From NCBI GenBank assembly GCA_004431415.1, contig QPMI01000136.1, positions 137,037 through 201,036 of the forward strand: 64,000 nucleotides of DNA, given 5' to 3'. Each line of letters opens with the position of its first letter. Positions within the stretch are counted from its first letter, which is position 1. The position numbers were made by a program, and so were the translations under genes. Positions 1 through 64,000 of this stretch are shown here, in pieces. This DNA is from Cyanophora paradoxa CCMP329 (lineage: Eukaryota > Plantae > Glaucophyta). Below the pieces are notes generated by a model. It had not been told where the DNA came from. It saw only the letters and a list, made by a program, of their open reading frames with translations, and searched no databases.

Positions 1-1
1 T

Positions 2-2689
2 CAAATAAATACCGAGCCAGCCACCAGGTTAGATTTTCCTGGATGCACCTTTGGCTCGATCCTGATGGAAGCTGATAGGCACCTGCTCCCGGCATTACAT
101 GACAGCTACGATCTAGGGCTTCGCACCAGGCAGTGGCGAAATATTCACGGCACGTCGATTTACCAAGATGGAAAAAAGGTCATCACTGAACCGGAGATAA
201 TAAACATTTTCAACTACTACTTCGGACCTATTGTCCCTATACCACCTATACCACCTCTTCCAGGGCTACCGAAGCCAAACCCTGAAGGGCCAGGTCGTGA
301 GAGAGTTGCAGATGAAACAATTCCATTCGGGCAAAATATTATTTCGTGGGAGGCTGTCAGGAATCGCCCCGTGATAGAACGCTATAAGCATCCGCATGAA
401 GAATACCTGCCGCCTGATATTGAAGTTTTCCCGCTCGAAATGTACACAGAGCCTGAAGAGCAGTTACTTCCTGATGGCTTAGATGTTCAAGAACTCCAGT
501 ACGAGCAACCTGTGATTCCACATGAGCAGCTGCTTCCAGACGGCTTTGAACCTATTCTCTTCCCCTTGGAGTTCACCGTAGATTGGGAATCAATAACCAA
601 TAAACCTGGGAGTTTTCCACCAGAGGAACACAGGCATGATTGGGATGAAATCGATAATAAACCGTTGCGGTTTCCCCCAGAGGATCACAGACATGATTGG
701 GCTGAGATCGATAATAAGCCTTTACGGTTCCCCCCAGAGGATCATAGACACGACTGGGGTGACCTTGATAATGTTCCGCTTGAATTTCCACCTGAGGATC
801 ACAGACATGTTTGGAGAGAGATCGATGAGCAACCCGAGTTCGCAAAGTCAGAGCTTCCTGTCACACTTGCTGTCTCTCTATACAAATCAATCAACACCCC
901 TGAAAGGTTATATTTGAATGAACACTATGTCCACAGGCAGGGAATTCGTGCCAACACTGACATGTCAGGCTCTTTGTTTGTACGGATTCCCCGCGGAATG
1001 GAGATAGTTGCTGCAGGTGGAAATATTGGCTTGCAGGACACGTTCCCAAGTATTTATGTCACAAACTACTACGCCTCTGACATCGAAATGACATCTGTTC
1101 TACCTCCTTTGCCTTCACTGCCGTTGGATCCTCTCTCCCATGCTGATTTTCATTCTGCAATCCAAATTAATGTAACAGATGTTAGCGATTTAGATTCATC
1201 GAGACCGAAATTGGTATTTAGCCGTGAACGCCTTTTACCCAATGCTCTGATAGGAAACCGAGACGATTATAAGAAATGTGAAATAGCATGGATAAAGACG
1301 AATTATAATGGTGGAGTTGGCGAGGGTGTTTTAGAAATAAATCAGAGGGCAGCAGCAAAGAACATTCACAACGAGACTATATCCAGAGTGGTCACAGAGG
1401 ATTTCCTTCAAGCTCAAAACTATGTAGATGAAACAGAGCTCGCTTTAGTTATTGCAGGTCTAGCTGTGACTGGGAATTACCTGCCCTTGACAGGAGGAAC
1501 TATTGATGGAACAGTGACTGCTGACAACTTTTTTGTTCACACTGAAAGTGATCAAACCTTCCCTGTGGTTCACCCAGGAGCTGAGTACGAGATTCCTATT
1601 GATCCAGCTATTATGCCCATAAAAATCGATCTCCCTTCCGATTATGTTGGACGGGGTGAACTGAAAATAATCTCTTTCACAGGAGATTATAATGATCTTT
1701 TAAACAAGCCTACTGCTGAGAACCTTCACCCTGTTGCCTATTCAGGAAATTTCCTCCATTTAAATAATAGGGCACACACCCACACAAAGGCAGAGATCAC
1801 AGATTTTGCTCACACTCACACCAAGTCCCAAATAACAGATTTTGCACACTATCACACCCGAGCAGATATAACTAATTTTGCTCACACTCATTTTAAATCT
1901 GAGATAACAGATTTTGCTCACACTCACACTAAGTCACAGATTACAGATTTTGCACACACTCATGTCAAGAGTGAGATTACAGATTTTGCACACACTCATG
2001 TCAAGAGTGAGATTACAGATTTTGCTCACACTCATGTCAAGAGTGAGATTACAGACTTTGCTCATACTCATACCAAATCCCAAATTACAGACTTTGCACA
2101 TACCCATGTTTGGGTAGATATAACAGATAGACCTACTTTGGATCCATTTACAGCTACTACTATAAGAGCCAACAACACAATGTATGTAGGATCGGGTCAG
2201 ATTGTAGAACCAGCAGGACCTATGTTTGATGAAACATGGTTTTTCCACAATTCACAAAACTACTTTGATCAGACCCTACTTGTGAGAGGAAATGGTTATG
2301 CAAGAAACTTTTATGCTATGAACCCCACAGATAGCACCACTATTAGTAGATGTATTACAGAAGCAGATCTTACCAGTCAACTTAATGCATATTTTAATGG
2401 GAAAATAAAAGCAGGAAAGTATATTTACACTACTCCTGTTTTGAACTACAATAATTTATATGTGTTCAATCTAACCATCTATTTCAGCAGTGCCTTTACT
2501 TCTCCTCCTGTTGTAACAGCAACAGTAAGACATGAAGGACAAGCGAACGCTACAACACCTGTTATATTTACTGTGAACCTGTTAAATGTTTATAGTGACC
2601 ATTTCACATGTGAACTTTTCACTGATCCATACGCAATGGAAAATTCAGCAAAAACCGTAACAATCCATTACATTGCTGTCGCAATTTAA
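2..2689 (+). CDS. Tail-fibre-like protein (5'-partial) with HxH repeat shafts and a C-terminal H-type-lectin/gp53-like head
   Basis: The frame is open from base 2, upstream of the annotated ATG at 65. Phage-fibre motifs: P-x(3)-DSYDLG-x(4)-W, YLPLTGGTIDG, TGDYNDLLNKP. It has 19-aa and 12-aa His-x-His repeats. The C-terminal IYFSSAFTSPPVVTATV...IHYIAV pattern fits H-lectin/gp53-like heads. Confidence 0.8.
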   Translation, partial: QINTEPATRLDFPGCTFGSILMEADRHLLPALHDSYDLGLRTRQWRNIHGTSIYQDGKKVITEPEIINIFNYYFGPIVPIPPIPPLPGLPKPNPEGPGRERVADETIPFGQNIISWEAVRNRPVIERYKHPHEEYLPPDIEVFPLEMYTEPEEQLLPDGLDVQELQYEQPVIPHEQLLPDGFEPILFPLEFTVDWESITNKPGSFPPEEHRHDWDEIDNKPLRFPPEDHRHDWAEIDNKPLRFPPEDHRHDWGDLDNVPLEFPPEDHRHVWREIDEQPEFAKSELPVTLAVSLYKSINTPERLYLNEHYVHRQGIRANTDMSGSLFVRIPRGMEIVAAGGNIGLQDTFPSIYVTNYYASDIEMTSVLPPLPSLPLDPLSHADFHSAIQINVTDVSDLDSSRPKLVFSRERLLPNALIGNRDDYKKCEIAWIKTNYNGGVGEGVLEINQRAAAKNIHNETISRVVTEDFLQAQNYVDETELALVIAGLAVTGNYLPLTGGTIDGTVTADNFFVHTESDQTFPVVHPGAEYEIPIDPAIMPIKIDLPSDYVGRGELKIISFTGDYNDLLNKPTAENLHPVAYSGNFLHLNNRAHTHTKAEITDFAHTHTKSQITDFAHYHTRADITNFAHTHFKSEITDFAHTHTKSQITDFAHTHVKSEITDFAHTHVKSEITDFAHTHVKSEITDFAHTHTKSQITDFAHTHVWVDITDRPTLDPFTATTIRANNTMYVGSGQIVEPAGPMFDETWFFHNSQNYFDQTLLVRGNGYARNFYAMNPTDSTTISRCITEADLTSQLNAYFNGKIKAGKYIYTTPVLNYNNLYVFNLTIYFSSAFTSPPVVTATVRHEGQANATTPVIFTVNLLNVYSDHFTCELFTDPYAMENSAKTVTIHYIAVAI
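578..835 (+). repeat. 57-nt (19-aa) coding repeat HDWxxIDNKPLRFPPEDHR, about 4.5 copies
   Basis: Directly visible in the translation; resembles phage tail repeat-like motifs. Confidence 0.9.
1772..2134 (+). repeat. 36-nt (12-aa) coding repeat AHTHxKSxITDF, 10 copies
   Basis: Directly visible in both DNA and translation. Confidence 0.95.
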
Positions 2690-2708
2690 CTATTTCGTAA
2701 ATATAAAG

Positions 2709-3755
2709 ATGACATCTCAATTAGAAATCCCAAATTACGAACTTGCCGCGAAATCACTCCATAGCACCTCTCATGAAGTATTTGATTCTTTACCTGGTAA
2801 TATTTGCACTGAAACATCAAGCAATACCTCTTTCACAGAGAACAATGTACTGAGAGTCAAAGAAATTCGATGTGATCGCAATAATGGTAAGATAAGAACC
2901 ACAGGTATTATTATCTCTAATAAAAATCAAGTTCAAGCGGGTCAAGTAGTCCCCGATTCAGCAATATATGATAATGTGGGTGGATTCACCACAGCAAAAA
3001 TAGTAACTTTCGACAACACAATAAATAATTCGGCTCTTGTAGTAAAGAGTGGAGGAGCATACTTTGGAGAGGCATTAAAGGTGAATGGAACAGTAACAGC
3101 ATCCATACTAAATGCTGGAAGTGGAATATTTGAGAGTCCAATAAATTTTGAGGGTGGATATAATGCGAATAGTTTTTCAGTTGGTGTTGGTGTCTTTTCC
3201 ACAATGGTAAACACACCTGAAATTGAAACAACAGATGCTTTAAATATAAAGAGAAATGCAGTGGTTACAGCAACCATAAACAATGTCTCCCCTTCAATAA
3301 ATCTAATTAAATATCTGAAAGCTCCTCACCCTCGGTTTTGTATTGTTAATTATTCAACATCAGCAGTTACTGTGGGAACTTCATCAACAGCAAGGAGATT
3401 TGCTTTTAATAGATCTCTTGTAGATGCAAGCAATAATATCACATTATCCACAGGCACCTTTACAGCACCTGTGTCCGGAATTTATAGATTCTTCTTCATT
3501 GTTCAAATGTCAACAGCTTCATCAACAGGGGAGTGTAGAGTTGCATTTAGAAAGAATGATTTGGCTCTTTCCCCTCAATCGGTTCAAGAATTTTCAACTT
3601 ACAATGGAAGGCGAAGTGTTCACATGGAGGCTTCTTTTGCTGTATATGCGAACGAATTTGTGAATGTTATACAAACCTGGACATCGTCCATGCAATATGA
3701 TGCTACAATACAAGGTATTACCTGTTTTGGGGGGCATCTCATCAGTAGACTATAA
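2709..3755 (+). CDS. Fibre/spike paralogue 1: shared N-terminal domain, beta-rich shaft, C1q-like head
   Basis: Alignment with the paralogues puts the start at ATG 2709 (MTSQLEIP). C1q signature GTFTAPVSGIYRFFF...FGGHLI. Confidence 0.8.
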   Translation: MTSQLEIPNYELAAKSLHSTSHEVFDSLPGNICTETSSNTSFTENNVLRVKEIRCDRNNGKIRTTGIIISNKNQVQAGQVVPDSAIYDNVGGFTTAKIVTFDNTINNSALVVKSGGAYFGEALKVNGTVTASILNAGSGIFESPINFEGGYNANSFSVGVGVFSTMVNTPEIETTDALNIKRNAVVTATINNVSPSINLIKYLKAPHPRFCIVNYSTSAVTVGTSSTARRFAFNRSLVDASNNITLSTGTFTAPVSGIYRFFFIVQMSTASSTGECRVAFRKNDLALSPQSVQEFSTYNGRRSVHMEASFAVYANEFVNVIQTWTSSMQYDATIQGITCFGGHLISRL

Positions 3756-3777
3756 ACTTTTTGTAGGGACTTTATAG

Positions 3778-4800
3778 ATGGCTACCCAAATCGCAGTTCC
3801 TGTTTTCTGTTATGCAGCGCCTAAATTGCATCAACTGAACCACACAGTAACAGATGCAATACCTGGGTTTATATGCACAGAGACCACAGGGGCTGATTCG
3901 TTTACTCAAAATTCGATTATCAGATGCAAGGAGATTCGATGTGATAGAAATGCTGGAAAAATAAGAACCACACAATTAATCGTAAGTAACAAGAATCAGG
4001 TTTTAACAGGTGGTGTAGTTGCTGATGCAGCTATTTATGATGATGCAGGTGGGGTGACCACACCACAGATTGTTACTTTTGATGGGACAGAAAATAATGC
4101 AGCACTTGTAGTTAAATCAGGTGGAGCATGGATAGGTTCGGGAGCTTTTGTTAATGGAACACTCTCAGCTACAAATGTTTCAATTTCAGGAACAACAACA
4201 TTTACAGGTGTTGTGAATGCAAATGGTGGGCTTTTTGTTCCTACTTATACAGTCCCTGTGATGACCACAACCACAAAGATACAAACACCTGAAATAGATA
4301 CAGGAGCAAATGTAGATTTGATTCTGAAACGAAATAGCACAGAAGTCGCACGAATTGATGCAGGGGGTCTTACAATCGCAGCAAACTTTTATTTGAAGCA
4401 AGAAACCCAACCTCGATTTTGTGTTGGGTTTGGTATAGCAACAAGAAGTGGAGTATATGGGCGCCTTACGAATTGGTTGCATGAATTCTTTGATAATACC
4501 AACTCATTCGATGTAGTAGAAGGGAAATTTACAGCGCCTATTAGTGGAGATTATAGATTCTCTCTTAATTCTTATAGTATTGTTACCTCATCTGCGAGTG
4601 TAGATCTGAAAGTAAATGATGCAAATGTTTCAACAGAATTCAATTTTAAGGTGAACAACTCTCAAACAGTAACCAACAAAACAATCAATTTGAGCGCAAT
4701 ACTTAGACTTGGAGCCGGGGATAATGTCTCTATTTATGCTGTTGATACTTACATTTCAGAATTCACAACGTTTAGTGGCGAATTGCTGAGCATAATTTAA
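3778..4800 (+). CDS. Fibre/spike paralogue 2: shared N-terminal domain, C1q-like head
   Basis: The first ~130 aa are clearly homologous to paralogue 1 (KEIRCDRNxGKIRTT, ALVVKSGGA). C1q signature GKFTAPISGDYRF...LRLGAGDNV...FSGELL. Confidence 0.85.
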   Translation: MATQIAVPVFCYAAPKLHQLNHTVTDAIPGFICTETTGADSFTQNSIIRCKEIRCDRNAGKIRTTQLIVSNKNQVLTGGVVADAAIYDDAGGVTTPQIVTFDGTENNAALVVKSGGAWIGSGAFVNGTLSATNVSISGTTTFTGVVNANGGLFVPTYTVPVMTTTTKIQTPEIDTGANVDLILKRNSTEVARIDAGGLTIAANFYLKQETQPRFCVGFGIATRSGVYGRLTNWLHEFFDNTNSFDVVEGKFTAPISGDYRFSLNSYSIVTSSASVDLKVNDANVSTEFNFKVNNSQTVTNKTINLSAILRLGAGDNVSIYAVDTYISEFTTFSGELLSII

Positions 4801-4820
4801 TTATCTACATGTAATATAGA

Positions 4821-5087
4821 ATGTCGAATATATACCAAGTGGTTCTATCTGATATTGAAAAGTTGGGAATGGAATATTGCGCTTTATCTGTTCAGGATTG
4901 GATTGATAATGCTGTTCACAATAGGGCAAGAATTGCAATTGATGAGATTGTTCAGAAAGAAATTCAATCTTGCATCTCATCAGGAGTTCAAATACCAACC
5001 TCAAAGGAAGCCATTGTGTCACAGGCATTCCAAAGGGGAACTGTAAAGAAAGGCATCGAGTATAATAATGTCACAGAAGAGCAGTGA
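4821..5087 (+). CDS. Small 88-aa protein, possible fibre-associated or assembly factor
   Basis: Compact ORF inside the cassette. QDWIDNAVHNRARIAIDEIV resembles, from recall, small proteins encoded next to C1q fibre genes in aquatic phages; unverified. Confidence 0.6.
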   Translation: MSNIYQVVLSDIEKLGMEYCALSVQDWIDNAVHNRARIAIDEIVQKEIQSCISSGVQIPTSKEAIVSQAFQRGTVKKGIEYNNVTEEQ

Positions 5088-5135
5088 AGCTATAGCTTGT
5101 CTGCAGCCTATTTTTTTCTCTCGCATTTCTATCAA

Positions 5136-5984
5136 ATGACCGAGTACAATCGGGTTCAGCTACCTATCTACTCACTGGGCTCCCCAGCCATCCATATGAG
5201 GCAGCATGAAGTTAGCGATGCTATTGCGGGATTAGAGTCCACTGAGCGTCCAAACTCAACTAATGCATTTGATCAACGATCTGTGATTCGGTGTAAAGAA
5301 TTGCGCGCAGATAAAAACTCTGGGGTTGTAAAAACAACGCGATTATTAGTCACTAATGCAAATTTTTCCCAGCCCATAACAGGGGGAGTTGATTCGTACA
5401 GTGTTGACCTCCGAAGCATAAACTATGATCAAAACACTGCTGCCCTCACTGTGCGCTCCGGGGGAGCAGCTATTACTGGAGCTTGCCGTGTTAGTGGAGG
5501 ACTATCATCATCGATTGCCATCAATGATGTTCCAGACTTTTCATTAGAGAATGTCGAAAATCGTAAACGAGTTCGAATGTACTTACCTTGCTGTGACCTC
5601 CCCTATGCACAAGCTCTAGTAGAAGTTGAGATAACCATAGCAAATTCAAGTACACCAAATGGTCTGGATGGTGAGAGGTTGCTTTCAAACAGAGAAATAC
5701 CGAAGGCACTTCAATCACTCTGTCAGGATCAAAATGATCAGATAGGGCATGTGTATACGTTCTTTGTGCAAGGTCTTGGGCATGCTGGCCGGGGATACGT
5801 AGTTCGTAATATCAATACAAGGCATCTTTTCGATTTATATGCTACCGCTATAGGCAGATATTCTATCCTAATAATCGGATATCGCTCCGATGTAGCTGCA
5901 TCAGCGGCCACTAGAGGACTGAACCCTGATCCAGCACTCAATAATATGTATGAGGAGAACAATCCAGAAAATCCTATAGCTTGA
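5136..5984 (+). CDS. Fibre paralogue 3: shared N-terminal domain with a non-C1q C-terminal domain
   Basis: ATG 5136 (MTEYNRVQLP) matches the paralogue starts. N-terminal RCKELRADKNSGVVKTT; the C-terminus GRYSILIIGYRSD is homologous to paralogue 4. Confidence 0.75.
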   Translation: MTEYNRVQLPIYSLGSPAIHMRQHEVSDAIAGLESTERPNSTNAFDQRSVIRCKELRADKNSGVVKTTRLLVTNANFSQPITGGVDSYSVDLRSINYDQNTAALTVRSGGAAITGACRVSGGLSSSIAINDVPDFSLENVENRKRVRMYLPCCDLPYAQALVEVEITIANSSTPNGLDGERLLSNREIPKALQSLCQDQNDQIGHVYTFFVQGLGHAGRGYVVRNINTRHLFDLYATAIGRYSILIIGYRSDVAASAATRGLNPDPALNNMYEENNPENPIA

Positions 5985-6012
5985 GTGAAAGTTTTATCTT
6001 CTGTTTTCTAAA

Positions 6013-6846
6013 ATGGAAGCTGTTGAAAGAATTGTTGTTCCCTCTTTGACACTAGCAGCCCCAGCAAATCACGTCCTCCAGCATGCTGTCTCAGACGACG
6101 TGCCTGGTCTGCAATCAACTGAGCAGCAGCCAACTCTAAATACCTTCCGGGAGAATCACATATTACGTTTAGGCGAGGTTCGATGCGACAAAAATAATGG
6201 GACAATAAAAACAACAAGTCTCCTTGTAACCAATGCAAACTTTAATTCAAATTATGGGGATCCTGATAGCTATGACGATGCTAATAAGGTCAATACTTTT
6301 ACCTTTGAATCAAGAACAGGTGCCGTCACCTGCAGATTTGGAGGTGCTTATATTGGCGATGGTCTGAGAGTAGGCGGCGCTGCTTGTGCTCCTATATTTG
6401 TTAATGATCAACCTAACCCTGAAAACACAAATGAAAGAATTCGAACCTATGTGCCTTCTATGAATTCGCCTTACATTATTAAACTATTCACCCTAAACAT
6501 AAATGAGCAAACATCGATTGTAGATAACGTTCAGCCACTCGGAAATCATTTCAAGAGTGTTGTTGATATTCCCCCGGATGTCTACTTCCTTTGTAGAAGG
6601 AATGATGCTCTCCGGCCAAACATAGCTGTTTTGATCAATCCTATCGATAATTTTGGTGTCGCTTTCCATTCGACTCCAGTTGGGGTTGAAGATTACCAGT
6701 TTATTGTGAGGGCCACGCTAATGGGTGCCTACAAAATTATTCTATTTGCTGAAAGAACAGATGTGATTGCAAGCGGGGTCAAGTATGGTGAGACCTTCAA
6801 TTCGAATCGTTACTTTCCAATTGGAGGGGCTGATCCCAACCCATAG
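6013..6846 (+). CDS. Fibre paralogue 4: shared N-terminal domain with the same C-terminal family as paralogue 3
   Basis: RLGEVRCDKNNGTIKTT; C-terminal NPIDNFGVAF...GAYKIILFAERTD, reminiscent of chaperone-like C-termini of giant-virus fibre proteins. Confidence 0.75.
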   Translation: MEAVERIVVPSLTLAAPANHVLQHAVSDDVPGLQSTEQQPTLNTFRENHILRLGEVRCDKNNGTIKTTSLLVTNANFNSNYGDPDSYDDANKVNTFTFESRTGAVTCRFGGAYIGDGLRVGGAACAPIFVNDQPNPENTNERIRTYVPSMNSPYIIKLFTLNINEQTSIVDNVQPLGNHFKSVVDIPPDVYFLCRRNDALRPNIAVLINPIDNFGVAFHSTPVGVEDYQFIVRATLMGAYKIILFAERTDVIASGVKYGETFNSNRYFPIGGADPNP

Positions 6847-6878
6847 AATCTTTGTTTTTATATATATTACCCTTGTAG

Positions 6879-7223
6879 ATGGATCTGCTCCGTAAATGCA
6901 TGGACATGTTCCATCTCAACGTCACCAGCAAATTGAAATGCAGTTGCTGCGAGACAACTATCAACCTCGAAATATCTGACACTGAGGGCTCACGCACCCC
7001 TGATACTCAGCTATCGCCTAATAACACACCCGGGACTTCTAGGTCCAATTCTCCTTTTACGCGATCTGATTCACCTATACCATGGCTTGATTCTGAAAGC
7101 CGAAGATCGTCTTGGCCACCCCCAAATATCCCGAAGCCCCTGAAAAGAAAGAAGTCCTTGCTATCAAGTTTCAGAAAGGAGAAGACTCCAGTTGCCGAAA
7201 AGCAACCAGATCAAGTGGAATGA
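6879..7223 (+). CDS. Small hypothetical viral protein (KCSCC motif, Ser/Pro-rich, basic KRKK tail)
   Basis: Last ORF of the AT-rich cassette, on the same strand with the same spacing. Confidence 0.55.
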   Translation: MDLLRKCMDMFHLNVTSKLKCSCCETTINLEISDTEGSRTPDTQLSPNNTPGTSRSNSPFTRSDSPIPWLDSESRRSSWPPPNIPKPLKRKKSLLSSFRKEKTPVAEKQPDQVE

Positions 7224-7296
7224 GGCCGCACCAGACCGCTAAAAGGGGCTCGAAGAGCAGGAAGCCTTCTGGCTGACGCTCCCGTCCTTACGTGCG

Positions 7297-7466
7297 GCTA
7301 TAGCTTAACGCATTTTCCTCGTTTAGCTTCTCTGTAAACATCAATTACATCTAGCTAGAGCTTAACACGTTTCCTCGTTTAGCTTCTCTGTACTCATTAA
7401 TATCGCGTAGCTATAGCTTAACGCATTTTCCTCGTTTAGCTCAATGCACACATTAATATCGTCTAG
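7297..7466. repeat. Three ~56-57 bp tandem repeats (gctatagcttaacgcattttcctcgtttagc core)
   Basis: Units start at about 7297, 7354 and 7410, just after the last viral ORF; may be part of a terminal repeat. Confidence 0.85.
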
Positions 7467-7529
7467 CCTATTCTGATCCGTTTCTCTGCAGACCGCGCTC
7501 ATAGGGGGCAGCGCTCCTCTGCGTCTCTT

Positions 7530-8520
7530 CTTTTTGTCAGCTCTGCCCTGAATAGTCGTTAGATATTGCTTGCTTAAGACTCCCACATGAGTCTCGTAGA
7601 CCTGGGAATTAGGGGCTCGTAGACGTACAAGGTGAATTAACTGAAAAAGGGCTGGAGGTATACACTGGAAACGCATGGAATCGGGGGCAATGGAGCGAAG
7701 CGGAATTGCCCGGGTGTGAGGTCCATGCGTATACAACAGGCATCGGGCGGCTGGGGGAGGGGGGGCCTGGGGGGAGGGGCGGTCTGGGGCGAGGGGAGGC
7801 AGGGAGTCGTGCAATGGCCTGGCGGAAATTTTCCAGGAGAACCCATGGTTGGACTTCCGAGTCCAATCCGCAGCAGAAGTCAGTGATGGAGATGGTATCA
7901 TGGAGGGAGGGGGCGGGGGGGGGGGGCGGGGGGGGAAGGGGGAGACCAGGCGGCTGAACTGGCGGCGAGCGGGAGGGTTTGGTGTCGGCATGTTTGCGGT
8001 ATCGACGTTTGGTTCTGTCAGTGATGCCTTGTCGGAGCTCCCAGGCGTGGTTGCGGGCGCAGCGGTCCCTCCAGATCGCACGGAGGTGTTGGTCGAGGAG
8101 TAGCGCTACTACGGCTAAATCTTTTTGGATTGACATTGTGGTGGTCTTGTTGATGCCCAGGGCTGTGCAGAGGGCGGGCAATCCTGCCGGGGTACCGAGG
8201 CGCAGGAGGGCAAGGGCGGGGAAGGGGAGCATGTCAGCCAGGGCCGGGCTAAGCTTTGTCCATAGGGTATCGGTGAGACCTGGGGGGCGGACAAGGGCCG
8301 GATTTTCGGTGGGGGAGAGGAGGGCGGATTGGAGGGGAGAGGCGGGGTCAGGGGAGACGAGGCGGAGGAAGGGAAAGAGTTGAAAAATAGTATCGTCGTG
8401 TCCTAAGGGTTTGGGCGAGTGGCGGAGAACCCGGGTGCGGAGGAAGGTCACGAGTGCGAATGATGCGGTTTTTTGGCACTGCGGCATATCGTCGGAGGCT
8501 GCGCGCGCGCTTTTGCCTGC
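7530..8520 (-). mobile_element. 3' fragment of a non-LTR retrotransposon (ORF2 C-terminus and 3' UTR)
   Basis: ORF 7609-8571 contains LLLDQHLRAIWRDRCARNHAWE, like the IWxxRN motif downstream of RT in L1/Tx1-type LINEs. Short A tract near 7531-7535 on the minus strand; no RT domain present. Confidence 0.5.
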
Positions 8521-8752
8521 AGTTTCTATCAGTAATAGTACATAACTTGTAACCGATACATTTTGGAGCATTAGAGGCTGCAGGGACCGCGCACGGCTCT
8601 TGGCCTCCTGCCACTGGTGCTGTCACTGGCCATGGGCCTCGGAGCCAGCTGCAGAACTGTTTTCAGAGCCAAACACACACATACAGCGCGTGCGCTTCAA
8701 ATCACATCGTATTTGCACTAAACTAAACCTTAAGAAAGCCCTGAAAGAGCAC

Positions 8753-10560
8753 AGCGCCGCCCCGGCCGCCCAGGCGGCGCGGGGCCGCCCGGGCGGCCGC
8801 CAGCGCCGCCCCACGCCGCCGCCCGCCGCCCCAGCGGCCCCGCGCCGCGCCTGGGCGGCCGCCCCGCGCCGCCCCGCGCTGCGCGGGCGGCCGCCAGCGC
8901 CGCCCGCGCCGCCCCGCGCCGCCTCACGCCGCCCCGCGCCGCCCCGCGCCGCCCCGCGCCGCCCCGCGACGCGCGGACGACCGCCAGCGCCGCCCCACGC
9001 CGCCCCACGCCGCCCCGCGCCGCCCCGCGCCGCCCCGCGCTGCGCGGGCGGCCGCCAGCGCCGCCCCGCGCCGCCCCGCGCCGCCCCGCGCCGCCCCGCG
9101 CTGCGCGGGCGGCCGCCAGCGCCGCCCCACGCCGCCCCGCGCCGCCCCGCGCCGCCCCGCGACGCGCGGACGACCGCCAGCGCCGCCCCGCGCCGCCCCA
9201 CGCCGCCCCGCGCCGCCCCGCGCCGCCTCACGCCGCCCCGCGCCGCCCGGGCCACTGCTGGTGTCGCCCCGCGCCGCCCGGGCGGCCACCGGTGCCGCCC
9301 CGCGCCGCCCCGCGCCGCCTCACGCCGCCCCGCGCCGCCCCGCGCCGCCTCACGCCGCCCCGCGCCGCCCGGGCCACTGCTGGTGTCGCCCCGCGCCGCC
9401 CGGGCGGCCACCGGTGCCGCCCCGCGCCGCCCCGCGCCGCCTCACGCCGCCCCGCGCCGCCTCACGCCGCCCCGCGCCGCCCCGCGCCGCCTCACGCCGC
9501 CCCGCGCCGCCTCACGCCGCCCCGCGCCGCCCCGCGCCGCCTCACGCCGCCCCGCGCCGCCCGGGCCACTGCTGGTGTCGCCCCGCGCCGCCCGGGCGGC
9601 CACCGGTGCCGCCCCGCGCCGCCCCGCGCCGCCCCGCGCTGCGCGGGCGGCCGCCAGCGCCGCCCCGCGCCGCCCCGCGCCGCCTCACGCCGCCCCGCGC
9701 CGCCCGGGCCACTGCTGGTGTCGCCCCGCGCCGCCCGGGCGGCCACCGGTGCCGCCCGCGCCGCCCCGCGCCGCCTCACGCCGCCCCGCGCCGCCTCACG
9801 CCGCCCCGCGCCGCCCCGCGCCGCCTCACGCCGCCCCGCGCCGCCTCACGCCGCCCCGCGCCGCCCCGCGCCGCCTCACGCCGCCCCGCGCCGCCCGGGC
9901 CACTGCTGGTGTCGCCCCGCGCCGCCCGGGCGGCCACCGGTGCCGCCCCGCGCCGCCCCGCGCCGCCCCGCGCTGCGCGGGCGGCCGCCAGCGCCGCCCC
10001 GCGCCGCCCCGCGCCGCCTCACGCCGCCCCGCGCCGCCCGGGCCACTGCTGGTGTCGCCCCGCGCCGCCCGGGCGGCCACCGGTGCCGCCCCGCGCCGCC
10101 CCGCGCCGCCTCACGCCGCCCCGCGCCGCCCCGCGCCGTCCCGCGCCGCCCCGCGCCGCCCCGCGACGCGCGGACGACCGCCAGCGCCGCCCCGCGCCGC
10201 CCACGCCGCCCCGCGCCGCCCCGCGCCCGGGCGGCCGCCAGCGCCGCCCCACGCCGCCGCCCGCCGCCCCAGCGGCCCCGCGCCGCGCCTGGGCGGCCGC
10301 CCCGCGCCGCCCCGCGCTGCGCGGGCGGCCGCCAGCGCCGCCCCACGCCGCCCCGCGCCGCCCCGCGCCGCCCCGCGCTGCGCGGGCGGCCGCCAGCGCC
10401 GCCCCGCGCCGCCCCGCGCCGCCTCACGCCGCCCCGCGCCGCCCGGGCCACTGCTGGTGTCGCCCCGCGCCGCCCGGGCGGCCACCGGTGCCGCCCCGCG
10501 CCGCCCCGCGCCGCCCGGGCCGCCGACAGCGCCGCCCCCACGCCGCCGCCGTGCCGTCCC
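8753..10560. repeat. Composite GC-rich minisatellite built on cgccgccccg with higher-order blocks (gggccactgctggtgtcg...ggccaccggt)
   Basis: Directly visible; it gives stop-free PAPPRAA ORFs in all frames. Confidence 0.95.
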
Positions 10561-11169
10561 CACGCCTCAACGCCCTGCCGAGGCGGCATCAGTGCGATGC
10601 GCGCATGTACGCGGCGGCATCAGGTCGATGCCGGTGTGTGCGCTGCTCGCTGCTATGCGCCCGATGTCGTTGATTATATCTAGTCGCTATGAACGAGACG
10701 AACGAGGGCGAGCGCCGCCCGATGCCGCCCCGCCCGCGTCGCTTCTTGCGCTCCGCGCCGCTCCTGGCCGCCACGGCTGCTTGGATCTTGTCCACGGACT
10801 TTTTGTAGGTGCTACTAGAGGCGCCCGACGCAACCTTCCTGTGGCGCGGGGGTCAGCGCGGTGCGGGAACGCCGGGAAGGCGAAAAACGAGGGCCATGGC
10901 CGCTGCAGCCGACCTTCAGTAGCGAACACGCCATCTTGGTAGCCGCTGAGTGCCGCCAGGCACGTATGCGCACCAGAACGGAGTACTACGGTAGCACGGG
11001 CCGCGCCCGCGCGCGGCGCGGCCGGCCGACGCTCCTGGCCGAAGCTCCGGCAGCCGGCGATCTTCCTGGGCCAGCCCCCTCGCCTGCGGCGCGCCCGCCC
11101 CGGGGCCCGCCCCGTCGGGCCCCGGCCCCCGCCGGAGCGCGCCGCCGGGCGGCGGGGCGCCAGGCCGCC

Positions 11170-11561
11170 GTTCGCCCCGCCGGGCGGCCAAAGGGCGCCA
11201 GGGGAAAGAGCGGATCTGCCGTTCGAGGGGAGCGCCGCCGCCCCGGTCAGGGTGCGCCAGCTGAAGGAGCGAGGGCGCAGCGAGAGAGGCGGGTACGCTT
11301 TTCTTCGAGGGGGCGGGCGGGTACGCGCGCGCGCACCGCCTCTCAGCGGCGGAGCGCGCGGGGGCCTGCAAAGGGATGGCGGTGCCTGCGGGAGGAGACG
11401 GCATCAGGGGGCGCCCGGGGGGGGTAGGGAAAGAAGCGCGCGGGGCGGGGCGCGCCTGTGCGGCGCGAGGGGTCGTTCTTCCGCGCGGCCTTGGTGGCGA
11501 ACCGCTTCCCCGGCGCCTTGCCGCCGGTTGAAGACTTGGGCGTGTGCTTGACGCGGGCCAT
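11170..11561 (-). pseudogene. Divergent histone H3-like gene with a degraded histone fold
   Basis: MARVKHTPKSSTGGKAPGKRFATKAARK aligns with the H3 tail. Predicted introns 11455-11386 (GC-AG) and 11336-11261 (GT-AG) give RRWRTLTGAAAL and, after a frameshift, ADPLFPLAPFGR (compare HRYRPGTVAL...TELLIRKLPFQR). TATA-like cataaata about 105 bp upstream. Confidence 0.7.
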
Positions 11562-13091
11562 CGCCGCCCGCCACCCCGCGCGGCCTCGCCAGGGCTCGCT
11601 CGGGCTCGCTCGGGCACGGCGGCTCGCCGCGGCAGGCGCTGCTCGCGCCCCCGAGCGCGCCTGTATTTATGCATCAGCGACGAGGGGGAAAGGGGGGGCC
11701 GGGGGCGGGCAAAGGAAAGGCTCACCGGGGAGCAGGGGCCGGGTGGCGAAACGAGAGGGTGGGGGTACACGTCCGCTGGGGCCGGGGGCGGGGCGGGCAC
11801 AGGCGCGCGCGGAGACGCCGCGGCTCGCTCCCGCCCTCCGCTTCGAAGATTCCCGGTGGGGCCCGCCCGCGCCGCCGGCGCCGAATCGAACGGGGCCTGG
11901 CCGGCAGGTGAGGAAAACAAAAGATACTAGTACCGCCCCAGCGCCCCACCAACGAACCGCCGGGCAGCTGGACCACGACCAGTCGACGGGGCCCGCCGAG
12001 CCGGTTCTGAAAAAAAGAACGGGTCGGAATTGCGTTGGTGGTGTGGGGGGTACAGGAACACCGCCGGCCCGACCTTCGAGATAGGACCTCGTTGAAGTTG
12101 ATTTCCACCAATTCGACCCCGGGGAATCCAACGGTGGGGTCGGCGGGGTCTGGATCGGGGGTACTGGAGCGCCAGCTGGGGGGCGGAGATCCGACTAGGG
12201 CGGAAACTGGCCAAAGCCGGTTCAGTCCAAGCTTAGGGGTGCAGGCAATCGATCGGGCGGGGTTTGAGCGCACCCCGCCGCCCCCACGCCGCGCGGAAGG
12301 CGTTCATCGACCCGGAAGGCGTCGGGCGGCGCCTCCGAGGCGTCCAGGGCAATCTGAGAGCGGTTTGGGAGCGTTCGGGCGCGTGCGGCAGGCAGATGCG
12401 AGGGATGGGGCGAATGGACCATCGGCCGTCATGCGACGGCCGGAGCGCGCCGGGCGGAGCGATCCGGTCGCCATCAGGGCCTTTACGTTTGTGGCTCGCA
12501 GCGCAGAGGTGGAGCCCTCGAGCGCCGAGGGCGCCGACCGAGTGCCGCGCACAGCCATCGCCGAGCCGAGCCTGCGCGAGGACGCGTTGGAAATCGATGG
12601 AGGAGACCCTGAAAGGCGAGCTCTTGTGCACTGGACAAGGCCCGCCGACGCGAGATGCTAAGACTGATGCTTCTCCGGAGGGGTATCGTGCTGTGTGGAG
12701 GATAGGATGGACCGAACCTCGCGTTGGCCGCCTCCTCGCCGCGGCCCGGCACCGATGGACCGCAGCTGGACGCCGTCGCCCCGCGTGGGTGAGGCAACGC
12801 CCGGCAACTCTCCACGCTCTCTGTAGGCGTGTGGTCGTTCGAGCGGCGCGGGGAGTGTGCGCAGCCGCATCAGCTCCGCACGCCCTCGCAGGCTCCGCCG
12901 TCGCGCCCGGCGGCCGTGTGCCTGCGTTACTGGGACTCGCCGCGGCGCGCATCGGCGCGCGCTGGCTCGCCGCCTCCGCGGCTGCAGCAGCAGCCAGCCG
13001 CCTGACGCTGCTGCTGCTGCTGCCGCGCCCGCCGGCCGCCGCGCCGCGTGCCACACGCCGGCGTGGGTGCCGAGTTGCGCGCCCCCCGCAG

Positions 13092-13859
13092 AACTACCTG
13101 AAGGATACGTGGAGCTACAGCGTCTTCGCCCCCGTCCTCGGGCACGGCCTCGTCTCGGCAGAGGACGAGCTGTGGAAGCGGCAGCGGCAGATCATCGCGC
13201 GCTCCTTCGATCCCGCCCATCTCAGGAGCATGCTCACCATCCGCTCCGACGTGCGCGCTGCCCAGCGGGCGCCACGCGGGCGCCGCCTCCGCCGCCGCCG
13301 CCGCCTGACGCGCCCGCCGCGCCGCGCCGCAGACGGCCGTGACGCTGCTCAACCGCTGGCGCCCAGCGCCGGGCGCCACGTCGAAGTTCGACGTGTCGCG
13401 CGACTTCCGCATGCTGACCCTGGACGTCATCTGCCGCGTGCGCGCCCCGCGCGCCCTCCCGCCCCGCCCCGTCCCGTCCCGCGCGCCCGGCGCGGCCGCC
13501 CTCACGCCCGCCCGCAGGCTTCCTTCGGCATGTCCTTCGAGGATGACAGCGCGATCCCCCGCCTCTACCTCTCCATGATGCACGAGATGAACACCCGCAT
13601 CTTCTACCCCTTCCGCCCCGTGCGCCGTACCCTTCCCCTCCGCCCCGCCCCTCCGACCTGTCCTGACGGCCCGGCCCACCCGCCCGCCCGCCCGCCCGCC
13701 CGCCCGCCCGCCCGCCCGCCCGCCCCCAGTACCTGCCCATCCCAGTACCAGTACCTGTACCTGCCAGTTCAAGAAGAACGAGGCGGAGCTGAACCGCATC
13801 GTCCGAAAGCTCATCGAGGACCGCCGGAAGGACATCCAGGATCACCCCGACCGTCGGAC
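13092..13859 (+). pseudogene. Internal fragment of a cytochrome P450 gene (four exons)
   Basis: LGHGLVSAEDELWKRQRQIIARSF (C-helix WxxxR) and FRMLTLDVICR|ASFG. Introns 13251-13332, 13438-13517 and 13620-13729 with GTGCGC donors. Exon 4 is frameshifted by cagtac/ctgtac duplications. No N-terminus, I-helix or haem motif. Confidence 0.85.
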
Positions 13860-13892
13860 GTGCGTCGAACCCCCCCCCCTCTGTCTCCTGCT

Positions 13893-14035
13893 GTGACTTG
13901 ACTTGCTAGTGACTTGCTACAAGGTTGCTAGTGCTTGGTTGCTAGTGACTTGCTGCAAGGTTGCTAGTGCTAGTGACTTGGTTGCTAGTGACTTGGTCGC
14001 CAGCAGTAACTGCTAGGTTGCTAGTGACTTGCTAC
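13893..14035. repeat. Degenerate short tandem repeat (ggttgctagtgactt)
   Basis: Directly visible at the P450 truncation point. Confidence 0.85.
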
Positions 14036-15313
14036 AATATTAATGCGCGATCGCGAGGGCCGTGGCAGGGCCCGGGGAACGGGCGCCCGGTGCGGTGTTC
14101 CCGAACTTCGGAATATACGAGGGTCCTAGATATCGATCTAGATCTGATCTGACAGCACCCAGGTGGTCGCCGGCCCTTACGCGTGCATCTACTGGCCCAG
14201 TGGTAGTAGTAGTTATTGTGCCAGGCGCCGGCCTGCTCCTGAGTTCTAGAGAGTTCATTCCACCAGCACTCCCAAACGCATTTGCCGCAGTGCGCTCTCT
14301 CAAATCGTGAAACTGGGGGAAGACAAAACGCGAAGTACGTATACGAAGTACGGGGCCCGATGTTGGACGAGCCGTTCCATGTTAAATATAATATAAGCGC
14401 CTCTTTCTCCTGCGGAGAGCATGTCATATACACGCGCACGTGGCTGCGGCGGCGCGGGCGGCGCACACACACCATGCAGCCTAGGCCTGTCGGTGGTAGT
14501 CGTAGATCTCTTCAAGCGTGAACATGCTAAAGTCCTTTTTCGACCACTTGCGCGCGGCCTGCCAGGTGGTCAGGGGCGGCGGTGGGCGAGGGCGGGGGAG
14601 CGGCGAGCCATAATGCGGCTCGCGAGGCTCGGCGTTATCTCCTTGCCGTCCGAGCTGAGGATCGATTCGCCTTCGGCGACGGGCCCCTGGGGCGGGGCGG
14701 GCGCCACAAAGGTGCGAGCCGGCGCCAGGATCTGCGGGCCCGGGGACGGCGAGGCCGGTCCCCGCTCGGGGGGCGCGCTGCGCCCCGGTCAGACAGGCGT
14801 GCGCGCTCGAGGGGCGCAGGCGGACCTCTCTCGCGGCGGGGCGTCCGAACTCGGGCTGCTGAGCGGTTTCCCGACGCGGCGGGGCGGCGGGGGCGGGCGG
14901 CGCACCGGGCGGCGGATGCCCTGGCCGACTCTTTGAGCTCCGCGCTGGGCGCGGCCTCGACCGCCTCGCCCTCTTCTTTGCCCTCCTCCGCCCCCGCCTC
15001 CGCATCCAGGCTGCGGCGGGATCAGGAAATCCTGCCGGACGTCCCCGCCGCCGCGCCCAACGCACTACCAGCCGGCGTCGAGGCCGATCCTGGTGGCGGC
15101 CTCCCGGAGGAGCGGAAGGAGGGCCTCCTTCTTCGGATGACTCCCGATGCCGCCTCGGCGGCGGCAAGCTGCAAGGGCCTCCCGGAAGGCGGCGGAGGGC
15201 CGCCGGAGCTCGAGGCTGGTGCCACGGGCCCACGACCGTCGGACCGACCGGTCACGGACTCACGGTGCACCGTGCCACGGTGCACTCGACTCGCGAGTCG
15301 CGAGTCTCGCGAG

Positions 15314-15833
15314 TAGGGCTGTCGCGGTACGGCGCGGTAGCGGTAGACTGGTCCTACCGACCGGCCCGGTAGACTTGCCCGGTCTACCGTCATACAAGCC
15401 CGGTAGCCATACAAATTCGCCCGTTGGGGGGTAGCCGGGCGCGCCCTGGGCACCCGGCACGCTACCGTAGTACGCGGTAGCGCTAGCGCTAGCGCGCGCG
15501 CGCGCGCGTGGCGCGCGTGGCACGCCGCGTGCGCATGCGCATGCGCATGTGGCCTGACTCAGTGAGCCTGCAGCGCTAGCGACGAATTCAAAGAAGCGCC
15601 TCTCAATGTCAACTGTCCGGCTGAACCAGGTACACCCTTCTGTAGATGCGCAAAGTAGCGTGTAAACAGTTTAGGCGCGTAGCGCCTTGGAGCTTGACGA
15701 ATTTTAGCTTGATTTTGCGTCAGTTTTCGCGTACTATGCGTGCCAGCCGTGACCTACCGGGCGTACCCGGTCGGTACGGGTCAGAGAGGGCTACCGACCG
15801 GGTAGAGGGGGGGGGTCTACCGTGACAGCCCTA
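15314..15833. mobile_element. 520-bp non-autonomous hAT-type MITE
   Basis: TIRs TAGGGCTGTCGCGGTA / TACCGTGACAGCCCTA (1 mismatch). 8-bp TSD CTCGCGAG at 15306-15313 and 15834-15841. Subterminal cggtag/ctaccg motifs. Confidence 0.9.
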
Positions 15834-17215
15834 CTCGCGAGTCGCGAGACTCGCGACTCGCGACTCACAGAGTCAGTGCACGTGACAGTCAGTTTCACTG
15901 TGTCGGCGCCGGCACTGTCGGGCCGGCGCGGCGGCGCCTGCCGGCGCCAGTGCAGCACTGCCGCAGTGCCAGCCTGTGCCAGTGATGGCATTAATAATAC
16001 TCCCCAAAACGCCGACCTTAACATTAATAGTTAAGGTCTTTAAATTATTATGATTTTTTTTTTTAAGATCTACGGTGGGCGTGCCCACTCGTAGTACACA
16101 ACGAGGATACAAGTCACGGTATCGGGAATCACAGGGATTCGAAGTACAACGTAGCGGAAACAGCAGGAACCGAACCCGGGAATCCGGGAGGTCGTAGCAC
16201 GACCTTATACCACTGCGCTGATAAGGTCTTATTATTATAGTATTATAATAAGGACCTCCGGGGGTACGCAAAATTTGCGGTGGCGCGACGATTACGGCAG
16301 CGCGACGGGCCAGGCTTCCCACCCGTGGGTGCCTGATAACGCCGCGTGTCAAGCTGCTCGGAAAGTCGCGCGCCAGCTCCACCCGACCCCCGTAGACCGA
16401 CAACGCTAGCCAACCCAGCCGGGCGCGAGCCGACAGCCGACGCGGGCACATCACCGTCCAGCATCACTGCCGAAGCCGACAGCCCGCCCCCGGAGCGACG
16501 TGGAGCCCCGCCGACCTCGCCATGACGCCGACGCTTTTTGAATCTCAAGGACCTTGCCCGCGCCCCGCGCGGGACATACGGATAGCGCGCTGCCACTCTA
16601 GATCTTCCGTATAACTTCGCAGTCCTAGAGTGGCCAGGTCGCGAGCGACCGCCTCGACTTCGCCCGAGCTCCCGCCATCGCCGCCCGGCCACCCACACGC
16701 CGCCCGCCGCATAGCCGATGCCCGATGACCGCCAGCTCTCTAAGATGACGCACCCGCCGTCGACGTCACGCGCCGCCGCCACTAGTACTGTCCCTCGAAT
16801 GCCGCCGTCATGCTGCAGGCGCCGCGCGCGCCGCCCCATCCTCACAGAACGTGCTCGCGCGCCTGCAGATCTCGACCTGCATCTTGACCTCTCTCCCCCG
16901 CCTCGAGCTCGCCGCGCGACGGGGCCGTCGGCGCCGTCCGATGTACAACTACGGCGGGGTGCGCCCACGCCCAACTCCCTAGCGCCCCGCGCCGGTCCCT
17001 CCCCCGCCCAGAGCCCAGGCCCCGCGGGCCCACGCCCCCGCCCCCTCTCCCCCGGCCTGGGCCCAAAGGGCGCCCACCCGGACTCCTCCTCCCCGAGGTC
17101 GGTACAGAGACGTGTACGCTCGGTCCCCCCCCCAGAGCCAGACGAGGCTCGCCCGGACCCGGCCTCCAAGCCGGCCCCTGCCGCCGGCGCCAGCGCCCCG
17201 CCCCCGCCCCCGGCC

Positions 17216-17310
17216 CGGCTCCAGCGCCCCGCCCCCGCCCTCCGGCTCCAGCGCCCCGCCTACGCCCCCCGGCTCCAGCGCCCCGCCCCCGCCCTCCGGC
17301 TCCGGCGCCC
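17216..17310 (+). repeat. 27-bp tandem repeat (cggctccagcgccccgcccccgccctc), about 3.5 copies
   Basis: Directly visible. Confidence 0.8.
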
Positions 17311-18015
17311 AGGGGCGAAGGGGAGGAGGGAGGGGTGCCGTACGCCGACAGATAGCTCCTAGCTAGGGCAGACAGAGCCTTCCCCCCCCGGCAGCCCCGT
17401 GCTGCAGCTGCTCAGCGGCTTCTTCTTCGTACATTCAGCACTCTTAAATGAACTTGGAAGCTGATAAGCAAGATTCAACCGTTTGAACTGTGCAGCTACG
17501 TGTTTCAAGTTTAGAACAGGCTTGTGCCTTCTTTAAGAGACTCTGATCATGGCATGAGATGCCACCAGAACTGGACCCCCCCCCCCCAAAGGAAGCTATT
17601 CCGGGGGCCCCTGAACGGAACCAAGGCCGTTTAAGGCATCTCCGAGGCCCAGAGGCTCAGGAAAAAATACCAGTTCCATACCCGGAGCGGATCCTAGGGT
17701 CTCGGGGGGAGGCCCCCCCGGGACCCCCCCGCCCCCAACTCGCCAGGAGAGGCCCGGGGAATGGAACCAGCGCTCTATTTCAACACTACGCGACCCGCAG
17801 ACGCTAAATACGCGCTCCCCGCGGCGCCGGGGCGCGCCGAAGGCGCCGGCCGGAGGCGGATCAAATCTGCGCCCCGAGGCCCCCCGGAGGCTCCGAGAGG
17901 GCCGGCCAAGGCCGGGGCGGGGGGCGGAGCCGGCCATATGTAGGGGCCCGAGCTGATAGAAGGGCTACAGGAGCGAGCGGAGAGGCGCAGGGGGCGGGGC
18001 GGCTGGCGGGGCGGG

Positions 18016-19710
18016 ATGTTCAGCGTGGTCAAGGACGCCTACGAGGTCGCCGAGTTCGACGGCCTGTGGGGCCGCGACCGCCTGATCCTGCTGCGCTCCG
18101 ACGCCGGCCTCGTCGTGCCCGTCGCCGAGCTGCGCCGCATCCTCATCTACGCCCCCGATGAGCCGCCGGAGGACCCCGACCGGGCGCTGGCGGACCTGTA
18201 TCGCGTCCCCTGCAGGCCCGTCGCGAGCGAGGAGACGATCCTGCTGCTCGAGATGCTCGGCGTGATCCGCCGCGGGGCGCACCGGCCCGACGGCAGCCCG
18301 CCGCGCGTCGTCTCCCTCCGCCACGCCGAGCAGATCGTATGCGAGCGGTGGGACGAGGACCCCGGGGTGAGCGCGCGGAAGCGGTGCGTCGCCCGCCACA
18401 TCCTCGCCGCGATCGAGCGCCGCCGGCTCGAGTCGTTCGAGCGCGTCGAGCTCCGCGTCCTCCGCCTCGGGTCCTCGAGCGCCGCCCGCGTCTATGCCCT
18501 CCGCTGCAAGCGCATCGAGGTCCCCGTGATCATGAGCGGCGCCCCCGGCCCCGCCCCGCCCCGCGCTCACCAGGGTTCGAGGACGTCGAGTGGTACGCGC
18601 CCATCGCGTCCCTCGCGCAGGCCGCCGGGCGGCGTACGGCTCCTCGCTTGACGTCCCCTCGCTGCGGGCCGAGATCAGGCGCAGGCATCCCGACCTCGGG
18701 GCCGACTCGCCTTTTCGCTTCAAGGCGCGGACCGACGTCGTCGGGCGGGCCCGCTTCGCCCTAGAGGGGGGTACGGCGCTGCCCCGGGGGTACGGCGGGG
18801 AGGCCCCGGGCTCAGGCGCGGCGAGGGGCGAGGCCCAGTTGGTGCCTAGCTAGAGGGGACGGAGGGGCCGAAGGGAAGGCTGAAGCGCGGGCGGGAGGGC
18901 GGCGCGCACCCCCTTGGGGATCTTGTAGTCCCCGAGCGTGTCCTCGCTCGCGGTCTCAGGCGCGCGCCCGCCTCCCGCCTCCCAAGCCGGCCGCGGGCGC
19001 CGGCTGATCGTGACCGCCCGCGGCCGGGGGGTCGTGGCCACTGGCCAGACGCTGACGCTGTACGCCGGGCTGAACGCCGAGGTCGAGGGCGAGGCGGCGC
19101 GCGGGGCGGCGTGCAAGTGGGGCTTCATCAGCCTCGCCGGCGCCGAGAGGATCCTCCAGGGCCTGCCGCGCTTCGGGGACGAGCTCCTCGTGCCGTTCCG
19201 CCGCCAGCGCCTCGCCCTCGAGGGCGCCGACGCCGCCGAGATCGAGGCCGCCGCGCCGCTGCCCCTCGCCCCCGCCCGCCGCATCGCCATCTTCACCAAG
19301 CGCGAGTGGCTCACGGTGAGCCGAGGGGCGCGCGGGGCCGGGCGGGGCGGGGGAAGGAGTGTCGGGAGCGCTGACCGCGGGCGAAGGCGGCAGGACCAGC
19401 ACATCGCCAACTGCCTCTCGATCGTGCTGGCGCGGGCCGGGCCAGCGCGGCGCCCCGCGTCCGGGCCCTGTACCCCATGACGCTCGACATTGCGACGAGC
19501 CTCCTAGGCCTCCGCCGCCACGCCCGCGCCAGCTCCGAGAAGCGCCGGCGCCGCGCCCTGGCATGGGGGCGGCGGAAGAGGGGCGCGTCATCCTCTGCGC
19601 ATGCCCCGTCTCGGGCGGGCTCGTGCGGCGGGGGTCGGAGCGAACCTGGAGCGCGGGGGGCCACTGGACGCTCCTCGCGATCTCCGGCGACCTGCGTTAT
19701 CTAGATCTCC
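18016..19710 (+). pseudogene. 5' part of a mobile-element gene ending in a Ulp1/C48-like cysteine protease domain
   Basis: ATG 18016 with host-like codon use. Splicing intron 19316-19393 gives KREWLT|DQHIANCL (compare WLNDEVINFY). Then VILCACPVSGG...GGHWTLLAISGDLRYLD, with catalytic His at 19662 and Asp at 19704. The Q-x-C region is missing where an insertion begins. Confidence 0.6.
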
Positions 19711-19915
19711 GCGAAGTATCTAATAGTCAAGGCGCAGAGACTTGCTGGAGAGTTGCTCTGAAGCAGTCTCCAGAGATTCTCCAAGCGGATATTAGCGGAT
19801 ATCAGCTGGAGACTTCATCCCAACAAAGTCTCTGTCAAGTCTCCCGGCGCCCCAAAAATGCGTTAATCTCCAGCGCTAGCTAGTCTCAGTTAATTCTCCA
19901 GCTGGTCTCCCGGGA
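19710..19915. mobile_element. Lower-GC insertion with repeated ctggaga/tctcc motifs, probably a DNA transposon end fragment
   Basis: Composition shift and motif repeats interrupting the protease coding sequence. Confidence 0.4.
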
Positions 19916-20019
19916 CCCCCCTCTGCACTAGTGGGCCCGGCGGAGCCTGCTCGAGTCGGCGCTCGTCGGCGACGTCCACCTCTTCTGCAAGGCCGACGTC
20001 GCCGACCCGGAGCGCGTGA

Positions 20020-21670
20020 CGCTCCCGCCGCCGGCCGCCGCGGGCGAGGCCGCCGCCGCCGCCGCCGCCGCCGCCGAGGGAGGCCCCGCCGGAGGGCGGA
20101 CGGGGGCCGCTGGTCATCTCCTCCTCCTCCTCCTCCTCGTCCTCGTCGTCCGCCCCGTCCGACGAGGCCGACGAGGCCGAAGGCGGGGCCGCGGACGGCG
20201 GCGCCGACGGCGAGGCAGAGGGCCTGGAGCCGGAGGCGGCGCCGGAGGCGAGCGAGGGCGAGGGCGAGGGCGAGTACGCGCTGCCGGAGGGCGAGTGGAG
20301 CCGCGAGCTGCGGGCGCAGATGAAGCTCTTCGAGGAGTGGAGGACGCGGGCGATCAACCCGGACCGCGCGGGGGCGGCCGTCGAGCGGAGCACGGCCCTG
20401 ACGAACGACGTCGGTGAGCGGGCGCGGCGGCGGCGGCGGAGATGCATATGGGCGGGGCGGGGGACGGAGGAAAGGGGGCTCACGAGGTCGACGCAGGGAC
20501 GGTGGGGCGCTTCCTGGGGTACCTGGCGGCGAGGGAGGAGGTCAGGCCGCTCTCGTTCGACGTCTTCTCGCGGGGGGGCCTCGTCGATCTGTGGATGCGG
20601 TTCCTGACGTTTCTCAAGGAGGAGAGGAAGCTCACCGCGGGGACGCTGAGCGGGTACACCAGCTCGATCATCATGGCCGCCGCCTTTGCGCACTCGAGGA
20701 CGGGCGCCGCGACGGGGAGCGAGGGGCCGCACGCCCGCGCCCTGAAGAACGTCAAGGTCAGAGGCGCTCGCGCGCGCGAGAGAGAGGGAGGAGGAGGGGC
20801 GGACGAGGGTCGGGCCGGGGGGCACGAACCCGACACCCGCCCGCCCGCAGGCGCAGCTGGAAAAGGAAAAGCGGGAGGAGCGCAAGTGGCGGCCGCGGGG
20901 CGAGAACTGGGTCGAGTAAGAGCAGGTCCTGTGCGCGCGGCTCGCCGCCCTCGAGCAGTACGAGGGCGCGAGGACGGACTACGAGCGGGCCCAGGCCCTC
21001 CGCGAGGCCTGCCTCCTCGGCTTCCTCGCCGTCACGCCGGCCCGCGTCGGGATCATCCGCCGCCTGCGCGTGGGGGTGAGCCTGCGGCGCGACGCGGGGG
21101 CCGGGCGTGGTGCATCGTCATCGACTCGATGCGGGCGGACGACGGGACGGGGGAGATGGCTCTCGCGAGCAAGACGGCCCGCTTCCACGGGGCCCTCTCG
21201 ATCCCCGTCGCCGCCGTCCTGCAGGAGCCGCTCACCCTCTCCGTGGAGCGCTTCCGCCGCCTCCTCATTCCCGACGGCGCCCCCGACCAGCAGTGGCTCT
21301 TCATTAGCTCCGCCGGCGGCGTCCTCAGCGAGAGCGGCTACGGCGCCTGGGTCAAGCGGGCGCGTCGCGGGGGCGCGCCGCGGGGGGCGGGGTACGGGGT
21401 ACGCCGAGGCTCACCCGCTGCGGCGGCATGTGATGGAGCGGTGGACGGGCAAGCCGGTCTCTGCTGCGCGTGCGGGAGCGGGCCGCCGCGCACCAGATCG
21501 AGGGGGACACGGCGGCGGCGGTGATCGAGGGGACGGCCCGCCTCCTGCAGCACAGCGTCCAGACGGCGACGACGCACTACGACTACGGCGCCCGCGCCCG
21601 CCAGGCCGCCGCCGCCGTCGCGTTCTTCGAGACGGCCGCCCAGCAGCACGCCGCCCGCCGCGCGGCTGAG
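20020..21670 (+). pseudogene. Intron-containing tyrosine recombinase (Crypton / PLV-type YR), inactivated
   Basis: Introns 20414-20496 and 20757-20850, plus one near 21360-21420. SAM-like FLTFLKEERKLTAGTLSGY. Catalytic order R (TPARVG, 21043), K (SKTARFHG, 21171), LLR (21467), H (LLQHS, 21551), Y (THYDY, 21578). In-frame TAA at 20917-20919 and frameshifts near 21105 and 21460. Confidence 0.85.
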
Positions 21671-21753
21671 GGCGCCGACCGCGAGCGCCTCCCCGCCCCG
21701 CCCCGCCGGCCCCGGCCGCCGCCCCTCCGAATCCGCGCCGGCCTCGGCCGCCT

Positions 21754-21785
<32 letters not shown>

Positions 21786-22079
21786 CGCCGCCGCCGCCCG
21801 GGGCGCCGACGGGCCGGACGAGGGGGTGCCGGTCGGTCGCGCAGCCCGCCGTCGAGCCCGAGCCGGCACCCCGTCCCCTCCTTCCTCCTCCTCGTCCACC
21901 GCGACGCCGCCGCGCCGCGCGGCGCGGAGGACGGCGCCCGTGAGGCCTGCGGAGGAGGATGAGGAGAGCGACGGCGGGAGCGGGCGGGGCCGCTCGGGGG
22001 GCGCGAGCTCGTACTCGGAGGACGGCGAGGAATCCGCGGGGAGCGGGGCCTCGAGCGGCGGCGAAGAGGGGCCGGAGCA

Positions 22080-22770
22080 GAAGCGGAGGCGCTTCCCGTG
22101 GCAGAAGAAGAACCCGTTCACGAGGCCCGGGATGCAGGTCGAGCGCGACCTCGCGATCGCCGAGGGGAGGTACTGCGCGCCGTGCGTCAAGGTGAGGCCC
22201 CGCCCGCCGCCCGCCCCGCCCCCTCTCCCGCGGACCGACCCGGCAGCGCCCGCACGAGCAGATCTTCCGCACCGCGGCGGGGTACCAGCGCCACCGGGCG
22301 ACGTCCAAGGCGCACGGCCAAGGGGCCGGGGCGGGGCGGGGCGCGCCGCGCGGCGCGGGCGGGCGGGGAGGAGGAAGAGGAGGAGGAGGGGAGGGGGAGG
22401 GGAGGAGCAGGTCGGCGGCGAGCCCCCCGCGGCCCGCGGGCCGCTCTGGCACCTGCGCTGGACGTCGGCGTCGCCCTTTCGAGCGGGCCAGGTCGTGGCG
22501 GCGCTCACCTCGCACGCGGCGGACCCCCTGCCGCGCCCCGTCTTTGCCCGCCTCGTCGCGACGGTGCCGCTCCCCTCGGGCGAGACGGAGAACCGCTTCG
22601 TCGTGCTCCGGCGCTTCGGGGCCCTGTACGCGCCGTCGACCGAGGGCGGGCCCGGCGACTGGGGGCGGCCCCGCGCGCTCGTACCGGTGCAGAGCGAGTC
22701 GAGGAACGGCGCCGTCGACGTGCTGACGAAAAGCGAGCGGATCTTCGACCTCCTCGGCCTGGGCTCCTCC
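22080..22770 (+). pseudogene. C-terminal extension of the YR gene: C2H2 (matrin/JAZ-like) zinc finger plus a small beta-rich (SH3/Tudor-like?) domain
   Basis: Splicing intron 22192-22246 gives YCAPCVK|RPHEQIFRTAAGYQRHRATSKAH, followed by FRAGQVVAAL...PVFARLVATV...RFVVLRRF. Confidence 0.55.
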
Positions 22771-23003
22771 TCGTCGGCGCCGCCGCCACCGGCGCCGCCG
22801 CCGGCCCCGCGGGCCCGGCCCCGCGACGAGGAGCGCGAGCGCGGGCCCCCGCGGCGCGGCCGCCCGCCGAAGCGCGGGCCCGCTCCGCGTAGCCCCCTGC
22901 GGCCGCCCTCGCCTCCCACCAGCTGCAGAGATCGAGCGCGCGCGGGCTGGGCGCGGCCAGTCGATCCTGGAGCGCGCGGGCTCGCAGCTCCCGGGCGGCG
23001 ACG

Positions 23004-23363
23004 CAGTCGATCCTGGAGCGCGCGGGCTCGCAGCACGCCGTGTACCTGCTCCAGAGCGAAAAGGCGGGCGTGACCTACACCGGCTCCACCAGCTGCCTGG
23101 CGCGCCGGCTCAAGGAGCACCAAACGGGGGCGATCAAGGGCGCGTACACGGCCGGGAGGGGCCCCTGGCGACTCGTGGCTGCGGCGTGGGGCTTTGCAGA
23201 CGCCGCCGGCGCGCGCTCGTTCGAGATGCGCGTCAAGAAGCGCTCCGGCGGCGCGAAGCGCAAGCTCCACGCCATGCAGGCCATGGCGAAGGAGGGTGCG
23301 AGCGCGGGCCTGGCGTTTGGGCTTGCCGAGGGCGTCGTGGGCGGCTACGGCGAGGACGGGTGA
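23004..23363 (+). CDS. GIY-YIG endonuclease domain (SLX1-like)
   Basis: AVYLLQS...TYTGSTSCLARRLKEHQTG...GAYT...GPWRLV...GF...ARSFE. It has no ATG of its own and is preceded by a 46-bp duplication, so it is probably a terminal domain of the upstream gene. Confidence 0.85.
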   Translation, partial: QSILERAGSQHAVYLLQSEKAGVTYTGSTSCLARRLKEHQTGAIKGAYTAGRGPWRLVAAAWGFADAAGARSFEMRVKKRSGGAKRKLHAMQAMAKEGASAGLAFGLAEGVVGGYGEDG

Positions 23364-24282
23364 GGAACGCAGGACGGGCCGCGATCGCGCGCCCGCGGCT
23401 AGCCTAGAGGATGAAGCGTCGTATGGAGAACCTTGACGAGGCGCGAGATGGCCGCTCCCGCGATGCTGCCTCAGCCTGCCTGCGCTCACCGGGTACAAGG
23501 CTTCAAGCGGGGGGGGGGGAAAGGGGGGGTGGAAATGGGGGGAGGAAAGGGAAGCAGAGCCACGTTGTTGGCACAACGTGGGTCAGTAGTCGAAACCGAG
23601 GCCCAGGGGGCGCTGGCGGGCCGCGGCTCCCGCTTCGGGATCGGATTTTAAGACGTTATGCGAGCCGGTGCCCCCAGCCCGGCGTGGCCGAGCGCAGATC
23701 ATCGGATGCGAATGGCGGGCGATGGGCCGAGCCGCGCGGCGCCGTCCAGCAGGCCGGCCGGCCCGCCTGGAGACCGTGCTTCGATTTGTGCTTGTGCCAG
23801 GCCTAGGCTCCGTCCGGTTAGCTGGTCATGACGCGCCCTCGCGCGGCCGCCTGGCCGGCGCGGCGGCCGCACGCGCAGCAGCACCATCATGGCCAGCCGA
23901 AGGGGGCGCAGCTGTGCAGCGTGCTCCGGGCACCGTACAGGAGAATCGCCGGGGACAGAGCTCACGGCGCCGGGAGCCTCGGCTCCTCCCAGTCGACGGC
24001 GCGGCGGCGGCGCCGTCCTGCAGGCCCAAGCTCGGCGGCGCGGAATCGGGTGCGAGGGGCAAGCCAGAGGCCTCAACCCCCGCCCCTGCCTCTGCGCCGT
24101 CCGACCGCCCGCGCCGCCGCGCATGCGCAGCCGCAGTGACGCGGATCGCGGCGCGCCCAGCGACTCCAAGCGCCCCCGCGACTCCAAGCGCGCGTCCATC
24201 TTCCGGGTGCGGCGGGGGTGGCGCTCCTAGAATCCCCCAGCCCGCCCCTCTCGCAGCGGTCCTCGCGCCGTGCGCGCTCGCT

Positions 24283-24466
24283 CGCTGACCCACGCAGCCC
24301 CGCGCAGCGCGCGGTCTACGGCCCCGTGGCGGATTCCGGGTACGGGCCGTGTACCTCTCTCTGCTCTGGGCGGCGCGACGCCGGGCTCGCTGACCCCCGT
24401 ACCCCCGCAGCACGCGCTACACTGACCGTGGCGCATTCCGGCTACGGACCGTGTACCCCTCCCTGC
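24283..24466. repeat. Two diverged ~105-bp direct repeats
   Basis: cgctgaccc...ccgtggcg(g/c)attccgg(g/c)tacgg(g/a)ccgtgtacc occurs twice. Confidence 0.7.
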
Positions 24467-24867
24467 GCCACGACGTGCTTCGGAGGGTCAGCGGGGGCCG
24501 ACCTTAGAGGGGGTAGTGGCACCGTACCCGGAAACGACCCGATGCAAGGTCAGAGCCGCCCCGCCCCCTGCCCCCTCCCCCCTCGTCCCCCTCTGTCGCC
24601 CCGCCTCTTCTGATTCGGGGAGGGGGGCGGGGGTCCGCAGGAACGGGATGGGGATGCGGCGGTCCCGCGCGCGACGGGGCGCCCCGCCGGGGGCGGCTCG
24701 CCTTAAAGGGAACCCGGCGGCCGCTCTCTAGGGCCGAGGATCGCGGTCCCTCGACCCCCCGTAGACGCGCCCAGGTTCGCCGCCCGCGCCCGCACCCCCT
24801 CGCTCGTCGACCCCGCCCGCCGGCCCCGTCGCTCCGCACCGACGCCCGCGTCTGCGCAGGCGAAAGC

Positions 24868-26220
24868 ATGCCGGGCCGCGCGATCGAGGGCTCCGGCGGC
24901 GGGCGGAGCAGCGGCGGCGGCGGCGCGCTCCCCGGCCGTCAAAAAGGCAAAGCAGGGCGGGCGCGGCGGAGGCGGAGGCGGAGGCGGCGGTCCGACCGAG
25001 GGACCCGCCGAGGATGCCGACGGGGCGCCCGCCCCGCAGCACCAGCAGGAGCAGCAGCAGGAGCAGAAGGAACGGCAGGAGCGCGAGCACGACGGGGGCT
25101 TCGAGGGGCACCGCGGCCGCCGCGCCGCCGGAGCCCCCCGGCAAGCCCAAGCGCCCCGCGGTGCGGTCCCTCTCTCACCGCCCCGGCCAGCTCTCATCCC
25201 GCCCGCGCCGCGCAGCCCGCGGGCGGCCGGCGGCACCCCGCCGCCCTCTCGGGAAGCGCGCCAAACTCTTTGCCGACGGCGCCGGTGCGTCCCGTACCCC
25301 CCTTTCCCTTCCCCTTTTTCCCTCCCAGGGCCGCCCGCGCCGATGGGCATCCCGGGGCGCAGGTCGCGGCGCCGAGGGGGCGCCAGAGGCGCCGCGGAAG
25401 AGGCGCCGGCCGCCGGCTCGGCGGGCGAGCGCTCGGACGGCTCCGGCCACGACGGCGGCAGCGAGGGGGACGGCAGCCAGCGCGAGGTGGGGCCGGACCC
25501 CCCTCCTCCCTCCCTCCCTCGCCCGGTTCGTCCCTCTGACCGGTCTGCGCGCAGGGCCCCGGCTCGCACGACGGCGACGACGACGAAGGCAACGACGAGC
25601 GGGGCGAGGACCGCGCCCGGGGCGGGGCGGGGCCGGGGACCGGCCCTCAGCGCCGAGCTGCGCCCGCGGGCCGAGCGGCTCGAGGCGCGCGCCGCCGAGC
25701 TGGGGCCCGAGGCGGCCCACGTGCGGATGGTGGCGGAGCGGGCGGAGGTGCAGCTCGCCGCCTGCAAGGGCCGCCCGGGGCTCGAGCCCTCGATGCGGGC
25801 GGCGGCGGAGCGGGCGCGGCGGCAGCTCGACGCGGAGGAGAAGAGGGCGGCGCGGGCGCGGGCGGCCAAGGCGGCGGCCGTCGCCGCGCGGCGCCGCGTC
25901 GAGGACGCCGAGGAGGCGCTCGCCGAGGAGCACGGCCCGGAGCCGATCTTCACCCCGCCGGCCGCCGGCGCCTCGAGCGCCATCTACTGGGCCGCCCTCG
26001 CCGCCGCCCTCGCCGTCGGCGGCCCCGCCGCCAACGACCCCGACGCCCAGGACCGCGCCGCCGCCGAGGCCGCCGCCGGAGCCGCCGAAGCCTCGACCGC
26101 CGCCGCCGGCGCCCCGGCTGCGGGGCCGGCCGCGGCCGCCCCCGCCACCCCCGAGCCCCAGGAGATCCCCAAGGCGACCCGCCCGAGGACGCCTGAGCGC
26201 CCGGGGCGGCGCCGTAGATC
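24868..26220 (+). pseudogene. Hypothetical Ala/Glu/Arg-rich coiled-coil protein gene, probably degraded
   Basis: The helical stretch AELRPRAERLEARAAELG...EEKRAARARAAK has host-like codon use. Intron-like gtgcgg/gtgcgt...cag segments at 25161-25328. No domain recognised. Confidence 0.35.
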
Positions 26221-26424
26221 GCCCGAGCCGGCCGAGCCTAGAGCTAGACGTCAGCCGATGCAAATTTCGCGACTGCTTCGATACCTCGCGAAAAGGGGGC
26301 GGCTGCCGCGCGGGCCCCGGGGTCCGTGGGCGAGACACGTTTGCGTGCCCCCCAAGTGAGGGGGGCGGCGCGGCCCGGGGGTAGCCGGGGCCCGAAGGGT
26401 TAACATGTGATCGCGAAAAAATAA

Positions 26425-26523
26425 CCGCCATCGGCGCGGGGCCGGGGCCGCCATCGCGGCAGTAACCGCCATCGGCGCGGGGCCGGGGCCCCCCGCCATC
26501 GGCGCGGGGCCGGGGCCCCCCCG
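26425..26523. repeat. Short tandem repeat ccgccatcggcgcggggccgggg, three copies
   Basis: Directly visible upstream of the F-box fragment. Confidence 0.75.
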
Positions 26524-26570
26524 ACCTCGCTCGGCACCAACCCGCCATTCGCAAACCGGACCGACCCCCG

Positions 26571-27015
26571 ATGGCCTCCGCTTCCTCCGCGTCGACCGCC
26601 GCGGCCGCCGCGGCGGCCGCCGCCAAGGTCGACGCGCCGCGCGTCGCGGCTGCGGCCGACGCCGACGTCGCGCCGCCGCAGCTGCCCCTCGACGTGATGG
26701 GGATGTATCGATGATCGCCAGCGCGCGCCGCTCTGCCGCGCGCGTACCTCGCGCCGCTCTGCCGCGCGACGCACGCCATCGTGAGGGAGGGGATGGACAA
26801 GGAGTGGAGGGACCTCTGCTGCAGCTGAGAGCAGTTGAGTGTCCGGGTTCCGGAAATTAAAGCTGCCCCAATTAATGCAAGGGCACCGCCCGCGACGTCT
26901 TCTTTGCCAACGTGGAGATGCGCTGCAAGACGTGCCTCTATAACAACCTGACCAACCGCGATCGCATACGGCTGCCGCGGTCCTTCATTTTAGAGAAGAT
27001 CGAGGGGCCGCGTCT
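26571..27015 (+). pseudogene. F-box-like gene fragment
   Basis: ATG 26571, then PQLPLDVMGMY*...RAYLAPLCRATHAIVREGMDKEWRDLC, matching the F-box LPxDV...CR...W pattern; internal stops present. Confidence 0.5.
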
Positions 27016-27182
27016 CTAGCTATATAGATCTTGGACCCGCCCACCGGATGGCCCGTCTGCGCCAGGCACGCCCACTGCGATGTGGAAGCGCGCAGTGCGC
27101 TGACTCAGTGATCTCCATCTCCCCCGAGAGCGCCAAGGCGCAGGAGCAGTTCAAGCTCTAGATCTAGATCTACCCAGCAGTA

Positions 27183-29817
27183 GTAGAATGGGGTAGGAAC
27201 TGACATGTACACTTCCCTGGCATCATTCTGACAATATTTATATTGTCAGAATGATGTCAGCCGCTGAGCCGGTCACATGATTCAGAGTCTGGTGCCGGTT
27301 CTCATCGTTCTAGTTCAGGCTCTGATTCTGACTCGTCCGGCGCTCCTTCTTCGGGCGGTGCTGACAACCTCGTCTCTTCGCGTGACATCGATTCTGTCCT
27401 CCGGAATCCTGCGGAGTTTGCCGTTCGTGGGAATGTCCCGTTGGGGACCCCTGGTGATCGACCGCCTCCTGCGCCGTCCCCTCCTGCTCTGGCCCCTGTA
27501 GTGACCCTTGGGCATGTTCCTATTCCTGCTCTCGCTGCCCCTCTCGACGCTCCTTTTCCCCCATTCCCTGCGGTCCCGATCCCTGTGCTCCTTGGCCCGC
27601 TGGCCCCGCCTCTACCTCCTCCCTCCTTACAACTTGCTGTCACGGGGCCTCTTCACTTGCCTGTTCCCCCGGCAGGTCCCTGGTCATCTTGCAGCTCCGT
27701 ACCCCTTCTTACCTCTTCCCCTTGCTCCTCCACTTCCGCCCCCGCGTGGCCCTCTTTCTGACGTCCTCCTGGTTCAGCCCCCTCTTCAGCCTATCCTTCT
27801 TGCCCCCGCTTCTGCAACTGTGACGCCGGGCGGCACTATCTTTTTGCATGCCCCTCCCGCCACTACGTATATACGTCTCCGGTCTCTTTGCGTCTGCATC
27901 CACTTTCCCGGGTCCGCTTGCAGGCCCCCTCGCCTCCAGAGCTCGCCATCACTTCGGCCTCCCTCGCCTCCGCTCTCGATTCTCCATAACCTTCGAATAG
28001 CCGCCTTCTCTCTCCTCCTCCGCCCTCTCTCCCCCCCTCGAGCTCCGGGTCCTCGGCCTCTGCCCCGCGTCCGAGTGTTGGCGAGCTCGAGACTGTCCTC
28101 TTTTCGGTCTCCCCGTCATTCCGGCTCCCTGCTCCCCCTTCGGCCCCTCGGGTCCCATCTGCGGGTCCTATCCCGCTTCCTGGCGCTCGTGAGATTCGCC
28201 GCCGGCACCCTCGTCGGGCCCTTGCGCCCTCGAGCTCGTCTCTCTCTGCGCCGCCCATGACCCCCGTGTCATCTGATCCGGCGCCACCCGACCTTTCTCC
28301 TGCTTCGCTGCCCTCTCTTCGGCGCCGGCAGCGATCCCCGTCACCTGCTCGCGGCCCTTCCCCTGCCGCCGACCCTTCCTCGGCTCCCTCCTCGCCTCTT
28401 CCGTCTCGTAGGCCTCCGCCGCGTTCCCGTCGGCGGATCTCTCGATCGACCCTGGACGTCGACTCTCCGCCTGCCACTGTCTGCGGGGTACCTCCGCCGC
28501 CGTGTTCGGCGCCGGCTGTCATGATCAGTACTTTGCTCGGTAGCTCCCCCGTCGTGGCTCCTCGGGGGCCTCTTCGTCGACGTCGTTCGCTGGGTTCCGG
28601 CTCCGGGTCAGATTTCTCGCCGGGCTTACCTTCTCCTGGCTCTGCTCCTGCTGGGCCCTCAGCTCCGGGACTGGCTTCCCCGATCTCCTCCCGGACTCGT
28701 GGTCTTACCCGTCGCCGGCTTGCCGAGCCTGCGTCTCCTTCTACTTCCCTCCGGCGGTTTGCCGGGCCGGACCCTCCGGCCTTTGTTCTTGATACCGGAC
28801 TGCCGCCTTTGCCTTCATCTTCTGCTTCGCTGGTTGTATCCCGCCGGCGCCGGCGTACTTCGTCTTATAGTTTAGTTCGGTCTGGTTCGGATTCTGATCG
28901 TAGTGTTGATGCTAGAGTTAGCTTCAATACTAGCTATAGTCTTTGTGCTCGACCTGTTGTTCGCCGTCGTTTGCAGTTCAACTCAGTGACTGCCCGCCTC
29001 GACCCCGGCCGGCTTTAAATTTAGTGATTCCTTTGACTGTCCTTTTGCCTGCTCTTGATCTGCCTGCTCCGCCTCCTGTGTCCTCCTCGACCTCGTGCCG
29101 TAGCTCTGCCCTTTCACATCGTTCTGCTTCGCCTCCGCCTCCACGTCGTCTTGTTGTTCCTCTTACTTGTCTGCTTCCTGTTATTTATCCTAGCTTTCTC
29201 AATTTTGTCCTCCGCTTCTTAGTGATGTAATTAATATTCCTTCCGATATTGATGGTATCTCTAGCTCTGGCTCTTCTTCGTGTCAGTCTTCCTCTGTCCC
29301 TAGATCTGGTCGATTTATCGTCTCTTCTCGATCTGTTTCGAGCTCTGTGTCTTTTCTTTTTTATTGTCGATTTTGGCTCTTTGTCTTATCTTTCTTCGTG
29401 TTCTTGTCTTAGTTATTTTGCTTTTTTGTCTTTATGCCTCCTGGGCAGCCCCCGCAGTGCTGGTGTCTAGAGACTGTGGCCGGTAATTCACCGAAAAAAA
29501 AAGCCGGTCTGACAATTTCCTGACATATAGTTACTCTGGCACTACTCGGACTAGAGTACCCGGTGACCAGAGCAGTAGTATTTAGACAGTATCCTCATTC
29601 AGATTGATACTTTAATTTTGTGACATCAACACGACATTACATCTGACAATATCCTGACACGGTTCTGACACTTATAATTAGGATAATGTCCGGATAATGT
29701 CAATTGCGCATGCAGGCAAAGTGTCAGGATAATGATGTCAGGGCTGACAATATTTATAATGTCAGAATGATGTCCGGGTATGTAGCCACGGTAGTGTCAT
29801 TTCCTACCCCATTCTAC
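27183..29817. mobile_element. Non-autonomous TIR DNA transposon with TA target duplication (Tc1/mariner-like), carrying a nested insertion
   Basis: TIR GTAGAATGGGGTAGGAA(c/a)TGACA at 27183 and its reverse complement ending at 29817. TA at 27181-27182 and 29818-29819. Palindromic subterminal ctgacaatatttata(t/a)tgtcag at both ends. Confidence 0.85.
27275..29501 (+). mobile_element. 5'-truncated non-LTR retro-insertion with poly(A) tail
   Basis: TSD AGCCGGTC at 27267-27274 and 29502-29509; A-run 29494-29502. Pyrimidine-rich + strand with low-complexity Ser/Pro ORFs; no RT motifs seen. Confidence 0.8.
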
Positions 29818-29907
29818 TAGTGCAGAGGGCCCGGGAATATAAATCGGCACCATCCCGGAGTCCCGCACCTCGCCACCGACGAACGGGGCCTCACGACCCG
29901 CGCGGCG

Positions 29908-30270
29908 GTGCTGAGGGAGATTCGGCGCCGCAAGGCCCTTCCCGCGGGGCCCGGCCTCGTCTCGCTCTCGGCCGTCGTGGCCAAGTACCGCCTAGGCCTC
30001 CACCCGCGCCGCTTCGCGCGCCACCAGCCGCGCGGGGCCCTCGCCGCCGCCGCCTACAACGCGGACACGCTGGAGGAGCGCCGCTGGCTGGTCGAGGTGG
30101 TGGGGATCGCCGATCCGGAGGGGAGGGTGTCGCGCCTGAAGTATGAGGCGGAGCCTCGCCGCATCCGCAAGCGGCGCCGCGCAGAGCTCGAGCGCGAGGC
30201 CGCTAGCGCTGCCCGGACCGCTGCCGAGGGGCAGACCGCGGCCGAGGCCGCCGGGCCGAGGGCACTATAG
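29908..30270 (+). CDS. Hypothetical 120-aa protein or gene fragment
   Basis: TATA-like aatataaat at 29836, host-like codon use, non-ATG start; no domain recognised. Confidence 0.3.
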   Translation: MLREIRRRKALPAGPGLVSLSAVVAKYRLGLHPRRFARHQPRGALAAAAYNADTLEERRWLVEVVGIADPEGRVSRLKYEAEPRRIRKRRRAELEREAASAARTAAEGQTAAEAAGPRAL

Positions 30271-30600
30271 CTAGTAAAAAGGGGGTCGCCGGAGCCTGTC
30301 TCAACCTGATTGAAATCAGGCGGAGGCAGGCTGAAAGCAGGCTGAGTCGTCAGCCTGACTGTAGCCTGATTAGGAACTCCAGCCAGCACCTAGCCGCGCC
30401 TGATTCTAATATTTTTAATATCCATCAGGCTGAGGCAGGCTGAGTCAACGGACTAGGGGCTATACTAGTATAGTCGACGTCAGGCTGAATTTAATCAGGC
30501 TGAGCGCGCCAGCACACATAGCTTATAGAAGCATCGGAACTCGCACTCTCAATATGATAAGCACTATTACTAGTACTACGTATACGGTACTGTTCTACAT
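30271..30600. mobile_element. Lower-GC insertion with many caggctga/tcagcctg motifs (probable transposon subterminal region)
   Basis: The motif is repeated in both orientations; no clear TIR pair found. Confidence 0.4.
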
Positions 30601-30749
30601 CTCAACATGCAGACGGAATTAAAAAGCGGCCCGGTGCTCCTTGCAGGCCGCGGCGGATCAAGGTGCTCTCATGGTATTGCGGATCCGGGCCCGTGCTCCT
30701 TGCAGGCCGCGGCGCCGGACGCCGCGCTCGGCGTGTGCCACGGTGGATG

Positions 30750-33378
30750 TGCTGTGCCAAGTCGCGCACGGGGAGCCGCCGCCGCCAGGCCGAGACGCTC
30801 GTCCTAGGAGATAATGTCAGAATAAGGTCAGAGTGGGCGACGGTGGCGCGGTGGGTCTCGTACCGCGACGTGCGGGACGGGGCGCCCGACGCCGCCGCGC
30901 TCCTCAGCACCGTCGAGTCGGTCCGGCGCTTCGACGGGGTCTTCCCCGTCGTGATCCTCGACGAGGGGGCCAAGGCGATCGTGACGGCCGTCCTCTCGGA
31001 GACGCTGGCGCCGGAGGCGCGCCAGATCTAGAACCAGGCCCTGGCGCGCCTGGGGCGCCTCCTGCGCGAGGCCTCCATCCTCCTCGTCTCCGACGCCGAC
31101 CTCTGCCAGCACGACGTCGACTACTACCTCGCCCTGCGCCACCCGGCGCCGGCCGCGCCCGGCGCCGCCCGCGTCGTCTCCTACACCCTGCGCCCCGCCC
31201 CGCGGGGCCCCGCCGCGCGCCGCGAGGCGCTCGCGTACCCCCTGGGGATGGCGGGGACATCGTGGCGGCGCTCCTCCTCGGCGGCCGCCGCGTCGCCGTC
31301 GCCAGCTCGGACCGCCGCACCCTCTTCCGCACGATGGGCGGCCACCCTGTACGTGTACGCCGACGCGCGCGCCGAGGAGCGGGCGCGGGCGCTGGACAAG
31401 GCGCACGTGTGCCGCGAGGTCGACGTCTTCGTCTTCAACTACGCCCTCCACCAGGGCGCCGACTACACCGACCCCGAGCGCCCGTACGACGACCTCGTGC
31501 TCCTCGAGACGGGCCGCGGGGAGCGTCGTGCAGCTCTGGCAGCTTGGCGGCCGCGTCCGCTGCATCCGCAGCGACCGCATCCTCGTCTGCGCCGGCGGCG
31601 TCGGCGGCTCCGAGGGGGAGGAGGAGGAGGGGGAGGAGGACGAGGCGCCGGAGACGGACCCGGAGGCGATCCTGGCCGAGCAGGTGCGGGCCCTGGAAGA
31701 GGCCCACGGGTCGACGGGGACCCTGCGCCACCGCGCGATCCAGGTGGCGCTGCGGGCGCAGTCGCACAAGCTGGCCGTGCTGCGCGCCACGCGCGCGGAC
31801 CCGCTGCTCCCCGGCTCCCCGCCGGCTCGCCGCCGGCTCCCCGGCCTCGGCGTCCTCCTGCCGGGCGGCGCGCCGCCCGAGCGGACGGAGGGGGTGAAGG
31901 AGGAGGCCAAGGCGGCGCAGGCGCGGGCCTTTGAGATCGAGGTCGTGCTGCCGCACGCCGCCGCGCCGCCCCTGCCGGAGGGCCGCCGGAACCGCGTGGG
32001 CGAGGCCCTGCGGGGCGCCGGGGCGCCACCCCGGGCTCCGTCTCCGACGCCAAGCGCCTCGGCTACGGCCTCCACGCCGTCGCGCACGCGTACCGCCTGC
32101 GCGAGGAGGAGGTCGGGCCCCCCGAGCTCCGCCTCGCCCTGCGCTCCAACGATCGGGCCGCCTTTCTCGCGCACGTGAGCACGGCGCACCGGATGCTGGG
32201 GACACGCGGCGGGCGCAACATCCTCCCCAGCGTCGCCGACGAGGCGCACTCGCGGCGGAGCGCCGCCCTCCTCCTCGGCGCCGCCGGCTGGGCGCCGCCC
32301 GTGACGCCGGCCGCCATCCTCTCGCCCTCGCGCCCCTGGACGAGGCAGCCGTGCGGCGCGTCGCCGGCGAGGCGCGCGCGGGCGGCTCCTCGCGGAGCGC
32401 CGGCGCGCCCGCTCCTGGAGGCGGACGAGCTGCTGGCGATGGAGCCGGCGGCGCGCCCCGAGGGGCGCGTGGCCGCCCTCGCCCGCGCGGCCGGCGCCCC
32501 GCCCTCTGGAAGCTCCTCCGCGCCTCGGCCGCCGCCCTGGGGGCCCGCGCGCGCGAGTTCAAGAGCTCCGGCGGGGGTCTCCAAGGCCGGGCCGGGGCCC
32601 TGGACTCGCTGGGCCTGCGGGACGATCGGGCCGAGGCGGCGGCCGCCGGCGGGGCCGACTCGTCGCCCCTCTGGGCGACGGACGCCGAGGCGGCGGCGGC
32701 CTCGGGGGCCTGCGCTGGGGCCGCGCCCAGGCCCGCGAGGCGGCCGACCTCGCCAACCTGTGCGCCCTCGCCGCCCGCTCCTGCCGCCTCGCGTGGGGGG
32801 ACAGCCCGGAGCGGACGGGATCCTGGCGCTGCACCCCGAGGCGTACCTGGGCGAGCGGGCCCGCCGCCGCGGGGGCGGCGCCCCCGGCGACGAGGCCGAG
32901 GCCGCGGACGAGCTCGCCGGGGCCGTCGCGGGGCTCGCGCCGGCCGAGCTCGCCGCCATCGTGCGCGGCGGGTTCGCCGCCGACGCCCGCCTCGACGCCC
33001 TTGCCGCCCGCCTCGCGGCCGAGACGCACAAGGCGCTGGAGGCCCGGGCGCGGCGCGAGGCGGGCCGGGGCGGGCCGACCCCCGCGTCTCCCCTGGTTCC
33101 CGGTTCGTCGCATGGTTCCTGCGCCGCCTGCACGGGGCCCGCTGGGACCCGAGCCGCTGCGTCCCGTCGCCGAGCGCCTGCCGGGCCCCAACGGCGTCGA
33201 GGTGCAGCGGGCGGGGCCCAAGTCGGGGAGGGACCTGTGCGTCGGCTGGGTCGAGGAGCACAGGCGGCCGGCGCTGCACATGAAGAACGCGCGCGTCATG
33301 ACGCGCGGCGAGCGCCTCCGCGGCCTCGCCGTCCCCCTCGCCCTGTTTGCCGAGATGGGGATCGGCGATCAGCCGTAG
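30750..33378 (+). pseudogene. Replication origin-binding protein (herpes UL9 / NCLDV OBP-like SF2 helicase), 5'-truncated and disrupted
   Basis: In order: WVSYRDV, LLSTVESVRRF, Walker B VVILDE (30953-30964), motif III ILLVSDADL, motif V DVFVFNYALHQGADY...YD, motif VI QLGGRVR. In-frame TAG at 31029 and several frameshifts; Walker A not found. Confidence 0.75.
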
Positions 33379-35464
33379 GCGCAGGTCCGTGGGTGGGTAG
33401 GGGGGAGGACCTTGCGAGCGTACCTGTGTATAGCTCTGCTGTGCGATGTCGTGTCGAGGCCTCGATTCCTGTCGAGACAGGCGCGGGGCGGGGAGAGGTA
33501 AGGGGGCGTGAGGAGGGGCGCCGGCGGGCAAGGTGGGGCAGGAGGGGGGGGGGGGGGGGGGGGGGGGAGAAGGAAGGGCATAGGGAAAAGGGGGTGGGAA
33601 GAGAGTGGGGAGGGGGGCGGGAGGCCCTAGGGGGGCGGAGAGGGGAGTGAGGAAAGGGGGAAAGGGGAAGGAGAGGTTGTCGGACCTCGAGCTCGGGCCC
33701 CTACCGCGCGCCTGGCGGGTTTTGGACAGCTTGAGGCGTACCACCCCGCTCCCGTCGTTTCTGCCGGCCGGCGTCGGGCCGGGGGGGCGGTCGAGGGGGG
33801 GAAGAGGGCGCGGGGCGGGCCCTACCGCGCGCCTGGCGGGTTCCGGCCAGCGTGAAGCGTATCCCCTCTCTTCCCGTCCGGCGCAGCTGCAGAGCCTCGT
33901 CGAAAGCGCCTCGTCGGAAAAGGCATCGGACCGGCGGAGCGAGGACACTCGAGAGGCGGCGGGGCGACCTCGCCGGAGCCCGGGCGGTCGCTCCCTGGAC
34001 GGGCCGGACGGGGCCGATCGGCGAGGTCGCCCGGCGCCGCGCCTCGGCTCGCTCGGCCGGCTCGCCGGCCGCCGCCGCGCGGCGCGGGCTGATAAGCAGG
34101 GGGCGCGCGCACGGCCGCGGTCGGCGAGTCTGCGGCGGGCTTTGGGGCGCGGGCAGGGTCGTACCGAGCGCAGAAGCCCCGCGCCTCACGGCAAAATCAA
34201 GCGTGGCATCCGCTCACGCCCCGCGGGCCGCGGGATCTCCGGCGCCGGCGAGGTCGGCGCCTGCAGCGGGTCCGCCGATCAGATCTAGCTATAGATCGTA
34301 CGCCGCGAAGCCCCGAATTGGGGGGGCGCACCGACAGCCTCGATTGCAACCTATGTGCGACCTGCTCCCCGTTCGAGGGCGCGCGACGGGCTGCCTGGGC
34401 GCTAGCCCGACCTGGGTGAAAGGTGCGACCCGCGCGCGGCCGCAGTGCCGTTGCTGCGACCGGATCGGAGCGGCGGCCGGGGCGACCGAGCGGCTCGGGC
34501 GGGCGGAAACCGCAACAATGCGCGCTGCGTGTTGGTCACACCCTACCGGCTGGCGGTGCCGGCGATATAGCTATATAGCTAGCGAGCCGCACGCGAGCCG
34601 CGCGGTCCCGGCGCAATCGGGCCGGCGTGACGAGCTCGAGCCAGCCTCTGCGCCCCGGGACCGCCGCAGGATTCCAGAGGCAGGCAGCCGGCGAGAAAGG
34701 TCGGGCCGCGCACGCGTACCCGCAGTCGCGATCGGCTCCGACCCCGGCCGCGGCCGGGGCCGACCAACCGGACCACTGGATCTGGGCGCAGCAGCCGCAC
34801 GAGCTCGCCGGCGGCTCGAGCGAGCTCCCGAAGCGCCGTGCCGCCTGGTCTCGCTGCGCGGCGGCGCTCGATTGCGCGATTCTATATAGCTAGGCCTGCG
34901 GGCGAGCTCGAGACAGGCAAGGCGGACGACACCAAGGGGCACCTGCCGCATCGGCGACCTCCCCGAGCGTACCGTAGCTCTCCTAGCGCTCCGCAGCCGC
35001 GCCGCGACCGGACACGCTTCCTCGAGCCCTTGCAGTGCTCAGCTCCCGAGCCGCGGAGCGCCGAGGCGCCGATGGAGGTCGGATCGGGTCATCTCGCGGC
35101 TCTAGCGTCTCGCGCGTGGCGGGGCGCGCGTATTGGGCGCCCGCGCCGGTCGACCGCCCTAGGCCTGGCCCCTCGGCCTTCAGATCTGCGGCGCGGCGCG
35201 CGGCGCTCCGAGCTCCGCGAACCGCGGCCGACAGCCTATGCGCGGCGACCGTGGGCGCGAGGTGCGGCGGGCCCCGGCCTTGTTCATTCTTTCCGTGGCG
35301 GGGTGGCAGCGAGCCGAGGCCGGCCGACGGAGCGTGGCAGGAGCGTCTCGCCGTCGGCAGCCCCCCGTGGGCGAGGCCCGCCTTGGTCCGGCGTCTAGTG
35401 TTACCTCGGTGCGCCTTGCGCCTTGCGCCCACGCTTGACCTCGGTGCGGTGTAGGCGGCGTCGA

Positions 35465-35850
35465 GGGCGAGCTGGCCGGATCCCGCCACCCCGCGCGATA
35501 CCAGCCGCTCGAGGTTCGCCCCCGGCCCGCGCGCCACGCCCCGACCTCCAAGTCGGGCGCGGGCGCGTTCAGAGGGGGGGTACGGGGCGAGCTGGCCGGA
35601 TCCCGCCACCCCGCGCGATACCAGCCGCTCGAGGTTCGCCCCCGGCCCGCGCGCCCCGGCCCGTGTTCTAAATCGGGCGCGGGCGCGTTCAGAGGGGGGG
35701 TACGGGGCGAGCTGGCCGGATCCCGCCACCCCGCGCGATACCAGCCGCTCGAGGTTCGCCCCCGGCCCGCGCGCCACGCCCCGAGTTCTAAATCGGGCGC
35801 GGGCGCGTTCAGCGGGGGGGTACGGGGCGAGCTGGCCGGATCCCGCCACC
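35465..35850. repeat. 120-bp tandem repeat, about 3.2 near-identical copies
   Basis: gggcgagctggccggatcccgccacc recurs at 35465, 35585, 35705 and 35825. Confidence 0.95.
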
Positions 35851-36890
35851 TCGAGCAACCCCAGGAGGCGCGCCTTTGCCGCGGGGCGCCATCCCCCCCC
35901 CCCCTCTATCCTCCCCCCCCCCCCCCCCCCCCCCCTCCCCTCCCCTCGCCGTCGAAAATTTCGGCGCCGGCCCGGGCCGGATAAAGGGCACCGGCCCGCC
36001 GGCCCGGCCACTCCTCCGCCGTCCGCCCACGCGACCGCCGACGCTTCCGACATGAACACCGCCGCGCTCCCGCCGCCGCCGCCCCGCCGCCGCCGCGCCC
36101 GAGGCGCCCGCCATCGCGTTCCCGGCGCGACGCGCGCCGGCGGCCGACTCCCGGCGGTCCCGAAGCCGCCGGCGCCGGCGCCGCGCCGTCCCGCCCCCAC
36201 GGATCTCCTGACCCTCCACTTCGAGCGCGCCTCGCCGGCGCTGCTGCCGCCGACGCCGCCGGCCCCCCGGCGTCCGCCCGCGCCCCGCCGGCGCGCCCCC
36301 GCCGCCCCGGCCCCGCCCGCCCCGCTCCGCCGCCGCGGCTCCCGCCGGCGACGTTCAAGCTGGCGCCCTCGGCCGCCGCCGCCGCCGCTGCCAAGGCTCC
36401 GCGGGCCCCGCCGCGGGCCCCCAGCGCCGGCCGGCGTCCCGGCCAAGGCCGAGGCGATCGCACTATATATATATCGATTTTGAAGTGCTTTTTCAGATTT
36501 TGAAGAGTGTATATATCTCGCACTGCGGCACGCGGTCCGCGCCCGCGGCACCGAAATCGATCATCGGATGCCGGGACGACTGCGGGGCACAATCGCCCGC
36601 GCAGCAGCTGCAGCTGCAGCCTATAGCTAGGCCTCCCGGAGCCCACTTCTCGCTCCCCGACGCCGGCCACCCACCGGCCCCTCGCCGGTCCCCGGGCCTT
36701 TGGGCCGCCCCGGGGCCTTTGGTTTCCCCTCCGGATCCTGCCGCAGTGCAGCTGGCGGCGCGTGCACGTGGCGAATTTGAATCCATCTTCTCCGGATTCG
36801 GATCCAGATTTCGAATCCCCTCCGGCGGAATCGCGTTTCTCCAGATTTCCGGCGCGCGCACCGGCCGCGGGCCGGGCCCGTCCGCGGGGC

Positions 36891-38152
36891 ATGGCGTCTC
36901 CGCCCGCCGTGACCGGCTCCGGCGCCGGCTGCCCTCCCCTCGACGCCCGCCCCGCCAAGGTCAGCCTCCCCACGTTTATCAGCCTGTGCCGGGACCCTCT
37001 CCTCTCCTCGCGCCCCGCCTGCGCCCGCTGCAAGTCGGAGCGCATCCTGCCGCCGATCCTCCTCTCCTGCGCGGCCGCCGGCGCCCGCCTCCTGGCCAAG
37101 ACCGGCGCCGCCACCGTCAGCGAGGCCCTCGACGCCCACCCGCGCCCCGCCCCGGGCCCTCGACGACCTCAAGTTCAACTCGACCGGCTTGTTCGTCTGC
37201 CTCAGCTGCGCCCTCACCCTCCTCTCCGTCGCCGCCGAGGGCGGCGCCTCGCCGCCCCTCTTCACCTGCCCCAGCTGCGGCGATCCCCACCCGGCCCCCT
37301 CCGGGCTCGTCTCCAGCTCCCGCATCGACGCCCTCTTCTCCTTTCGACGGGGACCTCTGCCTCCGCACGGGGACCTCTGCCTCCGCACGGCGCTCACGTA
37401 CGCCCTCGAGCGCTTCCAGGCGGCCGCCGCCGAGGCCCGCGCCGCCAGGCAGCCCCCCCACCCCCGCCCCGGCGGCCCCGCGGCTCCGACGGCCCCGCGG
37501 CCTCTGGCTCTCTCGCCCCAACCGCAGGCGCGGGCTCGGGCGCGGGCTCGGGATCCGGATCCGGATCGGGATCGGGATCGGGGCCGTCCGCCCCGCCGGC
37601 GCCGGCGCAGCCCGCGGCGCGGCCGCGGCGGCCCCCTCTCCCCACGCCGCCAGGGCCGCCAAGGCCGCGAAGAAGCGCAAGCTCAAGGCCAAGGGCGCCG
37701 CCTCGGCGGACGAGTCCGAGGGGGCCGATCGCGAGGCCGAGGCTGGGCCCTCGTCGCCCAAGCGCGGGCGGGGCGGAAAGCACAAGACGGGCAAAGAGGC
37801 CGAGGAGCGCGCGCCCACCGACGGCGAGCGCGAGGCCGATTCGGACGATCAGGCGCCGGAGCGAAAGAATACGCTCCGCCTCCCAAGAGCCCCGGCGGCG
37901 CCGCCGGCGAGCCCGAGGCGACGCAGGTCGCGGGCCCTTCGGGCTCGAAGCCGCCTCGGCGGGCGGCGCGGAGCAAGTGGGGGGCGGGGCGCGACCGGCG
38001 CAAGGATCCCGGAGTGGGATTCGGACAAGCTCATCCGCGTCCTCTACAACTTGGCAACGCGTACACGCGCCCCAAGGAGGAAGCCTGAGGCGCCGAGGCG
38101 TTTCAAGCTCCGAGCTCTGTGGGAGCAGCCAGTAAAAGATCTATACAGCTAG
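36891..38152 (+). pseudogene. RING-finger-like protein gene, frameshifted
   Basis: CARC...PILLSC...(frameshift)...VCLSC...FTCPSC spacing is RING-like; 20-bp duplication at 37348-37390; low-complexity tail. Confidence 0.5.
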
Positions 38153-38810
38153 AAGAACGCGTACGGCTGGCTCTCCTCGTTACTACTAAGTTATAGCTAT
38201 AGCCAGCTGTCTGAATACAGATGCGAGTCCTCCTGACCACCACCTTTGGCCTTTTACACCCCAGAATCCTCGTCCTCAGGGGCCCCGGGGCGGGCAGGGA
38301 GGGGTCCGGACGTGCCATCCCCCCCGGGCCCCCCCTCCCCCCCCCCCCCTGCCGGGCGCCCGCGGCCCTGCCGGCCTTTCTCGCCGCCTCCCTCCCGCTT
38401 TTGAGAATTCGAACAGCGCGGCCTGACGGAGCAGGGGGGTGCTCTTTCTGAACCGCTCATGGTCGCCACGGCCCCACCGGCCGCGGGCCACCGTGGCACG
38501 CACTCCGAGGCTCCACTTCGCCAACCTCTTCGCCCCCAATGCCCGGCCCGGCTGCCCGCCGGGGGCCGCCCTCATGATCGGCGAAGTTGGGATCCGGAAC
38601 TCTGGTTTTCAAACTCTCGCGATCGACTGCTTTGTTTATGGGGCCCGCCGGGCCGGGTATCGATATATATGTTGATGATCATGAGCGGAGGCAGGGCATT
38701 GAATCGCGTTTGGAATTTCGCAAATTAACATTGTCAACTGCACATATATACATTTCCTTGTCCTGGACTGTGCGAAAAAAGGGGAGCGCTCTATCTAGAT
38801 CAGCAAAGTA

Positions 38811-38997
38811 AAAGAACTCCATTTACAGCAAGTCACAAACGATTCACTTCGCTTGAACCCTGTAAACAGCTGCCATATGCATAATTTTAAATTAGAATAT
38901 TCTAATAAAGAACTCCATTTACAGCAAGTCACAATCGATTCACTTCGCTTGTACCCTGTAAACAGCCGCCATAATTATAAATTAGAATATTCTCATA
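38811..38997. repeat. ~95-bp tandem duplication immediately 3' of the giant gene's stop codon
   Basis: aagaactccatttacagcaagtcacaa...aattagaatattct occurs twice. Confidence 0.9.
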
Positions 38998-39000
38998 GCC

Positions 39001-42000
39001 TCAAATAAGTTGGGCCGTGGGCACGTAGTCTTCGTCGCCGGGCCCATGAACGCTGACGAACTCGGGCTGTGCTACGTGCGAATCGAGGGGCGCGTCGATC
39101 GACGCCGACTCTCGTTGCGCGAGCGCGAAGGAGTCCGGCGGCTGCTGGGTAGGGGTCTCCAGCGGTGGCACGTCCAAGTCGCTGCGGACCGGAATGCCCG
39201 GCAGCTGCGAGGGCGTGGGCACGTCCGTCGCGTCGCGCGCTGGCGCCGGATTCGAAGGGCGATCGCGAGCCGCTTCCTCCTGCGACTGAGGCGACTGCGC
39301 ACGCACGGTGTGGCTGGTACTGCCGCGGCTGGAGACCGCCGCGGGGCGCGGCTCCTCGCGGTCGCGTGTGAGGGCCAGATAGGTCGCCTGGCTCTGCTCA
39401 AAGCTGGCTGCTCCGGATCCTGCAGGTAGCGCTGCCGGTTGCGGCATCTCCGCAACCCTGGCGCTGCCGCGCCGGTCGTTCGCCCTGCGTTTAACGACGA
39501 GCGCTATCGCCGCAAGGGCCCCAGCGATTGCGACGCCTGCAATCACGCCGATCGTAATGCCGGCAATCTGCCCCCCCGAGAGGCCCGACCCCGAGGACCC
39601 CGACCCCGGGGCCGCAGGCGTCATGGGTTGTATGCCCGTTTTGACGGAGTTGGACGTGCACTGCGGCCTGGCGCCCGCCGGACCGGTCGGGAGCGCGATT
39701 GTGTACGACGCTCCACAGAACGAGCCTGCGAACATAATTAATTGCATTCTGAACGAGCAAGCGCATATGCAACAGATAGCGGACTGTTGCGGGAGAAACC
39801 CGAGCCGGAGCCGAGGATGTCCGAGGAGCCGCGGTAGGTGCCGGCGACGTCGACCGACGGGCCGGAGGTGATGTCGAGCTGCAGGGCGTGCCGGCGCGTG
39901 CCGTTGACGCTGCTGACGGCGTCGGCGAAGGCGGAGCGGCCGGCGAAGAGGACGCCGTTGATGTTGACGGCCGGGTCGAGCTCGCGCAGGAAGTTGTAGA
40001 GCGCCAGCGCCCAGAGGTCGTCGCGGGCGGTGGCGTCGAGCGAGTCGTAGTTCTCGGAGCGCCACGCCGCGAACGAGCCGAGCTTGTTCTCCACGCGGAC
40101 CGTGAAGTTCAGGCTGGACGCGTTGGCGGGGACGGGTGGCGCCGCGCTCCGCAGCCCCGCCACGACCGCCGAGACGTAGGGCATCACGCCGGCAAAGCCG
40201 CCGCCGATCGAGCGGACGGTGCCCCCGGTGAGATTGGAACCGTTCGACAGGGCGAGCGTGAGGCCGCCGTTCAGAGAGACGTGCACGAGCGCGCGGGCGA
40301 TCGCCTCGGACCCCGTCGCGTTCGGTGCGACGACGAAGCCGCCCCCGGTGGCGGGGACCGCGCGAAGTGCGCCGAACACATTAAAGTTCAGGAGGATGGC
40401 GCCCGCGTCAGAGCTCGAGCTGACAAAGGCAACCTACGCAGCCCGAGTCACAGCCGCGTCAGCCACTGAACGCGAATTTCACATGCACCAATGCCGCGAA
40501 CCTGAATTTCGATGCTCTTGGCGAGATCGGCAGAGAACGATGTGCCGTTGGTGGCGTTGCGCAGGGCCCAGAACAGGGCGCGGACGAGGCGCGCGTTGCC
40601 GAAGGGGGAGGGCGACACGGGGAAGAGAGCCTGGAGCGCGCCGAGGGTGACCGCCTGCCGCGGGAACGAGAGGACGACGGGGAGGGCGCTGCCGGCGGTG
40701 TCTCGGAACCCTCCAAGCCCGGGCACGCCAGGCTGCGAAATTCGTCAGCGAGCTGCGAAACAAACTAAAGCTTCTTGCGAAATTTTGCGGTGACGCACCG
40801 AGGTGACGCGCTGGCCGTTGAGGGTCCGCGGGGCGCCGCCGGAGAGGAGCGGGTCGGCGGTGGAGAGGTCGAGCCCGCTGAGGAGCGCGTCGGCGTAGAC
40901 GAAGTCGCGGAGCGCGGTCGACGACGGGCGGTTCGACCCGGGCGCCGGGTTGGCGACGCCGAAGAACCTGAGACGCGATCGCGACGTCAATGGCGGAACA
41001 AATCGTCTTCGGACAGCGACTGCGCACGAGAAAGTGATCTGGAGGCCGTCGATGGAGCCGGCAGCCGAGGAGGCGACGGCACCCGGCTCGACGGCAAGCT
41101 GCAGGGCCTGGTCGAAGGCCGCGATCTCGGAGGCCGCCGATCCAACGGCGGCCGCGCGGGCCCGGATGCGCGCAGCAAGCGCGGCGACGAGGCGGGCGGG
41201 GTCCGCCCCGGGGCCGGCGGTGAAGAGCGACGCGGCCGAGGCGTTGCCGGCGCCGGGGTACATCTCGAAGGCGACGCCGAGGGTGGCGCGGGAGGTGAGG
41301 TTGCGGGACTCGGGGCGCGCGCGGACGACGTGGGCGATGTCGTGGAACACGGCGGTTGCACTCGCCGGGACCACGTTCGCCTCGGCCGACGCGTATCGCC
41401 CGTCGACCCCGCGGACGGCAATGGCGCCGGGTGTCGTCTCCGTCCAGGCGGAGGTCGATAGGTTGAAGCGCGAGAGCGAAACTGCGCGAAAACAACCGTC
41501 GGCGCGAAATTCGCAAGAGCGCTCGAGCTCGAGACGCCGCCAGCGAGCGTACCTCGCTCAGACATGAAGTCGAACAAAGCTGACGGGGGCACGAGGCCGG
41601 CGAACGAGAGGGGCTCCGACAGGCCGGCGATCGGGAGGCTCTCGCAGCGCGCGCCGCAGCCGGCCCTGTACACGGCGAGCTGGACCACGTCGCTGGCAAA
41701 GCGCTCGGCGCCGCCGTACAGGGCGGCGGGCAAGCGCAGGGCGACAACGCTGAGGGTTCTGTCGGCTGTTGCGTTGATGCTCCCGAGGACGGAGAGCGCG
41801 AAGCTCTCGGCAAACCCGACGCGCGCGTCAAACCCGCTGAAGGCGACCGTCTGTGCAGGGTAGTTGACGGTCTGGGAGGCGCAGAGCTGGAGCGGGAGGA
41901 GCTCAGCATCCTTGCGCGACGCGGTCGGCGAAGCGAAGGCCGCGACGGGCGAGGTCCAGTTGCCGCGGGTCGCTGCGCAGGTGCCGCACTCGAGAGAGCG

Positions 42001-45000
42001 GCGGCCGAGCTGTGAGAGGAGCTGCCGGAGGGCGAGCGACGAGGTGAGGGTGCGGTTGACGCCGGCCTCGTTGCTGAAGAGGTTGAGCGAGCCGGCGATG
42101 AGGTTCTGGACAACGGAGTCCGTGTCCGGCGTGTACGAGTTGCAGTCACGCGCGTAGCTGGCCGTCAAGTTGGCGGCGAGGGCGAGCGCCTCGTCCACGA
42201 ACGAGGCGCCGTAGTCCTCCACGAAGCCGCCGTCGAGGACGGTCGCGTACTGCCCCGCCGCCGCCCCGACGGCCGTTCTGCTGTACCCGGCGCCCTCGAC
42301 GGCCCGCATCGTGTTCCGTAGCGCGTCGATCTGGATCTGGAGCAGCGCGGGGTCCGCCGCGCTCAGGCGTCGCCGCGCAGGGACGCTCGTGAAGGTCCGG
42401 AGGGCCCGGCGCAACGCCCCGCTGTCCTTGGCTTGCTGCCGGGCCGAGCTTGTCGCCGTCGTAATGCTCCCGAAGGCGCAGCCGTAGTTCTTGGCGCGGA
42501 TGCACGTGTCGGTCTCCGCGTCGGTGTTCTCCTTGATGATCTTCGCGGCGTCCGAGTTCGACTTGCCGGCCGTCGGGCTGACGACCGCCACGGGGTCGAG
42601 CTCGAAGACGGTGAAGGCGCCCGTCGCGTCGCGAATGAAGGCCCGGAATCGGAGGCTCGCTGCGTGCGGAGGGTTCGAAGTCATCATCCAACGCGCGGCT
42701 CCAGCATTGATTTCGGCATCAAGCACTCAGATTCAACCACAAATCAATGCGCACTCTTGACGGGGAAAGCCCGGATCTTGGTGAGCGTGCTGTCGGGGGT
42801 GTAGCCGCGGAGGGAGGTCCGCTTCTCCTCGCCGACCTCCTCGGCCTCGAAGGCGTACTGGAGGGGCGGGCTGGCCGTGATCCAGTCCCCGCACGCGAGC
42901 CGGTACTCCTTGCTCAGCGCCGTCACCGACTTGGACGCGGCGCCCTGCGTCACGTCCCGCAGGCCGCCGTCCTCCAGAGGCTCCAGCAGCCTGCAGCTCC
43001 CCGACGCCGGCGGCTGCGGCTCTTTGCGTCAGTGCAAAGTGCATGCACGTCTGCAGATGCCAACGCTGTTGCTGCCACGCACCCGGTTGACAACCAGCGT
43101 GATCTCCGCGGAGGCAGTGCGCGTCTTCTTGTCCTTCTCCATCGTGACCGACAGGGCGAAGGTGTAGGTCTGGCCCGGGCGGAGGACGCCCTTCTTGAGG
43201 ACGAGGGACGGCCCCGTGCTGCTCTCTGTGACCTCCTTGTTCTGCAGGTCGAGTGTGCTCGCGCTCTGCACCGTCCACAGGTACTGCACCCTGTACTTCG
43301 CCGCGCCGTTCTTCTTGAAGTCGTCCGCGTCGATGTCCTTGGGCGCCTCGACGGATCCGGTGAGCTTCAGCTCGCGGAACGAGTTGACCGTGCGCGACCC
43401 CTCGACCTGCTCGGTCACGATCACGGCCGCGAGACGGCGTGGCTAGGCGACGCGCGGACGATTGCGAGGGCGCCTAGGCCTTGCATATATTTAATTTTAG
43501 CAGCTGCAGTATCGATATCGCGCGCACCTCGATGGACACGGCGGGGGGCGCGTACTCCACGATGACGACGGGGACGGAGGCCGTCGCCGCGGCGCGGCCG
43601 AGGTCATCGTTGCGTGTCACCTGCACCTCGAACGAGAACCTGGTTGCGGGCCGAATTAAAAATAAGAAACAAGCTTATATGTGATATAAATGAGGCGTCT
43701 ATATAACATTACTCACGGCTTCTGGGGGGACGCCTTGTCCGGCTGCAGGGTGCGAGCCGCAATCCGCAGAACGCATCCATTCCTGTCGCTCGGGAAGGAT
43801 GCGCCGGCGCCCTCGACGATGAAGCCGCTCGTGTCTCTCGAGAGCGTGTGCGCCGGGGAGCTGGCCCGCACCGCCCACTTGCACGCGAGCTTTGCGTCGA
43901 AGCCGGCGGCGGCGTTGTCGGGATCGAAGGACGCCGTCGCGTCGAGGACGACGTTGGAGTCGATCTCAGCGGTGCTCGTGAGCGTCCGCACGCCGCCCGA
44001 CTCTGCGAACGCCTTCGCGTCCGCGACGAGCTTCGCGGCCTTCACGGTGAGCTGCGTCGTGAAGGAGTTCTTGAGCTCCGGGTTCGACTTGACGTTGCCC
44101 TCGACCCTGATGGCGTACGGCGTGCTTCGGGGCTGAGTGGCCAGTCTCACGCGTCAGCTGCAGAAGATGCGCGGGCTGCACGTGCACGCGACTCGGGCGG
44201 GCGCACCGCGAGTGAAACCCTCCCGCCCGGCCCGATTGCGAACGACGAGGAGGTCGCCCCGGCCTGCAGCGTCTCGTCCATGTACCACCTGAACTCCATC
44301 TCCATAGCTGTGCACGCGCGTGCATCAGCGCCGCGAGCCGCCGCTGGCCGCACGGCGCCCGCGCTGCGGCAAAAAGTGCGGATCGGAGGCGCACTGGAGC
44401 TGGATGCGGAGGGGCAGGCGCTGAACGTCGCGCGGGCCGTGAGGGTCGTGTCCGCCGTCTTCGACGTCTCGAGCCGCGCACCCTCTGCAATCACGACGCT
44501 CGGAACTTCCGTGTTGGTTTTGAGGAGCTGCTATCGAATCAGCGTCCATAGTCAAGTATTAATAAAATAAAATGAGTTCGTACCGAGATCGCCTGCCGCT
44601 CGCTGGGCTTGTTCAAGAAATTGGTTCCGGTCACGGCCACCTGGTACTCTCCAGTCGCGGCCGTACCGAGGATGCGGAGTGCAGATCCTGAAATTCTGTA
44701 GAATTGGGCACCTGCTCGCAATATGGATGCCATGTCAGCCGCTAAAAGAGCTTCGAATTCGTATTCTCGCCAGATGGAAAGCGAAAGCCTGATGCAGACC
44801 GAGGGGGGCTCCGTTCAAGGTGACGGTCCACTGGAGGGTGAGCGGGCGCCCGCAGCCGCCGCCTTCGACCTTGAGGGTGTACTCCGCAGGGTCGCACCGC
44901 CCGACGGACTTGTCCCCCGTGAGCTGGATGACCGGCGTCGGCGGGTTGGCCGGCCCCTGGATGACGACGGCCGGGGCCGTGGCCGGAATCGGTGCGGAGT

Positions 45001-48000
45001 TACCGATCCTGCGGGCAATATATATTTACTGATTGACACGAATCGAAATGAAAGCAACAGGCCAAATGCAAGGCAGAGCGCACGCGTTGAGGATCGGGGC
45101 GCCCGTGCTCGCGATGGACACGGCGGTCAGGAGCCCTGCGAGGCCGGCGATGTTCTGGTCGTTCGCGCCGGCGATCGTCACCTCCAGGACCGTCGGGCTG
45201 ACGAACGAGCAGTACGAAGCTGCGCGAGAACGAGTTGGATATCGCTTGAATACGGAGAACGCAGACTAGCAAGTTCGCGCGGCGTGCGGGTGCGCACCTG
45301 GACCGAACAAGGTGGCCGCATCCTTGAAAATAGCACTCGTGTGCACGTTCCTGGCAGAGTCCAGCGCGGCAGCCGGCGTGCTCGTGTAGCTCTGCAGACA
45401 AAACCTCAGTACGTCCGGAATGCGGAATCAAAGTGGAAGCGAGAACTTTGCAAGCAGCACTACAGCACCTGGAGCATGTCGGAGTCCTCGCTCAGCGTGA
45501 ACAGCACCGTGTTGCCCTTCACACGCGTCAGGCACGGTCACGCGGCTCGCGATCGCTCGGCGTCTATTCGAGGCTCACCGCGTCGGAGAAGCGCGCGGAG
45601 ACGATCTGGAGGGGCTCTTTCGGGGTGCGGGCGACATCCACGCGGGCCACAGGGGCGTCGTCGGACGCGAGGCGCAAGCCCTCGATGAACGTCGCCAGCC
45701 GCGTGTTGACGAACAGGTCCAGCGTGCCCGCCCCCGTCGCGAACAGCTTGTACGCTGAGCGATTCCGTAAGCGTTGAGCGAAGAGACTTAATGCCAGAAT
45801 CACGCACAGATTGTGACAGCGCCGGTAGTGCCTGGAACGCGGGCCATCTGCGAAAGCAGTGTACATGTGCGCACGGTCAACGTTCGCTCTTTTGGCGAGC
45901 CCACAAGTACGAGCGACAGCGCAATCCGCGCACCGAAAGGTCCCGGAAGCAGCCGATGACGCCCTGGTAGCGCACGTACGAGCAGAGGGGCGCCCCTCCC
46001 GCCTCTGTCGTGAATTCCGCGAAGAACGGCAGCCTCGCCACGCCGCCCGAAAAAGCGAACTGGAACGCATTGTTCGGCTCCCTGAGAAAATAAATAAAAA
46101 GTTAGTTTACGGCAGTGCTTGCTTTGGCGATTTCGACTTCTGATCAAGGACCTACAAAGCAGGACTACATCTATAGAGTTCGATTCGTGTGCGACATGCA
46201 CATGTACAGTTCCAATCTCCGAATTCGAATAGCATGAACGTCAACGTCGACCGCGACAGATTTGCAATAAAATGCATTCTTTTCCATCGCTAACGATTGA
46301 TGTTAACGCTAATATTCCCTTGAACAAACGATCGGTGTTATCGCTAACATAAAATATTCCCTAGAACGAACGATTTCGATTTAGGCGAGACCTTCGCATT
46401 TTCTAATATTTATAATTAAATCTTCAACATTTAACTAGGTCAAATGTCAAGCAATCGTAATCTTAACGTCAACGGTCGGGAGCGCTTTTAAAATTGCGTG
46501 AAGTCGAATATGGCACAGGACCGGACGCACTGATTGAAGTCCACGACGTTGCCGCACGCGTCCACGCCGGTGACGCGAATCGAGCTGGCGGCCTCCGCGG
46601 CGAGCGGGCCAGCGATGCTCTCCTTGAGTGCAGAGGCGTCCTGGATGTTCGCCAGGACGTTGGGGGCCACCGCAAGGGGCACGGCAGTGCCGAACGCGCT
46701 GTTGGGGACGCCGCTGCGCGAGGCCCGGATCTGCAGCGCGCCAGTCGAGCAGGTCGAGAAGGTGATCCGGTAGACCCCGGCGGGCGTCGCGGACAGATAG
46801 GAATAGTTCCAGCTCTTTGACGTGCCAAGGCCAGTCGTCGCAATAACGGGAAGAACCGCTGATGGCCTCACGACAATCGCGGGATCGGAGGCGACCAAAG
46901 ACAACGTCTGGAATTCGAAATGAGATCGGTCAGCCGCTTCGAAATTAAGCGGAATCATCGGAAACAAAAGCTTGGAATGTGCACCGAAGCGGTCCATGGC
47001 GATGGAATCGCGGACGAGCAGCCCGTGGCATCCGCACCGCTTGTGAAACCAAGCTTCAAGTTGGCCTCGCTCTCGGCGATGGTCTGGTAGGCGGACGGCT
47101 CCACGAGATTGCCGAAGGCATCGCGGACGGCCACGTACGCGGTGGCGGTCTGGCCCGCCAGCGCCCGCGCGCTGCTCACCCACTCGACGCCGGACGCGTT
47201 GTAGAACGGGTAGACCGAGTCTGACGCAGGCGCAGGCTCGCCGGGGTTGACGAAGACGGTGAAGCCCGAGCCCACGCCGGCTGCCTGGCCGTTGATGGAG
47301 ACCGTCAGCTTGTAGTACCCCGCCTTGAAGGCGGTCACGGAAGCTGTGAAGGAGCCGTCGGTGTTCGATGTGACTGTTGCAGTGGCCACAGAGGGGAAAG
47401 CATTCGGGTTGATGAGCGCCTTGAACCCGTCGGGCAGCGAAAACGCGGTCTCTCTGCACCGTTGAATCAGAAAAAGTTGTGCTTTGAATACAACTCCCAT
47501 GCAACCCGGTGCGCACTCGATACTAGCGGCTGTAGAGGTAGGGCCAAGGTAGGTCGGGGTGACCGCAACGGTGCTGAACCCGTCCACTTTTGCGCCTTGA
47601 GCGTCGCGGAGCTCGATGCGGAACGTGAAGGGCTTGCCTGCCGTGTATGTCTTGCAGACGTCGCTGACAACGCCCGACTTGGAAGCAGTAATTTCGCCGG
47701 CCGTAAGCGAAATAGTCGTGACCGTCGACGACGATGCGCCGACGGTGCCAGTGACAGTGACCGTTGCGCTTCCGCTTACTGAAGTCTTGCCGGTCAGCAC
47801 GAACTTGTCTACCCAGGTGCCGTCAGCCCCGTACGTTCCCTTGGTTGTGACCACATCCATGGGGTCAGCCGGCGAGGCGGATACGCTCGCAGCGACCGGC
47901 GCAGTGGTCGCTGTGCCAGCGGAAGAGCGGAACGAGAAGGCGGCGGGGCAAGCCGATGCCGCGACACCGGCAGGGATGCTGCCCATGAAATTGTCGTTGC

Positions 48001-51000
48001 TGCCGAGACGAGATGTGGGTAAGAGAGCCAGAGCGACATGAGCGCACTGCAAACCTGTCGCGGTAGATGCCAGAGAAGGAGACGGGGAGGCCCTTGAATG
48101 CCTTGATGGTCCCAGGGATGCCCTCGAAGGAGACCTTCGTCTGGGTCGACGGGAGGGCGAAGAAGCGGATCGGCGAGTTGGAGATAGCGCCGGAGGTTGC
48201 GGTGTCTCCAGTTGCGAGGCTCAGCCGGAGCTCGTACATGCCTCGGCGAGGAGGCACTCGGAATTCCACGAGGAAAGTCCCTGGAGACGCGTTCAGCAAT
48301 GGATGTCGCATCTTCGATTTGAACGATGAACGGTTATGCGAAATGAAAGCTGACCGTTCAGGAAGTTTGTGATCGTGGGGGCCGCGCTGGTGTCGAGGGC
48401 GGGCGTCACCCCGTAATAGCTGAATGAAGGGTCCGTCGGGTCGGATGCAGTCAGAGATACGAGCTGCGGTCAATTGAATTAGCAAAGAAGATCCACCATC
48501 ACATTATCGTACAAGAGCTGCGCACCTGGGCAGAAAGAGTGCCCGCGTTACGCCCAGAAACAGGCAAACCATCCGAGTCAAACGCTTGGACGACAACGCT
48601 GGTGGACCAGCCAACGATCTGGTAGTTATTTGTAGGATCGCAGACGGCAGGACCGCTCGCAACGCTGCGCGACGCGATGACCGGCGCCGGGCCCTTCTTG
48701 GTGACGAACGTGCGCGTGGTGGCGACTGACGAGCCGCCTGCGTTGGCCGTCGTGGCAGTGCACTGGTATCCCGTGAGGGCTTCAAGCTTCACTGGGACGC
48801 TGACGGACGTCTGAGAGGAGAGCACAGAGACCGTGACGGGCGCAACGGCCGCCAGGGTGGAGGTTGAGACGCAGGAAACCGTCGCGCTGGTGATAGCGTC
48901 GACGCTGATCACGGAGATCACGATTGAGACTGCGCCCTCGCTTGTCCGCTCCACGTCGACAGCGGCGTCTGTCGCTGGGGTGGTGATCTTCGGAGGTGCC
49001 GGCACGGCAGCGGTGGTGAATCTCCTAGTAGCAATTGGCGAAGACTCAGATACACCAGCAACCAAAGTCGAGGCATCGCATGTGTACTCGACGCCTGGGT
49101 TCAGTGTAACCTGTAATTGATCATGAAAGTCAAAATGAATCTTGAGGAAACGAATTTCGCGAGAGCACCAGAGCGGTGATTGATGTTGGATTTTGAGCTG
49201 AAGGCCCTGTCAGGGTGACGGGGGTGAGAGCTGCAGCTGCATTGGCCGCCCTGCAAGTCAGAGTTCCGCCTGTGACTCCATCGGATGCAAGCACTCCAAT
49301 TGTGAGCGAGGCCTGTCCGTCTGCGTTACGGGTAATCCCCGTCGCTCCGTCTGTCGTGGGCGAAGTAACGATGGGAGGGGCAGGTCCTTTGCGAGTCGCG
49401 AATCGCCGTATGCTGACGTCGGATGTGCCGTGGATGTTGGTGGTCTGTGCGCGGCAGTCGTACTCCGTCCCCGCAGCAAGTGCAACCTCGACCACAGCGA
49501 AATTCGACGTCAAAGACGTAGACACTGGAGGCAGGTCGGACGACCCGGAAGCAGTGGACTTGCAAGTAACGACGACGTTCTGGACGGCATCCGCTGCCGT
49601 CGTGTTGATCGTGAGAGCGACTCTTCCGGAAGAGAGACGCGGGATGTTGGCGACGCCGTCCGTGGCCGGAGTGGTGAAGACTGGAGGAGCCGGTCGAGGA
49701 ATGGGTGACGGTGTGGGCGACGGACTCGGGCTTGGAGTCTGACTCGGCGACGGGCTGGGTGAAGGGCTTGGGCTCGGCGTCCGACTCGGCGACGGGCTCG
49801 GGCTCGGGCTTGGCGTTGGAAGCATCAGCGTATGTTGAAATGACGCAAGGCGTGCGCAGTTCGTACCTAGGTGTTGCTGTCGACGTAATCGCAACGCAGA
49901 AGCCAGTGCTGTTCGCCTGTGTCACGGCCATAGAGGATCAGGTGCCCATCGCAATTGCCCTCGAGCGGTAGAAATTAAAGGCGCACGGTTTTCCCTGCTC
50001 CGCAGGACACGGCACAACGACTGCCGTCAATCTGGATGTAGGAGCAAGCGCGGAAGTGTTTCGAAAAAGGTTCGACGCATTCACAGCTGCAAAGTGGGGC
50101 GCACCAAGACGCCCGCCGCCTTGCAGGTGGCCTCCGAGTCGCAAGCAGTCCCCGTCGCGATGGTGTCGCCCGCAGCACAGGCAGCGATCTCGCAAGTCTC
50201 CGTCGCGGTCTGTTAGTGATGCAGTGTGGCCCGCCACGGCCCCATTGATCAACAAGAGGCGAGCAGGCTCAGCGGCCGCCGCGAAAAGCGCATATGCAAC
50301 GGCTACTCACCACGGGCACCGTCCCCGCCGTCTCGCACGTCGACACGCACTTGCCCGCCGTCGCGTCCACCTGCCGCGCAGGGGCGCCGGCCCTCCATCA
50401 GTACGCGCGCCCGCCGACGAAGCGGGTCTCGACTAGTCGCTCGTCACGAGAGCGCACGTAGAGCCCGTCCGCCGCCTTGCAGGTGGCCTCCGAGTCGCAG
50501 ACGGTCCCCGTCGCGATGGTGTCGCCCGCAGCGCACACGGCGACCTCGCAAGTCTCCGTCGTGGTCTGTTAGTGATGCAGTGTGGCCCAATTGATCAGCA
50601 ACAGGCGGGGAGGCGCAGCGGCCGCCAAGCAAAGCGAAAGTTCAGCGACTACGCACCACGGGCACCGTCCCCGCCGTCTCGCACGTCGACACGCACTTGC
50701 CCGCCGTCGCGTCCACCTGCCGCGCAGGGGCGCCGGCTCTCAATCAGTACACGCGCCCGATGAGGCGGGTCCGGACTAGTCGCTCTGTACGTGAGCGCAC
50801 GTAGAGCCCGTCCGCCGCCTTGCAGGTGGCGTCCGAGTCGCAGACGGTCCCCGTCGCGATGGTGTCGCCCGCAGCGCAGGCAGCGATCTCGCAAGTCTCC
50901 GTCGTGGTCTGTTAGTGGGCCCGCCCAACCCTCATTGATCAAAAGGGGGTGAGGAAGTGCAGAGTGCAACACGCAACGCAAATGTTCAACGGCTACGCAC

Positions 51001-54000
51001 CACGGGCACCGTCCCCGCCGTCTCGCACGTCGACACGCACTTCCCCGCCGTTGCGTCCACCTGCCGCGCACGGGCGCCGGCCCTCAATCAGTACACGTGT
51101 CCAACAAGGAGGCGGATCCCGACTAGTCTCTTAGCATGAGCGCACGTAGAGCCCGTCCGCCGCCTTGCAGGTGGCGTCCGAGTCGCAAGCAGTCCCCGTC
51201 GCGATGGTGTCGCCCGCAGTACAGGCAGCGATCTCGCAAGTCTCCGTCGCGGTCTGTTAGTGATGCAGTGTGGCCCGCCACGGCCGCATTGATCAACAAG
51301 AGGCGAGCAGGCTCAGCGGCCGCCGCGAAAAGCGCATATGCAACGGCTACTCACCACGGGGACCGTCCCCGCCGTCTCGCACGTCGACACGCACTTGCCC
51401 GCCGTCGCGTCCACCTGCCGCGCAGGGGCGCCGGCCCTCAATCAGTACACGCGCCCGATGAGGCGGGTCCTGACTAGTCGCTTTGTACGTGAGCGCACGT
51501 AGAGCCCGTCCGCCGCCTTGCAGGTGGCGTCCGAGTCGCAGACGGTCCCCGTCGCGATGGTGTCGCCCGCAGCGCACACGGCGACCTCGCAAGTCTCCGT
51601 CGTGGTCTGTTGGTGGGCCCGCCCAACCCTCATTGATCCAAAGGGGGTGAAGAAGTGCAGAGTGCAACACGCAACGCAAATGTTCAACGGCTACGCACCA
51701 CAGGCACCGTCCCCGCCGTCTCACACGTCGACACGCACTTCCCCGCCGTTGCGTCCACCTGCCGCGCAGGGGCGCCAGCCCTCAATCAGTACACGTGTCC
51801 AACAAGGAGGCGGATCCCGACTAGTCTCTTAGCATGAGCGCACGTAAAGCCCGTCCGCCGCCTTGCAGGTGGCGTCCGAGTCGCAAGCAGTCCCCGTCGC
51901 GATGGTGTCGCCCGCAGAACAGGCAGCGATCTCGCAAGTCTCCGTCGCGGTCTGTTAGTGATGCAGTGTGGCCCGCCACGGCCCCATTGATCAACAAGAG
52001 GCGAGCAGGCTCAGCGGCCGCCGCGAAAAGCGCATATGCAACGGCTACTCACCACGGGCACCGTCCCCGCCGTCTCGCACGTCGACACGCACTTGCCCGC
52101 CGTCGCGTCCACCTGCCGCGCAGGGGCGCCGGCCCTCAATCAGTACGCGCGCCCGATGAGGCGGGTCCCGGAGTCCGGACTAGTCGCTTTGTACGTGAGC
52201 GCACGTAGAGCCCGTCCGCCGCCTTGCAGGTGGCGTCCGAGTCGCAGACGGTCCCCGTCGCGATGGTGTCGCCCGCAGCGCACACGGCGACCTCGCAAGT
52301 CTCCGTCGTGGTCTGTTGTTGGGCCCGCCCAACCCTCATTGATCAAAAGGGGGTGAAGAAGTGCAGAGTGCAACACGCAACGCAAATGTTCAACGGCTAC
52401 GCACCACAGGCACCGTCCCCGCCGTCTCGCACGTCGACACGCACTTCCCCGCCGTTGCGTCCACCTGCCGCGCAGGGGCGCCAGCCCTCAATCAGTACAC
52501 GTGTCCAACAAGGAGGCGGATCCCGACTAGTCTCTTAGCATGAGCGCACGTAGAGCCCGTCCGCCGCCTTGCAGGTGGCGTCCGAGTCGCAAGCAGTCCC
52601 CGTCGCGATGGTGTAGCCTGCAGAACAGGCAGCGATCTCGCAAGTCTCCGTCGCGGTCTGTTAGTGATGCAGTGTGGCCCGCCACGGCCGCATTGATCAA
52701 CAAGAGGCGAGCAGGCTCAGCGGCCGCCGCGCAAAGCGCATATGCAACGGCTACTCACCACGGGCACCGTCCCCGCCGTCTCGCACGTCGACACGCACTT
52801 GCCCGCCGTCGCGTCCACCTGCCGCGCAGGGGCGCCGGCCCTCAATCAGTACACGCGCCCGATGAGGCGGGTCCTGACTAGTCGCTCTGTACGTGAGCGC
52901 ACGTAGAACCCGTCCGCCGCCTTGCAGGTGGCGTCCGAGTCGCAGACGGTCCCCGTCGCGATGGTGTCGCCCGCAGCGCACACGGCAACCTCGCAAGTCT
53001 CCGTCGTGGTCTGTTGGTGGGACCCGCCGAGGCCCGATTGATCAGCAAGAGGCCGGAGGCGCAGCGGCCAACACGCAAAGCGAAAGTTCAGCGACTACGC
53101 ACCACGGGCACCGTCCCCGCCGTCTCGCACGTCGACACGCACTTGCCCGCCGTTGCGTCCACCTGCCGCGCAGGGGCGCCGGCCCTCAATCAGTACACGC
53201 GCCCGCCGACGAGGCGGGTCCCGACTAGTCGCTCGTCACGAGAGCGCACATAGAGCCCGTCCACCGCCTTGCAGGTGGCCTCCGAGTTGCAGACGGTCCC
53301 CGTCGCGATGGTGTCGCCCGCAGTGCAGGCAGCGATCTCGCAAGTCTCCGTCGTGGTCTGATAGTGCAAGAAAGTGTGGCCCGCCGCGGCCCCATTGATC
53401 AGCAAGAGGCCGGAGGCGCAGGGGCCAACACGCAAAGCGAAAGTTCAGCGACTACGCACCACGGGCACCGTCCCCGCCGTCTCGCACGTCGACACGCACT
53501 TGCCCGCCGTCGCGTCCACCTGCCGCGCAGGGGCGCCGGCCCTCAATCAGTACACGCGCCCGCCGACGAGGCGGGTCCCGACTAGTCGCTCGTCACGAGA
53601 GCGCACGTAGAGCCCGTCCGCCGTCTTGCAGGTGGCATCCGAGTCGCAGACGGTCCCCGTCGCAATGGTGTCGCCCGCAGCGCACACGGCGACCTCGCAA
53701 GTTTCCGTCGTAGTCTGTTTGTGGGCCCGCCCAGCCCTCATTGATCAGAAGGGGATGAAGAAGTGCCGAGTGCAACACGCAACGCAAATGTTCAACGGCT
53801 ACGCACCACGGGCACCGTCCCCGCCGTCTCGCACGTCGACACGCACTTGCCCGCCGTCGCGTCCACCTGCCGTGCAGGGGCGCCGGCCCTCAATCAGTAC
53901 GCGCGCCCGCCGACGAGGCGGGTCCCGACTAGTCGCTCTGTACGTGAGCGCACGTAGAGCCCGTCCGTCGCCTTGCAGGTGGCCTCCGAGTTGCAGACGG

Positions 54001-57000
54001 TCCCCGTCGCGATGGTGTCGCCCGCAGCGCAGGCGGCGACCTCGCAAGTCTCTGTCGTGGTCTGATAGTGCGATGAGGTGTGGCCCGCCGCGGCCCCATT
54101 GATCAGCAACAGGCGGGGAGGCGCAGCGGCCAACACGCAAAGCGAAAGTTCAGCGACTACGCACCACGGGCACCGTCCCCGCCGTCTCGCACGTCGACAC
54201 GCACTTGCCAGCCGTCGCGTCCGCCTGCCGCGCAGGGGCGCCGGCCCTCAATCAGCACACGTGCCCGCCGACGAGGCGGGTCCCGACTAGTCGCTCGTCA
54301 CGAGAGCGCACGTAGAGCCCGTCCGCCGCCTTGCAGGTGGCATCCGAGTTGCAGACGGTCCCCGTCGCGATGGTGTCGCCCGCAGTGCAGGCAGCGATCT
54401 CGCAAGTCTTCGTCGTGGTCTGTTAGTGGGCCCGCCCAGCCCTCATTGATCAGAAGGGGGTGAGGAAGTGCAGATTCCAACACGCAAAGCGAATGTTCAG
54501 CGACTACGCACCACGGGCACTGTCCCGGCCGTCTTGCACGTCGACACGCACTTGCCCGCCGTCGCGTCCACCTGCCGCGCAGGGGCGCCGGCCCTCAATC
54601 AGTACGCGCGCCCGCCGACGAGGCGGATCCCGACTAGTCGCTCTGTAAGTGAGCGCACGTAGAGCCCGTCCGTCGCCTTGCAGGTGGCCTCCGAGTTGCA
54701 GACGGTCCCCGTCGCGATGGTGTCGCCCGCAGCGCAGGCGGCGACCTCGCAAGTCTCTGTCGTGGTCTGATAGTGCGATGAGGTGTGGCCCGCCGCGGCC
54801 CCATTGATCAGCAACAGGCGGGGAGGCGCAGCGGCCAACACGCAAAGCGAAAGTTCAGCGACTACGCACCACGGGCACCGTCCCCGCCGTCTCGCACGTC
54901 GACACGCACTTGCCAGCCGTCGCGTCCGCCTGCCGCGCAGGGGCGCCGGCCCTCAATCAGCACACGTGCCCTCCGACGAGGCGGGTCCCGACTAGTCGCT
55001 CGTCACGAGAGCGCACGTAGAGCCCGTCCGCCGCCTTGCAGGTGGCATCCGAGTTGCAGACGGTCCCCGTCGCGATGGTGTCGCCCGCAGTGCAGGCAGC
55101 GATCTCGCAAGTCTTCGTCGTGGTCTGTTAGTGGGCCCGCCCAGCCCTCATTGATCAGAAGGGGGTGAGGAAGTGCAGATTCCAACACGCAAAGCGAATG
55201 TTCAGCGACTACGCACCACGGGCACTGTCCCGGCCGTCTCGCACGTCGCCACGCACTTGCCCGCCGTCGCGTCCACCTGCCGCGCAGGGGCGCCGGCCCT
55301 CAATCAGTACACGCGCCCGCCACGGAGGCGGATCCCGACTAGTCGCTCTGTAAGTGAGCGCACGTAGAGCCCGTCCGCCGCCTTGCAGGTGGCCTCCAAG
55401 TTGCAGACGGTCCCCGTCGCGATGGTGTCCCCCGCAGCGCAGGCGGCGATCTCGCAAGTCTCCGTCGCGGTCTGATAGTGCGATGAGGTGTGGCCCGCCG
55501 CGGCCCCATTGATCAGCAAGAGGCGGGGAGGCGCGGCGGCCAACACGCAAAGCGAAAGTTCAGCGACTATGCACCACGGGCACCGTCCCCGCCGTCTCGC
55601 ACGTCGACACGCACTTGCCCGCCGTCGCGTCCACCTGCCGCGCAGGGGCGCCGGCCCTCAATCAGCACACGTGCTCGCCGATGAGGCGGGTCCCGACAAG
55701 TCGCTCGTCACGAGAGCGCACGTAGAGCCCGTCCACCGCCTTGCAGGTGGCGTCCGAGTCGCAGACGGTCCCCATCGCGATGGTGTCGCCCGCAGCGCAG
55801 GCAGCGATCTCGCAAGTCTCCGTCGTGGTCTGTTAGTGGGCCCGCCCAGCCCTCATTGATCAGAACGGGGTGAGGAAGTGCAGATTCCAACACGCAAAGC
55901 GAATGTTCAACGACTACGCACCACGGGCACCGTCCCCGCCGTCTCGCACGTCGCCACGCACTTGCCCGCCGTCGCGTCCACCTGCCGCGCAGGGGCGCCG
56001 GCCCTCAATCAGTACACGCGCCCGCCACGGAGGCGGGTCCCGACTAGTCGCTTTGTAAGTGATCGCACGTAGAGCCCGCCCGCCGCCTTGCAGGTGGCCT
56101 CCGAGTTGCAGACGGTCCCCATCGCGATGGTGTCGCCCGCAGCGCAGGCAGCGATCTCGCAAGTTTCCGTCGTGGTCTAATAGTGCGAGAAAGTGTGGCC
56201 CGCCGCGGCCCCATTGATCAGCAAGAGGCCGGAGGCGCAGCGGCCAACACGCAAAGCAAAAGTTCAGCGACTATGCACCACGGGCACCGTCCCCGCCGTC
56301 TCGCACGTCGACACGCACTTGCCAGCCGTCGCGTCCACCTGCCGCGCAGGGGCGCCGGCCCTCAATCAGCACACGTGCTCGCCGATGAGGCGGGTCCCGA
56401 CAAGTCGCTCGTCACGAGAGCGCACGTAGAGCCCGTCCACCGCCTTGCAGGTTGCGTCCGAGTCGCAGACGGTCCCCGTCGCGATGGTGTCGCCCGCAGC
56501 GCAGGCAGCGATCTCGCAAGTCTCCGTCGTGGTCTGATAGTGCAAGAAAGTGTGGCCCGCCGGGGCCCCATTGATCAGCAAGAGGCCGGAGGCGCAGCGG
56601 CCAACACGCAAAGCGAAAGTTCAGCGACTACGCACCACGGGCACCGTCCCCGCCGTCTCGCACGTCGACACGCACTTGCCCGCCGTCGCGTCCACCTGCC
56701 GCGCAGGGGCGCCGGCCCTCAATCAGTACACGCGCCCGCCATGGAGGTGGATCCCGACTAGTCGCTCTGTACGTGAGCGCACGTAGAGCCCGTCCACCGC
56801 CTTGCAGGTGGCGTCCGAGTCGCAGACGGTCCCCGTCGCGATGGTGTCGCCCGCAGCGCAGGCGGCGACCTCGCAAGTCTCTGTCGTGGTCTGATAGTGC
56901 GATGAGGTGTGGCCCGCCGCGGCCCCATTGATCAGCAACAGGCGGGGAGGCGCAGCGGCCAACACGCAAAGCGAAAGTTCAGCGACTACGCACCACGGGC

Positions 57001-60000
57001 ACCGTCCCCGCCGTCTCGCACGTCGACACGCACTTGCCAGCCGTCGCGTCCGCCTGCCGCGCAGGGGCGCCGGCCCTCAATCAGCACACGTGCCCTCCGA
57101 CGAGGCGGGTCCCGACTAGTCGCTCGTCACGAGAGCGCACGTAGAGCCCGTCCGCCGCCTTGCAGGTGGCATCCGAGTTGCAGACGGTCCCCGTCGCGAT
57201 GGTGTCGCCCGCAGTGCAGGCAGCGATCTCGCAAGTCTCCGTCGTGGTCTGTTAGTGGGCCCGCCCAGCCCTCATTGATCAGAAGGGGGTAAGGAAGTGC
57301 AGATTCCAACACGCAAAGCGAATGTTCAGCGACTACGCACCACGGGCACTGTCCCGGCCGTCTCGCACGTCGCCACGCACTTGCCTGCCGTCGCGTCCAC
57401 CTGCCGCGCAGGGGCGCCGGCCCTCAATCAGTACACGCGCCCGCCACGGAGGCGGATCCCGACTAGTCGCTCTGTAAGTGAGCGCACGTAGAGCCCGTCC
57501 GCCGCCTTGCAGGTGGCCTCCAAGTTGCAGACGGTCCCCGTCGCGATGGTGTCCCCCGCAGCGCAGGCGGCGATCTCGCAAGTTTCCGTCGTGGTCTAAT
57601 AGTGCGATAAAGTGTGGCCCGCCGCGGCCCCATTGATCAGCAAGAGGCCGGAGGCGCAGCGGCCAACACGCAAAGCAAAAGTTCAGCGACTATGCACCAC
57701 GGGCACCGTCCCCGCCGTCTCGCACGTCGACACGCACTTGCCAGCCGTCGCGTCCACCTGCCGCGCAGGGGCGCCGGCCCTCAATCAGCACACGTGCTCG
57801 CCGATGAGGCGGGTCCCGACAAGTCGCTCGTCACGAGAGCGCACGTAGAGCCCGTCCACCGCCTTGCAGGTTGCGTCCGAGTCGCAGACGGTCCCCGTCG
57901 CGATGGTGTCGCCCGCAGCACAGGCAGCGATCTCGCAAGTCTCCGTCGTGGTCTGTTAGTGGGCCCGCCCAGCCCTCATTGATCAGAAGGGGGTAAGGAA
58001 GTGCAGATTCCAACACGCAAAGCGAATGTTCAACGACTACGCACCACGGGCACCGTCCCCGCCGTCTCGCACGTCGCCACGCACTTGCCCGCCGTCGCGT
58101 CCACCTGCCGCGCAGGGGCGCCGGCCCTCAATCAGTACACGCGCCCGCCATGGAGGTGGATCCCGACTAGTCGCTCTGTACGTGAGCGCACGTAGAGCCC
58201 GTCCACCGCCTTGCAGGTGGCGTCCGAGTCGCAGACGGTCCCCGTCGCGATGGTGTCGCCCGCAGTGCAGGCCGCGACCTCGCAAGTCTCTGTCGCGGTC
58301 TGATAGTGCGATGAGGTGTGGCCCGCCGCGGCCCCATTGATCAGCAAGAGGCCGGAGGCGCAGCGGCCGCCGCACAAAGCGAGTGGTCAGCGACTACGCA
58401 CCACGGGCACCGTCCCCGCCGTCTCGCACGTCGACACGCACTTGCCCGCCATCGCATCCACCTGTCCCGCAGGGGCGCCGGCCTTGAATCAGTACACGCG
58501 CCCGACGCGGCGGGTCCCGACTAGTCGCTCGTCACGAGAGCGCACGTAGAGCCCGTCCACCGCCTTGCAGGTTGCGTCCGAGTCGCAGACGGTCCCCGTC
58601 GCGATGGTGTCGCCCGCAGTGCAGGCAGCGATCTCGCAAGTCTTCGTCGTGGTCTGTTAGTGGGCCCGCCCAGCCCTCATTGATCAGAAGGGGGTGAGGA
58701 AGTGCAGATTCCAACACGCAAAGCGAATGTTCAGCGACTACGCACCACGGGCACTGTCCCGGCCGTCTCGCACGTCGACACGCACTTGCCAGCCGTCGCG
58801 TCCACCTGCCGCGCAGGGGCGCCGGCCCTCAATCAGTACACGCGCCCGCCACGGAGGCGGATCCCGACTAGTCGCTCTGTAAGTGAGCGCACGTAGAGCC
58901 CGTCCGCCGCCTTGCAGGTGGCCTCCAAGTTGCAGACGGTCCCCGTCGCGATGGTGTCCCCCGCAGCGCAGGCGGCGATCTCGCAAGTCTCCGTCGCGGT
59001 CTAATAGTGCGAGAAAGTGTGGCCCGCCGCGGCCCCATTGATCAGCAAGAGGCCGGAGGCGCAGCGGCCAACACGCAAAGCAAAAGTTCAGCGACTATGC
59101 ACCACGGGCACCGTCCCCGCCGTCTCGCACGTCGACACGCACTTGCCCACCGTCGCGTCCACCTGCCGCGCAGGGGCGCCGGCCCTCAATCAGTACGCGC
59201 GCCCGCCGACGAGGCGGGTCCCGACTAGTCGCTCGTCACGAGAGCGCACGTAGAGCCCGTCCGCCGCCTTGCAGGTGGCATCCGAGTTGCAGACGGTCCC
59301 CGTCGCGATGGTGTCGCCCGCAGTGCAGGCAGCGATCTCGCAAGTCTCCGTCGTGGTCTGTTAGTGGCCCGCCCAGCCCTCATTGATCAGAAGGGGGTGA
59401 GGAAGTGCAGATTCCAACACGCAAAGCGAATGTTCAGCGACTACGCACCACGGGCACCGTCCCGCCGTCTCGCACGTCGACACGCACTTCCCCGCCGTCG
59501 TGTCCACCTGCCGCGCAGGGGCGCCGGCCCTCAATCAGTACACGCGCCCGCCACGGAGGCGGATCTCGACTAGTCGCTCTGTACGTGAGCGCACGTAGAG
59601 CCCGTCCGTCGCCTTGCAGGTGGCATCCGAGTTGCAGACGGTCCCCGTCGCGATGGTGTCGCCCGCAGTGCAGGCCGCGACCTCGCAAGTCTCTGTTGCG
59701 GTCTGATAGTGCGATGAGGTGTGGCCCGCCGCGGCCCCATTGATCAGCAAGAGGCCGGAGGCGCAGCGGCCAACACGCAAAGCGAAAGTTCAGCGACTAC
59801 GCACCACGGGCACCGTCCCCGCCGTCTCGCACGTCGACACGCACTTGCCCGCCATCGCATCCACCTGCCGCGCAGGGGCGCCGGCCCTCAATCAGCACAC
59901 GTGCCCGCCGCCAAGGCGGGTCACGACTAGTTGCTCGTCACGAGAGCGCACGTAGAGCCCGTCCGCCGCCTTGCAGGTGGCATCCGAGTCGCAGACGGTC

Positions 60001-63000
60001 CCGTCGCGATGGTGTCGCCCGCAGCGCACACGGCAACCTCGCAAGTCTCCGTCGTGGTCTGTTAGTGGGCCCGCCCAGCCCTCATTGATCAGAAGGGGTG
60101 CAGAAGTGCAGATTCCAACACGCAAAGCGAATGTTCAACGATACGCACCACGGGCACCGTCCCCGCCGTCTCGCACGTCGACACGCACTTGCCTGCCGTC
60201 GTGTCCACCTGTCCCGCAGGGCGCCGGCCTCAATCAGTACACGCGCCCGCCACGGAGGCGGATCCCGACTAGTTGCTCGTCACGAGAGCGCACGTAGAGC
60301 CCGTCCGCCGCCTTGCAGGTTGCATCCGAGTTGCAGACGTCCCCGTCGCGATGGTGTCGCCCGCAGCGCACACGGCTACCTCGCAAGTCTCCGTCGTGGT
60401 CTGTTAGTGGGCCCGCCAGCCCTCATTGATCAGAAGGGGTGAAAAGTGCAGAGTGCAACACGCAAAGCGAATGTTCAACGACTACGCACCACGGGCACGT
60501 CCCGCCGTCTCGCACGTCGACACGCACTTGCCGCCGTCGCGTCCACCTGCCGCGCAGGGCGCCGCCCTCAATCAGTACGCGCGCCGCCGACGAGGCGGGT
60601 CCGACTAGTCGCTCGTCACGAGAGCGCACGTAGAGCCCGTCCGCCGCCTTGCAGTGCATCCGAGTTGCAGACGGTCCCCGTCGCGATGGTGTTGCCCGCA
60701 GTGCAGGCAGCGATCTCGCAAGTCTCCGTCGTGGTCTGTTAGTGGGCCCACCCAGCCCTCATTGATCAGAAGGGGGTGAGGAAGTGCAGATTCCAACACG
60801 CAAAGCGAATGTTCAGCGACTACGCACCACGGGCACCGTCCCCCCCGTCTCGCACGTCGACACGCACTTGCCTGCCGTCGCGTCCACCTGTCCCGCAGGG
60901 GCGCCAGCCCTCAATCAGTACACGCGCCCGACGAGGCGGGTCCCGACTAGTCGCTCGTCGCAAGAGCGCACGTAGAGCCCGTCCGCCGCCTTGCAGGTTG
61001 CATCCGAGTCGCAGACGGTCCCCGTCGCGATGGTGTCGCCGGCACCGCACACAGCAACCTCGCAAGTCTCCGTCGTGGTCTGTTAGTGGGCCCGCCGCGG
61101 CCCCATTGATCAGAAGGGGTGAAAAAGTGCAGAGTGCAACACGCAAAGCGAATGTTCAACGACTACGCACCACGGGCACCGTCCCCGCCGTCTCGCACGT
61201 CGCCACGCACTTGCCCGCCGTCGCGTCCACCTGCCGCGCAGGGGCGCCGGCCCTCAATCAGCACACGCGCCCGCCGACGAGGCGGGTCCGACTAGTCGCT
61301 CGTCGCGAGATCGCACGTAGAGCCTGTCCGCCGCCTTGCAGGTGGCATCCGAGTCGCAGACGGTCCCCGTCGCGATGGTGTCGCCGCAGTGCAGCCGCGA
61401 CCTCGCAAGTCTCCGTCGTGGTCTGTTAGTGGCCCGCCCAGCCCTCATTGATCAGAAGGGGTGAAGAATTGCAGATTCCAACACGCAAAGCGAAAGTTCA
61501 ACGACCACGCACCACGGGCACCGTCCCGCCGTCTCGCACGTCGACACGCACTTGCCCGCCGTCGCGTCCACCTGCCGCGCAGGGCGCCCGCCCTCAATCA
61601 GTACGCGCGCCCGCCAAGGAGGCGGGTCCCGACTAGTCGCTCATCACGAGAGCGCACGTAGAGCCCGTCCGCCGCCTTGCAGGTGGCATCCGAGTCGCAG
61701 ACGGTCCCCGTCGCGATGGTGTCGCCCGCAGCACAGGCAGCGATCTCGCAAGTCTCCGTCAGGTCTGATCGGCAATAAAGTGTGCCCGCCGGGCCCATTG
61801 ATCAGCAAGAGGCCGGAGGCGCAGCGGCCAACACGCAAAGCGAAGTTCAGCGACTACGCACCACGGGCACCGTCCCGCCGTCTCGCACGTCGACACGCAC
61901 TTGCCCGCGTCGCGTCCACTGCCGCGCAGGGGCGCGGCCCTCAATCAGTACACGCGCCGCCACGGAGGCGGATCTCGACTAGTCGCTCTGTACGTGAGCG
62001 CACGTAGAGCCGTCCGTCGCCTTGCAGGTGGCGTCGAGTTGCAGACGGTCCCCGTCGCGATGGTGTCGCCCGCAGCGCAGGCAGCGATCTCGCAAGTCTC
62101 CGTCGTGGTCTGATAGTGCAAGAAAGTGTGGCCGCCGGGGCCCATTGATCAGCAAGAGGCGAGGCGCAGCGGCCACACGCAAGCGAAGTTCAGCGACTAC
62201 GCACCACGGGCACCGTCCCGCCGTCTCGCACGTCGACACGCACTTGCCCCGTCCGCGTCCACCTGCCGCGCAGGGGCGCGGCCCTCAATCAGTACGCGCC
62301 CGCCAAGGAGGCGGGTCCCGACTTGTCGCTCTGTAAGTGAGCGCACGTAGAGCCCGCCGCGCCTTGCAGGTGGCGTCCGAGTTGCAGGCGGTCCCCGTCG
62401 CGATGGTGTGCCCGCAGTGCAGCAGCGATCTCGCAAGTCTCCGTCGTGTCTGATAGTGAAGAAGTGTGGCCGCCGGGGCCCATTGATCAGCAAGAGGCGG
62501 AGGCGCAGCGGCCAACACGCAAAGCGAAATTCAGCAACTACGCACCACGGGCACCGTCCCGCCGTCTCGCACGTCGACACGCACTTGCCGCCGTCGCGTC
62601 CACCTGCCGCGCAGGGGCGCGGGCCCTCAATCAGTACGCGCCCGCCAAGGAGGCGGATCTCGACTAGTCGCTCTGTACGTGAGCGCACGTAGAGCCCGTC
62701 GTCGCCTTGCAGGTGGCGTCCGAGTTGCAGGCGGTCCCGTCGCGATGGTGTCGCCCGCAGGCAGGCAGCGATCTCGCAAGTCTCCGTGTGGTCTGATAGT
62801 GCAGAAAGTGTGGCCGCCGGGGCCCATTGATCAGCAGAGGCGGAGGCGCAGCGGCAACACGCAAAGCGAAAGTTCAGCGACTACGCACCACGGGCACCGT
62901 CCCGCCGTTCGCACGTCGCACGCACTTGCCCGCCGTCGCGTCCACCTGCCGCGCAGGGGCGCGGCCCTCAATCAGTACACGCGCCCCGCCAGGAGGCGGG

Positions 63001-64000
63001 TCCGACTAGTCGCTCGTCACGAGAGCGCACGTAGAGCCGTCCGCCGCCTTGCAGGTTGCGTCCGAGTTGCAGGCGGTCCCCGTCGCGATGGTGTCGCCCG
63101 CAGCGCAGGCAGCGATTCGCAAGTCTCCGTCGTGGTCTGATAGTGCAAGAAAGTGTGGCCCGCCGGGGCCCATTGATCAGCAGAGGCCGGAGGCGCAGCG
63201 GCCAACACGCAAAGCGAAAGTTCCAGCGACACGCACCACGGCACCGTCCCGCCGTCTCGCACGTCGAACGCACTTGCCGCCGTCGCGTCCACCTGCCGCG
63301 CAGGGCGCGGCCTCAATCAGTACACGCGCCCGCCACGGAGCGGATCTCGACTAGTCGCTCTGTACGTGAGCGCACGTAGAGCCGTCCGTCGCCTTGCAGG
63401 TGGCGTCCGAGTTGCAGACGGTCCCGTCGCGATGGTGTCGCCCGCAGCGCAGGCAGCGATCTCGCAAGTCTCCGTCGTGGTCTGATAGTGCAAGAGTGTG
63501 GCCCGCCGGGCCCATTGATCAGCAAGAGGCCGGAGGCGCAGCGGCCAACACGCAAAGCGAAAGTTTCAGCGACTACGCACCACGGGCACCGTCCCCGCCG
63601 TCTCGCACGTCGACACGCACTTGCCCGCCGTCGCGTCCACCTGCCGCGCAGGGGCGCCGGCCCTCAATCAGTACGCGCGCCGCCACGGAGGCGGGTCCCG
63701 ACTTGTCGCTCTGTGTGAGCGCACGTAGAGCCCGTCGCCGCCGCTTGCAGGTGGCGTCCGAGTTGCAGACGTCCCCGTCGCGATGGTGTCGCCCGCAGCT
63801 GCAGGCAGCGATCTCGCAAGTCTCCGTCGTGGTCTGATAGTGCAGAGAAGTGTGGCCCGCCGCCCCATTGATCAGCAAGAGGCGGGGAGGCGCAGCGGCC
63901 AACACGCAAAGCGAAAGTTCAGCGACTACGCACCACGGGCACCGTCCCCGCCGTCTCGCACGTCGACACGCACTTGCCCGCCGTCGCGTCCACCTGCCGC
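39001..64000 (-). CDS. Giant multi-exon single-pass membrane protein (5'-partial): Cys-rich repeats, (SP)n, FN3-like, filamin/Ig-like, PKD/REJ-like, TM, cytosolic tail
   Basis: Continuous chain of exons with GTGCG/GTAC...CAG introns; stop at 39001. TM IAGITIGVIAGVAIAGALAAIALVV then KRR (~39490-39570). REJ-like LDATASFDPD, YLWTV, LRPGQTYTFALSV, YRLACGDW...PLQYAF (42.4-44.5 kb). Filamin-like FRIELRDAQG, VRDAFGN, DACGN (46.5-48.3 kb). Repeated PxITTPATD/FN3-like modules (48.6-49.7 kb). PSPSP linker (49.7-49.8 kb). Confidence 0.85.
50105..64000 (-). repeat. About 40 tandem copies of a ~345-357 bp unit: exon A (108 nt), intron, exon B (60 nt), intron; encodes a 56-aa 6-Cys repeat
   Basis: Exon A TTTETCEIAACAAGDTIATGTVCDSDATCKAADGLY|gtgcgc; exon B cag|VDATAGKCVSTCETAGTVPV|gtgcgt or gtgagt. 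Both introns are phase 0 with ctgat/ttgat branch-like motifs. I counted 40 copies of exon A. Confidence 0.92.

Follow-up and report, generated by a model that had tools for sequence, protein, structure and literature searches.

A probable defective copy of a Crypton-like tyrosine recombinase transposon with a fused Ulp1-like protease in Cyanophora paradoxa

The gene at positions 18016–23363 of the window (the whole stretch of 64,000 nucleotides that was analysed) is probably a defective copy of a Crypton-like tyrosine recombinase (YR) DNA transposon family encoding a YR–protease polyprotein, with a separate GIY-YIG gene in subfamily A. The locus corresponds to gene model tig00000540_g1937 of Cyanophora paradoxa. 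Nine related gene models were found on eight other contigs and fell into four subfamilies with YR identities of 44–93%; including the window copy, 10 loci are dispersed on nine contigs as counted by gene-model names, of which P0001 and P0013 could represent a single locus in overlapping contigs. A YR fragment attached to an EF-hand gene model is additional to these. The sister proteins are computational gene models throughout, and the comparison was made at the protein level. The following features were distinguished in the window:

18016–19315, + strand: two Bro-N/Dachshund-homology-like domains, putatively DNA-binding, colinear with residues 1–309 of P0014
18016–18525, 18582–18739 and 19049–19315, + strand: N-terminal exons, with a frameshift at about 18630 and splice sites that have decayed
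19298–19697, + strand: N-terminal half of the Ulp1-like protease (clan CE, C48), matching P0014 up to residue 403
19698–19940, no strand assigned: foreign segment of 243 bp, replacing P0014 residues 404–505
19941–20274, + strand: end of the protease plus the acidic/Ser-rich linker, running without a gap into the YR exon, with two 1-nt frameshifts
20275–21660, + strand: tyrosine recombinase, SAM-like core-binding plus catalytic domain, assigned through sister profiles
22111–22324, + strand: C2H2 zinc finger of jaz/KIN17/matrin-like type, interrupted by intron 22192–22261
22435–22770, + strand: conserved beta domain of about 110 aa, 60–63% identical between subfamilies A and B
22858–22892, + strand: AT-hook-like basic motif and likely natural polyprotein stop TAG (22890–22892), from comparison with P0014, P0003, P0016 and P0017
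22958–23034, + strand: tandem duplication with a 46-bp period (31 nt identical) where the GIY-YIG ORF begins, with no ATG upstream of it
23001–23363, + strand: GIY-YIG endonuclease, SLX1/UPF0213-like by Pfam and PDB profiles, probably a separate ORF whose start codon is lost here

In the complete sister models, all domains share a single reading frame within a spliced ORF of about 1250–1400 aa (at the gene-model level), in the order of two Bro-N-like domains, Ulp1/CE protease, acidic linker, YR, C2H2 finger, beta domain, and AT-hook-like tail. The GT–AG introns of the window (19316–19393, 22192–22261, and, within the YR, 20414–20496 and 20757–20850; 70–94 nt) agree exon by exon with the model of P0014, and GC3 was 0.89–1.0 in every coding piece versus 0.54 in the 19698–19940 insert, bearing out the co-linear arrangement of modules on the + strand across 18016–23363 proposed by the first-pass annotation. 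Both the introns and the GC3 of the gene are host-like, and a further, decayed intron is probable in the YR at about 21357–21430. The protease–linker–YR stretch is contiguous, with no intron gap against the sisters, and the YR, finger, and beta domain are continuous in subfamilies B and D, confirming that the last two belong to the same protein as the YR. The proposed YR transposon-like polyprotein holds at the level of the sister gene models.

The N-terminal region of about 300 aa contains a tandem fold that had been overlooked. An AlphaFold model of the sister region (pLDDT 70) showed the same order of strands and helices twice; in Foldseek searches, Bro-N proteins dominated the top 50 BFVD matches (best E 4e-3), and the Dachshund/Ski DHD was retrieved from the PDB with probabilities of 0.93–0.99 at E-values of only 0.1–0.3. 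These matches, not significant by E-value, are suggestive of a Bro-N/Dachshund-like fold. No sequence-level match to the repeats was obtained in profile searches, and HHalign detected no sequence similarity between the two repeats, nor between them and the N-terminal exon of L001, an intron-bearing YR relative from a marine eukaryote in which an N-terminal domain is followed directly by the YR. The zinc fingers of the sisters matched zf-C2H2_jaz (6e-4) and the KIN17 type (2e-3), both below the cut-off. The beta domain, which may be BAH/SH3-like, had no match in Pfam, PHROG, NCBIfam, the PDB, or viral contigs.

Both enzymes keep their catalytic residues from one subfamily to the next. For the YR, the R-K-R-H-Y set is kept in all four, with the first His substituted, and the sister profiles gave modest matches (E ~1e-4) to the PHROG1 integrase (1e-4), Pfam Phage_integrase (4e-4), and a XerC model (1.2e-4), that to Cre being weak; the AlphaFold model of the YR was of low confidence (pLDDT 49), and a Foldseek search with this model was uninformative. 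For the protease, the sister P0014 carries a His-Asp-Gln-Cys set (H392, D409, Q441, C447), and the sister sequences matched Pfam C48 (E 1e-4; 22.6 bits against a cut-off of 20.7) as well as ChlaDUB2-type (1e-6) and XopD (0.013) structures in the PDB. The window copy, searched as single exon pieces plus one natural stop-free ORF (20499–21356), yielded no significant Pfam match other than that of the GIY-YIG, and so none for the protease or the YR, whereas the sister copies do match; the C48 check proposed for the protease-like segment was thus positive in the sisters. As first described, the Ulp1-like protease is real and forms one protein with the YR. The catalytic arrangement and profile match are shared with clan CE proteases (Ulp1/SENP, ChlaDUB2-type, XopD), whereas Asp, Gln, and Cys are missing from the window copy; the activity of the sisters is predicted from sequence.

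The window copy is dead, as previously stated. The foreign 243 bp, mostly at about 49% GC and with no second copy within the window, takes the place of the catalytic Asp409, Gln441, and Cys447 (P0014 numbering), leaving only the protease His at 19662–19664. The YR retains Arg (~21043), Lys (~21171), His (~21551), and Tyr (~21578), and its second catalytic Arg is gone through a deletion of about 26 nt at 21465–21470. A nonsense codon (TAA, 20917–20919) interrupts the YR, and at least seven frameshifts are present in the copy, among them those at ~19440 and ~19563 in the protease and at ~21105 in the YR. The losses of the protease residues and of the second Arg had gone unnoticed in the first-pass annotation.

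Adenain-type CE-clan proteases process viral precursors, and the domains of the polyprotein are separated by long acidic/Ser/Pro linkers, so that the protease might be a self-processing enzyme cutting the polyprotein at its low-complexity linkers, in the style of viral maturation, rather than a SUMO/ubiquitin isopeptidase. This is unlikely, as the solved structures closest to the sister protease are deubiquitinases and deSUMOylases (ChlaDUB2-type, XopD, Ulp domain), and the marine relative L001 has no protease, implying that processing is not required in the YR lineage.

The GIY-YIG domain itself is well matched (Pfam 1.2e-10; PDB UPF0213 3.6e-11, SLX1 3e-4) and, as first described, has no ATG (none in 22780–23060). 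Its proposed joining to the polyprotein by a 34-nt intron (22889–22922) fails, the frame being wrong, and from the window's own tail frame no single GT–AG intron joins stop-free to the GIY-YIG frame. Under the sister reading, with one more G near 22878, the TAG at 22890–22892 is in frame: P0014 tracks the window to 22878 and then reads the four codons preceding this TAG, P0003, P0016, and P0017 end three residues past the AT-hook-like motif, and the TAG sits where subfamilies B and D end. That a single polyprotein also ends in GIY-YIG, which would resolve recombination junctions, is quite unlikely. Such a fusion is annotated in full in P0013 (1543 aa) and P0014 (1517 aa), each of the three subfamily A loci long enough to show it has GIY-YIG immediately downstream, and the sequence from 22889 onward resembles a C-rich GT...CAG intron whose donor could, in the sister frame, reach in-frame acceptors and the GIY-YIG frame with introns of 42–99 nt. 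However, P0013, P0014, and the window show three different junctions, the AT-hook region is read off-frame in P0013, and P0014 splices out the TAG at the very position where subfamilies B and D stop. Moreover, the leader common to the window and the stand-alone models P0010 and P0011 is missing from both fused models, and four subfamily B models and P0004 are without GIY-YIG. Because of the stop position, the divergent fused junctions, and five stand-alone gene models, the GIY-YIG is probably a separate, downstream, co-oriented gene, and the claim that it forms part of the polyprotein is probably wrong. With a separate ORF favoured, the suggestion that the integrase has a nuclease domain for resolving junctions is left unsupported; that YRs resolve their own Holliday junctions also speaks against the fusion.

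Regarding the type of element, Cryptons are recognised by having no integrase other than a YR with catalytic R-(K)-(H)xxR-H/W-Y, and further by 4–6-bp terminal direct repeats, defined ends, and excision via a circular intermediate. In the sisters the YR is the sole integrase, with the second Arg lost in the window copy, and young, near-identical copies on different contigs (zero branch lengths) stand beside decayed ones; from this pattern of copies, we infer that the family is mobile. No terminal inverted or long direct repeats (TIR/LTR) bracket the gene at 15–27 kb. In full-length models and pieces, no Pfam match was found to GCR1_C (CryptonF) or to the DUF3504-type YR (CryptonA/CryptonI), and CryptonS is defined by YR clade membership, a conserved C-terminal region, and TATGG ends; none of the searches retrieved a CryptonS sequence. 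A DIRS/Ngaro/PAT retrotransposon was rejected, with no RT/RNase H in any full-length model or flanking piece tested.

A PLV-type fibre cluster lies at 65–6846 of the window, and apparent host gene fragments, H3-like and P450-like as read by eye, lie between it and the recombinase gene. That the gene is part of a PLV at 1–7 kb was rejected: it has introns and a GC3 of ~0.97, unlike that low-GC intronless cluster and unlike the compact intronless genes expected of PLVs. It is likewise improbable that the gene is the integrase ('captain') of a larger cargo or virus-derived element (a PLV or giant-virus insertion) reaching beyond 18–23.4 kb. In favour of this, C. paradoxa harbours PLVs and giant-virus insertions, the fibre cluster shares the window, broken genes without assignment lie downstream at 24.9–38 kb, and Bro-N, YR, GIY-YIG, and cysteine proteases all occur in PLVs and related viruses (PMC12721341, PMC12220804). 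Against it stand the spliceosomal introns and GC3, the intervening host fragments, and flanks without viral hallmarks: no RT, capsid, ATPase, or polymerase was matched in the flanking pieces tested, and the PLV marks (major capsid protein, packaging ATPase, TIRs) were not found around the gene, divergent capsids being able to escape Pfam/PHROG. In addition, no relatives were found in viral contigs (scans with the YR, the beta domain, the protease, and one downstream-gene query) or, by tblastn, in phages. Two metagenome scans were blank. A domesticated or expanded, immobile host gene family is very improbable: introns, host codon usage, and known Crypton domestication (PMC3212892) would fit, but near-identical copies at dispersed sites, pseudogenised members and fragments, the retention of full catalytic sets, and no conserved orthologue outside Cyanophora among 1.84 billion proteins argue against it.

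For the Crypton-like transposon, Crypton biology suggests that the YR would recombine short end sequences, excise a circle, and insert it into a short target that matches; the Bro-N-like domains, the finger, and the AT-hook-like tail may bind element ends or chromatin. More speculatively, the tethered protease could strip SUMO/ubiquitin-like marks near the element, and mark removal would counter silencing or keep host repair off the covalent YR–DNA intermediate; in yeast, local SUMO is attracted by covalent Flp–DNA adducts (bioRxiv 2020.06.08.140079). The GIY-YIG gene may be an accessory or passenger nuclease. More broadly, and held only tentatively, the family may represent an undescribed YR transposon superfamily present in glaucophytes as well as in at least one marine eukaryote unrelated to them (L001), possibly a PLV-like virus reduced to Bro-N, protease, YR, and GIY-YIG, whose fused protease would clear its own covalent DNA intermediate of SUMO/ubiquitin. 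Cryptons are few, phylogenetically poorly resolved, and have been seen active only once; here, young, apparently intact copies occur in a culturable alga, so that ends, target site, and circles should be readable from the public assembly. Many transposons carry Ulp1-like proteases, whose function is not settled, and a protease fused to a covalent-intermediate recombinase offers a compact system in which anti-silencing, intermediate protection, and self-processing can be set against one another. The combination of modules is also relevant to the transition from virus to transposon that has been proposed for PLVs.

In YR-bearing PLVs (such as OmPLV and cryptophyte PLVs), the YR is found with GIY-YIG and Bro-N and in some cases with a cysteine protease, GIY-YIG being mostly a stand-alone gene (PMC12721341, PMC12220804); PLVs carry genes for capsid, ATPase, and replication as well as TIRs, and their GC is usually low, whereas none of these was found at the Cyanophora locus. 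CryptonF-1_cRei of Chlamydomonas, the only Crypton type seen active, is also an intron-containing algal YR transposon and recombines at a 5-bp target, and it serves as the model for the mechanism proposed here, but consists of YR and GCR1_C, with no protease, Bro-N, or GIY-YIG described (PMC9977147). The literature searched contained no paper that connects Cryptons with a Cyanophora element, and neither the fused architecture nor the YR lineage of the Cyanophora family was found there. The pairing of a YR with an Ulp1 protease, initially regarded as new, is already described: oomycete CryptonF-2_PS and some CryptonS encode a C48/Ulp1 peptidase besides the YR and are likewise YR-only DNA transposons without TIRs (Kojima & Jurka 2011, PMC3212892), a likeness that rests on description, not on YR phylogeny. 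The CryptonS peptidase is an additional protein, whereas the Cyanophora protease precedes the YR within a single ORF; the GCR1_C domain of CryptonF has no Pfam match in the Cyanophora family. The Cyanophora family further adds tandem Bro-N-like domains, a C2H2 finger, and a beta domain, and its host is a glaucophyte rather than an oomycete.

At the gene-model level, the protease, tyrosine recombinase (YR), C2H2 finger and beta domain of this Crypton-like family in Cyanophora paradoxa form one protein. Searches were made with single pieces or natural ORFs of the window, without joining a spliced model, and later with the relatives recovered. Querying 1.84 billion proteins by phmmer with the natural ORF at 20499-21356 gave seven proteins, six of them C. 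paradoxa gene models (EukProt). Six segments of P0002 (tig00000540_g1937) are exact matches to the window, and by this identity it is almost certainly the window locus; P0013-P0017 were added to the family by further searches. Subfamily A (the window, P0001, P0013 and P0014) has a YR identity of ~93% or more, and the YRs of subfamilies B (P0003, P0015, P0016 and P0017), C (P0005) and D (P0004) are 53-59%, 54% and 44% identical to A, respectively. Subfamilies A and B were recovered in both the YR tree and the protease tree, with near-zero branch lengths within each. In addition, the gene model P0006 (tig00000448_g882) has an EF-hand protein with a YR fragment of the family joined at its end, and is probably an insertion adjoining a host gene.

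The protease, linker and first YR exon of the sister model P0014 align to the window without an intron gap, so that the protease-YR fusion is independent of splice prediction, and the YR-finger-beta stretch is unbroken in subfamilies B and D at 44-60% identity to A. P0005 stops after the YR and P0004 begins at the protease; thus both are partial models. For the gene models, the single polyprotein of the first-pass annotation therefore holds for its protease, YR, C2H2 and beta core, given the gap-free mapping and continuous B and D models, whereas the GIY-YIG nuclease it included probably lies outside.

Two domains named from the window alone, the Ulp1-like protease and the tyrosine recombinase, were confirmed in the sister copies. 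The P0014 protease exceeded the Pfam C48 cut-off (E 1e-4) with its full catalytic set (His392, Asp409, Gln441 and Cys447), indicating, at the sequence level, a genuine Ulp1/C48-type domain, and the family protease profile matched ChlaDUB2-type deubiquitinases (1e-6), XopD and a Ulp domain in the PDB. The sister YRs carry the catalytic residues Arg828, Lys869, Arg944, His978 and Tyr987, with the first His of HxxR replaced, and matched PHROG1 (1e-4), Pfam Phage_integrase (4e-4), an XerC model (1.2e-4) and, weakly, Cre. The zinc finger is a C2H2 of the jaz/KIN17 type with a Pfam score under the cut-off, and the beta domain (~110 aa) is conserved, with 60-63% identity between subfamilies A and B, but matched no family in Pfam, PHROG, NCBIfam, the PDB or viral contigs. 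Moreover, the N-terminal 300 residues, left unnamed at first, were predicted as two units of like strand/helix order (pLDDT 70). Foldseek matched this model to Dachshund/Ski DNA-binding domains in the PDB (prob 0.93-0.99) and predominantly to Bro-N proteins in a viral library, although the best E across both libraries was 4e-3; a putative tandem of Bro-N/Dachshund-like domains is likely here.

In the window, the coding pieces chain on the + strand over 18016-23363 (GC3 0.89-1.0), interrupted by stops, frameshifts and short GC-rich introns. When each piece was queried on its own, the final GIY-YIG was the sole one recognized (Pfam E 1.2e-10; closest solved structures UPF0213, 3.6e-11, and SLX1), and a YR exon gave one weak match to integrase SAM-like (E 0.16). 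Scored against P0014, this copy is dead, as had been proposed: 243 bp of ~49%-GC DNA, with no second copy within the window, replaces protease residues 404-505 (including Asp, Gln and Cys; P0014 numbering), a nonsense TAA stands at 20917, the YR has lost its second catalytic Arg in a ~26-nt deletion at 21465-21470, and at least seven frameshifts and decayed splice sites were found. Assembly error may account for certain 1-nt indels, but not for the large lesions.

Placement of the GIY-YIG depends on the tail. P0014 tracks the window up to 22878 and then reads the four codons preceding the window TAG at 22890-22892, which is in frame in the sister reading because the sister has one extra G near 22878; its model bypasses this TAG by splicing at 22889. 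P0003, P0016 and P0017 terminate three residues past the same basic motif, which we take to be AT-hook-like at the end of subfamilies A and B, and P0004 terminates at the equivalent site. A spliced fusion of the GIY-YIG to the polyprotein could be accommodated in the sister frame, where 42-99-nt introns from the same donor (22889) could carry the tail into the GIY frame. Such a fusion is nevertheless quite improbable, as the TAG that P0014 splices around falls where the B and D models end, P0013 gets to the GIY-YIG by a route unlike that of P0014, with the basic motif read off-frame, and a short leader common to the window, P0010 and P0011 is absent from both fused models. When the tail is read in the frame of the window itself, no GT-AG intron connects it with the GIY frame, and this includes the 34-nt intron proposed previously. 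Stand-alone GIY-YIG models were also found (P0010, 93%; P0011, 77%; P0012, three accessions, 56% identity). The start of the window GIY-YIG carries a 46-bp-period duplication and, as first read, lacks an ATG.

The surroundings comprise the following features:
65-6846: fibre-like gene cluster, intronless, GC 36-48%
65-2689: phage tail repeat and H-lectin gene, in the low-GC cluster
2709-3755 and 3778-4800: two C1q-domain proteins, in the low-GC cluster
8754-10566: GC-rich 10-bp satellite
35465-35850: 120-bp x3.2 array
50113-64000: 347-bp x~40 array

The cluster fits the Polinton-like virus (PLV) fibre of C. paradoxa mentioned in PMC12220804 and probably represents one terminus of an endogenous PLV extending past the window start; it differs in composition from the transposon gene, 11 kb away. 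The 347-bp array is probably a series of repeating exon-intron units from a long host gene on the minus strand, which runs on to ~39500. No TIR or LTR was found bracketing the transposon gene, and the flanking coding pieces that were searched gave no RT, capsid, ATPase or polymerase hit. A 2.6-kb pyrimidine-skewed segment at 27177-29823 resembles a non-autonomous TIR transposon, its 23-nt inverted ends being 96% complementary, and a pair of 43-nt inverted repeats ~490 bp apart (15287-15860) is a possible MITE. A broken GC3-rich gene (29860-33375, +) resembles a helicase/origin-binding motif by eye at ~30950-31110, with no match in Pfam, PHROG or a viral-contig scan. Also by eye, a histone H3-like N-terminal tail fragment (11440-11561, -), a cytochrome P450-like multi-exon fragment interrupted by repetitive DNA (13090-13860, +), a degenerate F-box-like ORF (26570-27000) and a Cys-rich RING-like ORF (36900-37460) were noted; the short pieces tested from each had no Pfam match.

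Architecture, catalytic residues and copy pattern are observed in the family itself. By analogy with Crypton work (PMC3212892, PMC9977147), which includes the active CryptonF-1_cRei (PMC9977147), the YR would recombine at a short end motif, thereby excising and integrating the element. More weakly, the protease might act upon SUMO/ubiquitin-like marks near the element, since its closest structures are isopeptidases. Repeats in C. paradoxa are CpG-methylated (bioRxiv 2025.04.15.648976), and silencing pressure therefore exists; in yeast, SUMO is attracted locally to a covalent Flp-DNA adduct (bioRxiv 2020.06.08.140079), so that a role in protecting or turning over the YR-DNA intermediate can be tested as an alternative to anti-silencing.

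Relatives outside Cyanophora were confined to short marine metagenome contigs. L001 (ENA ERZ17293805; 60% GC), from a marine eukaryote, carries an intron-containing YR gene at 53-2106 that is 30-35% identical to the family and has the arginine, lysine, xxLR and histidine motifs in common; near-identical variants occur in ENA metagenomes (P0007-P0009, P0018 and P0019). In L001 an N-terminal domain directly precedes the YR and the protease is absent, suggesting that the protease is an optional add-on within the YR lineage.

CryptonF-2_PS and some CryptonS elements already combine a YR with a C48 peptidase (PMC3212892), and the chief novelty claim of the first-pass annotation, an undescribed module fusion, therefore falls. 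What stands is that this fused domain order was not found described in the literature search (Repbase and most subscription papers lying outside its scope); nor did that search show any Crypton with Bro-N-like domains, or any Cyanophora YR transposon. Compared with CryptonF, A and I, the family lacks their subgroup markers, and its standing as a distinct virus-derived superfamily is possible, if rather doubtful. PLVs also bring together a YR, a GIY-YIG and a Bro-N, but each in a gene of its own. In its working, the family would resemble a Crypton.
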